Positions 1 to 64,000 are shown, counted from the stretch's first letter. The stretch is DNA of 64,000 bases from a virus (IMGVR_UViG_3300047550_002841:869-64868), one strand, 5' to 3'. Program-made: numbers and translations. The notes: generated from the letters alone by a model not told the origin.

Positions 1-840
1 GATGAGAACACCATGTAACTCGTTTAGCTCGTATCCGTTTTGAATCAGAATAACCAAACGACCTTGGGTAGGGTGAGACCGAGCGATATAGCCTATAAAG
101 ACCGTGTGATTGGGTTCAGCAGGAATTGTACTCGTATATGCCCCTGCTGTAGTTGCAGACAACCACACAGCATCACCTGCCGTAAATGCAGAGGTATCTA
201 AATCATGAAGAGTTCCATTTACCGCTACATAACCATCTGAGTTATTTGTAATATCAGCAACTACAATACCAATTGTTTTGGATGAAGTAGCTTCTGTGTG
301 TGCCTGAGATAAAAGAGCATTTGGTCTGTTTCCTGTAGCCCCACTGAGGTAAACTACTTGCCCTTTAGTTAAAGTAGAGCCAGTAGAGTTTCTTACAATA
401 ATTTCTATTCTTTCTGCAGAGTCTACCGTGCCGTCATTGTCCACATCATATGTGGATTTAAGCATATCTCCTCCACCACCACCGCCAGCAGGAGTTTGAT
501 TTTCCCACTGGCTAGTAGTAGAGTTGTATGTTAAAACTTGCCCATTTGCAGGGGCACTTAAAGTTACATCAGTTAAACCGTTTAGATTTGTAGGAGGCGT
601 ATACCCTAACGCAGTTGTGACATCAGCACTCGTTAATACGACTGCTCCAGTTCTGCCATTAAAAGAGTTTACTGAACTAGTACTAGTAGAACTAAGTAAA
701 AGTTTTACATTCTCAGCGATTCTTCTTAAACGCTGCTCTTTAACTTTATACTCGTTATTCTTAGTTTGATCGTAAAGTCTTTTATACTCAATTGCAGAAC
801 TAAGTATATTGGACGCTATGATTTCGGCCTCATTTGCCAT
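1..840 (-). CDS. Tail fibre / receptor-binding protein, N-terminal part (runs off window start)
   Basis: Not in ORF track. ATG at 840 reads MANEAEIIASN...; contains SVNSFNGRTGAVVLTSADVTTALGYTPP and GGGGGDMLKSTYD motifs typical of phage tail fibres; frame open to position 1. Confidence 0.75.
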   Translation of the reverse strand, partial: MANEAEIIASNILSSAIEYKRLYDQTKNNEYKVKEQRLRRIAENVKLLLSSTSTSSVNSFNGRTGAVVLTSADVTTALGYTPPTNLNGLTDVTLSAPANGQVLTYNSTTSQWENQTPAGGGGGGDMLKSTYDVDNDGTVDSAERIEIIVRNSTGSTLTKGQVVYLSGATGNRPNALLSQAHTEATSSKTIGIVVADITNNSDGYVAVNGTLHDLDTSAFTAGDAVWLSATTAGAYTSTIPAEPNHTVFIGYIARSHPTQGRLVILIQNGYELNELHGVLI

Positions 841-845
841 GCAAC

Positions 846-1433
846 TTATGCAATATCCTTAGACTCAATCAAAGTATAAGTAAATGAGTTTCCTTGGGCT
901 TTAGCAGCTGCCTTACAAATTTTCATGAACTCATCGAAATCTTTTACACGCTTGAACACTTGGCAACCATGTGACCAATGATCAATCCAAGTTGAGTCCA
1001 ACCCTGCCTTATGAATATTGATTCCGTATATCCCTTCAGTGATTTTGGTTTCGTCATAAGTCATGTCTTTGTTAGCATCACGATACACCTTGATGTTAGC
1101 TTTTTGTTTCAAAGCTTCGTACTTACCTTGGTGCAACCCTACATGGTGTGAGCCGGGGTATTGACCGGGAACAACACGTGCAGTACCTGTACCATTGTTA
1201 CCTTCAGCCATGGGTGCTTTACCGGGATCAGTTGTAGCCAACCAAATAAAAAACTTCCATGCTCCGTTTTCCTTGTACGATAAAGTCAACCAATCATCAA
1301 ACTTATTGGTTACCTCTTTGCCGGGTGCACTATTTCTAATGCCAATGATGTTTAGGTTCAAATCTCCGTTCTCGAAATATTTGTAACCTTTAGCTTTAAC
1401 AGCTTTTTCTACTTGTTCTCTAGTGAAGCTCAT
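846..1433 (-). CDS. Putative endolysin, L,D-transpeptidase (YkuD)-like Cys/His hydrolase
   Basis: GINIHKAG...WSHGCQV matches the YkuD His...SxGC catalytic arrangement; late-gene context. Confidence 0.7.
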   Translation of the reverse strand: MSFTREQVEKAVKAKGYKYFENGDLNLNIIGIRNSAPGKEVTNKFDDWLTLSYKENGAWKFFIWLATTDPGKAPMAEGNNGTGTARVVPGQYPGSHHVGLHQGKYEALKQKANIKVYRDANKDMTYDETKITEGIYGINIHKAGLDSTWIDHWSHGCQVFKRVKDFDEFMKICKAAAKAQGNSFTYTLIESKDIA

Positions 1434-1444
1434 ATGATTTTAAT

Positions 1445-2056
1445 TTAAGTTCCTGCTGGGTCTAAATAATCTGGTGTACCGTCACCATCGGTATCTTGTG
1501 GTATATTAGGATTGGGTCCTGCCTCCAATTGATCTGGTATGCCATCTCCATCTGCATCCCAATCTAAGTAGTTTGGAATAGTATCTCCATCTGCGTCACC
1601 AACCCCTTCAACTACGTCTGGGATTGTATCGCCATCTGTATCCTGCAATACTGGGCCTTCACCGCCACCGCCTCCACCTTCTCCCGGATCTATAATAACT
1701 TCACCTCCACCAGTTCCAATGTCGGGGTTTCCGTCACCATCTCCGTCTACTAAGTACTCCTGACCAGATAAACTATTAACAAATGCATAGTACTCAGCCA
1801 TGCTTACTGCAAAGTTAACTCCGCATACTCCAGCAGCCTTTGACAACAATATATCAACTTGGTCAGAAGTCAAATAACCTGCATGATCCACTGCAAACAA
1901 ATACTGTAACGCATGTTTCTGATCTTGCACTTTAGTAGAGCAAGGAATATCATACTGGGCAGCTGTTTGCAAAGCAGTCTCGCTCGTAGAAATAAACTTC
2001 CTGAGATAAATCTTAGCCTTAACTAAGTTCTGTATTTGAATTGAAGTTAATGCCAT
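1445..2056 (-). CDS. Virion protein with C-terminal thrombospondin type-3-like Ca-binding repeats
   Basis: Likely start MALTSIQ at 2056 (TAATG overlap with upstream stop); five DxDGDxxPD/N repeats around a Gly-rich linker. Confidence 0.65.
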
Positions 2057-2592
2057 TAGCAACCACAGCTTGAAGACAACCCAGTATTGCCGCAACCAGC
2101 AACAAGATCATTAAATTCACCCAACAAGGTTTGAGCCAAAGTGTAGTTTTCATACTCTTCCGCTAATACCATCTTGTCATAGATAAACTTAAGTTCCTCA
2201 AAATCAGAATTGTTTTGAATGGCCAACTGAGCTAGAGTCGCTTTAGCCGCTTCATATCGCAAAAAGTAAAAGGTTTCAACAATATCTCCGGGATCAAACT
2301 CAATAACTACTTCGTATAAACCATCAGGCGTTGTGGGCAACTGAGTGAAAATGTCGACTTGTCTATATGCTGCAGTCCAAAAGGTTGAAGTGTAAAGACC
2401 AGTCAAGTTATCGTAAGTGGTTTGACCGGGTCTCTTTACCTTTTGCTGAGGAATAGATGTTATAGAGGCTCTTGTCGTATTCGGAGTACCCCAACCTTCA
2501 GGATTGGTCGTAGCGTTGTAATCACCTGTCACATCACACAACAGCATCGTGTACTGACCGTTTACAACATCAAGTTTAACATTAAGTGCCAT
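2056..2592 (-). CDS. Putative tail hub/structural protein
   Basis: 178 aa; DVTGDY...NPEGWG motif and Cys-rich C-terminus (SSSCGC); lies between ejection and tail-fibre genes. Confidence 0.5.
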
Positions 2593-2596
2593 ATTT

Positions 2597-2604
2597 CAAA
2601 ATTA
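2597..2604 (-). promoter_or_regulatory. TAnnTTTG promoter element for the tail/lysin genes
   Basis: TAATTTTG 4 nt before the ATG at 2592. Confidence 0.55.
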
Positions 2605-2627
2605 ATAATTATTTTTCATAAAACGTG

Positions 2628-5600
2628 CTACAAAGGAACATCCTCGTACCCACTTTCCGCAGGTATATTTTTTTGAGTCTTTACTGCAGGTTCTTTTGTA
2701 GTAGTTTTTGGTTTACCCAATGGAATATCCTCGTACTGCTGTTCGGTAACTCCCTTTCCACTTGCATCACCTTGCATCATGCTCTTACCTTCTAAATCAA
2801 ACTGTTTTACTAGATCAATTGCACCTGTAGCAAACTTTTTAAAGCGTTTTGGATCTTGAATCAATTCTTTATCTACTCTGAAGAATTTGTTACCAGCCGC
2901 ATTTTCTGCATCTGCAACATTCATAAAGCCACCAACATACTCATTCAAGTTATTAGTTGCCTGATCTTCTAGCTCTTGACCACCGTAAAGAGTTTGTGCC
3001 AATCCTCGAGTTGCTGTCAGCATCTCACTTTGAACCATTTGCATATATCTTTCTGGGTCATCCCTATACAACTTTTCTCTTTCTTTATCAATGAATGTAT
3101 AGTTCGCAAACAAAGTCATTTGATTAGAAATGTTGTAAATATCAGACATGATTCTCGCCATCAATTCAAACCCAAATGGAGTCTTAGGATTATTGATACC
3201 CATAATCATAGTGCCATCTTCTCTCCTATTATAAGAGGATTGCAAATCAATCATTTCCTTGTAGCGACCTTGGTCAATCAAGATATCTTGAACCATTTGT
3301 CTACGAAGCATAGCGTTATACTCAAGAATATTATTGTACTCGTCAGGAGTCATTTTGTATGAGCCACTAGGAGTACTAACTTTTCTCGGCAATGCTTGCG
3401 GCAGTGCATTCCACGCCTCCATTTTACAACACAAATAAGTCAATGCTTCCCAATCCGGGATTTCATAACCTGCATACGCTTTAGTCGCCTTGGTGATGTC
3501 GAAAGTATTATACATGAACTCTCCCAACACACTTCCTTTAGGAGTCTGCAAAATACGCTTACCAAAAGGATCTACTTTTACTGGCAGCAAATCACGATCA
3601 GATTCTATAAATGGCAAGTTGACATACTTAGTCGGATCACCAAATGGCCATCTTTCAGATAACTTAGTTGCTAGTTTAGTGAAGAACAATGTTGCCGATT
3701 CGTTCTCTACCGTAATACCGAATGCCTTAAATGGTTCTGAGTCCCTAGAATCGTAATCTACAGCATAACCACGTCTCCATTTATCAATCCAAGACAAACT
3801 GTTTGGTACAATAGCACTTGCCATAGTCAATGTAATGTCCGCAAAGAAGTTAGGCAACTTGTTTTCGTCTTCGTCACTGATTGCTTTTGCTACACTTAGT
3901 ACCCCACGTACAAATGTTTGATCGATAATGTATTTGTACGCAGACTCATAGTTGCCAAACAGACTTGATGCAAACTCCTCGGAGATTTCTTCAAATGCCC
4001 CACGGTTTACAAACTTAGGGTCAGTTTGCATTCTGTGTTTGTTTTCTTTGTACTGGAAATACAACGCTGCACCTATAACACCAAAGCCTCTGTAGTCCGT
4101 AATAAGATCGTTTTCCCTATCCCATGCTTTACTTAAACGTGGGGATTTATATGGTTCTCCGATACCTAGTTCAGAAAGTCTTTCCTTCATGTGCTCTTTA
4201 ACTAGAGTCCAGTTGATTGAATAGGGTCTTTCAAACTGATAAGTGAAGTCAGCTGATTTGGTTTTATCATCTTCCTTTTCATCCTGAGGACCCCCAGACA
4301 AAGCACCTGCTTTCACAAATTCCAAAGCGATAAACTGCAAACCTGCTCCAACCATCGCCCGAGCCATTACACGATCCATGTTCCTAGCCTCTGTGCGTCT
4401 TTCATTTGCAAACGCTTCTTGAGTAGTACTGCCACTCTTTAACTTTTGACCACGGTCATAAGCTTTCTTACCTGCGTTCGCCACCTTGAACAATGCATAC
4501 TCGGGGACCAGAAACTCTGCTAATTCTACAGCGTAGTTACTAGGAATCTTTGTGAATGGAACAGTACTGGTTCCAAACAATCTTGCAATTTTACCTGTGA
4601 AACTACCTATTGAGCCGTCCGGTCCAAAATTACGTGTGCCCCTTTGCATACGTGCGAACTGTTCAGTTACCCAGTTATCGTTAGCATAAACGAATCTAAG
4701 TGCTTCTTCACTTGCTACAGGGTTTCCATAGTCTCGGTTAATTTCCAGAAAGGCTTTTCTCAGATCATTGTATTCTTTAATCAACCTTTTCTTTTCAGCT
4801 TTATCTGTAGTAGAATCAATCCGTTTTTCAAGTTGAATCGCTTGAACACTCTGTTTGAAATCTTCAGATACAGAAGTCATATAAGCAAAATCACGGAACA
4901 CCGCATCTGTTGCTGACATCACCCTAAAAATGATATCTGGAATAATACCAAAGGTGGCTTCCAATGCTCTCACGCTTTTTTGTTTGTCTGGAATCTTACC
5001 AAGTGCATTTATTCTGAAACCATGCTTGTAAGCCAATTCCTCGTCTGTCATAGATGAGATACCTGCCGCACGTTTCATTTGGTCTAGCTTTAAGCCAAAG
5101 TATGAACTAAATGCTTTGAACGAATTAAAGCCTTGTGCATAGTTGTTTGTATCTGCCAATCCTTGACTTACCGTGCCATCCTTTAGGATTTTCATTCCCT
5201 TCTTTACTCCCATTGGCATGCCATACTTAATACCTCGTACGATATCAGCCCATGTCACTTTGGTGTACTGCTTGTCAACTAAACCAGTTTTTGCTCCAAC
5301 ATAACTTACCATTGTTCTCAAAGGATCAGTAAAGAACCCTACAAACAACTTCACCACGTTACTTGTAGTGTTTACAGCTAACGACCCGGGAGTCATCAAC
5401 CCTCCTTTAATAAAGCTGCGGAACGCATCAGTTCTAGATTCAGATCCCTCGTATGGAGCACGTGCTGCAATGTATTTTTCTGTAGCCACATTCAACTTTT
5501 CATATAAGTCTTTGTGGTATTCCAAATTTGTCTTGGTTGGATCTGCGGCAGATTCTGCATAAGGATTTGCCATAGCCTGTTCACGACTCGCTTTGAACAA

Positions 5601-8600
5601 CTCTTTTAGTCTGTCTACCTCACGTGCCAAATCCATCATCTCTTCTTTCGCTTTTTCTGGAATTGACTCGCCTTTCTTCAACAACTTAGCAATCATAGCT
5701 TCAGTGCTAGTTGTATAGGTATCCTGAGTTAACTGACGGAACAATCTCAGCATTCTACCAACCTGTGTACCAGCTTTAAGAATAGATGCATACTGCTGAC
5801 GAATACTTGCTGGGTCTGCTCCGCTATGTTTTGCCTGAAGCAACAACTCTATTTCCTTTGCTAATAATACATCTCCAGATTCCAGTACATCAGATAAAGT
5901 TTTTAGCAGCATTGGGTATTCAGTAGGATCTATGTTTTCCATAGCATCCAAAAGTTCTTTCTTATCTCTGACTACCCTCATTGCATCTTCTTCATTCTCC
6001 ATCACAGTTGCTTCATCTTCAAAGAGACCCTTACCAGCTTTTTGTTTTTCAATATTTGCCCTTTGCTTCAAAGAGAAATAATCTTTAATGTCATCTGGCT
6101 CAAATCCACTCTTCATCAAAGCAGTATACAATTCCTCATCTGTGATACCTTTGAACTGAGGATTAGCTTTTAGATCCGCAAGGAAGTTTCCAATGTCATC
6201 AATAACATCACTATTTTTCTGCTGTTTTACATCGGCTACGGTGGTTCCATTCAACATAGCGTTGTAAATCTTACGCATTGGTTCACTTACTTGCATTTCG
6301 ATAGGCGTACCTACAATGCCACCATAGATTCTGAGAAGCCATGACTTAAAGTTTTCAAACGCTGATTTTACTACTGGGTTGTCAATCTTGCCATCCCCTA
6401 AGAATTTCTCAAAGCCTCTTGCAAACAACTCAGACGTATCTCTATTCCACTTCTTGTGACCTACTTGGTCCATAAATACTTGCTTTTCATGGGCAGTCAA
6501 ATAGTGCTCAAACATATGAGCCAACTCATGCATAGCAGTAGTTATGTTTGGATTAGTCAAGGCGAATATTAAATTTTTACCTGACTCAGTTTTCAAGAAT
6601 GCTCCATGTGCACCAGCCTTGTTTTGTTGGAACAATGCTTGACCTTCTGCGGCTTTTAATAACGTATCTTGAGATAGTTCAATAGAATTAAATTCTGCGT
6701 TAGGCAAATAATCTGGACCTACGTATTCACGCAAATAGGTCATCATCTCCTCTGAAGTCATGTCTTTCAATGCGATTTTTTTGCCTTTGAAATCAACTTC
6801 TTGATCTAAATCTATTCCTTGAAGATTTGGTATATCTCCAGATACTTGAGATGTTCCAATTGTAAATCCAAGTTTCTTTTGCAGATTTTTTAGCCTTGAT
6901 GGAATTTTCTCGTTGTATGTTTTATTAATGCCTGCTCTAGTACTAGCTTCAGATTGGTTCAATGGTGCTACAGCTGGGCCTATACGACTTCCTCCAGTAA
7001 AAATAATTTTATTTAATCCGCTGTCGCTTGCAACTTTGATTGCTTGCTTAATAAGCATATCCATAAAATTATCTGTCTGAATTAGTGGCGTATCTTTTTT
7101 AATCGCTCTAACCCTTTTATCCAATGCGGCTGTTTCATCAAATTTCTTAAATGCCTCCAAATTTTCATTACGCAATGTTGCCGCATACTGAGATGTTAAC
7201 TCAATGAGTTGATCAATGTCAAGCGGTGACCATTGAGTAGGCTTGCCATACCCAGAAGTATCAACCTGTCTTCCTGTAGCTTTTTCAATTTTATCCTTGT
7301 TATTATTTAAAAATTTACTCAGCTCAACTGCAAATCCTTGCGAATAGAAACTAGTGTTCTTGAAATTAAATAAATCCTTGAAAATAAACTCTGCAAACAG
7401 TTCGTTTTTAACTTTTTTAACTTGCTCTTGGCGTGCTTGCGACTTATCTGATTGCATTTCGTGAACAAACAATGCCAAGTTACCGTCACTATCAACTACG
7501 ATCTCAGTTCTCAAGTGACCAATTACCTCTAGAGGATTGCCAGAAAAATGCTTTGAGTTATATAGTTCTTTTCCTATGTCATCTCGTTTCTGTCTTGCCT
7601 GCTGTAGTTTGTCTTGCAGTATTGCAATCTGACCTCTATTTTTCGCTACATCTTCTGGGGTCTTTGCCAGATTATTTAATTCCTCTAGATAGTTTAGAAC
7701 CCTGTTGTTATATTCTTTATACAATGGGTTTTGAGTAACTGGAGTTGAAATTAAGTGCTCTTTATAAGTATTAGGTACTGCCCCAGAGCCTAAATCTGGC
7801 TTGAATGATTCATAGTTGTCAAACAAATTCATTACACCATCTAAACCAGTAGCTCCACGATATCTTTTAAGACGCAATAACTCATCTTCAGCGTTCATAT
7901 ATGTTTTAATATATGATTGCAAAAGCTCTTTGGTAGATGCATCTGTATCAATACTCTCTTTTATTTTTTCTATGTTACCTATGATATCAGCAAATTTTTG
8001 ATACTCATTAGTACCAATGTAGTTTTTAAACACTGCTAGATTATCAATAGTAATATCTTCTAAATTAATTACTCGAACTCTACCATCAGCAAAACGCACT
8101 ACAGCATTTGGACTTCCAGTAGTTCCACCATAATAATTTAAACTATCAAATCTATTTGAGTTTAGCGTAAAGGGTATGTTGGTGCCAAAAGCTGTCAATG
8201 CTCCCTGCTCTATTTCTGGGCTCGCTGATAATAAAACTACTGACTCTACAGTTGAAGTTTGGACTTCGTCAGCAGGGTTATACGAAATAACTGCCCTATG
8301 ACTATCTTCTAGCCAGTCTATTAACTGCTCCTTAGTGATGAATATTTCATTTGGGTTAAGTGCAGGGTTTTGACTTTGAGCATCAATTCTTACATTATCA
8401 ATAAATTCAGATAACCCCAGCCAATCTAGTTCGCCATCCTTTGCCCCCATGGTCTTCAACATGGATCGCAAATCTTTACTTGGATATCTCTTCGCTGATG
8501 TAACCAACCTAGCAACTGCTAAATCGACATTGTTATAAAACGATGTGCCATAGTTATCGAGTATTGATTTCTGAACTGTATTGAATTCAATCAATTCTTT

Positions 8601-11600
8601 TGTCTGCTCTTTGTTTAATTGACCTGTTGTTTCCAAAAAGTTAGATGCTACTGAACCTGTAAAAGTTCCAGTAGATTCGTACTCACCGTAAACTTCGTTA
8701 AATCTATTTTGAGAAATCAAACCGCCATCTACAAGTATTGACTTCAGTTCCTGTTTCGTGAAGTCTTTAATTGATTTAAATGGATCATAAATTCCATCCA
8801 TGTACTTGTCTATGCCCGGGAACATCTGATAATATACTTCCCTCGATTCTATTGCTGTAGTTGGTTCCGCTGCCCCATTCAAACTGCTTGAATTCAGCTT
8901 ACTATTTATTAGTGAAGACGCATCAAATAGCTGATCAGATAACTCTAGCATTTGGTCTAATAGTCTTCGACCATTAAAGCCAAACTGATCATTCACTAAA
9001 TAATCCGATCCTATTGAATTACCGTAATCATCATAACGATCAATAGCGTATTCATTACCTAAATTGTCGATGAACTCATACAAATCTTTACCTTCTCTAC
9101 TTCCTATATAACTTGCTATGTCATATACTGTTTTAGGATTTATTTTACCTTTTTTTATTTCCTCTTGCAATATAGCCAAAGACTCTCTCATCACTTGAGC
9201 TTGACCACTAACGTTATACCTAGCAAAATCAGGATGATTAATCAGCTTTTCTAAACTAGATAATAAAAATGGTATTTCACCTACAAAAGATCCATTCGGG
9301 AATATTTCATTAATTGTAAGTACATTTTCAGACTCCAAAGTGTAGTCTAATCGATTAGCAAAGGTTGAAGTAAAGTCGAAGTCTATTAACTTCTTGTCAG
9401 TCAAACTTCCCAACTTCATCGCAAAGTTAAAAGTATTGTTATACGCTTTACCTTCTGACTTTGTCTTAGCCACATAATCCATATATATACTTTTCAAAGT
9501 ATTTATATCGCTATCGCTAAGTGAATAAGATGCTCCTAGTTTCTCAAAGTGGTCATCTAGATTTTTATTGATTGGTGTTTTATATAAAATCTGTGCGATG
9601 TCTAAAAACAAACTCTGATAGCTACCGAACTGAAATACGCCTTTATCAATGTAAAAATTAAGAACTGAGTTCATGAAGTCAGTGGCATCCTTATCTAGAA
9701 CGTTAGCTTTTGTCGCCTCCATGATTTTAGCTCTGATCGTTGTGGGAGTCACAAAATCATTGATTGCACGTGGGTCATATTGTCCCTCCATGTGCTGAAC
9801 CGCTTGACGAATCGCATTCTCTAAACCTAGTTTATTCTTTCCTACCGCGTCTTGATTCAAATTAATTATAATGCTACCGGGAACACCCTGACTTTTGCCT
9901 TTGCCTGTATATAATTCATTTGGTCTAAATGAAAATGCCGCACTAGTATTGTCCATAACAAAACGGACTTTTACTTGAGTTAAATCTGGATACTCGGCTA
10001 AGAGTTCAGGACTTCCACCTAAAAACTCAGCCAAGCCCATCATAGTTTTCCGTGCACCTAACTGCTGATTTCTATCGACTTTACTAAAACTGAATCTGCC
10101 AAGGATTTTACCTACATTGGTTTTCTGTGCCAATGGATTAACAAACTCATTCTTTATAGCCTCTAAATCATTTAAAAATCCAAGAGGGTATTCAACATTA
10201 ATATTGTTCTGTGTAATAGTAGCTTCACCGTCTTCTCCGATAGTCAAACCAGTCATCACTTCAATTTGACGATCTGTAAATCCTTTGCTCTTTAAATCAT
10301 TAGCCTTTTCTATATTGGCAACCAAAAACTCGGGTGAGTAATTGGCAGACATTTGATACAACGGATTCAGCTTTGGTGTCATCTTCAAGAAATCCAAAAA
10401 CTGATCCTCTGTACGTTTAAGTACTCCGATTTGAGTCTCCATGAATGTTTGAAGAGTCATTTCAGCACGTGTAGCTGCTTCCTCTACTGCTGCGAGATAT
10501 CCTTCAATATATGCTTTTCTTTCCTTACGTGATCTACGTGCTCTAAATGGAGTTTTTAAACTTGGTCTGAAACCCCAAACTAAGCCTGCTTCTTGAAACA
10601 AATGTTTTCTGTAACGCTCTCTTGCTCGATCGTTCTGTTTGATAAGTTCTACTCCCTGCTCATACTTAGCTACATCCACCATATTTGCAACTTCAGCTTT
10701 TGCCATATCATTAATCTGCTGCTGAGTTGTACCTTGTGGAATATCTTTTCCCATGTTCTGTAAGAACTCGATTGCCGATATCTCTCCGTTGTTAAACCTA
10801 ATTGCATCTACTTGATCATCGGTTACAAACGCACCTTCTTTTTGTGTAGATTTCAGTACGCCTTTGATTGTTAATCGCCTTTGTTTATCTTTCTCTAAAT
10901 CCAACACCTGTTTCTTCAAATCAGACTTTCGGTTTTTAGCAGTCTGAGTAGACATAACCGTACCGTTTAAGAACTTTTCAGTTGTACCAAAAGTTGATGC
11001 TCCAGTGTATTTAACCGCAATAAAGTTGTTCAAGTCTTCTCTAAGCTTTACAAATGCATCTAAGCCAGCTTTATCATTACCTAAAACCTCTTTGACTTTA
11101 CTTCTACTGTTGATTAACAACATCCCAATAAAGTTATCAATTGCATCTTCTTTAGTGATTCGCCCATCGTTAATCATGTCTCCAAAAACCTCATTGAAGA
11201 AATTGTTGCGACTAACTGATTCTCGAACTTTATCAGTAACAGCATCTTTCTTACGAGTACGTATTGGCTGATCTGTGTTCAAGTCTTGATCTTCCGTATT
11301 GAATAGAGTGTCATCAAACTCTTTGAGCAAAGGAGCAATATAACTAGCTACCTTATTCAGTTTAGTTCGTGATGAACTAGCGATGTACGCAACTCCATCC
11401 TTAACAAAAGAAGTCATGTTTAACTTCAATTTGTTTCCTACCTTCCGACTAATATCGTTAAGATAAGTACGTACTGCATCATCATTTACATCTGCCTCTT
11501 TGGCCGTGTTTGTAAACAAACCTAAAATCTGCGATGCTGCCATATTGAATTGGCTTGCGTACCTAGTCTTTGTACTAGCAGCCGCCTTATCAATACGCTC

Positions 11601-14600
11601 CTTCTTGCTTCTTCCAGTACTCGTGTTGTTCTGAAATAAGACTTGGTCCTTGTCTACTTGACCAGTTGCTTCAGCTTCTGGATCAATACCAAGATTTGCT
11701 TTTGCAACATTTTCAACATTTGCTTTTGAAACGATTCCATATTCTTTTGATTGTTTGTCGATGAATTCGGCAGTTTTGTCGTTAACTTCTACAAATTCGT
11801 CTGTAACTGAAGTTAAACCTTTTGCCTCTAGTTTTGTAGTTTCTGGGTTGTAACGGTAAACCACTTTATTATCTACCACTCCGTTTTTAGAGGATACATA
11901 AAACTCTTCTCCCAAATTACCTGCACGCTGCTCTACTTTTACTCCTTCTGTTCCAACACCGCTACTAGCAGAACTTGAAGTCGTAGTACTTGTATTGTCG
12001 TCTACTGGACCTGATGTCATCACTGGGTTAAATGCAAATGACGGTGCATTAGTTGCATTCGGAACCCCTGCCATAGCCATTGCCGGAGCAGTCACTACTT
12101 CAGGTTTTGTAGTATTGTTTTCGTCATAGTCAGAGTTCTTTATTGTCTGATCCAACAATTTGAGAATTTCCACATCTACCGCATCAACATCTTCTCCATA
12201 AACTCTGTCTAAGTAATCTTGAAAGTTTTGCCGAGTCTTAAATAGTACACCTAAGTTTTCTAAATTCAAAGATGAAAAACTCATACACATCAAGGCAGTA
12301 GCTCTTAGATTAAATAATCTTTCATCCTCTGTCTTACCGTATGCATTCTCAGTAGCTGCTACAATATCAAAACCATTTGCTTTGAACTCAGACCAAATAT
12401 TTGAAAAAGTCTCTTCAGTCATTGAAGCTGTGGCACCAGAAAAAGATCGACCCATTATAGTAGCCATCTTACCAATTAAGTTAGTTGGAATAAATCTACC
12501 TAGGTTCATTACTCCAGTTGCTTTATCGTACATCTGACTACCCACTTTTTCAGCAACTCCCATACCTCCATCTTGTCCTGCTAATTCATAAGCCATAAAG
12601 TCAACTCCATAATTGACTGCTGCTTTTTCAAATAGTGTAAATACCCCTACTCCGGTGCGGCCATATTTATTAGCCATGTAACTTCTTGCAGCTACTGCGG
12701 CTTCTCCTGTAAATAATGCCTTTGTGCTATTGGCTACAGGCTTACGCATTAATCCAATCTGAAGCGCCATCCCTAAAGAAGTAAGAAACCCTTTGCCAAG
12801 CTGTGAATCTTCATTCAGAGTTTTTAAAGATTCGACAACATCAGGATTAACATACATTCCTTGCTCTGTCAAGAAGTTAGCTACCGTTAATACTTCTTCG
12901 GCAGGTGTCTGAAACTCTTCCTGCTCTACTAAATTAACAGTATTTGTAACTACAGTACTCAGCATGTTATTAACAATGCCATCTGCTTTTACTTTGGTTA
13001 AATCTGCATTTGTATAAATTACTCTGTTCAAGGCTTTGATTTGTGCCTTCTTCTCAAGAATGCGAGAGTTTAGTTTATAAAGATATATTGCGTTTGCTTT
13101 CTGTTGGTCGCTTATAACTGTGGTAGCTTCAAAAGATGAAAATGGTACGGCAATAGCATATAACTTCTGCAAGAAATTACCATTCTCTGCAACTAAAGTT
13201 TTGTACTCCGCATCTAGTTCTTCTGCGTTATAGTTCTCAGGCAAAACGACTTTCTTAGTCTGCATGTCCTTGAACCTTTGACTCATATAGTCCAACTGCT
13301 CATACAATACGTTTCGCTTTTCTTTGAGAATTGCTGCATCGGTTTTTTGTTCTGCCTGAGCTGTCTGTGTATAAACCTTAACAACCTTTTGCTGTTCTCT
13401 TCCCTCTAAACGATTTCCAAACGCATCGAAGAATTCTTCTTTCGGCAATGCATTCACGCCAAAAAATCCAACTTCTTGTTTTCGTTGACTGATCTGAGCT
13501 TTGAGTGATTGCAACTGTTTGAGTTTGTCTGCAGGAAGTTTTACTTGGTTTTTACCTTTAACTTTGACCCCAGACTTATAAATTTCTTGCACTTGTTCGT
13601 ACAAGGCAGCGATTTCTCTTTCTTCTTTTGTTAATTCTGCTTGTGCTCTATTTTCTTTTATTTGATCATAGTTGGATATCAACTGACCTTTTTCATTCTT
13701 GATAAAGCCTGCTTTCTTACGTTTATCTTGGTAGGTTTTGTCTACCATGTTGTTCAGATACTTTGACTTATACTCTTCAAGAATCTCTGATACTTCAAAA
13801 TCATCTAGGTTGTTTCTTCGTAGAATATTTTCAAACTCGTCACGATCTAACTTTTTAAATGAACCTCGATAATTAGGATCTTGATAATCAAATGAAATAT
13901 TATTACCTAACTCAGCTTCAAAAAGCATCTTACCGATTTGTTCTTCATTCAACGCTGGAACAGAAGATGAACGATCATTTTCATCAAATACTGTTGCAGC
14001 CTTATTCAAGAACTCGGTGCCCATGTCTTTTTCAGCATTTGACCTCCGAATCTCTTTCTGATCTTCGTATCTTGCTATGTCAATGCCAAGTTTACCCTTT
14101 TCATAATAACTGCCTGCAAACAAATCTTGTGCACTTGTAAAGCCTAGTTCATTCAGCTTTTTCTTGTGAACTCGGCCATAAGAATCTCTGTTGATCGGAT
14201 CTTTCAAGTATTCGTAAAAATCAGCCGCATTATCAATTGGTTGGCCATACGCATCAACATTTAAGTTGTTTTCACGAAGCGTGTTAAAGTTTCTGTCAGC
14301 TGCAATTCTCTTCTGCACTGACCCAAACTTTTCAGCTACTGGATCAGGAGCAAATTGGTCTAAACTTGTACTGTATCTCGGTGCGTTTGCTGCTAGAAAA
14401 GGTTTATTAAATCTAGGATCATATACACTTACTGCATCTTGGTTAGTATATACACTTTTTTCGTATTGAGTAAGACCGCCTTGAAGTTTATCTGTAAGTT
14501 CTTTCGCACTTGCAATTTTAAAGTATTGAGCTAATTGACCTCGATTAGCCAGAAAAAATTGATCTAGATTATATGGGTCCTGCAAGGCTTGACCTAACTC

Positions 14601-15074
14601 ATCAGCATTATTTACCTTTATTTCATATTTACCAGCACCAATACTCAAAGGTGTTGGAGATGCTGGATCATGAACAGCTGTATAGAGATTATTAAAAGTT
14701 AAATCTTTTCCTACAATATTATCTAACTCTTTCTCTCTTGCTATCTGATCGTCTATACTACGTAATGTAAAATTCTCATTGAAAACTGCCTGAGCTTGTT
14801 GAGAAGCTTTTACTAAAAGTTGTCTCTCTTTTGATGTAATCTGCTGGCTGCCTTGCCGAGGTGTCTGAAAACCGCCTGTTTTAGCTACTATTGGCTTGAT
14901 TATAGGTTGACCTACTTTAGTACCTCCACTTTTAGATGCAGCAGAAATTTGATCCCACTGTTCCTCAGAAGGAAGTCTAAAATCAACTAACGGTTTTGGA
15001 GCAGGCGTATCTTTTTTAACCGATCCAGTATTTATCCTAGGGGTAGGCTTTGAATCTTTTTTTTCTTCAGGCAT
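2628..15074 (-). CDS. Giant internal virion / DNA-ejection polyvalent protein (4148 aa) with zincin metallopeptidase domain
   Basis: Uninterrupted 12.4-kb ORF after the nozzle and pilot genes; TAMHELAH HExxH motif with downstream ELFARGFE; LPD-like segments (TGLTIGEDG, LLAEYPDL, FVHEMQSD). Confidence 0.75.
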   Translation of the reverse strand: MPEEKKDSKPTPRINTGSVKKDTPAPKPLVDFRLPSEEQWDQISAASKSGGTKVGQPIIKPIVAKTGGFQTPRQGSQQITSKERQLLVKASQQAQAVFNENFTLRSIDDQIAREKELDNIVGKDLTFNNLYTAVHDPASPTPLSIGAGKYEIKVNNADELGQALQDPYNLDQFFLANRGQLAQYFKIASAKELTDKLQGGLTQYEKSVYTNQDAVSVYDPRFNKPFLAANAPRYSTSLDQFAPDPVAEKFGSVQKRIAADRNFNTLRENNLNVDAYGQPIDNAADFYEYLKDPINRDSYGRVHKKKLNELGFTSAQDLFAGSYYEKGKLGIDIARYEDQKEIRRSNAEKDMGTEFLNKAATVFDENDRSSSVPALNEEQIGKMLFEAELGNNISFDYQDPNYRGSFKKLDRDEFENILRRNNLDDFEVSEILEEYKSKYLNNMVDKTYQDKRKKAGFIKNEKGQLISNYDQIKENRAQAELTKEEREIAALYEQVQEIYKSGVKVKGKNQVKLPADKLKQLQSLKAQISQRKQEVGFFGVNALPKEEFFDAFGNRLEGREQQKVVKVYTQTAQAEQKTDAAILKEKRNVLYEQLDYMSQRFKDMQTKKVVLPENYNAEELDAEYKTLVAENGNFLQKLYAIAVPFSSFEATTVISDQQKANAIYLYKLNSRILEKKAQIKALNRVIYTNADLTKVKADGIVNNMLSTVVTNTVNLVEQEEFQTPAEEVLTVANFLTEQGMYVNPDVVESLKTLNEDSQLGKGFLTSLGMALQIGLMRKPVANSTKALFTGEAAVAARSYMANKYGRTGVGVFTLFEKAAVNYGVDFMAYELAGQDGGMGVAEKVGSQMYDKATGVMNLGRFIPTNLIGKMATIMGRSFSGATASMTEETFSNIWSEFKANGFDIVAATENAYGKTEDERLFNLRATALMCMSFSSLNLENLGVLFKTRQNFQDYLDRVYGEDVDAVDVEILKLLDQTIKNSDYDENNTTKPEVVTAPAMAMAGVPNATNAPSFAFNPVMTSGPVDDNTSTTTSSSASSGVGTEGVKVEQRAGNLGEEFYVSSKNGVVDNKVVYRYNPETTKLEAKGLTSVTDEFVEVNDKTAEFIDKQSKEYGIVSKANVENVAKANLGIDPEAEATGQVDKDQVLFQNNTSTGRSKKERIDKAAASTKTRYASQFNMAASQILGLFTNTAKEADVNDDAVRTYLNDISRKVGNKLKLNMTSFVKDGVAYIASSSRTKLNKVASYIAPLLKEFDDTLFNTEDQDLNTDQPIRTRKKDAVTDKVRESVSRNNFFNEVFGDMINDGRITKEDAIDNFIGMLLINSRSKVKEVLGNDKAGLDAFVKLREDLNNFIAVKYTGASTFGTTEKFLNGTVMSTQTAKNRKSDLKKQVLDLEKDKQRRLTIKGVLKSTQKEGAFVTDDQVDAIRFNNGEISAIEFLQNMGKDIPQGTTQQQINDMAKAEVANMVDVAKYEQGVELIKQNDRARERYRKHLFQEAGLVWGFRPSLKTPFRARRSRKERKAYIEGYLAAVEEAATRAEMTLQTFMETQIGVLKRTEDQFLDFLKMTPKLNPLYQMSANYSPEFLVANIEKANDLKSKGFTDRQIEVMTGLTIGEDGEATITQNNINVEYPLGFLNDLEAIKNEFVNPLAQKTNVGKILGRFSFSKVDRNQQLGARKTMMGLAEFLGGSPELLAEYPDLTQVKVRFVMDNTSAAFSFRPNELYTGKGKSQGVPGSIIINLNQDAVGKNKLGLENAIRQAVQHMEGQYDPRAINDFVTPTTIRAKIMEATKANVLDKDATDFMNSVLNFYIDKGVFQFGSYQSLFLDIAQILYKTPINKNLDDHFEKLGASYSLSDSDINTLKSIYMDYVAKTKSEGKAYNNTFNFAMKLGSLTDKKLIDFDFTSTFANRLDYTLESENVLTINEIFPNGSFVGEIPFLLSSLEKLINHPDFARYNVSGQAQVMRESLAILQEEIKKGKINPKTVYDIASYIGSREGKDLYEFIDNLGNEYAIDRYDDYGNSIGSDYLVNDQFGFNGRRLLDQMLELSDQLFDASSLINSKLNSSSLNGAAEPTTAIESREVYYQMFPGIDKYMDGIYDPFKSIKDFTKQELKSILVDGGLISQNRFNEVYGEYESTGTFTGSVASNFLETTGQLNKEQTKELIEFNTVQKSILDNYGTSFYNNVDLAVARLVTSAKRYPSKDLRSMLKTMGAKDGELDWLGLSEFIDNVRIDAQSQNPALNPNEIFITKEQLIDWLEDSHRAVISYNPADEVQTSTVESVVLLSASPEIEQGALTAFGTNIPFTLNSNRFDSLNYYGGTTGSPNAVVRFADGRVRVINLEDITIDNLAVFKNYIGTNEYQKFADIIGNIEKIKESIDTDASTKELLQSYIKTYMNAEDELLRLKRYRGATGLDGVMNLFDNYESFKPDLGSGAVPNTYKEHLISTPVTQNPLYKEYNNRVLNYLEELNNLAKTPEDVAKNRGQIAILQDKLQQARQKRDDIGKELYNSKHFSGNPLEVIGHLRTEIVVDSDGNLALFVHEMQSDKSQARQEQVKKVKNELFAEFIFKDLFNFKNTSFYSQGFAVELSKFLNNNKDKIEKATGRQVDTSGYGKPTQWSPLDIDQLIELTSQYAATLRNENLEAFKKFDETAALDKRVRAIKKDTPLIQTDNFMDMLIKQAIKVASDSGLNKIIFTGGSRIGPAVAPLNQSEASTRAGINKTYNEKIPSRLKNLQKKLGFTIGTSQVSGDIPNLQGIDLDQEVDFKGKKIALKDMTSEEMMTYLREYVGPDYLPNAEFNSIELSQDTLLKAAEGQALFQQNKAGAHGAFLKTESGKNLIFALTNPNITTAMHELAHMFEHYLTAHEKQVFMDQVGHKKWNRDTSELFARGFEKFLGDGKIDNPVVKSAFENFKSWLLRIYGGIVGTPIEMQVSEPMRKIYNAMLNGTTVADVKQQKNSDVIDDIGNFLADLKANPQFKGITDEELYTALMKSGFEPDDIKDYFSLKQRANIEKQKAGKGLFEDEATVMENEEDAMRVVRDKKELLDAMENIDPTEYPMLLKTLSDVLESGDVLLAKEIELLLQAKHSGADPASIRQQYASILKAGTQVGRMLRLFRQLTQDTYTTSTEAMIAKLLKKGESIPEKAKEEMMDLAREVDRLKELFKASREQAMANPYAESAADPTKTNLEYHKDLYEKLNVATEKYIAARAPYEGSESRTDAFRSFIKGGLMTPGSLAVNTTSNVVKLFVGFFTDPLRTMVSYVGAKTGLVDKQYTKVTWADIVRGIKYGMPMGVKKGMKILKDGTVSQGLADTNNYAQGFNSFKAFSSYFGLKLDQMKRAAGISSMTDEELAYKHGFRINALGKIPDKQKSVRALEATFGIIPDIIFRVMSATDAVFRDFAYMTSVSEDFKQSVQAIQLEKRIDSTTDKAEKKRLIKEYNDLRKAFLEINRDYGNPVASEEALRFVYANDNWVTEQFARMQRGTRNFGPDGSIGSFTGKIARLFGTSTVPFTKIPSNYAVELAEFLVPEYALFKVANAGKKAYDRGQKLKSGSTTQEAFANERRTEARNMDRVMARAMVGAGLQFIALEFVKAGALSGGPQDEKEDDKTKSADFTYQFERPYSINWTLVKEHMKERLSELGIGEPYKSPRLSKAWDRENDLITDYRGFGVIGAALYFQYKENKHRMQTDPKFVNRGAFEEISEEFASSLFGNYESAYKYIIDQTFVRGVLSVAKAISDEDENKLPNFFADITLTMASAIVPNSLSWIDKWRRGYAVDYDSRDSEPFKAFGITVENESATLFFTKLATKLSERWPFGDPTKYVNLPFIESDRDLLPVKVDPFGKRILQTPKGSVLGEFMYNTFDITKATKAYAGYEIPDWEALTYLCCKMEAWNALPQALPRKVSTPSGSYKMTPDEYNNILEYNAMLRRQMVQDILIDQGRYKEMIDLQSSYNRREDGTMIMGINNPKTPFGFELMARIMSDIYNISNQMTLFANYTFIDKEREKLYRDDPERYMQMVQSEMLTATRGLAQTLYGGQELEDQATNNLNEYVGGFMNVADAENAAGNKFFRVDKELIQDPKRFKKFATGAIDLVKQFDLEGKSMMQGDASGKGVTEQQYEDIPLGKPKTTTKEPAVKTQKNIPAESGYEDVPL

Positions 15075-15078
15075 ATTA

Positions 15079-15086
15079 CAAATATA
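15079..15086 (-). promoter_or_regulatory. TAnnTTTG promoter element for the giant protein
   Basis: TATATTTG 4 nt before the ATG at 15074. Confidence 0.6.
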
Positions 15087-15117
15087 ATACCTAGAAGAAA
15101 ATTAAAACAGAAGTAAA

Positions 15118-16671
15118 TTATTTTATTGGGTTTGGTACTATTGCGTTGTTTTGATCTTTAACACCACCTTTAATACTAGCGTATGCTTTATTCCAGTTCT
15201 TTAAATCTGCCTCATTCCACTTTGCTCTACGTGTTAAATCATCTAGCACAACTGATTGTTTATCTGCTCCAATTATTACATCACCGTTTTCTTCTGGGTA
15301 ATACAAAGGAACTAAATATGATTCAACACCCACTTGAGGAGCTGCTGCTACTGCAAATTGGTTCTGACTCGCCAGTGCCCACGGTAAATACATAATTTTT
15401 TCCCCTGCCGCAGCTGCTTGATTTACTTCATCTGTCTCTAAAACACGTAAAAATATCTGACCTGTTTTTGCGTCCTTACTCTTTTTAGTTGGAAATACGC
15501 CAATGTGACTTGCGTAAAAGTTAGTCTCTGCCACATCGTTGAACGCAGGTAAACCAGTTTTCATACTCAAAATGCTACGGTTCTTAGGGATTCTAATTTG
15601 AGTACCTCCACTAGCAGAAGCAACTGATACCATTTTCTCAGTACGCAATGCATTAGGTTTATTTTTAAAGTTCAAAACCATAGATGCTACTTGGAAAGTA
15701 GTAGGTGCAGCGTTTTGTCCTGTATTATTAACTGTAATGTTTGTTCTGGTACCTAAAAATAAATTCTTATCAATTGACTTTTTAGGAACATTCGGTTTGA
15801 TTTTTTCGTTGTAGAAATACTCATATAAGCCTTCTGTTCCTTGTGCCAACAATTCATCTCGGGTTGCCGCGTCTGCACTTGACCAATATTTTTCACTAAA
15901 ATACTGAGCCCTGACATCGGGTGAACTTAAAAACCACTGCTTGCCAATTTCATAAGCATTGTCCTTTTCTGTCAATCTCAAACTAGGGTTATTCTTTTTT
16001 AATAACCTAGCCTCTTCAGCATTAAATGGAATACTAAATACTTTTTCTTGACTTAATGTTTTACCCTTTGTACCTGCAACCTGCTCAACTACTTCACTAA
16101 TCTCAACACCCTGCGTATTGATGTCAAACAATTTATTTTGAATGTAATCACTTATATCAATAAATGGTTTTGGCGAAAACTCTAAAAAGCCTGTCTCAGG
16201 AGATACATTAATATACCCATCGGCAAATACATCTGGATTTTCTTGAAATTTCTTGAGCATCTCAGATTCATTTTTAGCACCCTTAATAATGCTGTATGCT
16301 TTGTCAATTGAAGGTGACAGATAATTCTTTCCGGGCTGTTTAACAAAGTTTTCAATATCAAATAGAACTTTTGATTTGAGAACCATTCTGTCTGTCTCAG
16401 TATCCCAGTTAATAAGACCATAGTCAGCTTGCTCCACTATGTTAGGATCTTTTGACTTCTCTAAAGATGCTAATTTGGATATGTAATTTGTAGTCAAATC
16501 TTTTGCGTCATTCAAATATGCATTGTGATAAATCTTTTTATTCAATGCTATTTGTTGACGAATTCGATCTAAGTTTTTATCTATTCGCTGATCTGTATCT
16601 CCACTCGGAACTTTTAACCGAGGGGCTTTGCCTGTGGCACCAATTGCTGCTCCTAATGAAAATTCTGCCAT
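15118..16671 (-). CDS. Putative internal virion/ejection protein
   Basis: 517-aa ORF located between the pilot-like genes and the giant protein. Confidence 0.5.
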   Translation of the reverse strand: MAEFSLGAAIGATGKAPRLKVPSGDTDQRIDKNLDRIRQQIALNKKIYHNAYLNDAKDLTTNYISKLASLEKSKDPNIVEQADYGLINWDTETDRMVLKSKVLFDIENFVKQPGKNYLSPSIDKAYSIIKGAKNESEMLKKFQENPDVFADGYINVSPETGFLEFSPKPFIDISDYIQNKLFDINTQGVEISEVVEQVAGTKGKTLSQEKVFSIPFNAEEARLLKKNNPSLRLTEKDNAYEIGKQWFLSSPDVRAQYFSEKYWSSADAATRDELLAQGTEGLYEYFYNEKIKPNVPKKSIDKNLFLGTRTNITVNNTGQNAAPTTFQVASMVLNFKNKPNALRTEKMVSVASASGGTQIRIPKNRSILSMKTGLPAFNDVAETNFYASHIGVFPTKKSKDAKTGQIFLRVLETDEVNQAAAAGEKIMYLPWALASQNQFAVAAAPQVGVESYLVPLYYPEENGDVIIGADKQSVVLDDLTRRAKWNEADLKNWNKAYASIKGGVKDQNNAIVPNPIK

Positions 16672-16673
16672 GT

Positions 16674-17318
16674 TTATGCCTGTTTTTCTTCTGGTGTAGT
16701 GCCTGCCATCATATTTTCAGTACCAACTTTAATAGCAGTACCTGCAGCTTTTTCAGCCATAATTCTATACGAACGCTGTGCCGAAATATCTTTTTGAATG
16801 ATATTTGACATAGCTAAATTCATACGCTCTAGACCGCTCAACATCTCCTGTTTGTATCCTACATTCTGTTGCATGATATTCGCTTCTCCACTAACCCTAT
16901 CCATAGATGCTATTCTACCTACTAATGCCGAAGACTGTGGAGAAACTAGTCGAGCCTTATTTTCAAATTGTGCAAGTCTTGTGGCCAGATTTGATCTCAA
17001 TTGCCCTGTTACCTCACTAGGTAATCCAGCCTTTGCTCCCTGCTCATAAATACTTTTCATACCTGCGTATGGTCCCATTGCACTTCTAAAACTCGGCATG
17101 GGTAATCTTCTAGCTTTTTTCAACTGGTCTTGACCAACAATCATCTGGTAAATACCGCCCATAATAGAAGCTGACCCAGCTCCGTCTAAACCGTATGAAG
17201 GTGCAGAAGACCCACCCATGCCCAAATCAGGCCCAGTGGTCCCATAATCCATACTAGATTGCTTGGGATTTAGTTTTACTTCTCCAGATGGAAAACCGGG
17301 TGATCTCTGCACTGCCAT
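16674..17318 (-). CDS. Putative internal virion (pilot-like) protein, paralog 2
   Basis: Ala/Gly/Met/Gln-rich helical protein; clearly similar to 17320-17895. Confidence 0.55.
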   Translation of the reverse strand: MAVQRSPGFPSGEVKLNPKQSSMDYGTTGPDLGMGGSSAPSYGLDGAGSASIMGGIYQMIVGQDQLKKARRLPMPSFRSAMGPYAGMKSIYEQGAKAGLPSEVTGQLRSNLATRLAQFENKARLVSPQSSALVGRIASMDRVSGEANIMQQNVGYKQEMLSGLERMNLAMSNIIQKDISAQRSYRIMAEKAAGTAIKVGTENMMAGTTPEEKQA

Positions 17319-17319
17319 A

Positions 17320-17895
17320 TTATGCTATACCTCCTGTAGCTGCTTTACCAGCCATTTTACCTGTATACTCGATACCCATAACAAGGTTCTCAGAACCTTG
17401 CTTGATCGCTTCTCCTGCGGCTTCTTCAGCCATGATTCTATAGTCTCGTTGTGCTTGTACTGATCTCATCTTAATGCTTGATATTTCACTAGCTGTTCTA
17501 GCCATGCTATTCAATTGCATTTGACGATATTGTTGATCCATATTCGCCAATACACCTTCAGTTTTTATTCTGTCCATAGATGCAAGTCTACTTGAAACTT
17601 GTCCTCCGAACTGGGGTGAAGTTTCAGTTAGTGATCGCATCGTTTTAGCAGTCTGTGCTGCTGTTGCCGTACGCATGGCCTCCATTGTAGTTTGTCCTAA
17701 ACCAGTTTTAAAATTATCACGATACATGTTTTGATTTTCCCTTAAATATTGAAGTCCTTCGGTATAGTCTGGAAAAGGTAGCTTTCTTGCTTTACGTGCT
17801 TGGTTCATTCCTTTTGCGACCTGTATACCACCTTGAACAGTACGTGCCATCGCACCTGCTGCCATAATAAGTAATGAGATCGTAATTGGGTCCAT
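17320..17895 (-). CDS. Putative internal virion (pilot-like) protein, paralog 1
   Basis: MDPITISLLIMAAGA hydrophobic N-terminus typical of podovirus ejection proteins; follows the nozzle gene. Confidence 0.6.
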   Translation of the reverse strand: MDPITISLLIMAAGAMARTVQGGIQVAKGMNQARKARKLPFPDYTEGLQYLRENQNMYRDNFKTGLGQTTMEAMRTATAAQTAKTMRSLTETSPQFGGQVSSRLASMDRIKTEGVLANMDQQYRQMQLNSMARTASEISSIKMRSVQAQRDYRIMAEEAAGEAIKQGSENLVMGIEYTGKMAGKAATGGIA

Positions 17896-17899
17896 ATTA

Positions 17900-17907
17900 C
17901 AAATTTA
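17900..17907 (-). promoter_or_regulatory. TAnnTTTG promoter element for the ejection genes
   Basis: TAAATTTG 4 nt before the ATG at 17895. Confidence 0.6.
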
Positions 17908-17914
17908 ATTTATT

Positions 17915-20900
17915 TTATTTATTATACAACCTAGGGTTTGGTCTATATTTAACCACGTAGTTAATCAACTTTTGGAAAATATTGGGTGCAAATCTCAACT
18001 TGATTTTTAAGTATCTGCCCCACAATCTAGAGGTATCGTTAGAATTTACGCTAGTTCCTGTAGAGTCATTTTTAATCGGAGCATAGTAAAAGTCTTCCAA
18101 CTCTTCAAATTCTGCACTAGTCAAAAATGAAACATGATCTCTAGTAGCAAAATCTAACCGCTCAGGAGTAATATCACTTACTACCTGCACTGCCTCAAAG
18201 TTTTTACTCAAGTTCGGATCAATATTTACCACCCCTTCAATGTGACCATTATATTGAACTCCATAGAATGTACTATAGTTACCTGAGTTGGCTACATAAA
18301 TTTTGTTCTGGTCGTCTGGTTTACTTGTATAGTAAGTGTTCCCACGACTAGTAATGATATTCGGATACTCAGTCATGAACCCAATAAAACCACCTTTCAC
18401 TTCATCATAAACCAATGTAAATATTTTAAAGTACTGTGGATGTGTATCAGGTGTTAACTTTTGCCATCTATTTGCCCACGTTGCTCCAAACTGAGGTACT
18501 GAATTAATAGTATCTAGATTGTTTACTGTTTTCAAGTATACAAATGGTACACCAGAAATATGTCGATCAGCAACCTCGGGCTCTCCGTAGTAATTGAAAT
18601 CTAACACATCACCACTGTGACTATTAACAACCAATGAGTTTATCGGATATTGAACAAACGTAAGATAGCTCGTGTCCGTATATGTCTGAAACTCAGATAT
18701 GCTTGGGTCTACTGCTGTAAATGACATCACAACTTCATAAAATCTTTGGTTGTAGCCAATAACTACTCCCTGACCAGTAATTGGTTGATCTTGTCTAGTA
18801 TGCCAATCCGTATTATTCATCAAATAGGATATCAATCCTTTATCCGAAATAACTTGAACTCCATTACCTGCAAAGCGTATTAATTTCTTTGCCCTACTAT
18901 TCCACCAATACAAATTCTCATCTCCAGTAAAGGTTTTACCCTTGGCAATAGCAAATTTATTAGTTGCTCCAAAACTACTGAGCTGCTGCCCTTTGTTGTT
19001 CAGAACCCCACCTGTACCAATAATTAGTTCAGTACCTGAGTCACTATTAACCACTTGAGTATCACCTACATAATGTCTTATAAATGCATCTGGCTGTAAC
19101 GAGTATAAGTTACTATTTACAGTTACAATATCAACTATCTCACCTTGGTTAGTATCTAAATCAACAACATCAATAGGCTTAAATACTCTGTAGTTATCTC
19201 TCTCAGAGCCAGTGCTTTTGACTTGTGAAAATCTTATAGACGCTGGACGCTTACCATCCCATCTAGAGTTAGGGTCAAAACCAGTTTCAGTAAAGACATT
19301 ATCTATCACTGAAAACTGTGAATCATAATTATTCTGATTGTCTACTTCCGGCCATTGCTCCAGCCAGTAAAGTAATCCAGTTCCCCACGCTCCTTGCGGT
19401 AGCTCTGCATAAGTAACTACGTTTGAAGCCAATGTCGCTACACCTGTAAATGTAGGTGACCAATCTCGAATATACGCATTGCCTGCACGTTTGTAACCTG
19501 CTTCGTTGATACCGGTAATAAATTTTTCCATGTACTGCGGATAAACAAATCCGGGACCTTCCTGTTCATCATTGTGGTCTATTGTATAGAACATCTGCGT
19601 ATTAGAGATGTTCTGTGAATAGAATGAATACGCCAATCCGAAACCATAATTCAATGAGTTATAAGTACTCATACGCATTTTTAAATGCGACTTTTGAGTA
19701 AATACATCTCCTCCGAAAACAGATACATTTGATTGTATGCCCCTTTCGTTACCTGTCATTATATATAAATGATTGGTTGTTTCATACACACTCTGCTCTT
19801 TATTGGCTGGGTACTTTGCGGTGTTGCCCTTGTCACGGAAAATTTGAGCATATACTAATCCTTCTTTATTAAATGTGCCTGATCCAGTAGCATACAAACC
19901 AGTGTATCCGGGAATAGTACTTAGTTTTGTTGTCAACTTGAATACTGTACAGGCTTTCATATTGCTGAAAAATGGATTTACACTAGCATAAGTTCTACCC
20001 TCGGGTGGAACACTAATTCCATTTTTAACCTTATCCATTCCTCCAAACGGTCTTGCTTCACCTGTCTGAAACTTTTCCGCTTCAGCAATTGTAAAATCAG
20101 TATACGGTACTAATGTGTTTTTGAAATAGCCTGTGTACTCTTGATGTACAGACTCATAGTCACCTGTATTAAAACCTTGAAGCGTATACTCATCATATGG
20201 TACTGGCACGCTTAAAACTTTCATCTTGTCACCTGCAACATATGTATACTGTACTTGGTTGAAGTACATGTCGGGCGAGTGGAAATAACCAAACTCAGAG
20301 TTATCAGTATTGCCCAACATGATATCATTTTGATAGGATGATGTTCTAAATGCTAAACTATGATCTCTTCTACAATAATTTGACGGAAAAGTAGAAAACG
20401 TAAATGATGGCGTTCTAACTACATCCTTGTGGTAAGGAATCAAATTATCTACCCCTAGACCGGGATCTGTATCTTCTCTCACTCCTCCTACAAGAAGTCC
20501 AGTTGCCAATACCTCGGGTATCCGATCACATCTTACAATTCTATACGCTTTTATCAAACGATACAGAGGTTCTCCATCAACTTGATAATCTAAATTGATA
20601 TTGTGAAATTTAGGATAGTAGATGTTGACGTAATCAGAATCTAGATTTGTAAAGTTTGTAGTTGTAATGTTATTGGCTGATCTGCGTGTAGGTGATGTAC
20701 AGTTAGTTGCTGACAAGTCAAAACGAATATCATCTACCCAATATGGCGAAGACCATTTACCAGTTTTTTTCCACTGAACTTGTATACCAAAACGATAGGT
20801 ATCATTCATCATGTAACCAGTATAGTTCAATACATTCTGAGGATCTTGGTATTCACCAAAACGATAGTTAGGATAAGTCTTATTTGTATCTCCTTTACCA

Positions 20901-22636
20901 AAACGATTGCCACGCCAAACACTTGGTATTTGTTTAATTTCAAGACTGTGGGTAATTTGAGATGCCCACTGCGTCAAATCAGCATCGACCATTTCTTCAA
21001 TGTTTGAAATAAATAGTCGATTACTGTTGATTCGCAAACTCTTCACTTTTGTCACTTTTGCTGTAAGAGCTAGTATTTCTGCTGGGGACAATGGGAAATT
21101 GTCTTGACCATTGTTGCTGTGAACAACTTCAATTGATGTTTCGTTATTCAAACGATATCTCTGAACCATTGAAGCAGTAAAAGTATCTCCTTCATATTCA
21201 ATAGCAACCAATTCAAAATAAGCGTATTCTCCCGGGGGAATGTTATCTACTCTGAGTTTTATTGATTTGTTTGTCAGAGTCCCCGGCTGATCACCTTTTA
21301 CTAAAGAAGCACTAGTTGTGTTTGTGCTAAATACATTAATAAGACCACTAGGATACAAATAATCTGTACCCACAAAATCATCGGTCACAAAACGACCAGA
21401 ATATCTTTTGTTACCACACTTCAGTGATCCACCCCCTTCAGTACTTTCCAAGTAGGTAATTGTAGCAGATGGTGTATCTACGAACAGGGCTGTTTCTTTA
21501 TCTACTTTAGATATATCAATAGTGCCACCGTAAGCAGTCAATACTCCATCCTGCACATAAGGGTATGGTACACTCAGTGCTCGGGGTTTATTGTAGTTGT
21601 CAGTCCAATATATATTGACATCTTGCGTACGTTTTTCTACGTCAGCTTGTATCTGATAATCAACATTAAATCCTAATCTCTTAGATTTTAACAGCCTTGT
21701 ATATGTATACGAATCTGTTGCCGAGTTATATTGAACTACACCAATTTCACTTAAACTACGAAACGGTGTGATATAACTTGCTGATAGATAATTTGGAGTA
21801 GCCAAAAAGACAATGGTATCATCGCCCACACTTTCCATTCCGATAATTTTATACTTCGCCACTAACGAAGTAAAATCTACCCACTCAGAAAGTTGAACAA
21901 GTTTATCGATTATGTTTCCTGACTCAATAATCTCAAAATCATCCCATGTAGTGTGCGATACATCAAAATATCCGCTTTCACTATCGATGTAGGTAAATGA
22001 AGTATAAACAAATCCAGCACTAAACGCAGTAAGAATCGTCTGTATTTGTGTAGTAAGTGAATTCACAGGAGTCGATGTCAACTCTTGTGAGCCAGAACCT
22101 GCAGAAGTAATGTCTATAATTGAAGTTAACGCTGCATTAGAATACAACTCAATAACAGTTCCAGAAATAACTTTTACATAGTAAGATGACCCAGATACAA
22201 GTGGTGTCGCTGCCGAACCAAATAAATTCAAGTAAGTTACAAGCTGACCATTGGAAAATGAGTGAGCACCTCCAAACGTAATTCTATTTAAAACTGTATC
22301 AATACTAGAAATCAAAATGCTAGTGGGCGATAACGCGGCTGTATAAGTAGTAGGACCACTTAATACGTTGTTACGATAAATGCCAATAGATCCATTAATT
22401 AAATATGGGTAGGTGGCTTTTACATATACTCTCCAAACAGTTTCTGTAGAAGTAGGATCAGGTATAGTTACTTTTAGACTATTTCCCTTCATAGGAGAAA
22501 CAGCCTGCAAATTAGACGATGAATCATCTCTATGTCTAATATTTTGGGCATCTATATAATTACCACCAGATACACCCTGTGGGTCTGTATCCTTATCCAT
22601 GATACCATTCTGAAGTAATTTTACGTGTATTCCCAT
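17915..22636 (-). CDS. Tail nozzle / stabilization (tail tubular B-like) protein
   Basis: 1573 aa, beta-rich; N-terminal GIMDKDTDP...YIDAQNIRH, internal YWTDNYNKPR and GYMMNDTYRFGI, C-terminal RLWGRYLKIKL as in crAss-like stabilization proteins. Confidence 0.75.
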   Translation of the reverse strand: MGIHVKLLQNGIMDKDTDPQGVSGGNYIDAQNIRHRDDSSSNLQAVSPMKGNSLKVTIPDPTSTETVWRVYVKATYPYLINGSIGIYRNNVLSGPTTYTAALSPTSILISSIDTVLNRITFGGAHSFSNGQLVTYLNLFGSAATPLVSGSSYYVKVISGTVIELYSNAALTSIIDITSAGSGSQELTSTPVNSLTTQIQTILTAFSAGFVYTSFTYIDSESGYFDVSHTTWDDFEIIESGNIIDKLVQLSEWVDFTSLVAKYKIIGMESVGDDTIVFLATPNYLSASYITPFRSLSEIGVVQYNSATDSYTYTRLLKSKRLGFNVDYQIQADVEKRTQDVNIYWTDNYNKPRALSVPYPYVQDGVLTAYGGTIDISKVDKETALFVDTPSATITYLESTEGGGSLKCGNKRYSGRFVTDDFVGTDYLYPSGLINVFSTNTTSASLVKGDQPGTLTNKSIKLRVDNIPPGEYAYFELVAIEYEGDTFTASMVQRYRLNNETSIEVVHSNNGQDNFPLSPAEILALTAKVTKVKSLRINSNRLFISNIEEMVDADLTQWASQITHSLEIKQIPSVWRGNRFGKGDTNKTYPNYRFGEYQDPQNVLNYTGYMMNDTYRFGIQVQWKKTGKWSSPYWVDDIRFDLSATNCTSPTRRSANNITTTNFTNLDSDYVNIYYPKFHNINLDYQVDGEPLYRLIKAYRIVRCDRIPEVLATGLLVGGVREDTDPGLGVDNLIPYHKDVVRTPSFTFSTFPSNYCRRDHSLAFRTSSYQNDIMLGNTDNSEFGYFHSPDMYFNQVQYTYVAGDKMKVLSVPVPYDEYTLQGFNTGDYESVHQEYTGYFKNTLVPYTDFTIAEAEKFQTGEARPFGGMDKVKNGISVPPEGRTYASVNPFFSNMKACTVFKLTTKLSTIPGYTGLYATGSGTFNKEGLVYAQIFRDKGNTAKYPANKEQSVYETTNHLYIMTGNERGIQSNVSVFGGDVFTQKSHLKMRMSTYNSLNYGFGLAYSFYSQNISNTQMFYTIDHNDEQEGPGFVYPQYMEKFITGINEAGYKRAGNAYIRDWSPTFTGVATLASNVVTYAELPQGAWGTGLLYWLEQWPEVDNQNNYDSQFSVIDNVFTETGFDPNSRWDGKRPASIRFSQVKSTGSERDNYRVFKPIDVVDLDTNQGEIVDIVTVNSNLYSLQPDAFIRHYVGDTQVVNSDSGTELIIGTGGVLNNKGQQLSSFGATNKFAIAKGKTFTGDENLYWWNSRAKKLIRFAGNGVQVISDKGLISYLMNNTDWHTRQDQPITGQGVVIGYNQRFYEVVMSFTAVDPSISEFQTYTDTSYLTFVQYPINSLVVNSHSGDVLDFNYYGEPEVADRHISGVPFVYLKTVNNLDTINSVPQFGATWANRWQKLTPDTHPQYFKIFTLVYDEVKGGFIGFMTEYPNIITSRGNTYYTSKPDDQNKIYVANSGNYSTFYGVQYNGHIEGVVNIDPNLSKNFEAVQVVSDITPERLDFATRDHVSFLTSAEFEELEDFYYAPIKNDSTGTSVNSNDTSRLWGRYLKIKLRFAPNIFQKLINYVVKYRPNPRLYNK

Positions 22637-22638
22637 AG

Positions 22639-23130
22639 TTATAAATTAGCTGCTCTTTGCAGTTGATACTCCCTCTTGTAATTATCCATTACTGGTGCAT
22701 AACGATCAAAGTGTCTCCTACTGTATTTCCAACCAATATAAGCTACAAGCATACGCTCCCATTCATCCTTCAAATAAACTGTGCCATCTTCATCTACAGG
22801 ATAACCTTTGTACGATATGACGAACTTGGTACCATCTGCAATCTCTAATGCAGACATAAATATAGCGTAGTCGTTCTGAATTTCAAAATCATATGATTCA
22901 CAATATGTCTGCCCTTCGCAAGTAGATACACTTAGAATCTGATTCCAAGCGTTGGGCAATGGCAGACGAGAGTCTTCTATTTCGCTAATGTAGGTGTAAT
23001 TACGTAAATTACTACCGGATCTAAACGTCTTCAATACTTGGTTTACCAATATTTTAAACCAAAGTGCATTTTCAGAATAACTGATTTGCAATTCCTCACA
23101 GGCTGCTGCAATTACATCTTCAATTTTCAT
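22639..23130 (-). CDS. Head-tail ring/adaptor protein
   Basis: Size and position before the nozzle gene; ISYKGYPVDEDG motif. Confidence 0.6.
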   Translation of the reverse strand: MKIEDVIAAACEELQISYSENALWFKILVNQVLKTFRSGSNLRNYTYISEIEDSRLPLPNAWNQILSVSTCEGQTYCESYDFEIQNDYAIFMSALEIADGTKFVISYKGYPVDEDGTVYLKDEWERMLVAYIGWKYSRRHFDRYAPVMDNYKREYQLQRAANL

Positions 23131-23141
23131 CGGTAATCAGA

Positions 23142-23798
23142 TTAATTTTGTTTATTTGGAACAGTGTCTAACGAATCAGATATTACATCGGCTGTACGAA
23201 CCATCTTACGCATGAGTTCTACACTAATCTGCTCAACAATGTCATTCTCCATAGCCGCATCAATCGGATATTGATCGATGTCGGTACGATAGTTTGGAAC
23301 TTCGGTTGGATCGTTAAATAACGCTTTTACCAATAACTTTCTAAACTTGGGGTTTTTATAAATATGAATATAGAATTTGCCATCATAATCTGCTTGGTAA
23401 TCCCATACGATTCCTTTTTCCTTTTGAAACATTGAATGCATAGATAATGCAGTGTAGTTTGAACGAATCCGCATAAAAGGCTTTTGTGCATTCACATGAC
23501 CAACATAAATAAAACCATCATGACGATCATCCAATCTTATTACAGTCGGGCATGGAAACTTAACGACATCGCAACCTGCTTCAACTTGAGCTTCCAATAA
23601 TTCAACACTATAGGCTTGTACACACGCTTCGTTAATGCGATCACTCAACGATTGCTTAGTCAGTGCAGATAGTATAGATGCTCGAGCAGTATGTATTTTT
23701 GACTCGATATATGGTTCATCAAAGCGTGTTTCGTCAGTCGTATTTCCCCCACCAATATTAGATAGGATTCTATGTACTATTTCTCGTAGAGTACTCAT
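23142..23798 (-). CDS. Head-tail ring/adaptor protein
   Basis: MSTLREIV...KALFNDPTEV...YPID pattern of crAss-like ring proteins. Confidence 0.6.
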   Translation of the reverse strand: MSTLREIVHRILSNIGGGNTTDETRFDEPYIESKIHTARASILSALTKQSLSDRINEACVQAYSVELLEAQVEAGCDVVKFPCPTVIRLDDRHDGFIYVGHVNAQKPFMRIRSNYTALSMHSMFQKEKGIVWDYQADYDGKFYIHIYKNPKFRKLLVKALFNDPTEVPNYRTDIDQYPIDAAMENDIVEQISVELMRKMVRTADVISDSLDTVPNKQN

Positions 23799-23801
23799 CT
23801 A

Positions 23802-24626
23802 TTAAGGATTTATTGAGATGTCCGCAGCAGCATTCTGCCGAACTTCAGCATCTCGCACTTGTGCAGAATATGTCATTACACACTCATCAGCCAGACGATA
23901 CAAGAACTTTTCTGTGTATGCTGTGATCTGAGTGGCCCCAGTCGCTAAAAATATATGGCCAGTCGCACTAGTAGGTTGTGAAAAATAATCTATTGTGATT
24001 GATACTGGCTGTGGAAACAAATACAATGCTTTGTTATTGGCAGTTCCTACAATGCGGTTTTGTATTTGATACTTAGGTTGAAATATTGTAGCCGTATGAT
24101 ACACATCTTTTTTTCTGTCTGAAAACCTAGGTGTAGCTTCAAAAGTTCTGGTCAAGTATACAGCAGCTGCCGGATCTACAGGAGTAGCACTGCTAATAGT
24201 AAATGTTGTTTTAGTAGTTGCCGTAACTACTCCAGTAACTGCGATTACTTTGATTGTATCGCCAACCCTAACTGTATGACCAGTAGAAGTAAATACTGTA
24301 GTATACGGACCTGCACCTGTAGTAACACGAGTAAGAACGCCTAGCAACGTATCAAATGTACATGCCACTCGGAACAAGTGCATGTAAGTTCTATCCAAAC
24401 CTGTTAGATCAAAATAAGGATTTGATACAGTTTTAACCTCATCCTTAATTAAAAGACTCCAGAGTTCATCGTATTCTTTTTGAGCATCGAGATCCCTGTA
24501 AGTTCTTTCACACAAACGGTATATTGTTTCCTCAATAATACGATTAGCTTTGCCAGTGTCTATATAGGCACTGTAGGCTTTATCGATTTTTTGTTGAAGT
24601 AATGTGTAAAATTCAGCCCCGGTCAT
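23802..24626 (-). CDS. Head-tail ring/adaptor protein with inserted Thr-rich beta domain
   Basis: MTGAEF...KIDK N-terminus and IDYFSQP motif; first of three ring genes. Confidence 0.55.
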   Translation of the reverse strand: MTGAEFYTLLQQKIDKAYSAYIDTGKANRIIEETIYRLCERTYRDLDAQKEYDELWSLLIKDEVKTVSNPYFDLTGLDRTYMHLFRVACTFDTLLGVLTRVTTGAGPYTTVFTSTGHTVRVGDTIKVIAVTGVVTATTKTTFTISSATPVDPAAAVYLTRTFEATPRFSDRKKDVYHTATIFQPKYQIQNRIVGTANNKALYLFPQPVSITIDYFSQPTSATGHIFLATGATQITAYTEKFLYRLADECVMTYSAQVRDAEVRQNAAADISINP

Positions 24627-24632
24627 TTAACA

Positions 24633-24640
24633 CAAATATA
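24633..24640 (-). promoter_or_regulatory. TAnnTTTG promoter element for the ring genes
   Basis: TATATTTG 6 nt before the ATG at 24626. Confidence 0.6.
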
Positions 24641-24655
24641 CAAAAATTAATTATT

Positions 24656-25255
24656 TCAATCGAATATACTTTTTTGTCTCTTCAAATCCTCTACTTTGTT
24701 TTTGTAATGCTCTATCAGATCAAGCATTTCATCAGTCGTATACTTTTTCACTTGTTTTGAAAGTAGAACCATTTTGTCAGCCATGCCAGTACCGTATTTA
24801 ATATCCAGTCGCTTCCCGAATTCGTACTGCATACCACTTAATCCAACATTACACGCATAGCATTGGGGTGCACAATTGTGTTCATGAAACCGAGTGGACA
24901 TAAATCTTCTAGACTGAAAATGCCCATTCTGTATTGCTTTAAAATACTCTTGTCGGTCACAAGTAAAACATTTTACCCTGCCTTGATTATCTGAATTGAC
25001 CAATCTAATGTACAGTGAAAAAAAGATGTCTAGTTTTTTGGTCAGTTGAGATATACTGAGTCGTTTCTTTTCTCTTTTGACTGCTTTTCTCTCCTGAGCT
25101 TTTTCTTTAGCGTATTTTTTGTAGCACGTCAAGCAGAGTTTTTTCCTAAAATTCGCATACGGACGATCTCGTTTACAACCAGAACATACACTTTCTTTTA
25201 CTCGCTTTACGGCCTCTCCCTTAATTGGAGTTTTCTTTTCTTTTTTCTGAATCAT
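24656..25255 (-). CDS. NinG/Rap-like endonuclease
   Basis: LDIFFSLYIRL...CFTC...GHFQSRR...TRF...NCAPQCYACN matches the lambda NinG family pattern; extra N-terminal CxxC...CxxC. Confidence 0.8.
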   Translation of the reverse strand: MIQKKEKKTPIKGEAVKRVKESVCSGCKRDRPYANFRKKLCLTCYKKYAKEKAQERKAVKREKKRLSISQLTKKLDIFFSLYIRLVNSDNQGRVKCFTCDRQEYFKAIQNGHFQSRRFMSTRFHEHNCAPQCYACNVGLSGMQYEFGKRLDIKYGTGMADKMVLLSKQVKKYTTDEMLDLIEHYKNKVEDLKRQKSIFD

Positions 25256-25263
25256 GTGGCATC

Positions 25264-25293
25264 AAATAAAAAACCCCTCCTAAGAGGGGTTTC
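25264..25293 (-). terminator. Rho-independent terminator
   Basis: Minus strand AAACCCCTC-TTAG-GAGGGGTTT followed by a T-run. Confidence 0.75.
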
Positions 25294-25312
25294 ATGTGAA
25301 CGAATAAACTCC

Positions 25313-26176
25313 TTAGACGGTCAAACCATCAACAAGGGCGGTCTTCTTTTCTCGTGTTTTCTTAACCTCCTTGATCTTTTCGGCAACTACCTCAGTAATA
25401 TCTGATTTAGTCATGTCGTCAAGATTTTTAGCAGGTTGAGTAACAGCTTTATCTACTTCTGGAACAATAAAGCCATAAAATAAATCTTTGTCGCTATTAC
25501 ACATGTCGACTACGTCCCTCTCAGTAGGACCAAGAGTACGACCACCAACACGATAAAAACCACTTTCATACTTAATCAAGCCAAGCGTAATTGCCTTATT
25601 GGCATACACTTTAACCTTTTTGTCTGAATCTACTGCATTATAGAAATAATCAAATACGTTTTTACGTACGATAGCTTCCCCTGTTAAGTTTGGACCAACC
25701 AAACGAGAAATCAATTCCTTGTGCGACAAGCTTCTGGCATCGATTCCCAAAGCAAAGGCCAAATCATATTTTTCTTCAAATGACAATGACATGCATTTCA
25801 ATGCTGTGTCAAAGTTTTCTCCCAACTTTGCTACTTCATTGTCGATGATTTTGTGTTGCAAAACCAATGTAAACAAAGCATTTATCAAATTAGGATTGTC
25901 ATGTCCTTCAGATAAGACCAATGGGTGATTCATGTAAAAATCGACTACCGCTAGTTCATAAGGATTAGAATCCTCATATTCCAACGTGTAGATCGCACCG
26001 TCATTTAGCAGTACGTCAAATTGTTTAAATGAACCATCTTGTTCAAAGTCTGAAATAATACGTTTACCGTTTTCTACACAGTAAAGATGTTTACGACTCA
26101 CTTTGTCGTAGTAAGCTCCTTGCAAGGTATAGGTACCTTTGGGAGAGCGAGATGATAAGAGTATTTTACGTAACAT
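25313..26176 (-). CDS. Conserved head-module hypothetical protein
   Basis: 287-aa ORF downstream of the capsid genes. Confidence 0.5.
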   Translation of the reverse strand: MLRKILLSSRSPKGTYTLQGAYYDKVSRKHLYCVENGKRIISDFEQDGSFKQFDVLLNDGAIYTLEYEDSNPYELAVVDFYMNHPLVLSEGHDNPNLINALFTLVLQHKIIDNEVAKLGENFDTALKCMSLSFEEKYDLAFALGIDARSLSHKELISRLVGPNLTGEAIVRKNVFDYFYNAVDSDKKVKVYANKAITLGLIKYESGFYRVGGRTLGPTERDVVDMCNSDKDLFYGFIVPEVDKAVTQPAKNLDDMTKSDITEVVAEKIKEVKKTREKKTALVDGLTV

Positions 26177-26212
26177 ATAAATATTTGTCGAAGATAAAGA
26201 AATAAACCAAAT

Positions 26213-26240
26213 AAAAAAATGGGGGAGTCTCCCCCCCCAT
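26213..26240 (-). terminator. Rho-independent terminator after capsid/decoration genes
   Basis: Minus strand ATGGGGG...CCCCCAT stem followed by TTTTTT. Confidence 0.75.
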
Positions 26241-26257
26241 TAAAAGCACCAAATTAA

Positions 26258-26995
26258 TTACAAGTTGTAAGTTGCAGGTGAAGACAACGGAGCAGCAATG
26301 AATGCATCAATTGCTGTTACCAAAGTTGCGTTATTGGTAAAGATAACTTGCTCAAGGTATTCTTGTCCGGGGTTAACGTGACCAGAAGCATTACTTTGTT
26401 TTACTTTGAAGCAGTACTCAGTGTAAACTTGACCAGCTACTGCGTTGCTCAAGCCACGCAATGCCAAGTTAGCAGCCAAACCATAAGGCTTAGCAAAAGC
26501 TACAGTCTGAGCCACAGCCAAAGTACCTGCACCTACGCTAATACAGTTGATGTTCTGAGGAACAGTTGTATTAGAAGTTACAGTCACTAAGGTAGTACCG
26601 TCAGTCGCAGTTACACCGTAAGCTACACCGATTGCGTTGATAGCTGCAGTCAAACCTGCAGTAATCTCAGCAACAGTTGCAGTAGCATCAGAAGTGAAGC
26701 TAGCAGTGAAAGTCTGCAAGTTAGGACCGAAGTATCCCCAATCAGACTCTTTGTACACCTGAATAGTCACAGAGTAAACTGTGCTGTTCGTAGCGGTAGG
26801 AGTCAAAGTTTGGCTACGAGAAGTACCAGCAGCACCAGCTTGCTTAGTAACACTGTAGATACCCAAAACATCCATAGGGATAAAACGCTGAGCTTCAGGA
26901 GAAGTCAAGTCAGATCCAGAACGGTTGTTCACAAACAATTTGCCTTGGTCTACTGTCAAAGTAGTGGCGTTATTCAATAAAACTACGTTTTGCAT
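26258..26995 (-). CDS. Auxiliary capsid / decoration protein
   Basis: Directly after the MCP; Thr/Ala/Val-rich with high-expression codon usage; followed by a terminator. Confidence 0.6.
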   Translation of the reverse strand: MQNVVLLNNATTLTVDQGKLFVNNRSGSDLTSPEAQRFIPMDVLGIYSVTKQAGAAGTSRSQTLTPTATNSTVYSVTIQVYKESDWGYFGPNLQTFTASFTSDATATVAEITAGLTAAINAIGVAYGVTATDGTTLVTVTSNTTVPQNINCISVGAGTLAVAQTVAFAKPYGLAANLALRGLSNAVAGQVYTEYCFKVKQSNASGHVNPGQEYLEQVIFTNNATLVTAIDAFIAAPLSSPATYNL

Positions 26996-27006
26996 TTTCT
27001 TAAAAA

Positions 27007-28368
27007 TTAAGCGATTAATTCAACCAATCCGCAACGCTCAGCAGCGCAATACAGACCGCAATCAGAAAGAATGTGGAAATCCACACCATCAACATCGCTT
27101 GAAGCCATAGATCCGCTCATTCCGTTAGCAATTACTTGCTTCAAAGAAGAAGGATTAGAATCTTGCAAGCCGATCATACCGGGGACGTAAGCTGCCAACA
27201 TTTCATCATTGTTGAAGTGATACTTCTGCAAAGGAGAAATAGTTCCGCTACCATCAGCAGCAGGGATTGGAGTCAAATCCAATACATACATGCTGTGAGA
27301 CTGACGAGGCTTACCAGTAACACCAGACAAATCGCCTTTGAATGCATCGTCATCCAACAATGCCCAACGAACGAAGTCAATTTTGATACCAGCATAGCTG
27401 TAAGTCATTACATTCAAACCTTCAACTGATACACCACCCAAAGTGTTGGTATTACCAGCGTACTGAATGTAAGCAGACAACAAAGTTTGCAAACGAGCCA
27501 TCATAGCAGTACCCATCAAAGCGACAAGGTTACGACCATTTTCAGCACTCTTACGAACCAAAGTTTCCAAGAAATCATTAAACTGAGTTTGAGTGATTTC
27601 AGCAGTCAAAGGCAAGTATACACCGCCATTGTTGATGATAGACCAACGCAAACCAGCAGTAGTGTATGATTCACCTTGAGGACCGCTGATGATAGCACGC
27701 TCAGAGAATGCATATTTGAATTCCAAACTCTTAGAGAATTTACGGAGAGTCAAATCATCATATGAACGGTACCAGAAATCACCCTGCCACTTAACGAAAG
27801 AAGAAGCACGATCTCTACGAGCTTGGCTTGAGCTTTCACGAGTGATAGCAGTGTAAGTGTAATCAGTTTGTGGAACAAAGTTCAAAGGAGTTTTACCATT
27901 GCTGTAGCGGTTAGCAGAAGAGTCAAACAATACTTTTGCCATACTACCAGCCAAGAAGTGGGTAGCAGTAGCGAAAGTGGTGCTCACTCGCTTAACAATG
28001 ATCAAGTTTCCACCGCCAGAAGGCTTGTCAACGATGATACCTTGTACCATGTTGTTATCAGCAATAATATCACCGACACGGAAGTTAGATGCATCATCAA
28101 GAGTAACCTGCAAAGCTTCACCAGTGGCATAGCCAGTTGGAGTGGTAGAAGCAGCAGCCACACGAGAATAAACAGAAAGATTTCCAAGTGCACTGATTTC
28201 TACTTTAGGCTGAGGGCTTGAAATAGAAGCAGACAATTTGGAAGTCAACTGAGTCAAAACATTGTACCCATAATCTTGGGCGTAAACCATAGCCATTTTA
28301 TTAGGCAGGCTCAACCCCCTAAGGAGGAGCGACTGGTTTAAATCGAGGTTAGTAACTGGACTTGCCAT
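27007..28368 (-). CDS. Major capsid protein
   Basis: 453 aa in portal-scaffold-MCP order; strongly biased codon usage; LEFKYAFSER...TTAGLRWSI segment consistent with HK97-fold MCPs. Confidence 0.8.
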   Translation of the reverse strand: MASPVTNLDLNQSLLLRGLSLPNKMAMVYAQDYGYNVLTQLTSKLSASISSPQPKVEISALGNLSVYSRVAAASTTPTGYATGEALQVTLDDASNFRVGDIIADNNMVQGIIVDKPSGGGNLIIVKRVSTTFATATHFLAGSMAKVLFDSSANRYSNGKTPLNFVPQTDYTYTAITRESSSQARRDRASSFVKWQGDFWYRSYDDLTLRKFSKSLEFKYAFSERAIISGPQGESYTTAGLRWSIINNGGVYLPLTAEITQTQFNDFLETLVRKSAENGRNLVALMGTAMMARLQTLLSAYIQYAGNTNTLGGVSVEGLNVMTYSYAGIKIDFVRWALLDDDAFKGDLSGVTGKPRQSHSMYVLDLTPIPAADGSGTISPLQKYHFNNDEMLAAYVPGMIGLQDSNPSSLKQVIANGMSGSMASSDVDGVDFHILSDCGLYCAAERCGLVELIA

Positions 28369-28380
28369 TTTCTTTTTTTA

Positions 28381-29361
28381 TTATATTTTTTTGGCGGTTA
28401 GGTAGGCATTAAACGCATCATCTGCATTCGTAGCTTTGAAGCCACCTGTTGCATTTGAAGGTCCTTTGCCACTGCTAGGATTTGTTGTCGCCATCAACAT
28501 TTCTTTCCTACCAGCGTTTTTGGCTGCTGTAACATTAGTACGGACGATATCCTTTCCATACAAACGCCACAAAGCAAAATCAGCCATTAATTCTGTGTCA
28601 AGTGAACCGTCTGCACGATTTAATGAAATCTCTTTTTTCAAAAAGTTCTTGATTTTAGCCGACATTTCGTCCGTCACTTTCAAACCGTAAACTTCTTTAC
28701 CTGAAATTTCTTTCGCCAATTGATCCACTTCACTTTCAAAACGCTCAACAGTCTGACGGTACTTATCTTCTTGGACAGCATTTTTCTTAGTCAGTTGTTT
28801 CAACTTCGACTCAGATTGCTGCAAAAAGGTATTACGGTACTCCTGTATGAGTTTTTTTCTTTGGAAAAGCGACATGCCGTTGAACTCTTCAACTGCTTGT
28901 GCATAGTCATCACCATCGAATCCTTCCAACTGTTTGAGCCCTAGCTCAACAATACTGGCATCATCGAGGGTGTTATAATCCGGCAAATTAAACTCAGAGA
29001 CAAAGTCTTTGAGCGTCTTACCAGATTTTTTAAATTCACGAAGCAACTGAATGTCTTCGTCTTCATCTTGAACCTCTTGGGTTTCAGTGGGTTTAGCAGA
29101 GTTAGCGTCAGTGGTGTTAATACTTGCTGCTTCTGTCTTTTCATACCATGGGGTTTCTTCTACTTCTACAGGATCTTCTGTATTAATAACTGGTTCAGAA
29201 ACCTCAGGCGAGGGTTTAACTTGTGTAACCGAATCTGTAATTTGATCATTTACAGTGGTAGGTTCAGCTGCAACAGGTTGAACTGGCTCAACTTCCACCT
29301 TGGGCTGCTGAGGTTCTTTTTGTTGTTGCTGCAAAATTTGTTGTTCGATAGTATCGTACAT
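28381..29361 (-). CDS. Capsid scaffolding protein
   Basis: Acidic, low-complexity N-terminus and coiled coil between portal and MCP; likely start MYDTIEQ at 29361. Confidence 0.7.
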   Translation of the reverse strand: MYDTIEQQILQQQQKEPQQPKVEVEPVQPVAAEPTTVNDQITDSVTQVKPSPEVSEPVINTEDPVEVEETPWYEKTEAASINTTDANSAKPTETQEVQDEDEDIQLLREFKKSGKTLKDFVSEFNLPDYNTLDDASIVELGLKQLEGFDGDDYAQAVEEFNGMSLFQRKKLIQEYRNTFLQQSESKLKQLTKKNAVQEDKYRQTVERFESEVDQLAKEISGKEVYGLKVTDEMSAKIKNFLKKEISLNRADGSLDTELMADFALWRLYGKDIVRTNVTAAKNAGRKEMLMATTNPSSGKGPSNATGGFKATNADDAFNAYLTAKKI

Positions 29362-29367
29362 ATAGTG

Positions 29368-29375
29368 CAAAATTA
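29368..29375 (-). promoter_or_regulatory. TAnnTTTG promoter element for the scaffold/capsid genes
   Basis: TAATTTTG 6 nt before the ATG at 29361. Confidence 0.6.
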
Positions 29376-29423
29376 ATTAAATTTCCTAGAAAGCAAAGTG
29401 TTTAATAAAATATACATTTTTTA

Positions 29424-31655
29424 TTATTCTGGTACAGTAGCTTGTTCAGTTGGTTGTGCTTCTGCTGCCATTTCTTCAGATGGGGCAGCAGGTGCCTCTT
29501 CTACGGTAGGTTCTTCGTTTGCTTGAGCTGGCATGTTCTTCGCCATGTTACCAGCAACTTGCAACTCAGCTCTATAGTTGTTACCGTCTTGAGCCATTTG
29601 TGCTTGTTCCTTCTGCATGGCCATTTGTGCTTCCATCTGAGCAGCTTGCATCATCTGAGCTCTTTGTGCTTCTAGCTTACGCTCACGATCTTTTTTGTCC
29701 ATGGCATATTCAAGTTCTTTTAACAACTCAGTGTAGGTTTTTGCAGTTTCGATACGGATATAATCACGCATATCAATCATTTGATTCTGCATGGCCGCCT
29801 GTGCAATAGCCAATAGACGCTCACGAGCTGCTTCGTCAACGAAATCTTTGATCTTAATGTATACGCCAAAATCTTCAAACTGAAACTCTTCGGTCAATTC
29901 CAAGTATTCAATGCCTCGGTTATCAACCAAGCCAATGGTATCTGTTTCCAAATCCATTAACGAAATCTTGTATTGATTCAAAGAGTACTGTAGATCCTTT
30001 TCCAAAAATTGAATGAAGCCTTGATATAGGTAAGCGGTTCCCAAGTTAGATTGAGCAATTGTACCTGCCTGTGTCTTAGCCCCCAAGTAGCCAGCCTGTT
30101 GACCCATTGCGACCTTTGGTACGTTGACGATTTCTTCCATGATACGCTCTTCCTCACGTTTCAAAGCAATGATTTGTTGTACGTTAGGATCCAATGTCAT
30201 ATCAACAACTTCTACAACTTTATTGTAATCTGCGTTGTTGAAGTCTTCACCTGTCATGTTGCCATCGGTGATGTGAATCCCCATTCTTTGGAAATCGTTT
30301 AACACATCCTGTGCTGTAGCAGATCCCAATTTATGTTTATTTAAAATGAAGACTTTGCCTTTAGCACGGTCTGTCATTTTGGTAATCTCATGGTTAAGGT
30401 AATCGATTCGATCTTGGTGTTTATGCAAACGAGATGCGATAGATCGAGTTTCACCCATCACCATATTTGGCAAAAAGATTTGAATTGGCAACTGAACATC
30501 AGTAGGATCATCTGTTCTACGAACAATGTTATTTGCTTCTCCGTAATCAACTACATATTTATTGGCAATCAAGGTTCCTTTGTAGATTGTCTTTATAAAG
30601 TATTTTGAATTGGTACGTGTTCTCATTTTGGCAAAGTGTTCGTTGCCATATTGATCTTTCACTTGTTCGTATCTCAATTCTTTGTAGCCAACCCAATAAC
30701 CCGTAACGCATGCCATCTTTGGGACACCGCTATAGTTATACCACCAACGCAATTTGTTTGAGGTTATGTATTCCTCTCCCAACATTTTATCCATGGTCTG
30801 GGTATTTACTGTTTTGATTTCGTCAATCTCTTGGGGTGTCAGATGCTGAATAAATTCAGGCTTAGCAAGAATTTCACCGGGAGTAAGCCAATCAATCTTA
30901 CCGCAGTAGTGTGCTCTATTATTAAAGTCATCATCTACTGAGTTATCCCAGATCAAGTTATAAGGTAGAATGATTTCTTTAAACTGCCGTCCGTTCTTAA
31001 TTGAGTTCTCGATACCACAAACGCCACCCAACAATAGATACAAGAATGCTTGTTTGTATTTTTCAATAAACTTGTTTCTATGTAGAATATCTTCAGCAAG
31101 TCTTTGAGCGACAACTTCAGAATACTCCTTGTAGTCGTACATCATGAACTTCCGAAGATCCTCAGGCATTTCAAACTCATCCATGCCAGTAGGAGTAAAC
31201 TCAACTCCCTTCTGTGACATGATATCAAAAATCTCTTGGTACTTGATCTTCAGCATTCCAAGAGCCAGTATTTCATTCTTTTTAGAGACTAGGGCTTCAG
31301 ATGTAGCACGAACAGATGGTTCAATGTTTTCAATCATCTTAATCGCATTGCCAATCATAAAGTCAATCATTGAGGTCAACTTCTGTCCATTAATCCATAC
31401 ACTAGGCAGATCGCAGTTGTCTTCGTCTTTAGTCTTGTAGTAATAGTCTCGGTTTTCTTGTTTGCCAAGGTAGTAAGTGAACATGCGGAGCATTTCATCT
31501 ACAGGCTTTTCAAAAGTTGCTGTGCTTTGATACCCCAACATATTCTGCTGCGTATTGTATTTTTCTGCAACATACCGCAGCGAATCCATATACCACTTTA
31601 CATCTTTCTGTATCTCTGGTATAAACTGATTGGGTTGATCTCTTAAAGCAATCAT
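29424..31655 (-). CDS. Portal protein
   Basis: 743 aa; Q/M/A-rich C-terminal barrel helix and acidic tail; first gene of the head operon. Confidence 0.85.
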   Translation of the reverse strand: MIALRDQPNQFIPEIQKDVKWYMDSLRYVAEKYNTQQNMLGYQSTATFEKPVDEMLRMFTYYLGKQENRDYYYKTKDEDNCDLPSVWINGQKLTSMIDFMIGNAIKMIENIEPSVRATSEALVSKKNEILALGMLKIKYQEIFDIMSQKGVEFTPTGMDEFEMPEDLRKFMMYDYKEYSEVVAQRLAEDILHRNKFIEKYKQAFLYLLLGGVCGIENSIKNGRQFKEIILPYNLIWDNSVDDDFNNRAHYCGKIDWLTPGEILAKPEFIQHLTPQEIDEIKTVNTQTMDKMLGEEYITSNKLRWWYNYSGVPKMACVTGYWVGYKELRYEQVKDQYGNEHFAKMRTRTNSKYFIKTIYKGTLIANKYVVDYGEANNIVRRTDDPTDVQLPIQIFLPNMVMGETRSIASRLHKHQDRIDYLNHEITKMTDRAKGKVFILNKHKLGSATAQDVLNDFQRMGIHITDGNMTGEDFNNADYNKVVEVVDMTLDPNVQQIIALKREEERIMEEIVNVPKVAMGQQAGYLGAKTQAGTIAQSNLGTAYLYQGFIQFLEKDLQYSLNQYKISLMDLETDTIGLVDNRGIEYLELTEEFQFEDFGVYIKIKDFVDEAARERLLAIAQAAMQNQMIDMRDYIRIETAKTYTELLKELEYAMDKKDRERKLEAQRAQMMQAAQMEAQMAMQKEQAQMAQDGNNYRAELQVAGNMAKNMPAQANEEPTVEEAPAAPSEEMAAEAQPTEQATVPE

Positions 31656-31661
31656 TTATTA

Positions 31662-31679
31662 CAAATTTACACAAATATA
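31662..31679 (-). promoter_or_regulatory. Tandem TAnnTTTG promoter elements upstream of the portal
   Basis: Minus strand TATATTTG-TG-TAAATTTG-TAATAA-ATG. Confidence 0.65.
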
Positions 31680-31744
31680 GAAAAGTAAAACAAGATTTCT
31701 CTTATTTTACTATTAGAGTACTAGTATAACATATTTGCTTGGTA

Positions 31745-31989
31745 CAGGACCAATGAGTGAGTTATCCCTTAAAAGGGTTATCACATTGGTCATACTGTGA
31801 CTTGCTCGTACACAGTCCCAATATCAATGAGGCATGCAAGCTCATTAACTTGGAATCAACTGTCGAAGGTTGCATCCTCCGTCCGGTCCTGCGACTCATT
31901 CCTTAGTGCCATCGCTGTGCTGTGCCGGAATCCCATGGTAGCACACTACCCTAAACCGCCACCGTGTTCTCACCGACCGATTTAGGGGG
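31745..31989 (-). ncRNA. Candidate structured non-coding RNA (~245 nt)
   Basis: GC-richer intergenic stretch directly after a TAAATTTG promoter; at least four hairpins; no convincing ORF. Confidence 0.5.
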
Positions 31990-31992
31990 ATA

Positions 31993-32000
31993 CAAATTTA
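31993..32000 (-). promoter_or_regulatory. Bacteroidota sigma-A -7 element (TAAATTTG) upstream of the ncRNA candidate
   Basis: Matches the TAnnTTTG consensus. Confidence 0.6.
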
Positions 32001-32017
32001 TACTACTTTTCGAGAAA

Positions 32018-32437
32018 TCAAAACGTACTCAACAAATTTTTTGAAGAAAGATATTCCATATCGTGAAACATCATATCCCACGGGCTCACATTAAAAGTAA
32101 AAGCCAATACGATTGTAGTATGCAAGATGTTTTCATCGATGTAGTAATCTTCTGACACCAGCAGTTGACTCTTGAACATATAGTTATCTTGTCCAGTTTT
32201 GCGTTTGACTTCTTCGTATAGCTTTGCGAAATTCATATTCCGCTCACGCATGATATACTTGATGTTCTTGGTAATGTTCTTGATGATGTGATTTACTTTT
32301 AATTCTTTCTGCTGAAAGAAGTACGTTTTGATTAGATCCTTGACTTTGATGTCTTCAATTACTTGTGAGTGTCCTTCTTGTTTGATCGCAATTATTTCCT
32401 GATCAATTTCATCCATGGTTAGTTTTTTTCTTGGCAT
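32018..32437 (-). CDS. Putative XRE/Cro-C1-like HTH protein
   Basis: KNIKYIMRERNMNFAKL...IVLAFTFNVSPWDMM resembles an XRE HTH; divergent from the recombination operon. Confidence 0.45.
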   Translation of the reverse strand: MPRKKLTMDEIDQEIIAIKQEGHSQVIEDIKVKDLIKTYFFQQKELKVNHIIKNITKNIKYIMRERNMNFAKLYEEVKRKTGQDNYMFKSQLLVSEDYYIDENILHTTIVLAFTFNVSPWDMMFHDMEYLSSKNLLSTF

Positions 32438-32442
32438 TTTTA

Positions 32443-32450
32443 TATATTTG
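32443..32450 (+). promoter_or_regulatory. TAnnTTTG promoter element for the SSB/recombination operon
   Basis: TATATTTG about 50 nt upstream of the ATG at 32501. Confidence 0.55.
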
Positions 32451-32500
32451 TGTTAACGTCTCTCGGACACAAAAATAGGAAACCTTTATTACTTATATAT

Positions 32501-33166
32501 ATGGCACTCGGAAACAACTCGTCCTCAATTTACTTGGACTTAAGAAACGGTAAAGTTTATCGTTACAGCAAAACAAACGAACCCGGCACAACAGCAATTC
32601 AAACTGCAAAGGGCGAAACACGGTACTTCTACATCTACGATTTTGTAGAGGGGCATGTCACAAACTTCTCAACTCGACAGGAGGACATTCAAGGAAAACT
32701 TAAACTGAAGTTTCAGATCCATTTGAAAGATGGCAATGATGACTACATAGTTAAGATGGATGTAGACTCATCTTACTTCAGAATGTTCTGCAGCGTAATC
32801 CCCAACATTGATTGGAATTTCCCTGTAAGATTAATACCACGGATCAAGGAAGAGCAAGGCGTAAAGAAGTCCTCTTTAATTACAGTAAACAATGGTAAGC
32901 CATGTAAGTTTGCTTTCACCAGAGAGAATCCTAACGGCAAGCCGGAAGTAACCTTTACTAAAAACAAAAAGGGTGAAGTAATTGACATTGATCGTGAGGA
33001 GGAGCAACAGTTCTTCTTCAACTTGATTGCAGATGCCAAAACCAAATTGGTACATCCAGCTGTGGCACAACCTGCTCCTACAAGTGACCGTGTTGCAACA
33101 AACGTAAAGCCTGCTCAAAACTTTTCAGAGGATGAAGCCTTTGAAGATGATGACTTACCATTTTAA
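32501..33166 (+). CDS. Single-stranded DNA-binding-like protein
   Basis: Likely start MALGNN at 32501; beta-rich body, flexible linker and acidic C-terminus EDDDLPF. Confidence 0.65.
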   Translation: MALGNNSSSIYLDLRNGKVYRYSKTNEPGTTAIQTAKGETRYFYIYDFVEGHVTNFSTRQEDIQGKLKLKFQIHLKDGNDDYIVKMDVDSSYFRMFCSVIPNIDWNFPVRLIPRIKEEQGVKKSSLITVNNGKPCKFAFTRENPNGKPEVTFTKNKKGEVIDIDREEEQQFFFNLIADAKTKLVHPAVAQPAPTSDRVATNVKPAQNFSEDEAFEDDDLPF

Positions 33167-33175
33167 TATTATTGA

Positions 33176-33514
33176 ATGAAAAGCTCATCAAAGATTGCTA
33201 ACCCCATGTTAGCAGAAGCCATCAGCAATACCATTGTCAAACCATCTAAACGCCCTCGTATTAAAAAGGATGAGGCTGCTCCTGAAAATGAAGTAGCCTC
33301 CCTCCCCGGGGGAGAAGCTCTACAGAAAGTAGAGAAGAAGGTTTTTGATCATATACAACATCATTACGACAAGGATGCTAAGATCCAGAAGCAATCGTGC
33401 ATGAAAGCCGCAGCTTCCGTTTATAATCCACCTTTTGGCGAGGAACCAGAAATCATAGCCAACAAGGTAATTCAAATCGCAGAAAAACTATACCAATGGG
33501 TGAACTCAAACTAA
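33176..33514 (+). CDS. Hypothetical protein (recombination module)
   Basis: 112-aa ORF with C-terminal KQSCMKAA...AEKLYQWV. Confidence 0.5.
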   Translation: MKSSSKIANPMLAEAISNTIVKPSKRPRIKKDEAAPENEVASLPGGEALQKVEKKVFDHIQHHYDKDAKIQKQSCMKAAASVYNPPFGEEPEIIANKVIQIAEKLYQWVNSN

Positions 33515-34497
33515 TCAACATCGACAAAGAAACCAACTATGACGAATGGCTAGCATTTCGTCAAAATGGTCTCGGGGCTTCAGACATAGGCACACTTATG
33601 GGTCTGAACCCCTACAAATCTAAAATTGAACTATTCTACCAAAAGGTAGGAGTCATACCCATCAAACAAGATGAAAACATTCCCATGTTCTATGGCAATC
33701 GTCTAGAAGACTTTGTAGCCAATATGTGGGAGTATTTCGATGGAGAAGATCCCGAATCTGTAATCACCAACTACAACGCAGGAAATAAACTAAAACACTG
33801 CAAACCAGTAACAGGTTACATCGTCAATAGCGACTATCCCAATTTGTTCCTTTCTCCAGACCGCATCATCGTAAACAAAGAAACTGATAAACTAGTTTAC
33901 GGTGGTCGCCTAATTGAAAAAAATTTCAAGGGCGTTCTAGAAGTTAAAACCATTAACGGTTTCGCATCCAAACAATGGGACGGTGGTATACCCCCATCCT
34001 ACGTTACTCAACTCCAAACCTACCTCTTCGGTCTGAATCTTACCTACGGTGAAATTGTTCTCTTTGAAGATGGTCGTAAACTCTCCTCCATCCACATGGA
34101 TCTTAACCCTACACTCAAACAACAAATCCTTGAAGCAATGGAAGACTTCTGGGAACGTGTAGATGCCGCTAAAGCTGATCCCGAAAACATTCAACTCTAT
34201 GAACCTGAACCCGATGGTACAGAAGCATTTGAAAAGTTCCTCAACGACAAATACGCAAACTCAGAAATTAAAACCCTACAAGGTACTCCCGAACTTCTAC
34301 AAATAGCTGTCACCCACAAAGTAATCGCAGCCGAAATAAAAGAACTAGAAGCCAAAAGTCGTGAATGCTCTAACCTCCTTAAAAATACCCTCAAAGAACA
34401 TGAAGCACTAGACTTCGGTCAAAGCGGTAAAGTAATATGGCGTACAGACTCTAGAGGCATTAGATCACTCCGTAATAACATTATTATCAATGAATAA
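33496..34497 (+). CDS. YqaJ/lambda-exonuclease-like 5'-3' exonuclease
   Basis: EWLAFRQNGLGASD, GNRLE, SPDR, LEVKT, YVTQLQTY motifs. Confidence 0.9.
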   Translation: MGELKLINIDKETNYDEWLAFRQNGLGASDIGTLMGLNPYKSKIELFYQKVGVIPIKQDENIPMFYGNRLEDFVANMWEYFDGEDPESVITNYNAGNKLKHCKPVTGYIVNSDYPNLFLSPDRIIVNKETDKLVYGGRLIEKNFKGVLEVKTINGFASKQWDGGIPPSYVTQLQTYLFGLNLTYGEIVLFEDGRKLSSIHMDLNPTLKQQILEAMEDFWERVDAAKADPENIQLYEPEPDGTEAFEKFLNDKYANSEIKTLQGTPELLQIAVTHKVIAAEIKELEAKSRECSNLLKNTLKEHEALDFGQSGKVIWRTDSRGIRSLRNNIIINE

Positions 34498-34714
34498 CAA
34501 AAATGTTCCCCCTGTAGTCCGTAGAATACTATCCAATAGAGACGAAATACTCTACCACCTGTCTCGTGAAAATCGTACAATAGAACAAGAATATAACCTC
34601 GTCCTTAACAAACAATCTAAACTGCCTAAACGTCTACGTGACTTTATTATCCAATACTACGAAGTTCAATCAACTCAACTGCCAAATGAAACTGACTCCC
34701 CTATCCCCCAGTGA
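34490..34714 (+). CDS. Hypothetical protein
   Basis: 74-aa ORF overlapping both neighbours. Confidence 0.5.
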   Translation: MNNKNVPPVVRRILSNRDEILYHLSRENRTIEQEYNLVLNKQSKLPKRLRDFIIQYYEVQSTQLPNETDSPIPQ

Positions 34715-35237
34715 AAAATCCTTCCTAGATCAAATTAGATCCTACTTCCAAGACTCTATCGGTGAAATACCTTGGGAAAAAGACTACATAATCCTACGCC
34801 TTACCCAAAAATCATCCAAAGACTTCTCCGATATCATCTACATCCCCACCCTACAGCCTGACCCAAACGAATACTACTACCAGACATTTAAATGTAACTC
34901 CTTTAAACACGACCAAACCAAAATTATTACAGGCTCTTTCACCTACCGCCTAGCATCTAGGTTCAACTGCGTCTACGCACAACAAATATGCCCGGTGTTC
35001 TACGAAAATACACTCTCCCACTCTATCCTCTCTGATCACTATCAACCCAAACTGAACGGTCTAAACATCCTATTTCACCCAATACACTCCATTCTGCCCA
35101 TTATGAGCCCCATTTCAGCATCCTCCAAAGGCTCAATCATCGTAGAACCCAAAGCTTACCCCACTATCAAAGAACACTACCGCAAAGGACAAACAGAAAT
35201 TAAACTCTTCGTTGTCGATATGCACCTTTTACTCTGA
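34686..35237 (+). CDS. Degenerate YkuD-like lysin paralog (catalytic Cys replaced by Ser)
   Basis: Likely start MKLTPL; colinear motif similarity to 846-1433 (see findings). Confidence 0.45.
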   Translation: MKLTPLSPSEKSFLDQIRSYFQDSIGEIPWEKDYIILRLTQKSSKDFSDIIYIPTLQPDPNEYYYQTFKCNSFKHDQTKIITGSFTYRLASRFNCVYAQQICPVFYENTLSHSILSDHYQPKLNGLNILFHPIHSILPIMSPISASSKGSIIVEPKAYPTIKEHYRKGQTEIKLFVVDMHLLL

Positions 35238-35324
35238 TTTTGCGTTTTGTCTAACTTTTGAAAGTCTCAACCCGGGAAATCGGCAGACAAAAGTTAAACA
35301 AAACACCATTTTACCCCCAAATAC

Positions 35325-35358
35325 AAGGCCCAGTACTACCCTATACCGGGCCTTTTTT
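35325..35358 (+). terminator. Rho-independent terminator ending the recombination operon
   Basis: AAGGCCC...GGGCCTT stem followed by a T-run. Confidence 0.65.
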
Positions 35359-35701
35359 ATATCCCCCCCCCACCCTAAATCAAAAAATACAAGTTTGTGT
35401 GAGCGGTGGAGGTTATACGTAAAAAAAATCAGAGCAATACGCCAAAAAAAACATCCCCTCCCTTTCGTGCCTACGCCCATACGCAAAACAGCGTGTTTGT
35501 CTTGCGGATGGTTTCGGTCGCGAATTAAAAATCAAACTGACCTTTGGTCAACCTAGGTTTTAAAATGCGTAACCAACATTTGTTGGTGTCGGACTGAGGC
35601 AATTTCAGTGGCTTTAAAGGGTTTCAACCTTAAGGTTGGCTTGCCTTAAATAAAAAGTTTGTGTCTCTCTTCAAATCAAACCCTTGGTTTGCCTCAGAAA
35701 A

Positions 35702-35728
35702 AGTGTCCAATTTTGAGTGTCCAATTTT
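35702..35728 (+). repeat. Tandem direct repeat AGTGTCCAATTTT x2
   Basis: Copies at 35702-35714 and 35716-35728. Confidence 0.9.
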
Positions 35729-36040
35729 CTATACGAAGTATAGGTTTATATATTTAACAGAGTTTCAAACTCTTAAGAGTTTGGTAGGACCTTAAAGAGA
35801 TAGTTGAAGAGCCTCGTGCCGGGGTGTGCAAGCGTGACTTTGGCGTGTAGAACTGTGGATCAAAGTGACGAGGCTGGATGTATGCTTGAGGATGTATGTT
35901 TGGATGCTTGATGGTGTGTGTATGACGCAAGATTAAACGAAGTTTAGATGAATTGTGGACAACTAATTTTATCCTTTAGGATAAGAGGTGTGGATAAGGT
36001 GGTTTGGTGAACTGAGGGAGGGAAGCCCTAATTACTTTGG

Positions 36041-36106
36041 GTTTTTATAGAGTTATTTACTCACCCTTTTTAGGGTGAGGTAAGTAAATAACTCTTATAT
36101 AAAAAC
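36041..36106. repeat. 66-bp imperfect inverted repeat (hairpin 1)
   Basis: GTTTTTATA-GAGTTATTTAC-TCACCCT-TTTT-AGGGTGA-ggtaa-GTAAATAACTC-...TATAAAAAC. Confidence 0.85.
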
Positions 36107-36119
36107 ACAAAGTAAAATT

Positions 36120-37058
36120 ATGAAAACTGCAAAAAACACCAAGACAATGCAAAGCATCACTGCCAACATCACTGAGTCAATGAAACAGAGTTTCGTTGAA
36201 AGTAGCAAGACAATGAGTAAGGATGAAATCCTTAGCCATTTGAGTTCATTCGCTAACCGTAAGGTTAAGAAAGCGTGGTTAACAAAGCGGATTAACGACA
36301 GAGTCGTTTACCTTACATTCTTAAAGCAAGCATCAACCGAAGGTTGGAAGCACTTTTATGGTCAGCCTATTCATCAGAAGTTTGTAGAACTTCAGATGTC
36401 TACTCTTCAATCTATGATTGATGTTCGTTTAAAACTTTCTCCTGAAGGAGAACGAGAGGCACTGTATGAGACTTATGTAAGTCCTTTAACTAAAGTTCAA
36501 CCAAAGGTTGTTCAGAAGCCCCAAGCCAAAGTTCAACCGAAGGTTGTCAAGGAAGTTCCTCAGCCAAAGGTTGCCAAGGTAGTCAAGATTACCAAGCCAC
36601 AACCGAAGGTTGTTGAGCAAGACGAAATGACAAGAGTCATTGATCTTCTTTCAGAAGTGACCAAGCAAGTTACAACTTGTCTCAACAAGTTGGTTGAACA
36701 CAGCAATGCAATTGCTGAATTGCAAAAGGTTGTCAACCAACCGAAGGTTGTAGAGAAGCCTAAGGCAGTTAAACAACCAAAGGTTGTAGCCAAGGGACCG
36801 AAGTTGACTGAGTTGCTTAGCAAAGACAAGCCAACCAAACAACCAAAGGTTGCCAAGGCTGAGCCAACAACTCCTAAAGGAGTCAAGGCTAAGAAACAAC
36901 CAAAGGTTGGTCCTGCAGTAAGCCTCATGACGGCTTTTTGGAATGCTGCTCAGCCAAAGCAAGACAAGAAATCTAAGATTTCTCACGAAGATGCTTTCCA
37001 ACATCGTTCCGATGTAGAAAAAGGTCAGTACAAGAAGTTTCGCATGGAGGTTTTTTAA
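36120..37058 (+). CDS. Basic early protein with QPKV repeats
   Basis: 312 aa, Lys-rich; QPKV repeats encoded by the palindrome CAACCRAAGGTTG. Confidence 0.7.
   Translation: MKTAKNTKTMQSITANITESMKQSFVESSKTMSKDEILSHLSSFANRKVKKAWLTKRINDRVVYLTFLKQASTEGWKHFYGQPIHQKFVELQMSTLQSMIDVRLKLSPEGEREALYETYVSPLTKVQPKVVQKPQAKVQPKVVKEVPQPKVAKVVKITKPQPKVVEQDEMTRVIDLLSEVTKQVTTCLNKLVEHSNAIAELQKVVNQPKVVEKPKAVKQPKVVAKGPKLTELLSKDKPTKQPKVAKAEPTTPKGVKAKKQPKVGPAVSLMTAFWNAAQPKQDKKSKISHEDAFQHRSDVEKGQYKKFRMEVF
36334..36909. repeat. Dispersed 13-bp palindromic repeats CAACC-RAA-GGTTG
   Basis: Copies at 36334, 36498, 36534, 36600, 36738, 36774, 36840 and 36897; variant at 36561; another copy at 37677. Confidence 0.9.
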
Positions 37059-37070
37059 CCTCCATGTTTT
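37043..37070 (+). terminator. Rho-independent terminator
   Basis: CATGGAGGTT-TTTT-AACCTCCATG-TTTT. Confidence 0.7.
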
Positions 37071-37108
37071 ACAAAAGTTTCACCAATTAACCATTCAAAG
37101 AAAAAATC

Positions 37109-37207
37109 ATGCAGTTATTAAAAGAAATCACCATCGGAATCGCTTTGCTTTCCCTAATTGCCTACGGCATCTATTGGATGCTTGACATCAAAAATCTTAA
37201 AAACTAA
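37109..37207 (+). CDS. Small membrane protein (32 aa)
   Basis: MQLLKEITIGIALLSLIAYGIYWMLDIKNLKN; A-rich leader; below the ORF-track cutoff. Confidence 0.55.
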   Translation: MQLLKEITIGIALLSLIAYGIYWMLDIKNLKN

Positions 37208-37211
37208 ATCT

Positions 37212-37379
37212 ATGAAAAAAGACTCACAAACCATCGTCCTCCTTCTATTTGCATTGGCTTTCTACACAAACGCAGTTTGGTCTGCCTTTTCTAATGACTT
37301 GCCTGCTCTCGTAATCAGTGGCATTATGTGCCTACTATTCGCTGGGATTGCAACCTTTTCAGTTCTCAAAAATAATTAA
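37212..37379 (+). CDS. Small two-TM membrane protein
   Basis: Likely start MKKDSQ; two hydrophobic helices. Confidence 0.6.
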   Translation: MKKDSQTIVLLLFALAFYTNAVWSAFSNDLPALVISGIMCLLFAGIATFSVLKNN

Positions 37380-37388
37380 TCTACGATT

Positions 37389-37880
37389 ATGGAAAACAAT
37401 ATGCTAAACAACTTTCAACAAATTGACAAAGTCAAACTCTACAATGTAGAAACTTACATTCATGGTGATCAACTAGAAGTTGAAACCTTTGTCAAAGAAT
37501 TGAACACTCTTGCCAAACAAACAAAGTTTGAATACGAACTGACCGAAGCAGTCCCATCGTTAGATGGCGAGGAAATTGACCCTAATCAATCTGTCTATCT
37601 TGTGTATGGTATAGTCACAGAAAAAGATATCAAAGACTTGAACTTGCATTTGGACTTTCTCATCAGCGACTACCAACAACCAAAGGTTGAATTCATTCCT
37701 ATTGCTGAAGACTTTTGTCTTATGATTGACGGCAAATCCGATGGCTATGTTTATCATTATACAACTATAGTTGATATGATAAATGACGGCTTTACTTGGA
37801 AATCTAATGAAAAGTTCAAGAGGATGACTCGCATGAATCACGATGAGTTGCAACACTTCCTCAACAACCGAAAATACTAA
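37389..37880 (+). CDS. Hypothetical early protein
   Basis: 163-aa acidic ORF in the gene run. Confidence 0.6.
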   Translation: MENNMLNNFQQIDKVKLYNVETYIHGDQLEVETFVKELNTLAKQTKFEYELTEAVPSLDGEEIDPNQSVYLVYGIVTEKDIKDLNLHLDFLISDYQQPKVEFIPIAEDFCLMIDGKSDGYVYHYTTIVDMINDGFTWKSNEKFKRMTRMNHDELQHFLNNRKY

Positions 37881-37888
37881 TGTTCTTT

Positions 37889-37953
37889 ACTCTCTCTTCT
37901 TTTGTATATACCCTGAGTTCTTACGAAGGGTTATACAAAAGATTAGAGAGAGT
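37889..37953. repeat. 65-bp imperfect inverted repeat (hairpin 2)
   Basis: ACTCTCTCT-TCTTTTGTATA-t-ACCCT-[GAGTTCTTACGA]-AGGGT-TATACAAAAGA-tt-AGAGAGAGT. Confidence 0.85.
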
Positions 37954-38013
37954 TAATAAGGCTCTGAGACCCCAACCAAAACCACAAACCAAACCACACA
38001 TCAAAGAAAAATC

Positions 38014-38220
38014 ATGTCTACCAACTTCGTTTACCTCGTATTTCAAGTAATGCCATTTGACGACTATCGCCATGAATTTGAAGGTGCTTTCAGCACTAAA
38101 GAATTGGCTGAAAACTACAAGCAATATCTTATTGCTTTAGAGACAGAAAAAGACTCTCAAACCGACCCTAATGACTTTTATGTAACTCAAGTTACACTTG
38201 ACAGAACCAAATCACACTAA
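38014..38220 (+). CDS. Hypothetical early protein
   Basis: 68 aa; VYLV...GAFSTKELAE motif common in small phage proteins. Confidence 0.6.
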   Translation: MSTNFVYLVFQVMPFDDYRHEFEGAFSTKELAENYKQYLIALETEKDSQTDPNDFYVTQVTLDRTKSH

Positions 38221-38232
38221 TCACAGAAAAAT

Positions 38233-38544
38233 ATGAAAAAGAAAACATCATCATCAATCCTCATCAACGGAATCAAAGATTTACATCCAATGTACCAAGG
38301 TTATCTTATAGATAGACTGAAACACGACATTGAACACATCAAAGATGCATTGCCCGATCTCTATGAACAAGATAAAATAGACACTGCCAATGGCAAAATC
38401 AGTATGTTTCACCCCAATTTCTATGTTACTTATGTAAATCAAATCACCGACATCATTGATGCAATTGATAGGAACTATCATGACAATTGGAAATCTGACG
38501 AAGTATTTATACCAACCCCAAAAGTGCCTTACTTTGAAAATTAA
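38233..38544 (+). CDS. Hypothetical early protein
   Basis: 103-aa ORF between junction repeats. Confidence 0.6.
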   Translation: MKKKTSSSILINGIKDLHPMYQGYLIDRLKHDIEHIKDALPDLYEQDKIDTANGKISMFHPNFYVTYVNQITDIIDAIDRNYHDNWKSDEVFIPTPKVPYFEN

Positions 38545-38558
38545 TCACAGAAAAACCT

Positions 38559-38801
38559 ATGTACATCTTTATTGAAACCAAGTTTACACTTGAAATTAGA
38601 CCATGTTACCATTGTACCTCGATTTATCGGGGTACAATTACCAAACTCTACGCCATTACTCTCAAAGATCAGAGATCAAAGAAAGAATTGACTCATCGGC
38701 TTGTTCACGAAGATGAAATCTTAACCACAATTGAAGACATTCTACCACTTTACTCACAGCAAATTGCAAACCAAATCAAAGCAGAATTTAATCTAATCTA
38801 A
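38559..38801 (+). CDS. Hypothetical early protein
   Basis: 80-aa ORF after a junction repeat. Confidence 0.55.
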   Translation: MYIFIETKFTLEIRPCYHCTSIYRGTITKLYAITLKDQRSKKELTHRLVHEDEILTTIEDILPLYSQQIANQIKAEFNLI

Positions 38802-38803
38802 TC

Positions 38804-39367
38804 ATGAAACTACAAACCATTACCTCTGGTAACATCACCGTTGAACTCTATCTTGACGATAGTCCCGAAAATCCAAGAATGAACGACAATGAAACTAAGT
38901 TCGTTATGTTCCATAAACTTTACAAACTACCAAACGAAACAGGTATCCCAAATTACTCTGAGTTCTTTAACTCATGGCAAGAAATGCAACTTGACTTGCA
39001 GTCAAAATTCAAGTATGTAACTTCGGTTTACATGCTAAGTCATGGCTCTATTCACTTTTCTTTGACTGACTTCAATGATAGATGGGATTCGGGACAAGTT
39101 GGTTTTATCGTATCTAATAATGGAACATTAGACCAATTCAAAATGCATGCTCAAATTGAACTCATGGAATATGGCTATTATGCTAATGGAGATTGCTTCG
39201 GCTACACAGTCAATCACTCAGAGATAGAAGATACAGAGTCAGGATGGAACTTCCTTGGTGGTGACCATCACGAAAGTGGATTGGTAGATTGTTTAAGCGA
39301 TACTTTAGAGTATAGTTTTAATCAGAGCCCCGAGACTATTAACGAAATCATCAAACAATTAAACTAA
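38804..39367 (+). CDS. Hypothetical early protein
   Basis: 187 aa; HGSI...RWDSGQVGF motif. Confidence 0.65.
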   Translation: MKLQTITSGNITVELYLDDSPENPRMNDNETKFVMFHKLYKLPNETGIPNYSEFFNSWQEMQLDLQSKFKYVTSVYMLSHGSIHFSLTDFNDRWDSGQVGFIVSNNGTLDQFKMHAQIELMEYGYYANGDCFGYTVNHSEIEDTESGWNFLGGDHHESGLVDCLSDTLEYSFNQSPETINEIIKQLN

Positions 39368-39394
39368 TCAAAGAAAAACTAAATCACAGAAATT

Positions 39395-39754
39395 ATGGGA
39401 CGCTATTATTCAGGAGACATCGAAGGCAAATTTTGGTTTGCTTTACAATCATCAGATTGTGCCGACAGATTCGGCAGAACTGGGCTAACGCCAAATTACA
39501 TTGAGTACTATTTTGAAGCAGAAGACTTAGCCGAAGTTGAAGCAGAAATCCAAAGGATTGAAACTACACTTGGAGAGTTCAAAGAAAAAATAGATAAATT
39601 CTTTGAGGTCAACAATGGTTGGAACGACCAAATGCTTGCCGATAACGGCATTTCAAGATACCTTTTGTCTGAGTACGCTGATCTGTACCTTGGCTACAAG
39701 ATACGAGATGCAATCAAGGAAAACGGAAGTTGCCAATTTACGGCTGAATGGTAA
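39395..39754 (+). CDS. Hypothetical early protein
   Basis: 119 aa; N-terminus MGRYYSGDIEGKFWF. Confidence 0.65.
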   Translation: MGRYYSGDIEGKFWFALQSSDCADRFGRTGLTPNYIEYYFEAEDLAEVEAEIQRIETTLGEFKEKIDKFFEVNNGWNDQMLADNGISRYLLSEYADLYLGYKIRDAIKENGSCQFTAEW

Positions 39755-39769
39755 CAAAAACCACTTAAA

Positions 39770-39833
39770 TTACCTTATCCCTCTCATATAACTCTGAGTT
39801 TATGAAGAGTTATCTGAGAGGTAGATAAGGTAA
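39770..39833. repeat. 64-bp imperfect inverted repeat (hairpin 3)
   Basis: TTACCTTATC-CCTCTCA-t-ATAACTCT-[GAGTTTATGA]-AGAGTTAT-c-TGAGAGG-ta-GATAAGGTAA. Confidence 0.85.
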
Positions 39834-39865
39834 ACTAAATTAATCCAATCAACAAAGAAAACACC

Positions 39866-40609
39866 ATGAAAACACAAATCGAATTCACAGTACCTGCACA
39901 TCTTTTGTCTGATGGCAAAAGTAATGCAAAAACCAAGAAAAACCATCGCCCTACCAAGATTTTATATCTTGCTCCTGCGGAACAAAATGCCCTTGGCGTT
40001 AATCTATGTCCCTTTGCATCCAAAGGATGTACTAAATCTTGCTTGTTTACTGCAGGAATGGGGGTGTATGCCAATGTCAAGCAATCACGAATGAACCGAA
40101 CTCACTACTATCTACAAGATAGGTTCAACTTTCTTAATCAAATGGCTCACGAAATCACCAATACCGCAAAGCGGTTGCAAAAACTCGATAAGCCTTTGGC
40201 TGTTCGTCTTAATGGTACTTCAGATGTCAAGTTGGTTGAGCAACTTGTTGCTTCTTATGGCAACGACATCCCATCCAATGTTATCTTCTACGACTACACA
40301 AAAATCCCGAAAAAAGCTGGCGAGTATACACTCAAAAGTGGTCACCGCTATGTTGTCACCTTTAGTTTATCGGAAGATAATTGGGAAAACTTTGAGTGGC
40401 TTGTAGGTAACAAGTTAGCAGTCGGTGCGGCAGTCTTCGCAGTCAAGAAAGATCAACCTTTGCCTGAGTTTTACAAAGGTATGCCTGTCGTTGACGGTGA
40501 CTCTCGAGATGACTTGATGCTTGATGTACCTAAAGGTACTATTTTGGGACTCAGAGCCAAAGGCAAAGCCTTAAAAGACCAATCAGGATTTGTTATACAA
40601 AACTTTTAA
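39866..40609 (+). CDS. Gp88-like protein (Cys-cluster, radical-SAM-like)
   Basis: NLCPFASKGCTKSCL, VRLNGTSD, FYDYTK, DGDSRD and GLRAKG motifs. Confidence 0.7.
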   Translation: MKTQIEFTVPAHLLSDGKSNAKTKKNHRPTKILYLAPAEQNALGVNLCPFASKGCTKSCLFTAGMGVYANVKQSRMNRTHYYLQDRFNFLNQMAHEITNTAKRLQKLDKPLAVRLNGTSDVKLVEQLVASYGNDIPSNVIFYDYTKIPKKAGEYTLKSGHRYVVTFSLSEDNWENFEWLVGNKLAVGAAVFAVKKDQPLPEFYKGMPVVDGDSRDDLMLDVPKGTILGLRAKGKALKDQSGFVIQNF

Positions 40610-40620
40610 TCACAACAACT

Positions 40621-40815
40621 ATGATACTTCAAAAAGAATTAACCGAAGAAACCCTTGACAATGCAAGAGCATGGTTTGAATCACTTGGCTACTCAGTCGA
40701 AATCTCATGTAGTACTTTGTACCTTGAACTTGACTGCTGTTCAGTTGAACTATCTCAATCAGAGATTGAATGCAGAGCAGAATTATGGATAAATCACCTC
40801 AATCGCAAAGACTAA
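40621..40815 (+). CDS. Hypothetical protein, paralog A
   Basis: WF...G...TLY...EI..RAELW pattern shared with the next gene. Confidence 0.65.
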   Translation: MILQKELTEETLDNARAWFESLGYSVEISCSTLYLELDCCSVELSQSEIECRAELWINHLNRKD

Positions 40816-40827
40816 TCACAGAAAAAC

Positions 40828-41016
40828 ATGAGCAATTTAGAAAAAGCATTCCGTTGGTTCCAAGAAAATGGTCATGAAGTGACCATGGATGACAACACTT
40901 TGTACATTGTAGTATGGAATACTACTTTGGAAGAGTCAATCGATGTACAAGTCAGCACTGCGGAAATTGACTACCGAGCAGAACTATGGCAAAGCCTACA
41001 AACCAATCAAAACTAA
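40828..41016 (+). CDS. Hypothetical protein, paralog B
   Basis: WF...G...TLY...EI..RAELW pattern shared with the previous gene. Confidence 0.65.
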   Translation: MSNLEKAFRWFQENGHEVTMDDNTLYIVVWNTTLEESIDVQVSTAEIDYRAELWQSLQTNQN

Positions 41017-41029
41017 TCACAGAAAAACT

Positions 41030-41245
41030 ATGGACATTAATCAAAAATCATCAGCAGACCACATCATCGAGCATTTAATTGCCATCGATGTAGACGGAGA
41101 AACTATGCACTACATCATTGAAAAAACAGGTTTGAGTTATCAAATGCTTCATCAACTAATCATGTTGGCAGGTGACAATGAACTCAACTATGTTCTTTCA
41201 GAACGAAACGAAATTCACGACCAAGGAAAAAACACACATTTATGA
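41030..41245 (+). CDS. Hypothetical early protein
   Basis: Likely start MDINQK directly after a junction repeat. Confidence 0.55.
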   Translation: MDINQKSSADHIIEHLIAIDVDGETMHYIIEKTGLSYQMLHQLIMLAGDNELNYVLSERNEIHDQGKNTHL

Positions 41246-41544
41246 TAACAAAAACGAAAGCACTCGAAATTATTGACTCAGGCAAGTTCTTTTCTTGCAA
41301 GTTTGTAAAACAAAACGGAGAGGTTAGAACCCTCCGTGGCAGAACTGGTGTACGAAAGTACACTGACAAAAACGGCAATTGCCAAACCATTAAAAATGTT
41401 GGCATGAAATACAAGCCAAAAGACATGGGCTATCGTGTGGTTTTGGATCTTGACAAGAGAGAATACCGCATGATAAACACCATCACAATCGTAGAATTCA
41501 ACAACCAACCAATCGGAAACTTTAACCTATCAAAATCAATCTAA
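41242..41544 (+). CDS. Sm-like/SH3 (WYL_2-like) beta-barrel protein
   Basis: FFSCKFVKQNGEVR...GV...VLDLDKREYRMIN pattern. Confidence 0.55.
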   Translation: MITKTKALEIIDSGKFFSCKFVKQNGEVRTLRGRTGVRKYTDKNGNCQTIKNVGMKYKPKDMGYRVVLDLDKREYRMINTITIVEFNNQPIGNFNLSKSI

Positions 41545-41547
41545 GAC

Positions 41548-41799
41548 ATGAAAGCACCTGCAGGACACTACCGCAAACTAATCAGCAATCCTCACATCAG
41601 AATTGCCTTTACTCACACTCCAATTTATGGCTGTATCAAAGTTAATAGTGATTCAGTCATAGAAGAACTTAAACAAAGTAACGATGAGTATGCTCAGTAT
41701 TACATCGATGGTCTTACAAGTGGTAACATGGTTACCATTGTAGAACAATCAGTTGAACACTACTATCGTAACAACGGAGAACTTTTCTTTACAACTTAA
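41548..41799 (+). CDS. Hypothetical early protein
   Basis: 83-aa ORF in a tight gene run. Confidence 0.55.
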   Translation: MKAPAGHYRKLISNPHIRIAFTHTPIYGCIKVNSDSVIEELKQSNDEYAQYYIDGLTSGNMVTIVEQSVEHYYRNNGELFFTT

Positions 41800-41802
41800 T
41801 CT

Positions 41803-42069
41803 ATGATAAAAGTATATTTTCAATCAGAGATTGGTAGCCACTCAGAGTTAGTGGCTACCTTTAAATCAGACGAAATGTATCAACACTTCATCCCAATGCT
41901 TGAGCATCTTGCCTCTAAACAACGCTGTTTTGTCACTGAGACTATGTCTGAGTTTGACATTGCAGAAGTAATCCCCAATCAATTGACGCAGGTACTAACC
42001 TCACTTGAGGAAGGTGATTTCAATGGGGCAACAATGGAACTTGAAGATTTAATCGACCGCCTAAAATAA
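41803..42069 (+). CDS. Hypothetical early protein
   Basis: 88-aa ORF in a tight gene run. Confidence 0.6.
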   Translation: MIKVYFQSEIGSHSELVATFKSDEMYQHFIPMLEHLASKQRCFVTETMSEFDIAEVIPNQLTQVLTSLEEGDFNGATMELEDLIDRLK

Positions 42070-42075
42070 ACTAAA

Positions 42076-42141
42076 TTATCTATGTCATCTTTGAGTATAC
42101 CCCATATTTATGGGGGGTATACTCAAAGAGACAATAGATAA
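42076..42141. repeat. 66-bp imperfect inverted repeat (hairpin 4)
   Basis: TTATCTAT-GTC-a-TCTTTGAGTATACCCC-loop-GGGGTATACTCAAAGA-GAC-a-ATAGATAA. Confidence 0.85.
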
Positions 42142-42155
42142 AACCAACAAAAATT

Positions 42156-42380
42156 ATGAACAAAACACAACAAATCGAACACAGAATGGCTATGATTTTG
42201 GATGACCTCCGAGTTATTAGACAACACATTTACACCGAAAACCTCGGGGAATCTTTTGAAAAGCCTACAACGGTGGCTGATGAGTGTTGGACTCACTTCA
42301 ACAACATCGAGATTGCTTGCGACTTAAACTCTGAAGAGAGTTTATCTTGGACATTGTTTGACCAATCAAAGAAAAAATAA
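42156..42380 (+). CDS. Hypothetical early protein
   Basis: 74-aa ORF. Confidence 0.55.
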   Translation: MNKTQQIEHRMAMILDDLRVIRQHIYTENLGESFEKPTTVADECWTHFNNIEIACDLNSEESLSWTLFDQSKKK

Positions 42381-42382
42381 TC

Positions 42383-42886
42383 ATGACACAATTAGATTTA
42401 CAATCACTGGACCGCCATTACTTTTGGAATGAACGACCCAAAGCAGTTCTACAAGATTTATCAAACAACTTTGATAAAGTTGAAGACATGACCTATCTCA
42501 ATGACACTTGTCCCTCATTAGTAATCAACGATTACATTCGTTTGTTTCTGCCCAATTCCATTTTTGACAATGGTGAAACAAGCACCAACAAATATGCGGT
42601 AGTCATTGACGAAACACACACCTTTGCAGGATCTAAGTTTTACACCTTTGATGAATTACATCATGCCGTTGAAAAAATCGATGAGTTATTGGCTGAAAAA
42701 CCATCACGACCACCCCTCTACGAAGTGGGTATTGACAGGGGTGAAACAGGTACCGAAACTCTGGCTAAATTCCCTACCATTTACGATGCTGATACATTTA
42801 TGTATGGCTACCAAATGGCAGATCCCAATGCAAAATTATTTATCGATACGATAACTTTTGATTATGTTTCAACTCTAAATAAATAA
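42383..42886 (+). CDS. Hypothetical early protein
   Basis: 167 aa; YLNDTCPS motif. Confidence 0.6.
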   Translation: MTQLDLQSLDRHYFWNERPKAVLQDLSNNFDKVEDMTYLNDTCPSLVINDYIRLFLPNSIFDNGETSTNKYAVVIDETHTFAGSKFYTFDELHHAVEKIDELLAEKPSRPPLYEVGIDRGETGTETLAKFPTIYDADTFMYGYQMADPNAKLFIDTITFDYVSTLNK

Positions 42887-42890
42887 CACT

Positions 42891-43097
42891 ATGAATTTAC
42901 TTCACCTATCTACTCTACTTGACGATGGTACCATCTATGAATCTGAAGCCGAAGCAAAACTTCGTTTTAAATACTTACTAAACCAAATCAGTAAGATTTA
43001 TGACGAACTTGAAGAAAGTGGTGGAAGTGAAGAGCAGTATGCTCTTGGCGATGTAATGAATATGCTTTACCATTTAAGTAACTATGAAAAAATATAA
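42891..43097 (+). CDS. Hypothetical early protein
   Basis: 68-aa acidic ORF. Confidence 0.55.
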   Translation: MNLLHLSTLLDDGTIYESEAEAKLRFKYLLNQISKIYDELEESGGSEEQYALGDVMNMLYHLSNYEKI

Positions 43098-43464
43098 GAT
43101 ATATCGAAACCTCCATCGTAACTGCTTCAGTGTACTAAAGTACAATCCTGAAAAGAAAGGCTATCGGTTGCACGAATACATTACACATGGTATCTTGCAT
43201 GATGTTGTAGCAAAAGTTTCTCAGGCTGGTCGACAAAGAGTTATCAAAGAAAAACAAAAGAATGTACATGCATATCTTCTCTGTGAAAAGTATGATAAAC
43301 TCGATCGATTTTCCTTTGACTCATTGGATTTCCATGAAATCTCTTACAACCCTTACATACATGATTCCTTTGTAGTCGGTCTCACTAAAACCTTTACATC
43401 AGCCACCAAAGTCGGATTAACTATTGATAGTTACACCGCCAAAGCATTACTCTTAGAAAAATAA
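43084..43464 (+). CDS. Conserved phage hypothetical protein
   Basis: YRNLH...GRQRVIKEKQKNVHA...SYNPY motifs. Confidence 0.65.
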   Translation: MKKYKIYRNLHRNCFSVLKYNPEKKGYRLHEYITHGILHDVVAKVSQAGRQRVIKEKQKNVHAYLLCEKYDKLDRFSFDSLDFHEISYNPYIHDSFVVGLTKTFTSATKVGLTIDSYTAKALLLEK

Positions 43465-43542
43465 ATTTTGAAATTACACAAACATCCTTTTTATTTGCAA
43501 AACCAATCACCAAACTTTACACAACTTAAACCAAAACAAATT

Positions 43543-44502
43543 ATGAAAAACACAAACCAAATCAACAACGAATTCACAATGAACACACCTGCCTTGTCTA
43601 TCGAAAACTTTGAGAAGACTATGAATCTTCTTGAAAGTACTGGTCTTAACTGGGAAGTTAAGAAAGAACAATTCTCACATCCTTCGGGATTGACTACTCC
43701 ATTTTATGGTATCTTCCGATACGATCAAAATGCTAACACTCCAACCCAATGCTTGGGGTCTGTAAAAGAAAGGTATACACCTTTCCAAAACTGGGAACTT
43801 GCCGACACCATTGTTCGTGCTACTGAGGGAATTGGTATTACTACCAACCGGGGCGGTCAACTTAACAACGGCAACAAGGTTTACCTTCAAGCACAATTGC
43901 CCGATGAATATGTGGGTAAGTCTGACATTAAACGCTGGGTTACAGTCTTGAACTCACACGATGGTTCATCATCCATTGGCTTTGGTTCTACCAATACTGT
44001 GGTTGTATGTCAAAATACTTTCCACAGAGCCTTCAAAGAAACTGATAAGTTTCGCCACACTGCCAGTGCAAAAGAGCGTATTGAAATTGCCATCCGTCAG
44101 TTCCAAGACACGATCAATGCAGACAAGAATCTATTCGATTCCTTCAAGCGTATGGCAGAACTGAAACCCGATGAGAGTTTGGTACAAGCGGTCATAAACA
44201 AAATGTTTAAGGTCGATGTAGTCAAGAACTCACAAGAAGATATTTCTACTCGTAGAATGAATCAAATCCAATCGTTTGCACAAGCCTACAACATCGAGCG
44301 TGACCTTGAGGGTGACAATGTTTGGGGATTGTTCAATGCCGTAACTCGTTACACCAACCACATGGCTGCTCCTTCAGAGCAATCACGCAAGACTAACTAT
44401 CTAATGACAGGTGGTGGTTACGACATTAACAACACAGCTTATGATACAATCATGGGTTGGCTTGAGGAACGCACCGCTAAGACTGTGTTTTCGTTTTCAT
44501 AA
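43543..44502 (+). CDS. DUF932-family phage/plasmid protein
   Basis: GLNWEV, LGSVKERYTPFQN, NSHDGS, VVCQNT, HT and WGLFNAVT motifs; likely start MKNTNQ. Confidence 0.85.
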   Translation: MKNTNQINNEFTMNTPALSIENFEKTMNLLESTGLNWEVKKEQFSHPSGLTTPFYGIFRYDQNANTPTQCLGSVKERYTPFQNWELADTIVRATEGIGITTNRGGQLNNGNKVYLQAQLPDEYVGKSDIKRWVTVLNSHDGSSSIGFGSTNTVVVCQNTFHRAFKETDKFRHTASAKERIEIAIRQFQDTINADKNLFDSFKRMAELKPDESLVQAVINKMFKVDVVKNSQEDISTRRMNQIQSFAQAYNIERDLEGDNVWGLFNAVTRYTNHMAAPSEQSRKTNYLMTGGGYDINNTAYDTIMGWLEERTAKTVFSFS

Positions 44503-44518
44503 TTATCAATTGTTGGTT

Positions 44519-44547
44519 GCCCCTCACCATTAGGTGGGGGGCTTTTT
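44519..44547 (+). terminator. Rho-independent terminator
   Basis: GCCCCTCACC-ATTA-GGTGGGGGGC-TTTTT. Confidence 0.75.
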
Positions 44548-44559
44548 AAAAACACTACT

Positions 44560-44772
44560 ATGGCTAAAAAAATAAACAAAGAAGTATCATTAGAAAAATC
44601 TTTTAAGGACATGGATGACATGGAGCGTAGAATCTTCTTGACTTATGTCTCCGAACACCTATTACATTACGACACCCATTTCAAAGAAATGGTAGATATA
44701 CTAACTAAATGGGAAACCACAAACCCTATACCATCAAGACTTGAATACACTATCCACGAAACACTCAACTAA
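44560..44772 (+). CDS. Hypothetical protein
   Basis: 70-aa ORF. Confidence 0.55.
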   Translation: MAKKINKEVSLEKSFKDMDDMERRIFLTYVSEHLLHYDTHFKEMVDILTKWETTNPIPSRLEYTIHETLN

Positions 44773-44776
44773 GATC

Positions 44777-45418
44777 ATGAAAAAACAAAAACGCACACTA
44801 GTAATTCATCCTAAGGATGTAACAACCGATTTCTTAATTCCTATTTACAAATCACTGAATCCAAATACTACCACCATCCTCACTACTTACGAAGAAGTAG
44901 AAAAGAATTCACTTGCCACCCAAATCAAAAAGCATGATCGCATTATCATGCTGGGTCACGGATTCCCCGGGGGTCTGTGGGGTTTCGATCGACTGCTGAT
45001 AAACGACTCAAACGCAGAATTACTTCGTAACAAAGAATTAGTTGGTATTTGGTGCCATGCAAATCAGTTCTTTGAAAAGCATGGTTTGCTCGGAGTCTAC
45101 TCCGGCATGATAATATCAGAGCCTCTAGAAGCTATATTCTATAGTGTTCCTTACACCGACAGCATGATTCATGAGTCAAACACTTTGTTTACTAAAGCCG
45201 TAACTCAGTCAATTACTTCGACTACTCCAATTGAAGTCTTCCGTAGTATGTACCGAAGTGAAAGCAATCCAGTTATGATTTACAATCAAGACAATTTCTT
45301 TCATGCTTATGAAGTACATCAATTAGAAGACAATGAGCAAGCAATGGTTGACTACAATGCGATGGAGGAGGAATGGGAAATGGATAACTATAACGAAATA
45401 GCACATGAGCAACAATAA
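44777..45418 (+). CDS. Putative caspase/gingipain-fold (clan CD) cysteine peptidase
   Basis: Strand-His-Gly (IIMLGHG) and strand-Cys (VGIWCHA) dyad arrangement; likely start MKKQKR. Confidence 0.5.
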   Translation: MKKQKRTLVIHPKDVTTDFLIPIYKSLNPNTTTILTTYEEVEKNSLATQIKKHDRIIMLGHGFPGGLWGFDRLLINDSNAELLRNKELVGIWCHANQFFEKHGLLGVYSGMIISEPLEAIFYSVPYTDSMIHESNTLFTKAVTQSITSTTPIEVFRSMYRSESNPVMIYNQDNFFHAYEVHQLEDNEQAMVDYNAMEEEWEMDNYNEIAHEQQ

Positions 45419-45665
45419 ACAAAGTATGAAACTATACACAGAAGAACAAGTAAAGCATATGTTAATTGGATTAATTGGTTCAGCAAAAACTGTAGATGAT
45501 TTTTTGCATAGGTATTATACCCCCATCGAACTACCAACCCCCATCGAACTACCTAATGATGATGAGATACATAAACAGGCAATTAATTACTCGGGTTTTG
45601 ACAATGAATTTAAGGCAGGCGCAAAATGGATGCGTGATAAAATACAAGGAGGTAACAATGAGTAA
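45405..45665 (+). CDS. MSNNKQ cassette protein 1
   Basis: MSNNKQSMKLYTEEQ...TPIELPTPIELP...FKAGAKWMRDKIQGGNNE. Confidence 0.7.
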   Translation: MSNNKQSMKLYTEEQVKHMLIGLIGSAKTVDDFLHRYYTPIELPTPIELPNDDEIHKQAINYSGFDNEFKAGAKWMRDKIQGGNNE

Positions 45666-45888
45666 TAAACAAATAATAGCAACACGCAAATGGATAGTTG
45701 AACACATCACATATAGTGATGGAACAACTGCAATTAGCAGAACAAACGATGGATTTAATTCTTTTGAATTAATGGGTATACTTGAATTATCTAAAGACGA
45801 CATAATTAATCAAATAAAAGGAAATGTCAAGCCCGAAGTAGTTAAAAGAAAAGTAATTTTAGAGAAAAAGTCAAACCAAAAACAATGA
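45658..45888 (+). CDS. MSNNKQ cassette protein 2
   Basis: Start MSNKQII lies within the repeat. Confidence 0.7.
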   Translation: MSNKQIIATRKWIVEHITYSDGTTAISRTNDGFNSFELMGILELSKDDIINQIKGNVKPEVVKRKVILEKKSNQKQ

Positions 45889-45971
45889 GCAACAATAAAC
45901 AAAGTATGCCAATTTCAGTTAAAATATTTTTATTTTTTTTATTAATTGCTTACATACACAGAAAGAGTTAA
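45885..45971 (+). CDS. MSNNKQ cassette micro-protein 3 (28 aa, hydrophobic)
   Basis: MSNNKQSMPISVKIFLFFLLIAYIHRKS. Confidence 0.5.
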   Translation: MSNNKQSMPISVKIFLFFLLIAYIHRKS

Positions 45972-45973
45972 TT

Positions 45974-46129
45974 ATGATTAAATACACAGAAAGAGAAATA
46001 GAACACGAAAGAAAATATCACTATTACAAGGGTTATTCTAAAGGTGTATTGACTACATTTATTTTAATGAGTTTATATTATATTTTTATTGTAGTATTTG
46101 ATTATTATTTAAATGGAGGTAACAAATGA
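45974..46129 (+). CDS. Small membrane protein ending in the repeat (GGNK)
   Basis: MIKYTEREIEHERKYHYYKGYSKGVLTTFILMSLYYIFIVVFDYYLNGGNK. Confidence 0.6.
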   Translation: MIKYTEREIEHERKYHYYKGYSKGVLTTFILMSLYYIFIVVFDYYLNGGNK

Positions 46130-46461
46130 GCAACAATAAACAAAACGAAAACAATAACGCTAAACATCAATTTAGCAACACAGAACCTTTGACACACGCA
46201 CAGAAAATCGCTGTTGCAAATAAAATGAGCAACAATAAACAAGGTAGTGTAAAGTGGTTATTTGAACAAGTGTGTAATTTAGATTGGAAAAATATTCAAG
46301 GAGAAAAAAAGTTGGAAATTCTTGAACAAGCCAAAGCAATGCACAAGGAGGAAGTGACATCATTTACTGCAGATTGGAGTATTCAGTATAAATATGAAAA
46401 TGGCAAAAACATTAATCAATTTTACTACGAAACATTTGGAGGTAACAATGAGCAACAATAA
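46126..46461 (+). CDS. MSNNKQ cassette protein 4 (two fused cassettes)
   Basis: Second in-frame MSNNKQ at 46225; W...EQAK.M...YYETFGGNNEQQ. Confidence 0.7.
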   Translation: MSNNKQNENNNAKHQFSNTEPLTHAQKIAVANKMSNNKQGSVKWLFEQVCNLDWKNIQGEKKLEILEQAKAMHKEEVTSFTADWSIQYKYENGKNINQFYYETFGGNNEQQ

Positions 46462-46678
46462 ACAACAAACGGCAGTGGAGTGGTTTGCGGAACGCATACA
46501 AAGTGATAAAATATTCAACTTTGAAAAAGTTTTAGAACAAGCCAAAGAAATGGAGAAGGAAAGAATTGAAACTGCATACAACAAAGGAACAGTTCATGGA
46601 ATTGATTATCCTGAAAGTACACTACCAATAACTGGTGAACAATACTACAACGAAACCTACGGAGGAGGTGAGCAATGA
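46448..46678 (+). CDS. MSNNKQ cassette protein 5
   Basis: MSNNKQQTAVEWF...EQAKEMEKERI...EQYYNETYGGGEQ. Confidence 0.75.
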   Translation: MSNNKQQTAVEWFAERIQSDKIFNFEKVLEQAKEMEKERIETAYNKGTVHGIDYPESTLPITGEQYYNETYGGGEQ

Positions 46679-46902
46679 CAAACAATAAACAACAAACGGA
46701 AGCCGATGTTTTAGAATTGGCGATGAAACTTTATCCATTTAGTAATTCTGAAAGGAATGCCTTTATTGATGGGTATAACAAAGCAAATGAAATAGACAAG
46801 GAAGAAATAGTCAAAGCATTTGACCGTGGGCGAGTTTGGAATATGTCTTGGGATGGAGAATCTTATTATGAGGAAATTATAATTAAAGGTAATAATGAAT
46901 AA
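46675..46902 (+). CDS. MSNNKQ cassette protein 6
   Basis: MTNNKQQTE...AFIDGYNKA...ESYYEE...GNNE. Confidence 0.7.
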   Translation: MTNNKQQTEADVLELAMKLYPFSNSERNAFIDGYNKANEIDKEEIVKAFDRGRVWNMSWDGESYYEEIIIKGNNE

Positions 46903-46915
46903 TTCGGAGGTAACA

Positions 46916-47194
46916 ATGAGCAACAATAAACAAATAAAAAACGGAGATGTATTTGACATAGGTCAAACAGTAAATGGCGTAAGCAGGTTTCTTTGGTTCA
47001 ATAATGCATGGTATTACTTTGAAGAAAGGTTATCAAGGGAATACGAATACGACCAAGATGAATTAACAAAAACTGTACAAAACTGGAATGACCTTGAAGA
47101 AATTACATTTATTAAAAACATATTTGATACAACAAATATAAAAATATTAGCAGTTAATCACTTGCCGTTAGGTAGCACTTTAGAAGGGAGGTAA
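46916..47194 (+). CDS. MSNNKQ cassette protein 7
   Basis: MSNNKQIKNGDVFDIGQTVNG. Confidence 0.7.
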   Translation: MSNNKQIKNGDVFDIGQTVNGVSRFLWFNNAWYYFEERLSREYEYDQDELTKTVQNWNDLEEITFIKNIFDTTNIKILAVNHLPLGSTLEGR

Positions 47195-47196
47195 CA

Positions 47197-47391
47197 ATGA
47201 GCAACAATAAACAAATCATGAAAAACTTTATTATCGTACTCTCAACAATCCTTAGCGGATTGCTCTACGGATGGTGCATTGTGCACTATCCCATCACTGC
47301 ACAGATCATCGCTGGAGGCATGGGCTTGTCCTTTCTCTTCGTGATAATGATCGCCTTTTACTCACTGGAAAATAAAAATGAAAATGACTAA
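47197..47391 (+). CDS. MSNNKQ cassette protein 8 (two TM helices)
   Basis: MSNNKQIMKNFIIVLST; two hydrophobic segments. Confidence 0.7.
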   Translation: MSNNKQIMKNFIIVLSTILSGLLYGWCIVHYPITAQIIAGGMGLSFLFVIMIAFYSLENKNEND

Positions 47392-47950
47392 TAACAATCA
47401 ACAACTTGACCTATTCGATGGTATCGAGAACAAAGATTTCTTGGAATACCACAAGACCAATCCACACCTTTACGATGCATTTAAAGCAGTAGCTTTTGAT
47501 GCAATGAAAATGGGCTTTAAAACTTATGGTGCCAACGGCATTTTTGAAATCATTCGCTGGAAGCGTGCTGAGCGTGGTGACGGTGAGTTCAAAATCAACA
47601 ACAACTTCGCTCCGCTTTTTGCTCGACTCTTTGCCAATGAGTTCCCTCAGTATTCTAGTTTTTTCAGATACCGCAAATCAAAGTTTTCGGAGTATCTCAA
47701 ATCACTACCCATGCAAGAAAAACGCATGCATGAGTTAGTATTCTTCTATGAAAACGCCTCGTTTGTTTTGACCATAGCTCCCACTGAAGATGATTGGTGG
47801 ACTACCGTAAATGTAACTGAAAATGGGCGAACTTTTTTCTTTGATGTCCACTATTGTGAAGACTACAACGAAATCTGCGTTTATCCTTACAACGGCAAAC
47901 ACACCACAGAAAGTTATATCAAAGCAATTTATACTCAAAAGATCATATGA
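47378..47950 (+). CDS. Hypothetical two-domain protein with QLDLF motif
   Basis: MTNNNQQLDLF...YHKTNPHLY...IFEIIRW...FKINNNF...ARL domain followed by a second domain. Confidence 0.65.
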   Translation: MKMTNNNQQLDLFDGIENKDFLEYHKTNPHLYDAFKAVAFDAMKMGFKTYGANGIFEIIRWKRAERGDGEFKINNNFAPLFARLFANEFPQYSSFFRYRKSKFSEYLKSLPMQEKRMHELVFFYENASFVLTIAPTEDDWWTTVNVTENGRTFFFDVHYCEDYNEICVYPYNGKHTTESYIKAIYTQKII

Positions 47951-48028
47951 ACATAGCATATCGGTTTGCCATTCCTACAGATTACTGCCTTTATCAAGGC
48001 AATGTAACACTACCAATACGAATTAAAT

Positions 48029-48160
48029 ATGTTTACAATTTTGCGGTATATCTTCAGGAATAAACCTCACAAGGAGTTTCTTGTCCTTGAGACTGCTATG
48101 ATTATCTATTACAGTCTTTGGGCAATAGGCATCTATGTGCTATACAGATTAATTCTATGA
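48029..48160 (+). CDS. Small membrane protein (43 aa)
   Basis: MFTILRYIF...YSLWAIGIYVLYRLIL; ATGA overlap with the next gene. Confidence 0.4.
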   Translation: MFTILRYIFRNKPHKEFLVLETAMIIYYSLWAIGIYVLYRLIL

Positions 48161-48489
48161 CTCAACTTAAGATTAGAAAAAAGAATGTTGAAGTAATCAA
48201 CATTGTCTTGAGTAGTGAGCAGTACACAAAGTTAAAGAAGCTGGCTGATGAGAATGGTTTTTCATCGCCAGCTAATTTAATTGATGATATCGTTCACTCT
48301 TATTTTAATAAGCACCGAACTAGAATTCGCAAAACCGTGGAGGAGTACGAGAAATCCATTAAAATGCCAGTGCAGATATCACAGAATAACTGGCACATGC
48401 TATCACGCTACTCTGAATCTACCAAAATATCAAAGGGAACCTTTATACATTTAATACTACGAGAGATAATTAAAAAAATACCAAAATGA
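48157..48489 (+). CDS. Tandem ribbon-helix-helix DNA-binding protein
   Basis: Two strand-helix-helix units (INIVLSSEQYTKLKKLA..; MPVQISQNNWHMLSRYS..); coupled to the recombinase. Confidence 0.55.
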   Translation: MTQLKIRKKNVEVINIVLSSEQYTKLKKLADENGFSSPANLIDDIVHSYFNKHRTRIRKTVEEYEKSIKMPVQISQNNWHMLSRYSESTKISKGTFIHLILREIIKKIPK

Positions 48490-49175
48490 AACGAGCCGCT
48501 TTTTATACGCGTGTGAGCCACGACAATCAAGTCGAAGATGGATCATCATTAGAAAACCAAAAAGATCGCATAGAAGCGTTCTGTAAGCTAAATAACTACT
48601 CTATAGTAGCATCATTCTCTGACCCCGGAGTCTCTGGTCGTAAGTTTGAAAACAGACCAGAGTTTATGAAGATGATGAAACTCGTAGAGAAAAAACAAAT
48701 CGATGTAATTGTAGTCTATAGTCTATCTCGTTTCGGTAGAAACCTAAAGGATACTTTGAAATGGATATCTTTTCTAGAAAGTAAGGGCGTTTCGTTCTAC
48801 ACATTAGACTTTCAAATAGACACATCTACTTCTCATGGTAAACTTATGCTTCAGATGATGGGAGCCTTTGCTGAATTTGAAAGCAACCAGCGTGGGGAAT
48901 TGATTTCATCTGTGATGAAGTACCTGAAAAAAGAACAGAAAGTTTATTGCGGTCCTACACCTTTAGGGTTTCACAAGAAAAATGGATCTTTGATTGTGGA
49001 TGAAGAAGAAATGAAAATAGTTAAAACTATCTTCAGCTGGAAGAATACTATGCCACACTCTACCATTGCTAGACTTTGCAATGATATGGGGTTTCAGACC
49101 AAGAAAGGCAAGAAGTTCTATCACACCACCATTGATAAAATCGTAAACAATAATATCTATGAACAACATCTTTGA
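48486..49175 (+). CDS. Serine recombinase (resolvase/invertase catalytic domain with short C-terminal DNA-binding domain)
   Basis: YTRVS (catalytic Ser), D.GVSGR..NRP, SRFGRN and AEFE motifs; 229 aa, lacks the Zn-ribbon/coiled-coil of large serine integrases. Confidence 0.92.
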   Translation: MKRAAFYTRVSHDNQVEDGSSLENQKDRIEAFCKLNNYSIVASFSDPGVSGRKFENRPEFMKMMKLVEKKQIDVIVVYSLSRFGRNLKDTLKWISFLESKGVSFYTLDFQIDTSTSHGKLMLQMMGAFAEFESNQRGELISSVMKYLKKEQKVYCGPTPLGFHKKNGSLIVDEEEMKIVKTIFSWKNTMPHSTIARLCNDMGFQTKKGKKFYHTTIDKIVNNNIYEQHL

Positions 49176-49365
49176 GATTTATGATGCTCGTATTGTACAA
49201 GGAGTTACAAACGAGAAACGAGATTATCGTTTGTATGTAAATCAAACCCTAATCGAAAAGCATAGCACCATGGAAGAGGCTATCAAACAACTATATCAAA
49301 TTCAAGAACAGATCAATGAAAAAAGAAACAATAAGAATATATTCAACTTCCGGTTTTGTTTTTGA
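49159..49365 (+). CDS. Hypothetical protein
   Basis: 68-aa ORF overlapping both neighbours. Confidence 0.5.
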   Translation: MNNIFEIYDARIVQGVTNEKRDYRLYVNQTLIEKHSTMEEAIKQLYQIQEQINEKRNNKNIFNFRFCF

Positions 49366-49612
49366 TATCAGTTACCAATGGGTCATGGAGCACATGGGTA
49401 TAAAAGACCATAGCAAAACAAAAACTCTCGAGGTAATTGAATATCTTCGCAGACTCTCTTGGTATGAAATCCTACCAGTTCTTAAACTAGTAGCAGTTAT
49501 TGAGGAAGACTGTGCCGATACTTTGAATGCTTGTGTATTCGATGTTGTCGAAGACCCATTTAATTATCCCATCACCAAAAAGAAAGCACTGCAATTAAAA
49601 CTAAACTCATGA
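49316..49612 (+). CDS. Hypothetical protein
   Basis: 98-aa ORF. Confidence 0.5.
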   Translation: MKKETIRIYSTSGFVFDISYQWVMEHMGIKDHSKTKTLEVIEYLRRLSWYEILPVLKLVAVIEEDCADTLNACVFDVVEDPFNYPITKKKALQLKLNS

Positions 49613-49971
49613 ATGACGATCAAATTTTACTCTACACAATCGCTGAAATTTTACTAGAAGTAAACTTATCAGAAGAAAAGAAACAACGCATACGAGATGC
49701 TATGTGCGGTGTATACGCACGCACGCCTGAACCGCAACCCAAAACCAAAAGGTTTGAAGTACCAGCAATCTCCGATGTTAAAGCTCACATGGACACCCTA
49801 CAGGTGGCTAATGCCGAAAAACACTCAGCTGAGTTTTGGCATTTTTATGAGTCCAAGGGATGGATGGTTGGCAAAAATAAAATGAAAAACTGGAAGTCAG
49901 CAGCCAGTAGATGGTGTATTGAGTTACCAAGAACCTCAGGTGATAATCAAAAGAAAAGAATTGTGGTATGA
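49609..49971 (+). CDS. Replication initiator/helicase-loader-like protein
   Basis: FWHFYESKGWMVGKNKMKNWKSAA motif seen at the C-terminus of phage replication proteins; directly precedes the primase-helicase. Confidence 0.6.
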   Translation: MNDDQILLYTIAEILLEVNLSEEKKQRIRDAMCGVYARTPEPQPKTKRFEVPAISDVKAHMDTLQVANAEKHSAEFWHFYESKGWMVGKNKMKNWKSAASRWCIELPRTSGDNQKKRIVV

Positions 49972-51668
49972 GTTATGCATCGGAGTTCAGCAGATTAAAT
50001 ATTGATTTAAAAGGTAAGTTCTCGGGGGTTCTGAAAACCCAGTGCCCAAGATGTTCATCTACTAGAAAGAAAACTGGAGATCCATCGTTGTCAGTGAACA
50101 TCGATGAAGGGTTGTATAAATGCCACCACTGTCAGTGGAAAGGAACTGTGGTCGAGCAAAAGTACAACCGCCCCGAAAAGGTTGGAGATAAAGTCGATGA
50201 AAGCATTTACAAGTACTTCTTGGACCGTGGCTTAAGCCAAGCAACAGTCGACCATTTCAAAGTCACTCAGAGCATTGAGAGGATGGCTGATGGCAAACAG
50301 CACAAAGTAATTAACTTTAATTATTTTGATGGTTCCATTCTAGTGAATGTCAAGTACAAGAGTAGAGACAAACAATTTAAAATGGTACAGGGAGCAAAGA
50401 AGATCCCTTACAATCTCAATTCCATTAAAGAATCGCCACAAATTATTATTTGCGAAGGTGAGGAAGAGGCTATGGTATGGCATGAAGCAGGCTATCCTTT
50501 TGCGGTCAGCTGTCCTGCTGGAGCCAATGTTGGTAACAACAACTTAGAATGGCTCGACAACACTTACAGTTTCTTTGAGAACAAAAAGATTTATCTAGCC
50601 ACTGACAACGACACGCCCGGGAAGAAACTGAAGGAGGATTTGTCAAGACGGTTTGATGCAGACAATGTTTACATCATTGAGTTTGGTGAGGTTAAAGATG
50701 CCAACGATTATTTAAAAGCGTACGGCAAGGAATCTTTGATTCTTATATTTGAAAATGCAAAACCACTACCCATCCCAGAGATTTCTACTGTTGACAATTT
50801 CATGGATGAACTCATCAGTATATACGACAATGGTTACCCAGTCGGAGACTCTGTTGGTTATCCTGAGTTTGATGATCTTTTAACTTGGAAACGAGGTCAG
50901 TTTGTAGTTGTATCGGGAGTCCCCGGCTCAGGAAAATCTACATTTGTAGATCAAGTATGCATTCGTTTAGCCTTGCGAAAAAACTGGAAGTTTGCAATGT
51001 TTTCCCCTGAAAACGACAATGTCCTCAAAAGTATACGCATGGCTGAACAAATTGTGGGCAAGCCTATCGCAGGTGACATACAACGCAGGATGTCTAAGGA
51101 CATATACATGCGTGCTCTCACCTATATAAATCGTCACTTTTCTTTCTATGATACTGCCAACTTGGATGATTTTAAAATCGACAACTTATTACGCATTGCT
51201 AAATCTTTGATTAGACAAAAAGGTGTTGATGCTATCATTCTTGATCCATTCAATTACATTGAGCAAGACTCGAATAATGATATCATGAATGAAAAGATTG
51301 GTCGCATGCTGGTGAAAATGAAAAAGTTTGCCTTGACTAACAAAGTTCTAGTTTTACTAGTGGCTCACCCAAAGAAGATGCAAAAGAATAAAAACAATGG
51401 GCAGTATGAAATACCACGACTCTATGACATTAGCGGATCGCACCACTTCTTTAATGTTACTGACAATGGATTTGTAGTACATCGTGACTTTGACACTGGA
51501 CTTGTAGATGTCTATGTGCAGAAAGTTAAGCATTACTTCATGGGCAAACTTGGCTACGCAACTTTTGATTTTGATCCGCAGACAGGCAGATACAAAGAAC
51601 AAACACAGTATTGGGAAAACGAATTAGAAAACAATGATCAAGCCGAATTCTTTACTGGCCTTACTTAA
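49968..51668 (+). CDS. Bifunctional primase-helicase (T7 gp4/Twinkle-like)
   Basis: Zn finger CPRC...CHHC; TOPRIM CEGE...DND.PG, KDAND; Walker A GVPGSGKS; ILDP; VAHP; SGS. Confidence 0.95.
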   Translation: MSYASEFSRLNIDLKGKFSGVLKTQCPRCSSTRKKTGDPSLSVNIDEGLYKCHHCQWKGTVVEQKYNRPEKVGDKVDESIYKYFLDRGLSQATVDHFKVTQSIERMADGKQHKVINFNYFDGSILVNVKYKSRDKQFKMVQGAKKIPYNLNSIKESPQIIICEGEEEAMVWHEAGYPFAVSCPAGANVGNNNLEWLDNTYSFFENKKIYLATDNDTPGKKLKEDLSRRFDADNVYIIEFGEVKDANDYLKAYGKESLILIFENAKPLPIPEISTVDNFMDELISIYDNGYPVGDSVGYPEFDDLLTWKRGQFVVVSGVPGSGKSTFVDQVCIRLALRKNWKFAMFSPENDNVLKSIRMAEQIVGKPIAGDIQRRMSKDIYMRALTYINRHFSFYDTANLDDFKIDNLLRIAKSLIRQKGVDAIILDPFNYIEQDSNNDIMNEKIGRMLVKMKKFALTNKVLVLLVAHPKKMQKNKNNGQYEIPRLYDISGSHHFFNVTDNGFVVHRDFDTGLVDVYVQKVKHYFMGKLGYATFDFDPQTGRYKEQTQYWENELENNDQAEFFTGLT

Positions 51669-51942
51669 ACACCTAGTAAAGCAGAAATATGACATAGATC
51701 ACATAAATGTGAATCCTGTTCTGATGCCAAAGATTCAAGTACTCTTTCAGCGTATCAAAGCGTACGAGGTTCGCTCCTTCAAAGACTATGTGATTATTTA
51801 TATTGACACAAAACCAATCGTCATAAAAAGCTATGGCTGGTTGCGTGCTCATGGTTCTTATGAACCCATCTTGATAGATCCGGTGACCCGAACTATTTAT
51901 ACCCAAATGATAATTAAATACAATGAGAACAGTAGTTTATGA
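51634..51942 (+). CDS. Hypothetical protein
   Basis: 102-aa ORF between the helicase and polymerase. Confidence 0.5.
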   Translation: MIKPNSLLALLKHLVKQKYDIDHINVNPVLMPKIQVLFQRIKAYEVRSFKDYVIIYIDTKPIVIKSYGWLRAHGSYEPILIDPVTRTIYTQMIIKYNENSSL

Positions 51943-53776
51943 TATAGAAATATTCCAAAACTTTTTTTCGTACACGGACATTGATGTTAAAACATTAGAG
52001 ACAAATGTGTTTGTTGTTCACGAAAGCCAAAATATGATAGACAAACTCTACGAGTATCTAGTAGAGCCCAAGTACCGAATTGGTTACAACAATGTACATT
52101 TTGATAGGGTGGTTTGTGATTTTATCACTGACAACTATGAAAAGTGGAAGAAGATTCCCATTCGTTCTGCACTTTTGAATTTGTATCAAATGACTCAGTC
52201 ATTGATCAAGAGTGAAACCAAAGAGTTCTATCGAGGTAATACTGAGATTGATTTATTCTTATTGAACCACTACAACAATAAGAACAGGTCCACATCGCTA
52301 AAAGCATTACAGTGCAGTATCTTTTGGGAGAATGTTCAAGACATGCCCTTCGAGCACAGCGTAGAAGTTACTGAGGACATGATTGAAGAGATCCTCAGCT
52401 ACAACATGAATGATGTGCTAAGTACCAAAAAGTTCTATGAATTGAATCTTGACAAGCTATCCTTCAGAAGAGAGCTGGGTAAGAAGTACAAAAAGTTCAT
52501 GCTCAACATGCCAGACATTGCAATCGGTGAGGAGATTTTCTTGCACGAGATCCGAAAGCAATCAGGCATTCGTAAGAATGAGCTGAAAGAAAAGGTATCA
52601 TACGATAAAACAGTTGATTTAGGTAAATGTATTCTGCCTTATGTACAGTTTGAAAGTGAGCCGTTTAAGCAGTTGCTAGAAAAGATTAAGTGGACTGTAG
52701 TGTCTGACACCCAAAAATTAAAATACAATGTCAAGTACAAAGGCTTTCACTTTTTTTATGGCGTAGGTGGGATTCATGGTTGCATTCCTCCCGGCATTTA
52801 CGTTCGTGATGACAACTATGTCATCCTTGACTTTGATGTGAAGTCTTACTATCCCAACTTAGCCATACAAAATAATCTGTATCCCAAGCATATCCCTCGG
52901 GAGGTATTCATTACTACCTACAACTCGATCTTTGAAAAGCGTGTGCTTGCTCAAAAACAAAAAGACTCTACGCAAGATGCAGGTTTAAAACTAGCGTTGA
53001 ATGGTGTGTTCGGTAAAACTGGTGAAGTTAACTCAGCATTCTTTGATCGTTACTACTTTTATAGTATCACCTTGAATGGTCAGCTCTCACTTACTATGTT
53101 GTCTGAGAAGTATATGAATCATATACAGGGGCTTCAGATTCTACAGATCAATACAGATGGTGTGACTGTGCGTGTTCCCAAAAAGGCTTTAGCCTTGCTA
53201 GACAAAATCAACGAAGACTTTATGGCACAGACTGGGTTGATCCTTGAGTCTTCAGAATACGAAAAGATAATTATCCGTGATGTAAACAATTATTTAGCGA
53301 TCTCAGTAGATGGAAAAATCAAAAAGAAAGGTATCTTTGAAACCCAAAAGGAATTTCATAAAGACAATTCTTTTCTAATTGTACCAAAAGCTTTAGAACA
53401 ATACTACGTTAATAATATCCCAGTCCAAGAAACAATTAAAGCATCTAAAAACATTTATGATTTTTGTGGCAGATATAAAGCGTATAAAGGCTGGTCAGCA
53501 GTTTTCAATTCGTCCGAAGAGGGAGAGGTTACTCAGAAAAATTACGGTAAAGTTCTGCGATATTATCCGTGCACCCAAGGCGGTGGAACGAGTTGGAAAG
53601 TAAACGTAGACGGTCGCATACACAATCTTCTAGCCAATCAAGCCACTGTTTTATTCAATCACTATTTCCCTGTAGATGACTTTGAACTTTACCATGTAAA
53701 CTACGAATTCTTTGTTAACGAATGCTATAAAATTATCAACGAAGTTGAACCTAAACAATTATCCTTTAACTTTTAA
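51923..53776 (+). CDS. DNA polymerase, family B, with 3'-5' exonuclease
   Basis: Exo motifs YDIE, GYNNVHFD, YNMNDV; polymerase motifs DVKSYYPN, KLALNGVFGK, NTDG, VNNY. Confidence 0.95.
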   Translation: MRTVVYDIEIFQNFFSYTDIDVKTLETNVFVVHESQNMIDKLYEYLVEPKYRIGYNNVHFDRVVCDFITDNYEKWKKIPIRSALLNLYQMTQSLIKSETKEFYRGNTEIDLFLLNHYNNKNRSTSLKALQCSIFWENVQDMPFEHSVEVTEDMIEEILSYNMNDVLSTKKFYELNLDKLSFRRELGKKYKKFMLNMPDIAIGEEIFLHEIRKQSGIRKNELKEKVSYDKTVDLGKCILPYVQFESEPFKQLLEKIKWTVVSDTQKLKYNVKYKGFHFFYGVGGIHGCIPPGIYVRDDNYVILDFDVKSYYPNLAIQNNLYPKHIPREVFITTYNSIFEKRVLAQKQKDSTQDAGLKLALNGVFGKTGEVNSAFFDRYYFYSITLNGQLSLTMLSEKYMNHIQGLQILQINTDGVTVRVPKKALALLDKINEDFMAQTGLILESSEYEKIIIRDVNNYLAISVDGKIKKKGIFETQKEFHKDNSFLIVPKALEQYYVNNIPVQETIKASKNIYDFCGRYKAYKGWSAVFNSSEEGEVTQKNYGKVLRYYPCTQGGGTSWKVNVDGRIHNLLANQATVLFNHYFPVDDFELYHVNYEFFVNECYKIINEVEPKQLSFNF

Positions 53777-53779
53777 ATT

Positions 53780-54280
53780 ATGACTATTCACGATTACACT
53801 CACGAAATGATCGAAGCTATTGTAAATACAGCGAAACTGGACTCATTAACCAAACATAAAATCGTCAGAAAAATTCATTCGATGAAAATCTACAAGGATT
53901 TTAGAACCAGAAAGTTAGAAGAAGTGAAACCTCAAAAACGCAAACGACCTTCGGCACCAATGAGTTACAACATATTGCCACCTTCGGTCAAGGAAGTAAT
54001 AAAACTAGCCTGTGAAAAACATGAAATTGATCTGCATGAATTCTGCAGTAACCGAAGACTAACCGATATAACTGATTGCCAAAGGCAAGTAATCTACTTA
54101 TTGCATAAGGAGTTTAAGTACAGCTGTACCAAAGTAGCATCATGGTTCATTAAAGATCATAGCACTATTCTCTACGCATGCAAGAAGCACAACGACCTAG
54201 TTGATACGAACCGCATGTATGCACGGTTGTATCAAGTCATTGTAGATCAGACCAGAGAGAAATCTATCTTTGTAATTTAA
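53780..54280 (+). CDS. DnaA domain-IV (C-terminal HTH)-like DNA-binding protein
   Basis: RQVIYLL...SCTKVASWFIKDHSTILYACKK resembles DnaA RQ.AMYL...G..FG.RDHTTV.HA. Confidence 0.8.
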   Translation: MTIHDYTHEMIEAIVNTAKLDSLTKHKIVRKIHSMKIYKDFRTRKLEEVKPQKRKRPSAPMSYNILPPSVKEVIKLACEKHEIDLHEFCSNRRLTDITDCQRQVIYLLHKEFKYSCTKVASWFIKDHSTILYACKKHNDLVDTNRMYARLYQVIVDQTREKSIFVI

Positions 54281-56102
54281 CATCGACCCATGTCTTAACA
54301 GCTTTGCCGTTAATCATCTGAATCATGGGGATCTTCTTGCTCATCAACTCAGGACCTCGATCTCGCTTTTTCTTTTCAAGAATCTGCTTATGAAATATCT
54401 CGCATGATACCATGGCATCTATGATGTCAGTGTTGTCTGCGAGATAATTCTTGGCTTCTTCAATAATCTCTGTGAAGAAAATACAGTCCCAGAATTTTCT
54501 CAAGTAATCGATGATGTATGAGTTACCTCTTTCAGTTGTCGCATCGCTCTTGTACCAACCGAATGTTCTGTCGCCACTATTAAATGCCTTGCCTAACAAT
54601 GTTTGTCTTGTAGCTAAGAGATCCAAACGGTTATGCTGTTTGTATTGATCTAGGATCACACCGCCTCGGTTGACCTCTATGTTGACTTTCGCTTTGCCAT
54701 AGTAATCCTGCAACAACATTGTGTTCTTCATAATGATATCTGGATCTAAAGCTCGCTCCTTATAGATCGCCACATATCTGTCAGTCTCTAAATCTTTGAT
54801 TACAGTACAGTTATCAGAACCATCATTTAGTTTTGCTGATACGAATGGAATCGGGTCCATACCGCCAATGTACTTATGCTCTGGGTTAAAGCGTTCGAGC
54901 ATTAAAATCTTTCCACTCTTACTAGGTTTGATTTCAATCTTACCCTCTAGCGTAGCAATTAGATCACACCTTTCGATAGGTGCTGGACTTGCCAAAAGAA
55001 TACGCTCTCTTTCCGTCAACTTGGACATTACATCTTGAGGCAATGCACCTTTTGCATTAGAAGTAAATACTTCTTGTATACTCAGTGGGTATTGCTTGAT
55101 AAATGATTCCAGATAACTTTTATCCTCTAACTTGTCTAGTTGATCCCTAGTCTTTACAATCCACTCTGTGGCGGCTTGCTCATCACTATGACCATTAGGG
55201 CAAAAGTTTAGTATCTTTCCAGTCTCTCTACCTTTTGAATCCAGTTCTGGGGCTCTCTGAATCCCCATCCACCCCGGTAGAAATACCGTAAGCATTTTAA
55301 TTACTTCAGCATTTTTCCAAAGTTCTGCTCCTTTTTTCTGTCCTTCTACAGAAGATTCCCCTGCACTACCTCCCATTACAATTGGGGCTACCTTTACAAA
55401 ACCGTCTTTTGTAGACGCTTGTGCTGATCGATAAACCTTATCTGCATAAGGATGCAAAAAGAACTCATCGAGAAAAACGTGCATTGCACGAAATGCTTCA
55501 AGTGAAGTAGGTTGTTCTACCGTATCACGAGTCACGATTTTAGAATCCAAACCAGCAATCTCTCCAGTAGCTTTGTCTAGCCTACCCATGTGAAGATAAC
55601 CAGTTTGTCTTGTACTGATAACCCCCGGTCTAAAGTACGAATCTATACCATCGAAAACTACACGGAGCTTATCTTTATACATCTCCTCCAATCGAGATTT
55701 ATCAGCAGATGTCAACAATGATGTTGAGCCGGGGTGAGTAAATGCAATCCAAATCGGTATCACACCGCCAAATGTCAATGACAAACCAGCTTCTCGTCTT
55801 TTAGTCACCATCAGGTCCCAGAAAGTATTTCTGGCTTCGTGATATGAACCATAGATTAGATCATCAAGATCACGCCAAACAGGTCGAATTCGTGTACCCA
55901 TGGCCGTCTTGATGTTAGCCTGAGTCAGCATGAAATAATGTGCCGCTTGTAAACCAAACCTACCTTCTGTCCAGTATTCTTTTTCTTTGCCCCACCACAG
56001 ATCCTTCTCCTTGTTGGTTGCATTTGGGTTTAACCCATACTTACTATACCATTTGTCGTAGACAAACTTAGATGCCTTTGGTTTTAAATTTACAATTTCC
56101 AT
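54264..56102 (-). CDS. terL: Terminase large subunit
   Basis: Walker A-like TKRREAGLS, Walker B VFLDE, nuclease GGMDP, IEVNRG and DIIDA. Confidence 0.85.
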   Translation of the reverse strand: MEIVNLKPKASKFVYDKWYSKYGLNPNATNKEKDLWWGKEKEYWTEGRFGLQAAHYFMLTQANIKTAMGTRIRPVWRDLDDLIYGSYHEARNTFWDLMVTKRREAGLSLTFGGVIPIWIAFTHPGSTSLLTSADKSRLEEMYKDKLRVVFDGIDSYFRPGVISTRQTGYLHMGRLDKATGEIAGLDSKIVTRDTVEQPTSLEAFRAMHVFLDEFFLHPYADKVYRSAQASTKDGFVKVAPIVMGGSAGESSVEGQKKGAELWKNAEVIKMLTVFLPGWMGIQRAPELDSKGRETGKILNFCPNGHSDEQAATEWIVKTRDQLDKLEDKSYLESFIKQYPLSIQEVFTSNAKGALPQDVMSKLTERERILLASPAPIERCDLIATLEGKIEIKPSKSGKILMLERFNPEHKYIGGMDPIPFVSAKLNDGSDNCTVIKDLETDRYVAIYKERALDPDIIMKNTMLLQDYYGKAKVNIEVNRGGVILDQYKQHNRLDLLATRQTLLGKAFNSGDRTFGWYKSDATTERGNSYIIDYLRKFWDCIFFTEIIEEAKNYLADNTDIIDAMVSCEIFHKQILEKKKRDRGPELMSKKIPMIQMINGKAVKTWVDVKLQR

Positions 56103-56105
56103 GTG

Positions 56106-56435
56106 TTACTTCTTTTTACTAGACGCTAATCGATCTGCAAGAGAACCTTCAGTTTCTGCAGGATCTTCCTCTTGCGATGGATATGCTTCTAGTTGTGCTA
56201 GTTTAAGACTCTTGTTAATCTTATCGCCAGCTTGCAACAACTGAAATAGTGCTTTAAAATATGGATCATCTAAATCAATAGTCTTAGATTTGACTCCATC
56301 CATTAACTGCCGTGAGGCAGATACTAATGTCGCATAAAAATCCTTCGCAGGATCAAACATTTGTGCTTGCAATCTTTCAATTGCTTCTTGTTCTGTAAGA
56401 TTCTCACTTGCCAGAAATTTCTTTAATTTGTCCAT
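56106..56435 (-). CDS. Putative terminase small subunit
   Basis: 109-aa helical protein immediately upstream of terL. Confidence 0.45.
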   Translation of the reverse strand: MDKLKKFLASENLTEQEAIERLQAQMFDPAKDFYATLVSASRQLMDGVKSKTIDLDDPYFKALFQLLQAGDKINKSLKLAQLEAYPSQEEDPAETEGSLADRLASSKKK

Positions 56436-56586
56436 TCTTCAAGTCTTTCACCAATTTTTTTTGTACTTCTATATCTTTTTGAACCCTGTTTGCTTCGATA
56501 GGGTTATCAATACTACTATAGTATTCATACCAGCAAATAAGTTCCTCAAGTTTCTTAAATGCTTGTTCTATTTCTTTTTTGCTCAT
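56404..56586 (-). CDS. Hypothetical protein
   Basis: 60-aa ORF overlapping both neighbours. Confidence 0.5.
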   Translation of the reverse strand: MSKKEIEQAFKKLEELICWYEYYSSIDNPIEANRVQKDIEVQKKLVKDLKNGQIKEISGK

Positions 56587-56857
56587 TGTGCTTAATTAAC
56601 TTATCAAGATACCATTGTGCTTTTTTCAAGTCTTCTAAACCATTTTTATTTTCGCACCTCCAAATATACTTAATAATATTTGCTGTACAAACAGCATCTA
56701 AGCCAGTCTTATTGACTGTGGCTGATTCTATAGCGTCAATGCATTCGACTTTACCTTGAGTATAGTGAGTCGGGTGATTAACATTATCTTTTACTTCCTT
56801 CTGATGAACATCCCGATCATCAGACCCACTACCAAAATAATCCAAGTTATACTCCAT
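56555..56857 (-). CDS. DUF3310 (SaV-like) protein
   Basis: VNHPTHYTQGKVECIDAI...NIIKYIWR...KNGLEDLKKAQWYL. Confidence 0.9.
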   Translation of the reverse strand: MEYNLDYFGSGSDDRDVHQKEVKDNVNHPTHYTQGKVECIDAIESATVNKTGLDAVCTANIIKYIWRCENKNGLEDLKKAQWYLDKLIKHNEQKRNRTSI

Positions 56858-57216
56858 TTAGTTTCTTTTAATGTTACGATTCGTCCCGGTACTTTAACTT
56901 CACGATGTATTGTATCTCTCACAGTAAGAGTATCTGGTTTTACTGTTACCCCGAAAAAATCTCCACGCCTTTCAATAATCAAGCGTTCTGTTTCAATGAT
57001 AGTGTCGTGGCTAATAATAAAAGAATCCTTGTGCTCTGGCACCGGAACTTTTATTTCTCTGATAATCGTATCCTTTACTGTAACTGTATCAGTTTCAATA
57101 AGTTCTGGATGTTTCTTTATCAGCCTCTGATATCTTTTCTGAGCAGAACAACTCATCAACACCATTGTACAAACAATGGCTATCGCCACTGAACTACTCT
57201 TTAATGTCTTCGACAT
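56791..57216 (-). CDS. Lipoprotein, possible unimolecular spanin
   Basis: Lipobox-like VLMSC, repeated DT.T/DTI beta segments and a C-terminal TM helix. Confidence 0.55.
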   Translation of the reverse strand: MSKTLKSSSVAIAIVCTMVLMSCSAQKRYQRLIKKHPELIETDTVTVKDTIIREIKVPVPEHKDSFIISHDTIIETERLIIERRGDFFGVTVKPDTLTVRDTIHREVKVPGRIVTLKETKWSITWIILVVGLMIGMFIRRK

Positions 57217-57445
57217 AAATATCTATAATGTTGTTTTGCTTTAGGTAGTCAAAGGTTGCCATAATGTACTCTCTAGTCACACATACATGACATCCACAAA
57301 AAATGTCGTAGGGTTCAAACAGAGCACCCTCCTCTGTTACAAATTCTTCATCTCGATCAATAGATTCCATGCAATTGTCCAAATGACTTTCTACGAATTG
57401 CTGTAATCCTACAGCTTGGTCCGGTGTTAATGCTATTTCGTTCAT
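57194..57445 (-). CDS. Hypothetical protein (CxCxxC)
   Basis: FCGCHVC motif; upstream TATATTTG at 57459-57466. Confidence 0.55.
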   Translation of the reverse strand: MNEIALTPDQAVGLQQFVESHLDNCMESIDRDEEFVTEEGALFEPYDIFCGCHVCVTREYIMATFDYLKQNNIIDIYVEDIKE

Positions 57446-57561
57446 GTTTTTAAGTGAACAAATATACTATTTTTTCTTATTTCGCAAATGGCGATCAATA
57501 AAATACCAAAACGCAAATAGAAAAGTGAAATAAATTACTAGGAATATGGCGACTTCACGCA

Positions 57562-57951
57562 TTACTTACGGAAAGGAACTACTTTTTTAGCAATACTCTT
57601 AGGTTGAGCCACAAACTGTTTACCCTTTGCGTTACCCTGTGCCTTTGCTTTATTAGTAGCTGCTTTCTCTCCTGAACTCAAAGATTTCCATGCCGCATCT
57701 GGCAGATATCTTTTTTTGCCTTTTGATGGCGTACCATCTGAAGTTCTCCACTTCTGATCACCCCACTTCTTCAAAGAATTATCTGAACTCTTTGGGCCTA
57801 CATATCCACCGCCAGATTTCTTATATCGCTGTGTGGCAAGCTGAGCTTTGCGAGCAGACCATTCCCCGGGGTCACCACCCTTACTGCCAGCTTTTACACT
57901 AGCAACAATGGCTTTCCATTTACTGGGATTGGTCTTTTTCGCAGTAGCCAT
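57562..57951 (-). CDS. Basic conserved protein (DUF5872-like)
   Basis: GGDPGEWSARKAQL...GGGY...RYLP...GKQFV motifs. Confidence 0.65.
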   Translation of the reverse strand: MATAKKTNPSKWKAIVASVKAGSKGGDPGEWSARKAQLATQRYKKSGGGYVGPKSSDNSLKKWGDQKWRTSDGTPSKGKKRYLPDAAWKSLSSGEKAATNKAKAQGNAKGKQFVAQPKSIAKKVVPFRK

Positions 57952-58100
57952 TACTTAGTAGATTTTCCCATTGAGGAGTTTTTACTAACCACTTTTTTTG
58001 TAACCTTAGTTAGTTTGCCAACAGGTTTCATTGTAACCTTAGTCAGTTTACCAACTGGCTTCATAGTGGATTTCATCGGGGTTGGTTTTTTGCCGTACAT
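57951..58100 (-). CDS. Small basic protein (49 aa) with tandem MKPVGKLTKVT repeat
   Basis: MYGKKPTPMKSTMKPVGKLTKVTMKPVGKLTKVTKK...; TATATTTG 6 nt upstream. Confidence 0.6.
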   Translation of the reverse strand: MYGKKPTPMKSTMKPVGKLTKVTMKPVGKLTKVTKKVVSKNSSMGKSTK

Positions 58101-58121
58101 GATATTCAAATATAATTATTT

Positions 58122-58268
58122 TTAACCTTGACCTCTATAAGCTTTCCGATAATTTTTACTAGATTTCAAAGAAGAATTCTTCTTTTTTGAAACTACTCCC
58201 GGACGCTTAATCTTTGGCTTGGGTTTCCACTTAGCCAGTTCTTTAGAGGATTTTACTTTGGCTGCCAT
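58122..58268 (-). CDS. Small basic protein (48 aa) ending YRGQG
   Basis: MAAKVKSSKELAKWKPKPKIKRPG...KAYRGQG. Confidence 0.65.
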   Translation of the reverse strand: MAAKVKSSKELAKWKPKPKIKRPGVVSKKKNSSLKSSKNYRKAYRGQG

Positions 58269-58699
58269 AAGTATAAACGAAAATAACCGAAATCTTCAGT
58301 ACCACCTTCTTCAACGTAATTCAAATACGCTTCGTAGATTGGACCTTTGAACTCTACTTGCTCAAAAGATGTATCAATACCTTTACTGATCATTTTTACT
58401 TGATACAGTTCCATCTTATCTTCCATCACGTTTACTACTTTGCTGATTGCTTCTACCTTCTCCTCAGCCTTTACTACTGCCTCTTTGAGTTCAGCCTTCT
58501 CTTCTACTTTTGTTTTTACCAGTTTCTCGCTAGTCTTCTGTGCTACTTTAGTGACTTCAGAAGCCATCGCCAAATTCTTTTGGACTTTCGCCAGCATCAT
58601 GTCGATCTCATCCACTGGAGGAGATGTCACCGCTCCAACTGGAAATGCTATTTCAATCATAATCAGAAAGACACAGCATACAACAATTAACGCTCTCAT
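58253..58699 (-). CDS. Membrane-anchored coiled-coil protein (spanin-like candidate)
   Basis: N-terminal hydrophobic helix followed by a long coiled coil. Confidence 0.5.
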   Translation of the reverse strand: MRALIVVCCVFLIMIEIAFPVGAVTSPPVDEIDMMLAKVQKNLAMASEVTKVAQKTSEKLVKTKVEEKAELKEAVVKAEEKVEAISKVVNVMEDKMELYQVKMISKGIDTSFEQVEFKGPIYEAYLNYVEEGGTEDFGYFRLYLWQPK

Positions 58700-58977
58700 A
58701 GCTTTTTAACTGTGTTGATAATTCTTAACTCCGTTATAGCTGCAGCAAGTGCACTATCACTTTTCTTTAAAGCAGCATTCATGCGATCAACTTTAATTTC
58801 CAAAGCCTTAATCTTTTCATTAGAGACTTGGATCTGATCCGCATAACCTGTTTTAACGTCATAATACAGATAGCTAACAGCCACCAACATACAAAAAGCC
58901 ACTGCAGCAACAGGATTCTTTTTGAATTGATCAAAAGAAACTGGCAGCGGATTCGTTTTAACTTTTGCAACAGCCAT
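58696..58977 (-). CDS. Single-TM coiled-coil protein (holin-like candidate)
   Basis: KNPVAAVAFCMLVAVSYLY TM segment plus coiled coil; TATTTTTG 5 nt upstream. Confidence 0.5.
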   Translation of the reverse strand: MAVAKVKTNPLPVSFDQFKKNPVAAVAFCMLVAVSYLYYDVKTGYADQIQVSNEKIKALEIKVDRMNAALKKSDSALAAAITELRIINTVKKL

Positions 58978-58995
58978 GATAACAAAAATACAAAA

Positions 58996-59313
58996 TTAAT
59001 TTTTATTTTTTTCATCTAAAAAATCTAGCAAACGAACTTTTTTTCTGTCTCGTTTTGCTTTCTCTGAGTCAGTTAGCGTAATTATCCCAAAGATCAACAA
59101 GGATAAAATGATAACAAAAAATGCTGGAACTACATAGTTTTGTGCTTCCGTATACCAATTGTATTCGGTATCCAATGGCTCAACAATACTTGACGTGACT
59201 TCATTGGTATCAATCTTATCACGATCATCGCGGTAACTCTTGAGCATTGCATCAGCCATGCTGTCTGCAGCTCGATTCATGCTGTCAATCCATTCTATAC
59301 TACCTCTTTTCAC
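58996..59313 (-). CDS. Single-TM membrane protein
   Basis: VVPAFFVIILSLLIFGIITL; overlaps the upstream gene by 14 nt. Confidence 0.55.
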   Translation of the reverse strand: MKRGSIEWIDSMNRAADSMADAMLKSYRDDRDKIDTNEVTSSIVEPLDTEYNWYTEAQNYVVPAFFVIILSLLIFGIITLTDSEKAKRDRKKVRLLDFLDEKNKN

Positions 59314-59848
59314 CTGATGCGTATTTAACTCCCATGATGGTTCCTATAATAGAAAATGAATTCGTCAACAATATACCAAACAGATTAGACCAAGTACTCT
59401 CTATAATCTTGGCATCCAACCCCTTGGATATAACGTAAAAGTACAAGAGAGATGTCAGAAATGCAACAGTTCCGATGATTCCTAACGCCACTTTAACAAT
59501 GAGCCCAACTAATTCAAACTGGGTTCTCTTCTGTAAGGTTTCTAAATCCTCTACCGCAGCATCTCGTAACTTAACAGACTCCGACAAAGCAACCTGTAGC
59601 TCGCCCATGAGCTTCTCTCTTTCTGCTTGGCTATCTATTAAATCCTTATTTTGTTGTTGGACTTGCTTGGTTATTTCTAATCGCTTCCTTCTAGTTTCGT
59701 TATCTCTTTGTTTTGCCTCATCTATGTATTGCTGAAACTCCTTATTTGTAGTCTTAATTACTTTCAGTAAGTTTCCCTCTAGTGCAACTTTTTTAGATTT
59801 GTACAGAGAGATTAAGTCGGACTCAATATCTTTACCAAAGGATATCAC
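59300..59848 (-). CDS. Coiled-coil protein with two C-terminal TM helices
   Basis: Long N-terminal coiled coil and two hydrophobic helices; 4-nt overlap with the receiver gene. Confidence 0.65.
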   Translation of the reverse strand: MISFGKDIESDLISLYKSKKVALEGNLLKVIKTTNKEFQQYIDEAKQRDNETRRKRLEITKQVQQQNKDLIDSQAEREKLMGELQVALSESVKLRDAAVEDLETLQKRTQFELVGLIVKVALGIIGTVAFLTSLLYFYVISKGLDAKIIESTWSNLFGILLTNSFSIIGTIMGVKYASGEKR

Positions 59849-60282
59849 TTATACACTTTAAAGGGAGCAGTTTTATTTTTATAGCCATCGTAGTCCTTAC
59901 GGAAAGCTTCTAAGCGTGGCTCAATCTCATCACTCTTAATAATCCAAAACTGTGCTCCAACCTTTTTAGCTTTCTCTATCTCTTGTTTATCATCAGACGA
60001 AGAGATGATACCTATGACTACACCGTTTCCGTATTCGCCATTGATCTTACGAATCAGCTCAATGCCATCAAAAGAAGAACCTATAATATTTAAATCTACG
60101 AATACACACTCGGGTTTATCTTCTTCTGGGCCCTCATCAAACCATTTTTTAAATAGGCGATCAGCTTCGTCAGAAGAAGTCAAACTTTGTAAACTTAGAG
60201 TTATATCTAAAAGACTGCAAGAATCTTCAAACACAAGATGAAACAAATCTTCATCGTCAACCAATAGTATAGAATCAATCAT
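59845..60282 (-). CDS. Single-domain response regulator (CheY-like receiver)
   Basis: ILLVDDE, phospho-acceptor FVDLN, DGIELI, ISSS and GA..WIIK. Confidence 0.92.
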   Translation of the reverse strand: MIDSILLVDDEDLFHLVFEDSCSLLDITLSLQSLTSSDEADRLFKKWFDEGPEEDKPECVFVDLNIIGSSFDGIELIRKINGEYGNGVVIGIISSSDDKQEIEKAKKVGAQFWIIKSDEIEPRLEAFRKDYDGYKNKTAPFKVYK

Positions 60283-61505
60283 AATCTTATTTTAATTTTT
60301 GTACCCACATCAAGTTTTTCTACCTCTATTTTGAAGTCATGTTCTTCCATAATAGCCGTACATATATTCAAACCTAAACCAGATCCGGCTTCTGCTTGAC
60401 CTTCTTTACGAATATATGGCTGAGACCATGTTTCAAAATCTTTCTGAGACATCCCTCTTCCGTTATCTTGGATAACAAAATAGTTATTTTCCACAAAGAT
60501 ATGGACTAATTTTGTTGCCGAATCGTTGTATTTTAAACCGTTTCGGATCAAATTATCCACTGCTGTACAGAATAAACTTTCATTGACTAAAATAGTGGGC
60601 ATATCATCTATAACCACTTGCTTTTCATATGATGTACTAGACAAATAAGATTGTAAAATTTCTTTTAAGTTGCACTCAGTCCTCTCTAACTGAGCATCTT
60701 TTTTTACCAGATTCGTAAACTCCTTAACCCCACGATACACCTTTTGTGTGTGTACCAAACCTTCCTCAATCATTCTTAGAGGTGCATCCACCTTCAATGT
60801 TTTAATTTGCTCCTGAGTCAATCTTCGTTTCAATGAACTCAAGCCTCTGGGTATGTACGTATTAATACCAGAGTGCATATCATGACGCAATATTTTTGCC
60901 GCATGCTCTAAGTAAGAATTCTTCTTTGCGATTTCAACCTCAATGTTCTTCTTAGCGGTTATATCTGTTGCTATCTTAAGCACCCTATATACCTCACCAT
61001 AAGGATCCATAATTGGGTTGTAGTTCCCGTAAATCCAAACTGCCTCACCTTTTTTATTTCTTCTTTTAAATTCACCTGAAACAGACCGTCCTGCTCTAAG
61101 ATTTCTCCATAAACTCACATGTTCCTCCTGCGAAAAATCATGAATTAAATCACGATGATTCATTTGCTTCAGTTCACTGTTGCGATACCCAGTGATGTCT
61201 GAAAATATATCATTAGCATTTAAAATACTCCCATCTGTATCTAGTTCTACTAATGCGTTAGATAAATTAATAGCCAGTAGCGTATCGTCAACTGACTGTG
61301 CTTTGTATTGTGCTTTTCTTACAAACTCAACTGCCCCTATAAAAAAGAAAGGTATGAATGCAATAATACATCCATACCCAAACTCTATAATTAATAACGA
61401 TGGTTTAAAATATCCAAATACTACTGCACTCTGAACCCCGAAGAAAGTCATCATGATTGCAATCGCAATCAATAGGGAGCACTTAGCCAGTAGTGATAGT
61501 TTCAC
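60279..61505 (-). CDS. Membrane PAS-domain sensor histidine kinase
   Basis: Two TM helices, PAS/PAC domain, H-box LRHDMHS, N-box NLIRNGLKY, G1 DNGRGM, G2 GSGLGL; GTG start. Confidence 0.93.
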   Translation of the reverse strand: MKLSLLAKCSLLIAIAIMMTFFGVQSAVVFGYFKPSLLIIEFGYGCIIAFIPFFFIGAVEFVRKAQYKAQSVDDTLLAINLSNALVELDTDGSILNANDIFSDITGYRNSELKQMNHRDLIHDFSQEEHVSLWRNLRAGRSVSGEFKRRNKKGEAVWIYGNYNPIMDPYGEVYRVLKIATDITAKKNIEVEIAKKNSYLEHAAKILRHDMHSGINTYIPRGLSSLKRRLTQEQIKTLKVDAPLRMIEEGLVHTQKVYRGVKEFTNLVKKDAQLERTECNLKEILQSYLSSTSYEKQVVIDDMPTILVNESLFCTAVDNLIRNGLKYNDSATKLVHIFVENNYFVIQDNGRGMSQKDFETWSQPYIRKEGQAEAGSGLGLNICTAIMEEHDFKIEVEKLDVGTKIKIRL

Positions 61506-61648
61506 TTTTTCGTTTTTTTAGACGCACTTATGGCAATAGCGATCACCTGCTTTTTACTCCGTGGGTTTTTACCTCCGGGCTTAGCGTACGCTTTGTTTTT
61601 CTTCATAAGCTCGCTAATATTTTTAGATACGCTTTTTCCTAGTGGCAT
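61502..61648 (-). CDS. Small basic protein (48 aa; QxIAIA motif, DUF6496-like)
   Basis: MPLGKSVSKNISELM...SKKQVIAIAISAS; GTGA overlap with the kinase start. Confidence 0.65.
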   Translation of the reverse strand: MPLGKSVSKNISELMKKNKAYAKPGGKNPRSKKQVIAIAISASKKTKK

Positions 61649-61806
61649 TACTTTTTCATTTTCATTTTAGATATTGAAGATCCAGCCATTTTACTTTTGA
61701 TGTTTGACTTGCTCTTAGCCATCTGCATTGCAGAATCTATTTTCTTTTTTTCGGACATGGCTGAGACTTTCTTCGCAGGTCCATACATTGGTTTTGGTTG
61801 TTTCAT
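61648..61806 (-). CDS. Small basic Lys/Met-rich protein (52 aa)
   Basis: MKQPKPMYGPAKK...KMKMKK; TAATG overlap. Confidence 0.6.
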   Translation of the reverse strand: MKQPKPMYGPAKKVSAMSEKKKIDSAMQMAKSKSNIKSKMAGSSISKMKMKK

Positions 61807-61811
61807 AGCCT

Positions 61812-61976
61812 TTATTTTTTCTTTTTCATTTTGCCGAACATCATCTTCTCTTTGGCTTCAACTTTCTTACCCTCTTTCTTTTCGTGCTTCATTTCAGCCT
61901 TTTTAGAAGTGTACTTTTCCATACCACCGTACTCAGAAATCTTCTTACCTACGGCTTTCTTTATTGGTTTTTTCAT
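61812..61976 (-). CDS. Small basic protein (54 aa)
   Basis: MKKPIKKAVGKKISEYGGMEKYTSKKAEMKHEKKEGKK... Confidence 0.65.
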   Translation of the reverse strand: MKKPIKKAVGKKISEYGGMEKYTSKKAEMKHEKKEGKKVEAKEKMMFGKMKKKK

Positions 61977-62362
61977 TTCTTTGTTGATTTCATCATTGGT
62001 TTCTTGGTAGCAACAGTCTTCTTAGATGGAGCAGCAGTTGCTTTCTTTGGTGCAGACTTAGTACCCTTTAGTCCACCGCTTTTTGCCTTATTGAATCTTT
62101 CCTTGGCTGTATCGTGATATGGGTTTCTCATCATACTATCCGCCTGCTTTCTTATTGTTCCTTGTAAGTCATATGGAAGACCCGCTTTGGTTTGAATAGT
62201 TTGATCACCTGATCTCAATGTTCTTGTGGGAGCACTAGTGAATTTTTTCACATTTGTATCAAATCGTTTTCCGATTGCTTCATATTGAGCAGAATCCTTT
62301 GCAGTATATGTTCTTTTCGGAGGACTTGGCTGCATTTTTTTGGTTGATTTCTTTATAGCCAT
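61973..62362 (-). CDS. Basic histone-H1-like-tailed protein
   Basis: 129 aa; Lys/Ala/Pro-rich termini. Confidence 0.6.
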   Translation of the reverse strand: MAIKKSTKKMQPSPPKRTYTAKDSAQYEAIGKRFDTNVKKFTSAPTRTLRSGDQTIQTKAGLPYDLQGTIRKQADSMMRNPYHDTAKERFNKAKSGGLKGTKSAPKKATAAPSKKTVATKKPMMKSTKK

Positions 62363-62366
62363 GATA

Positions 62367-62471
62367 TTATTTCTTTGGTTTATTTTTTGATACTTTCACC
62401 TTACCACTTGGCTTGGTGGGTTTTGAGTTGTTGTGTTCTAGCTTCTTAGCTACAAAATTACAGTTAAACAT
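62367..62471 (-). CDS. Small basic protein (34 aa)
   Basis: MFNCNFVAKKLEHNNSKPTKPSGKVKVSKNKPKK; TAATG overlap. Confidence 0.4.
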   Translation of the reverse strand: MFNCNFVAKKLEHNNSKPTKPSGKVKVSKNKPKK

Positions 62472-62767
62472 TAGCACTTCCATCTTTTACGAGCCTGCCT
62501 CAAACGTGAGTTTGGATCTGAAGCCGCCTTCGGGAACATTTTCATTTGACCAGCACTACGAGCACAAAATGATTTGCGTCTCTTCGCATCTGCACTACCT
62601 GCTTTCACTTCACCAGTGACAGCTGTCTTTAATTTAGATCCGGGGTTTGCTCTGCGATATGCAGCCACACCTTTAGCCGTCATACCTGCACCCTTCTTAG
62701 TGGGCAGGTAATTAGCATTTTTTCCTCTAGTGGTTTTCGGAATGGGATTATCCCTCTTGGTTGCCAT
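62471..62767 (-). CDS. Basic conserved phage protein (DUF6321-like)
   Basis: NPGSKLK...RRKSFCARS...DPNSRL...RWKC; likely start MATKRD. Confidence 0.7.
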   Translation of the reverse strand: MATKRDNPIPKTTRGKNANYLPTKKGAGMTAKGVAAYRRANPGSKLKTAVTGEVKAGSADAKRRKSFCARSAGQMKMFPKAASDPNSRLRQARKRWKC

Positions 62768-62984
62768 CTTTCTTCTTAAATATCTTATTGGCAGCTCCGA
62801 GGCCCAGAGCACCAAAAGCGAGTGCAGCCACTGCTTCTACCAAAATGGCAGATGGAGCCACATGCTCTTCTGAAAAAGAATTGTGATACATGGTCACACA
62901 CAACGCGATTGAACATAGAATGCCCACGAATCGATTCGCAGAAAATTTATCATGCTCATCTTTGAAAATTTGAAAGAATTTCAT
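62748..62984 (-). CDS. Two-TM holin-like protein
   Basis: 78 aa, two TM helices, basic C-terminus. Confidence 0.5.
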   Translation of the reverse strand: MKFFQIFKDEHDKFSANRFVGILCSIALCVTMYHNSFSEEHVAPSAILVEAVAALAFGALGLGAANKIFKKKDGNQEG

Positions 62985-63007
62985 ATGGCTAATTTATTTA
63001 ATTTAAT

Positions 63008-63253
63008 TTAATTTTCCAATGGTGGAAATGGTGGTGTTACAACTTCAAACTCACTCGGTGTTCCAAGAACAGGGGTTAATGATTCATCGAAAACAATATA
63101 CCAAAATTGTGGTGTGTTCAATTCTGCAAACTGATAGTCCACCCAATTCTGCGTAACATCATCGGGCGAAACTGGGATGCCATAGTAAGCATCACACGCC
63201 TCACGAGCGTTGATTGCTTCTTGTTCGGTGTTATATTGGTAACCAATTGTCAT
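63008..63253 (-). CDS. Tail-fibre-associated small protein
   Basis: 81-aa acidic ORF (GYQYNTEQEA) downstream of the tail fibre and endonuclease. Confidence 0.55.
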   Translation of the reverse strand: MTIGYQYNTEQEAINAREACDAYYGIPVSPDDVTQNWVDYQFAELNTPQFWYIVFDESLTPVLGTPSEFEVVTPPFPPLEN

Positions 63254-63873
63254 AGTATTAAGTATTGTTTATTAGACTTTCTTTTTAAGCCCTGCAATGC
63301 AGTTTGATAATTAATGCAATATAGTGAAGCAAATTGCATAATGCTTTCATGAAACACTCCAGTATATAAATCAAGAACTTGTCTTGAAACACCGCTTTTT
63401 AACCCTCTTGCAGACTTCTCTTTGTTTTTTGGTATTCCCTTTTGGATAATACTCAAGTGTGTTTTTTGTTCTTCAGTCAAACTCCAATCTCTACCGCTTT
63501 CTCTTAGTTTTTTACGATGTTCGTCAGACAACTTTCTACCTTTATGCGCTTGTGCTATTTTTTGCTTATGTTCATCGCTAAACACTTGCCCCGAAGTTCC
63601 ATCGCCACCATCTGTTAAATTACAAAGAGTTCCAGTGCTTAAATTAATTCTTCCATATAATGATATGAATTCCTTCTCCTTAACCTTTGCTTCTTCAAAT
63701 GTAATATCGTCACACATAATCTGAACTTTGTAATCTGTCCTTGACACTATGCCTTTCCATATTTTGCTTCTATGGGATTTGGCCGTTGCTCTGTAATAAT
63801 GCTCATCACTTCCAATACCAATATAGAATGGTTGGTTTTTGTCTAATCTAATATGTCGGTAAACGTAAGCCAT
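63250..63873 (-). mobile_element. Free-standing GIY-YIG-like homing endonuclease with NUMOD3 repeats
   Basis: YVYRH...PFYIGIG, E..FI..YGR, NLTDGGDG; two S.EH..K NUMOD3-like repeats. Confidence 0.85.
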
Positions 63874-63885
63874 TATTGATAGCCG

Positions 63886-64000
63886 TTAATAGATGCCATA
63901 GTAAGTATTTGTGTTAGTTGAAATACCTGTTCTATCAGAACTTTTATCGCTTGTATAAATTATTATTTCTTGCAAAACACCTGCAAAATTATAATTAGAA
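63886..64000 (-). CDS. C-terminus of tail fibre / LamG-like domain protein (partial)
   Basis: ...FAGVLQEIIIYTSDKSSDRTGISTNTNTYYGIY* runs in from the window end. Confidence 0.65.
   Translation of the reverse strand, partial: SNYNFAGVLQEIIIYTSDKSSDRTGISTNTNTYYGIY

Follow-up and report, generated by a model that had tools for sequence, protein, structure and literature searches.

An obligate kinase–receiver–membrane protein triad of uncultured phages and its possible role in the tuning of lysis

A sensor histidine kinase, a stand-alone CheY-like receiver and a 182-aa coiled-coil membrane protein form an obligate triad in viral genomes, and at least 593 IMG/VR stretches encode the system. We tentatively read the region that carries it here as a signalling module of three components with which the phage autonomously tunes lysis, a reading that we consider plausible rather than probable. 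If it is true, the cassette may let the phage decide when to lyse its host.

Organization of the region

The DNA analyzed, here called the window, comes from an uncultured water phage and comprises 64,000 bases of a 64,868-base virus record; it is nearly the whole 64.9-kb genome and includes no host flank, in agreement with the first-pass annotation, which had held the kinase-receiver pair to be phage-borne. From its sequence the window appears to be nearly the whole genome of a crAss-like phage, with one of three hallmark virion profiles above the cut-off (CrAss_Ring_2, 40.4 bits vs 27) and two below it (CrAss_Ring_1, 16.3 vs 27; Crass_capsid, 19.8 vs 27). The terminase-like ORF matched no family in Pfam or PHROGs. 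The genes that concern us here are the following, in the order in which they lie on the minus strand:

846-1433, minus strand: endolysin-like protein of 195 aa that has a YkuD (L,D-transpeptidase/carboxypeptidase) fold; counted across the genome ends, its gene is about 4.2 kb upstream of the kinase
62748-62984, minus strand: 78-aa two-TM holin-like protein (from topology), upstream of the cassette
61502-61648, minus strand: 48-aa Lys-rich basic ORF with a 4-nt overlap with the kinase start, a position not conserved in other lineages
60279-61505, minus strand: sensor kinase, 408 aa, GTG start, with a two-TM hairpin, PAS (residues ~80-190), His-bearing segment (~195-300) and HATPase_c (311-408)
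59845-60282, minus strand: stand-alone CheY-like receiver, 145 aa, with a Response_reg match and no output domain
59300-59848, minus strand: 182-aa coiled-coil two-TM protein (from hydropathy), the obligate partner gene of kinase and receiver
58996-59313, minus strand: 105-aa single-TM protein with a charged C-terminal tail (from hydropathy)
58696-58977, minus strand: 93-aa protein with an N-terminal TM and a C-terminal coiled coil (topology only)
58253-58699, minus strand: 148-aa protein with an N-terminal signal-like TM and a coiled coil (topology only)
56791-57216, minus strand: 141-aa u-spanin-like protein with a lipoprotein-type signal with Cys, a strand-rich middle and a C-terminal TM

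These ORFs are tightly packed. The overlaps are 4 nt for 48-aa/kinase, kinase/receiver, receiver/182-aa and 93-aa/148-aa and 14 nt for 182-aa/105-aa, and 18 nt lie between the 105-aa and 93-aa ORFs. Both the overlap-chained series of kinase, receiver, two-TM and one-TM genes (4, 4 and 14 nt) and the small basic gene across the kinase start, as earlier described from this DNA, were thus found. Among the sequencing runs recorded as RNA, none contains the region.

Conservation of the triad

A complete two-component system had initially been regarded as unusual for such a phage, but with at least 593 IMG/VR stretches encoding it, the system is no rarity of this genome. Its neighborhood was followed in the best 80 of these matches, a sample biased to close relatives. 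Kinase and receiver are both present in 80/80 of these loci and the 182-aa gene in 72/80; in the eight that miss it the contig ends about 100 nt or less from the receiver, so that the triad is complete in 72/72 informative loci. The converse search, starting from the 182-aa protein, found the receiver in all 66 loci with at least 600 nt upstream and the kinase in all 56 with at least 2 kb upstream. The linkage to the 182-aa membrane gene, a synteny that had been proposed for checking, is accordingly conserved in every informative locus. The mode of joining is also well conserved: a 4-nt overlap links kinase to receiver in 62/74 and receiver to the 182-aa gene in 49/70.

Selection on the three genes is strongly purifying rather than relaxed: in a comparison with the closest relatives (L001-L003), with synonymous sites near saturation, dN/dS is 0.06 (kinase), 0.013 (receiver) and 0.07 (182-aa gene). 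It is scarcely credible, then, that these are recently captured host two-component genes drifting without function. Multi-PAS proteins on long contigs do have kinase cores 53–67% identical to that of the window, as such a capture might leave behind; the idea is nevertheless contradicted by the triad linkage in both search directions and by the purifying selection, and the same order of genes recurs in hundreds of diverged viral copies, while close cellular copies are nearly absent.

Distribution in phages and cells

The triad is common to phages with unrelated backbones: the portal of the window, for example, was not found in two records (98% and 90% complete) that carry the module. It was found in none of 50,697 GenBank phage records. 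From cellular genomes it is nearly absent as well: close counterparts were matched in 1 of 401 genomes of one phylum and at eight loci among 185,579 species genomes, and at seven of these eight the viral 182-aa gene is present too.

A 967-kb MAG contig of Bacteroidetes contains one kinase-receiver pair. Together with the Resolvase-type serine recombinase that the window encodes at 48486-49175, this copy could suggest a sensor for the lysis-lysogeny decision or for induction in a temperate phage. We consider this highly unlikely, because the MAG copy has cellular neighbors, lacks the 182-aa gene and has no prophage genes within 13.8 kb, the cassette of the window lies a long way from the recombinase, on the strand with the structural and lysis genes, and no repressor-like neighbor was seen.

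The sensor kinase

The kinase has PAS_3 (residues 95-178, E 3.9e-13) and HATPase_c (residues 311-408, E 9.8e-13) matches in Pfam, preceded by TM segments at 11-29 and 38-56 that are separated by a loop of about 8 aa (hydropathy); the hairpin was found in 14/14 kinase ORFs inspected for it. The N box (N322), G1 (DNGRGM) and G2 (GSGLGLN) are conserved in alignments of 25 and 96 sequences. The segment in between is less orthodox. Three of its histidines, H201, H208 and H211, are invariant, and H208 is at the usual distance (114 residues) from the N-box Asn322, but HisKA, HisKA_2, HisKA_3 and HWE gave no Pfam match at E <= 10, either with the whole kinase or with residues 186-290, and a search of the segment against the PDB returned three matches, none of them a kinase and all with E >= 0.34. 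Of the TM-TM-PAS-HisKA-HATPase architecture first assigned to this protein, the TM pair, PAS and HATPase_c therefore stand and HisKA does not. We infer that the segment is family-specific and dimerization-like and that it contains the phosphate-accepting His.

The cytoplasmic sensor is the variable part of the protein. Among 95 unique complete kinases it is missing in 14 (the five of these tested in Pfam have HATPase_c only) and consists of GAF+PAS in seven; the two-TM anchor, the kinase core and the receiver are nearly fixed, whereas the cytoplasmic sensor may be none, PAS or GAF+PAS. Mean column identity of the kinase is about 63%. The closest PDB matches of the PAS are 3ewk ("Sensor protein", E 1.1e-13), which we take to be flavin-binding, and, confirming a likeness that had been noted from the sequence, the Aer PAS 8dik (E 1.2e-8). 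Its I-H-(gap)-D aligns to the R-H-P-D of Aer, in the R57/H58/D60 region that presumably makes the flavin contacts, but this segment is variable in the family and shortened in two relatives (L028 and L040).

The first-pass annotation had seen here a sensor of redox, oxygen or envelope state. Redox or oxygen sensing, or sensing by FAD, is not supported, because that idea rests on the PAS, a domain that the family can lose and whose flavin-motif segment is variable and partly deleted in relatives. Envelope state fits better, since the conserved N-terminus is a two-TM hairpin with a very short loop. The PAS of the window's kinase is a lineage-specific additional input and not the core sensor.

The receiver

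The receiver matches Response_reg (PF00072) with E 3.1e-8 and 34.2 bits against a cut-off of 30.2 bits. The key residues attributed to it at the outset are all present: D9, D10, D63, S94-96 and K116 are invariant in 49 sequences and align with the matching residues of 4zyl. At 145 aa, with a C-terminal tail of only about 20 aa, it has no output domain, nor was one seen in five longer relatives, among which only the kinase fusions have a recognized extra domain; such kinase-receiver fusion proteins are rare (three of these five).

By sequence, its closest natural solved structures are 4zyl (RphyB protein) and 3ilh (two-component response regulator), although both matches are weak (E 8e-4 and 1e-3). 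All share the CheY-like fold signature with its acidic pocket, DLN..DG acceptor loop, Ser/Thr and Lys, and the lack of an output domain. The phage receiver differs in that two residues are inserted after the acceptor Asp and in that its C-terminal tail, about 20 aa long, is conserved.

It is the most conserved gene of the cassette, with a mean column identity of 88% (49 sequences) as compared with about 63% for the kinase and 60% for the 182-aa protein. This difference hints at a further highly conserved partner, which could be a host protein.

The 182-aa protein and the small membrane proteins

In the 182-aa protein a cytoplasmic N-terminal coiled coil runs into a C-terminal two-TM hairpin (113-131 and 156-174, from hydropathy), the second TM of which hardly varies and contains many polar and Gly residues. 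No family, holins included, was matched in Pfam, PHROG or NCBIfam; a fold search gave generic helical hairpins only, and in the protein atlas the clusters of the family are 100% viral. By these sequence comparisons it is a new, virus-only family. Two C-terminal TMs with basic flanks fit a holin topology, but the 110-aa cytoplasmic coiled coil is atypical.

The next gene encodes a 105-aa protein with a TM at 61-79 (hydropathy) and no holin or antiholin family match in Pfam or PHROGs; in many lineages its position is occupied by a small one-TM protein (cluster C3 in 30 loci, C33 in seven). The 93-aa gene is always paired with the 148-aa gene, and the latter is directly upstream of an endolysin-like gene in other lineages. 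These two ORFs had been called holin-like and spanin-like; the names reflect topology only, and neither has a significant family in Pfam or PHROGs. The 78-aa holin-like protein has no profile match either, and its relatives (C28/C24) adjoin endolysins in other loci. The u-spanin assignment of the 141-aa protein is a sequence reading, with no profile match and no spanin profile in the libraries used; the Cys after the hydrophobic signal is conserved in 6/6 unique sequences, and a C-terminal TM is present.

Lysis genes as neighbors

The surroundings of the cassette were compared in the window and 79 loci, 80 sequences in all. Of these, 39 encode an endolysin or holin supported by homology within 5 kb of the cassette, 35 of them within 1 kb; the remaining 41, many of them short contigs, have no homology-supported lysis gene within 5 kb. 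Of the 28 sequences in which both flanks of the cassette reach 2 kb or more, 15 have a homology-supported lysis gene, a number that rises to 25 if topology-only holin-like and spanin-like genes are added, leaving three loci without any. The arrangement is particularly compact in one locus (L058), where an Amidase_2 endolysin, a two-TM protein, a small TM protein, kinase, receiver, the 182-aa and 105-aa homologs and a u-spanin-like protein follow each other with gaps of at most 28 nt. Elsewhere the neighbor is, depending on the lineage, a YkuD-fold endolysin-like, Peptidase_M15_3, DUF5675 or Phage_holin_4_1-like gene, and four different endolysin types adjoin the cassette in different lineages. 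The link to lysis proposed at first is borne out to this extent, that lysis genes are frequent neighbors in several lineages, but such adjacency is not universal.

The main rival to the tuning of lysis, which we judge somewhat unlikely, is that the cassette is late-expressed mobile cargo unrelated to lysis. Its receiver would then have a conserved target in the host, through which some aspect of host physiology is reprogrammed, and its place near the lysis genes would reflect no more than a site that tolerates insertions and is expressed late. In lambdoid phages, late-operon ends beside the lysis genes are hot spots for cargo genes. The cassette does move among unrelated backbones and its receiver is conserved far above its two phage partners. 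Moreover, some lineages have neighbors other than lysis genes (L054, L063, L066, and a secreted Endonuclease_NS nuclease downstream in nine loci); in the window, about 4.2 kb lie between the cassette and the endolysin-like gene, and Lys-rich ORFs part the cassette from the holin-like and spanin-like genes. However, chance would hardly have put the cassette time and again between holin-like and spanin-like genes, with four non-orthologous types of endolysin in different lineages, the start/stop coupling is with small membrane proteins, and close cellular counterparts for a mimicry by the receiver are very rare, as the counts in cellular genomes show.

By analogy with T4, the kinase might instead sense a conflict between phages, detecting that a second infecting phage or a host defense has perturbed the envelope and bringing about exclusion or lysis inhibition. 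The location among lysis genes, the obligate membrane partner and the minimal-loop two-TM hairpin, the only input kept in the 95 unique kinases (14/14 ORFs inspected), would all suit such a sensor. We find it improbable, however, for a kinase without a periplasmic sensing domain in a gene order that suggests late-operon expression, exclusion genes usually being early, and the Pfam, PHROG and NCBIfam scans named no defense or anti-defense family.

The stop/start overlaps with small membrane proteins and the position in or beside an endolysin-holin-spanin block in several unrelated lineages make lysis tuning the most likely job of the cassette. The steps can be graded separately. From their sequences, kinase and receiver are very probably a working pair, and the 182-aa protein, on the basis of obligate synteny only, quite probably belongs to their pathway. 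That the output is lysis control, a link made by gene neighborhood, is a more tentative proposal. The kinase would be anchored in the inner membrane by its hairpin, with almost no periplasmic loop, and would autophosphorylate on an invariant His of the unusual dimerization segment; the phosphate would then pass to Asp63 of the receiver. The 182-aa protein could be what the phosphorylated receiver acts on in the membrane, or else a LiaF-like accessory feeding membrane information to the kinase. In this way the cassette, acting at the holin/antiholin level, may change when or how lysis proceeds in response to the condition of the infected cell's membrane or cytoplasm. A bolder and rather doubtful generalization is that in many uncultured aquatic phages, probably of Bacteroidota, a membrane-reading kinase (with PAS/GAF reading the cytoplasm in some lineages) phosphorylates a CheY-like protein, which acts directly on a new coiled-coil two-TM class of holin/antiholin-like proteins to set the moment of lysis, the cassette spreading horizontally among phages of ~50 kb to >230 kb.

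Comparison with known systems

Two-component control of holin/antiholin-like proteins is known from LytSR with LrgAB/CidAB of staphylococci, where the kinase is reported to respond to membrane electrical potential (PMC4830213). The resemblance lies in a membrane-bound kinase and a regulator linked to holin-like membrane proteins and cell lysis. LytS has a sensor domain that spans the membrane several times and LytR is a DNA-binding transcription regulator, whereas the present kinase has two TMs and the receiver lacks a DNA-binding domain; the phage cassette is, moreover, viral, and its link to lysis is by gene neighborhood only. Neither kinase nor receiver matches the LytS or LytR (LytTR) families in Pfam or NCBIfam.

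The LiaFSR and BceRS-AB types are intramembrane-sensing kinases with accessory membrane proteins. The phage system is like them in that the kinase has as its N-terminal input a pair of TM helices joined outside by a very short loop (14/95 relatives have no other input) and in that the kinase-receiver pair is always accompanied by the gene for a dedicated membrane protein. It is unlike them in the added PAS of the window's kinase, the receiver without an output domain, the dimerization segment that matches no HisKA family and an accessory protein from a virus-only family.

In T4, lysis inhibition is effected by the holin T and the antiholin RI through direct periplasmic protein contacts, with no phosphorelay. 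If the cassette does tune lysis, both would be phage devices that retime lysis on a signal via membrane proteins of the lysis cassette; no similarity to T/RI was found by sequence or profile (Pfam, PHROGs).

Finally, Clostridium difficile phage phiCDHM1 is said to carry the set agrB, agrD and agrC, in which case it would encode no receiver. The agr genes of this phage, including a histidine kinase (PMC3901668), provide another case of a sensor histidine kinase in a phage genome; they are a host-derived quorum-sensing set in one temperate myovirus, whereas the complete kinase-receiver pair described here occurs with its membrane partner in hundreds of uncultured phages.

A conserved three-gene cassette

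All of the open reading frames and overlaps described in the first-pass annotation are present in the window:

60279-61505, minus strand, kinase (408 aa)
59845-60282, minus strand, receiver (145 aa)
59300-59848, minus strand, protein of 182 aa with two transmembrane (TM) helices
58996-59313, minus strand, 105-aa membrane protein
58696-58977, minus strand, 93-aa membrane protein
58253-58699, minus strand, 148-aa membrane protein

The first three genes form a triad with coupled starts and stops, and in most loci the junctions are 4-nt overlaps. Scanning IMG/VR from the kinase gave at least 598 stretches, at least 593 of them confirmed. In the best 80 of these (at least 593) loci, kinase and receiver are both present in every case (identities of 56-89% and 76-96%, respectively) and the 182-aa gene comes next after the receiver in 72, the other eight being contigs that end just past the receiver. 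The 182-aa protein served as the query of the reverse scan, which yielded 596 stretches (509 confirmed); in 69 loci newly cut from it, some from contigs already met in the kinase scan, the receiver lies upstream in all 66 informative cases and the kinase in all 56. Linkage of the pair to a membrane gene, first noticed in the window, is thus kept in every informative locus in both scan directions, and is obligate for the three genes.

Compared with its nearest relatives, the kinase gene has a dN/dS of 0.06, the receiver gene 0.013 and the 182-aa gene 0.07, with synonymous sites near saturation, so the constraint acts on the proteins and not on the DNA. Selection is purifying and not relaxed, the latter being the case that the first-pass annotation had set against its own proposal.

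Viral distribution and cellular relatives

A 68-kb carrier record has both the portal and the terminase-like ORF of the window, at 72-73% identity. In carrier records of 116 kb and 53 kb (CheckV completeness 98% and 90%) a portal relative is not detectable; the terminase-like ORF is absent from the 53-kb record and has a weak partial match in the 116-kb one (E 2e-5, 29% identity, residues 266-392). Further carriers are contigs of 126, 184 and 237 kb.

Among 185,579 prokaryote species, represented by one genome each, the two best-conserved kinase peptides led to only eight confirmed loci, all in MAGs, with the receiver beside the kinase in all eight and the 182-aa gene in seven. Most of these appear to be phage sequence that was binned with a cell. 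The exception is L084, a Bacteroidetes MAG contig of 967 kb: amid cellular genes it has a kinase with several PAS domains and a stand-alone receiver (63% identical), without the 182-aa gene, and this pair may be either a cellular source or a sink of the viral kinase-receiver pair. At E ≤ 1e-25, another 400 genomes of the Bacteroidetes phylum yielded no match to the receiver. A HMMER library search returned many multi-PAS kinases with 53-67% identity to the kinase core, some on long contigs; the core therefore has cellular kin, whereas the triad is a viral cassette and no host flank. The rarity of cellular counterparts led to host cross-talk being dropped as the general function.

In the L084 locus (about 4831-8231) the kinase has repeated near-identical PAS modules split over two frames. 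On an 89-kb contig binned as Bdellovibrionota (L085), the triad lies beside ORFs that by eye resemble a DNA methylase, a Nudix hydrolase, PrkA, SpoVR and YeaH/DUF444; this contig looks like a large phage, not a cell.

The kinase and its input

The N-terminus of the kinase consists of two TM helices with about eight residues between them, and PAS and HATPase_c domains are recognizable in the protein. These two domain labels of the first-pass annotation were borne out; its HisKA label was not, as the segment has no HisKA-type match at E ≤ 10, and the segment between the PAS and ATPase domains gave zero matches when compared with solved kinases. Residues 195-300 are the best-conserved part of the protein (mean top-residue frequency 0.81 in 96 sequences), and the His-bearing segment has three invariant His, of which H208 stands at the usual spacing from the N box. 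Catalytic and acceptor motifs are intact and conserved; as far as homology searches can classify it, the phosphoacceptor domain is of no described class.

Input domains were surveyed in 95 distinct complete kinase ORFs drawn from 149 loci. The majority (74) are about 400-420 aa long with a single PAS domain, 14 are of 293-316 aa and have the two-TM hairpin fused straight onto the His segment (Pfam HATPase_c only, in the five tested), and seven are of about 590-600 aa with GAF and PAS domains by Pfam (two tested). The hairpin is kept in all members, and a few of its positions are conserved at 90% or more. Such a conserved two-TM hairpin is the architecture of intramembrane-sensing kinases, which are usually partnered by an accessory membrane protein.

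The nearest matches of the window PAS are 3ewk and Aer PAS domains, and it had been read as a sensor of redox or oxygen. The stretch that aligns with the flavin-contacting motif of Aer is unconserved, and shortened in some lineages, so that flavin-based sensing of either is unsupported. A LOV-type light sensor was also dropped, the flavin-binding Cys motif not being seen by eye. Rare fusions of a HATPase_c kinase with a receiver also occur (P0279, P0280 and P0281; 377-580 aa), the receiver part being 74-77% identical to that of the window; one of them sits on a 190-kb contig.

The receiver and the 182-aa protein

The receiver scores above the Response_reg cut-off and its active-site residues are complete. 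Its mean column identity is 88% (49 distinct sequences), as against 60% for the 182-aa protein and about 63% for the kinase; a receiver this uniform probably has one or more additional partners, among them an important target.

The predicted 182-aa structure (pLDDT 81) has short N-terminal helices and a long helix (36-142) leading into TM1, a tight turn and TM2; TM2 is invariant, as are stretches of the coiled coil. A fold search with this model found only generic helical hairpins (Z 8.6-9.8), as is usual for long helices. Complex prediction for the receiver with residues 1-112 of the 182-aa protein scored 0.46 where a control reached 0.57, which speaks neither for nor against binding. In the protein atlas, this protein falls into clusters whose members are 100% viral. 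In four loci (L070, L071, L073, L075) an additional multi-TM ORF of about 163 aa, with no Pfam family above cut-off, separates the receiver from the 182-aa homologue.

In the mechanism that we favor, the kinase would transfer phosphate from His to an Asp of the receiver, and the 182-aa protein would belong to the same pathway, either as the target of the receiver or else as an accessory sensor that serves the kinase. In function, LytSR with its control of LrgAB/CidAB comes nearest (PMC4830213); LytS- and LytR-type domains are absent from the phage kinase and receiver. A precedent for a phage-borne kinase is phiCDHM1 (PMC3901668). In the literature searched, with subscription journals and supplements outside its scope, we found no report of this cassette family or of a two-component pair within a phage lysis cassette.

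Lysis genes beside the cassette

For 79 loci and the window, ORFs on the strand of the cassette and no more than 5 kb away from it (1134 in all) were clustered, and cluster representatives were scanned. Lysis genes of different kinds recur among them.

Lysis-gene candidates near the cassette
Endolysin-like family: phrog_33083, E 5e-13; 12 loci
Amidase_2: L058 and a cluster of 4
Peptidase_M15_3: a cluster of 5
DUF5675: a cluster of 6
Phage_holin_4_1-like protein: 20 loci; weak (E 2e-4, 21.7 bits against a 22.2-bit cut-off)
Small two-TM proteins, and u-spanin-like lipoproteins with a C-terminal TM: topology as sole basis

The endolysin-like gene of the window (846-1433, minus strand) is 74% identical to the family that matches phrog_33083. 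Its product has no Pfam family, and its predicted fold (pTM 0.79) resembles YkuD L,D-transpeptidases/carboxypeptidases (of 38 matches, the best 19 all have this fold, Z 3.8-5.8), with an invariant His...Ser-x-Gly-Cys motif. By eye, a similar His...Gly-Cys motif is seen in the DUF5675 proteins of other carrier phages.

In locus L058 the order is amidase, two-TM protein, small TM protein, kinase, receiver, 182-aa homologue, 105-aa homologue and u-spanin-like protein, with every gap or overlap in the chain at most 28 nt. A homology-supported lysis gene lies within 5 kb in 39 of 80 sequences, and within 1 kb in 35 of these 39. Where at least 2 kb is available on each side (28 sequences), 15 have a homology-supported lysis gene, 25 have one when topology-only candidates are counted, and three have none of either sort. 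Neither Amidase_2 nor Peptidase_M15_3 was found in five carrier records without a nearby lysis gene, four of which are fragments 4-15% complete.

Lysis genes are frequent neighbours. The membrane and lysis link of the earlier interpretation is plausible, its redox part is not, and lysis may be the process under the control of the cassette. The main rival explanation places the cassette next to the lysis genes as late-expressed cargo at a permissive insertion site. When to lyse is central to the life history of a phage; to our knowledge it has so far been described as holin/antiholin protein chemistry and never as a phage's own sensory phosphorelay. If lysis control is true, a virus-specific cassette of kinase, receiver and membrane protein, conserved across hundreds of environmental phages and swapped among unrelated lineages, would be a new layer in phage decision making. 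Even without it, this would be among the most widespread phage-borne signalling systems lacking a description in the literature searched, with an unclassified phosphoacceptor domain and a receiver whose conservation implies an important target. Three small proteins are enough to put the question to a direct test.

A secreted DNA/RNA non-specific endonuclease (Endonuclease_NS, E 2e-23) lies directly 3' of the cassette, downstream of the 182-aa homologue, in nine loci (L040, L041, L046-L048, L051, L055, L056 and L028).

The carrier genome

The window covers bases 869-64868 of a virus record of 64,868 bases. Its virion genes are on one strand and its replication genes on the other:

2628-15074, minus strand, 4148-aa ORF
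23142-23798, virion-gene strand, CrAss_Ring_2 protein
27007-28368, virion-gene strand, weak match to Crass_capsid
29424-31655, virion-gene strand, portal
virion-gene strand, 1573-aa structural protein
replication-gene strand, DNA polymerase, primase-helicase, RecE-like exonuclease and resolvase-type recombinase

The 4148-aa ORF matches no PHROG family at E ≤ 0.001; giant virion proteins are typical of crAss-like phages. The serine recombinase (48486-49175, plus strand) has a Resolvase domain (E 8e-42) and a Recombinase domain, and may serve either as integrase or as invertase. There are no tRNA genes in the window. Shine-Dalgarno sequences are not enriched (8 of 80 starts, against a 7.4% background) and the leaders are rich in A and poor in G, a combination typical of Bacteroidota and their phages. 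The Bacteroidetes-type motif TAnnTTTG shows no overall enrichment (86 observed, 77 expected), and sigma-70 promoter sites are rarer than in shuffles. Terminator-like sites number 13 against 4.6 expected, none of which clearly bounds the cassette.

Among 50,697 GenBank phage records the window has neither a close relative nor a DNA match; the kinase has weak, partial matches only, in 10 records, and the receiver and the 182-aa protein have none. Twenty runs contain near-identical DNA; they belong to 13 studies, whose samples are from freshwater, wastewater, estuaries and the sea, and three runs are possible sources of the window. Two wastewater runs of uncertain kind contain one third of the region's words, and none of the runs listed as containing the region is labelled as RNA.

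The cassette lies close to the end of a long minus-strand block. Read as a circle, the order is: endolysin-like gene, tail-fibre-like gene, genome ends, 207-aa ORF, 81-aa ORF, two-TM protein (62748-62984), five Lys-rich ORFs, cassette, the 105-, 93- and 148-aa membrane proteins, three Lys-rich ORFs, 83-aa ORF, u-spanin-like gene (56791-57216) and terminase-like ORF. The small Lys/Arg-rich ORFs (48-129 aa) form two minus-strand arrays on either side of the cassette (61502-62815 and 57562-58268); one is a DUF6321 protein, another matches phrog_14910/17747, and their order is not constant among close relatives. The 207-aa ORF (63250-63873, minus strand) belongs to no Pfam family, its N-terminus resembling by eye a GIY-YIG homing endonuclease, and a 59%-identical copy occurs on the opposite strand in another carrier locus (L054).
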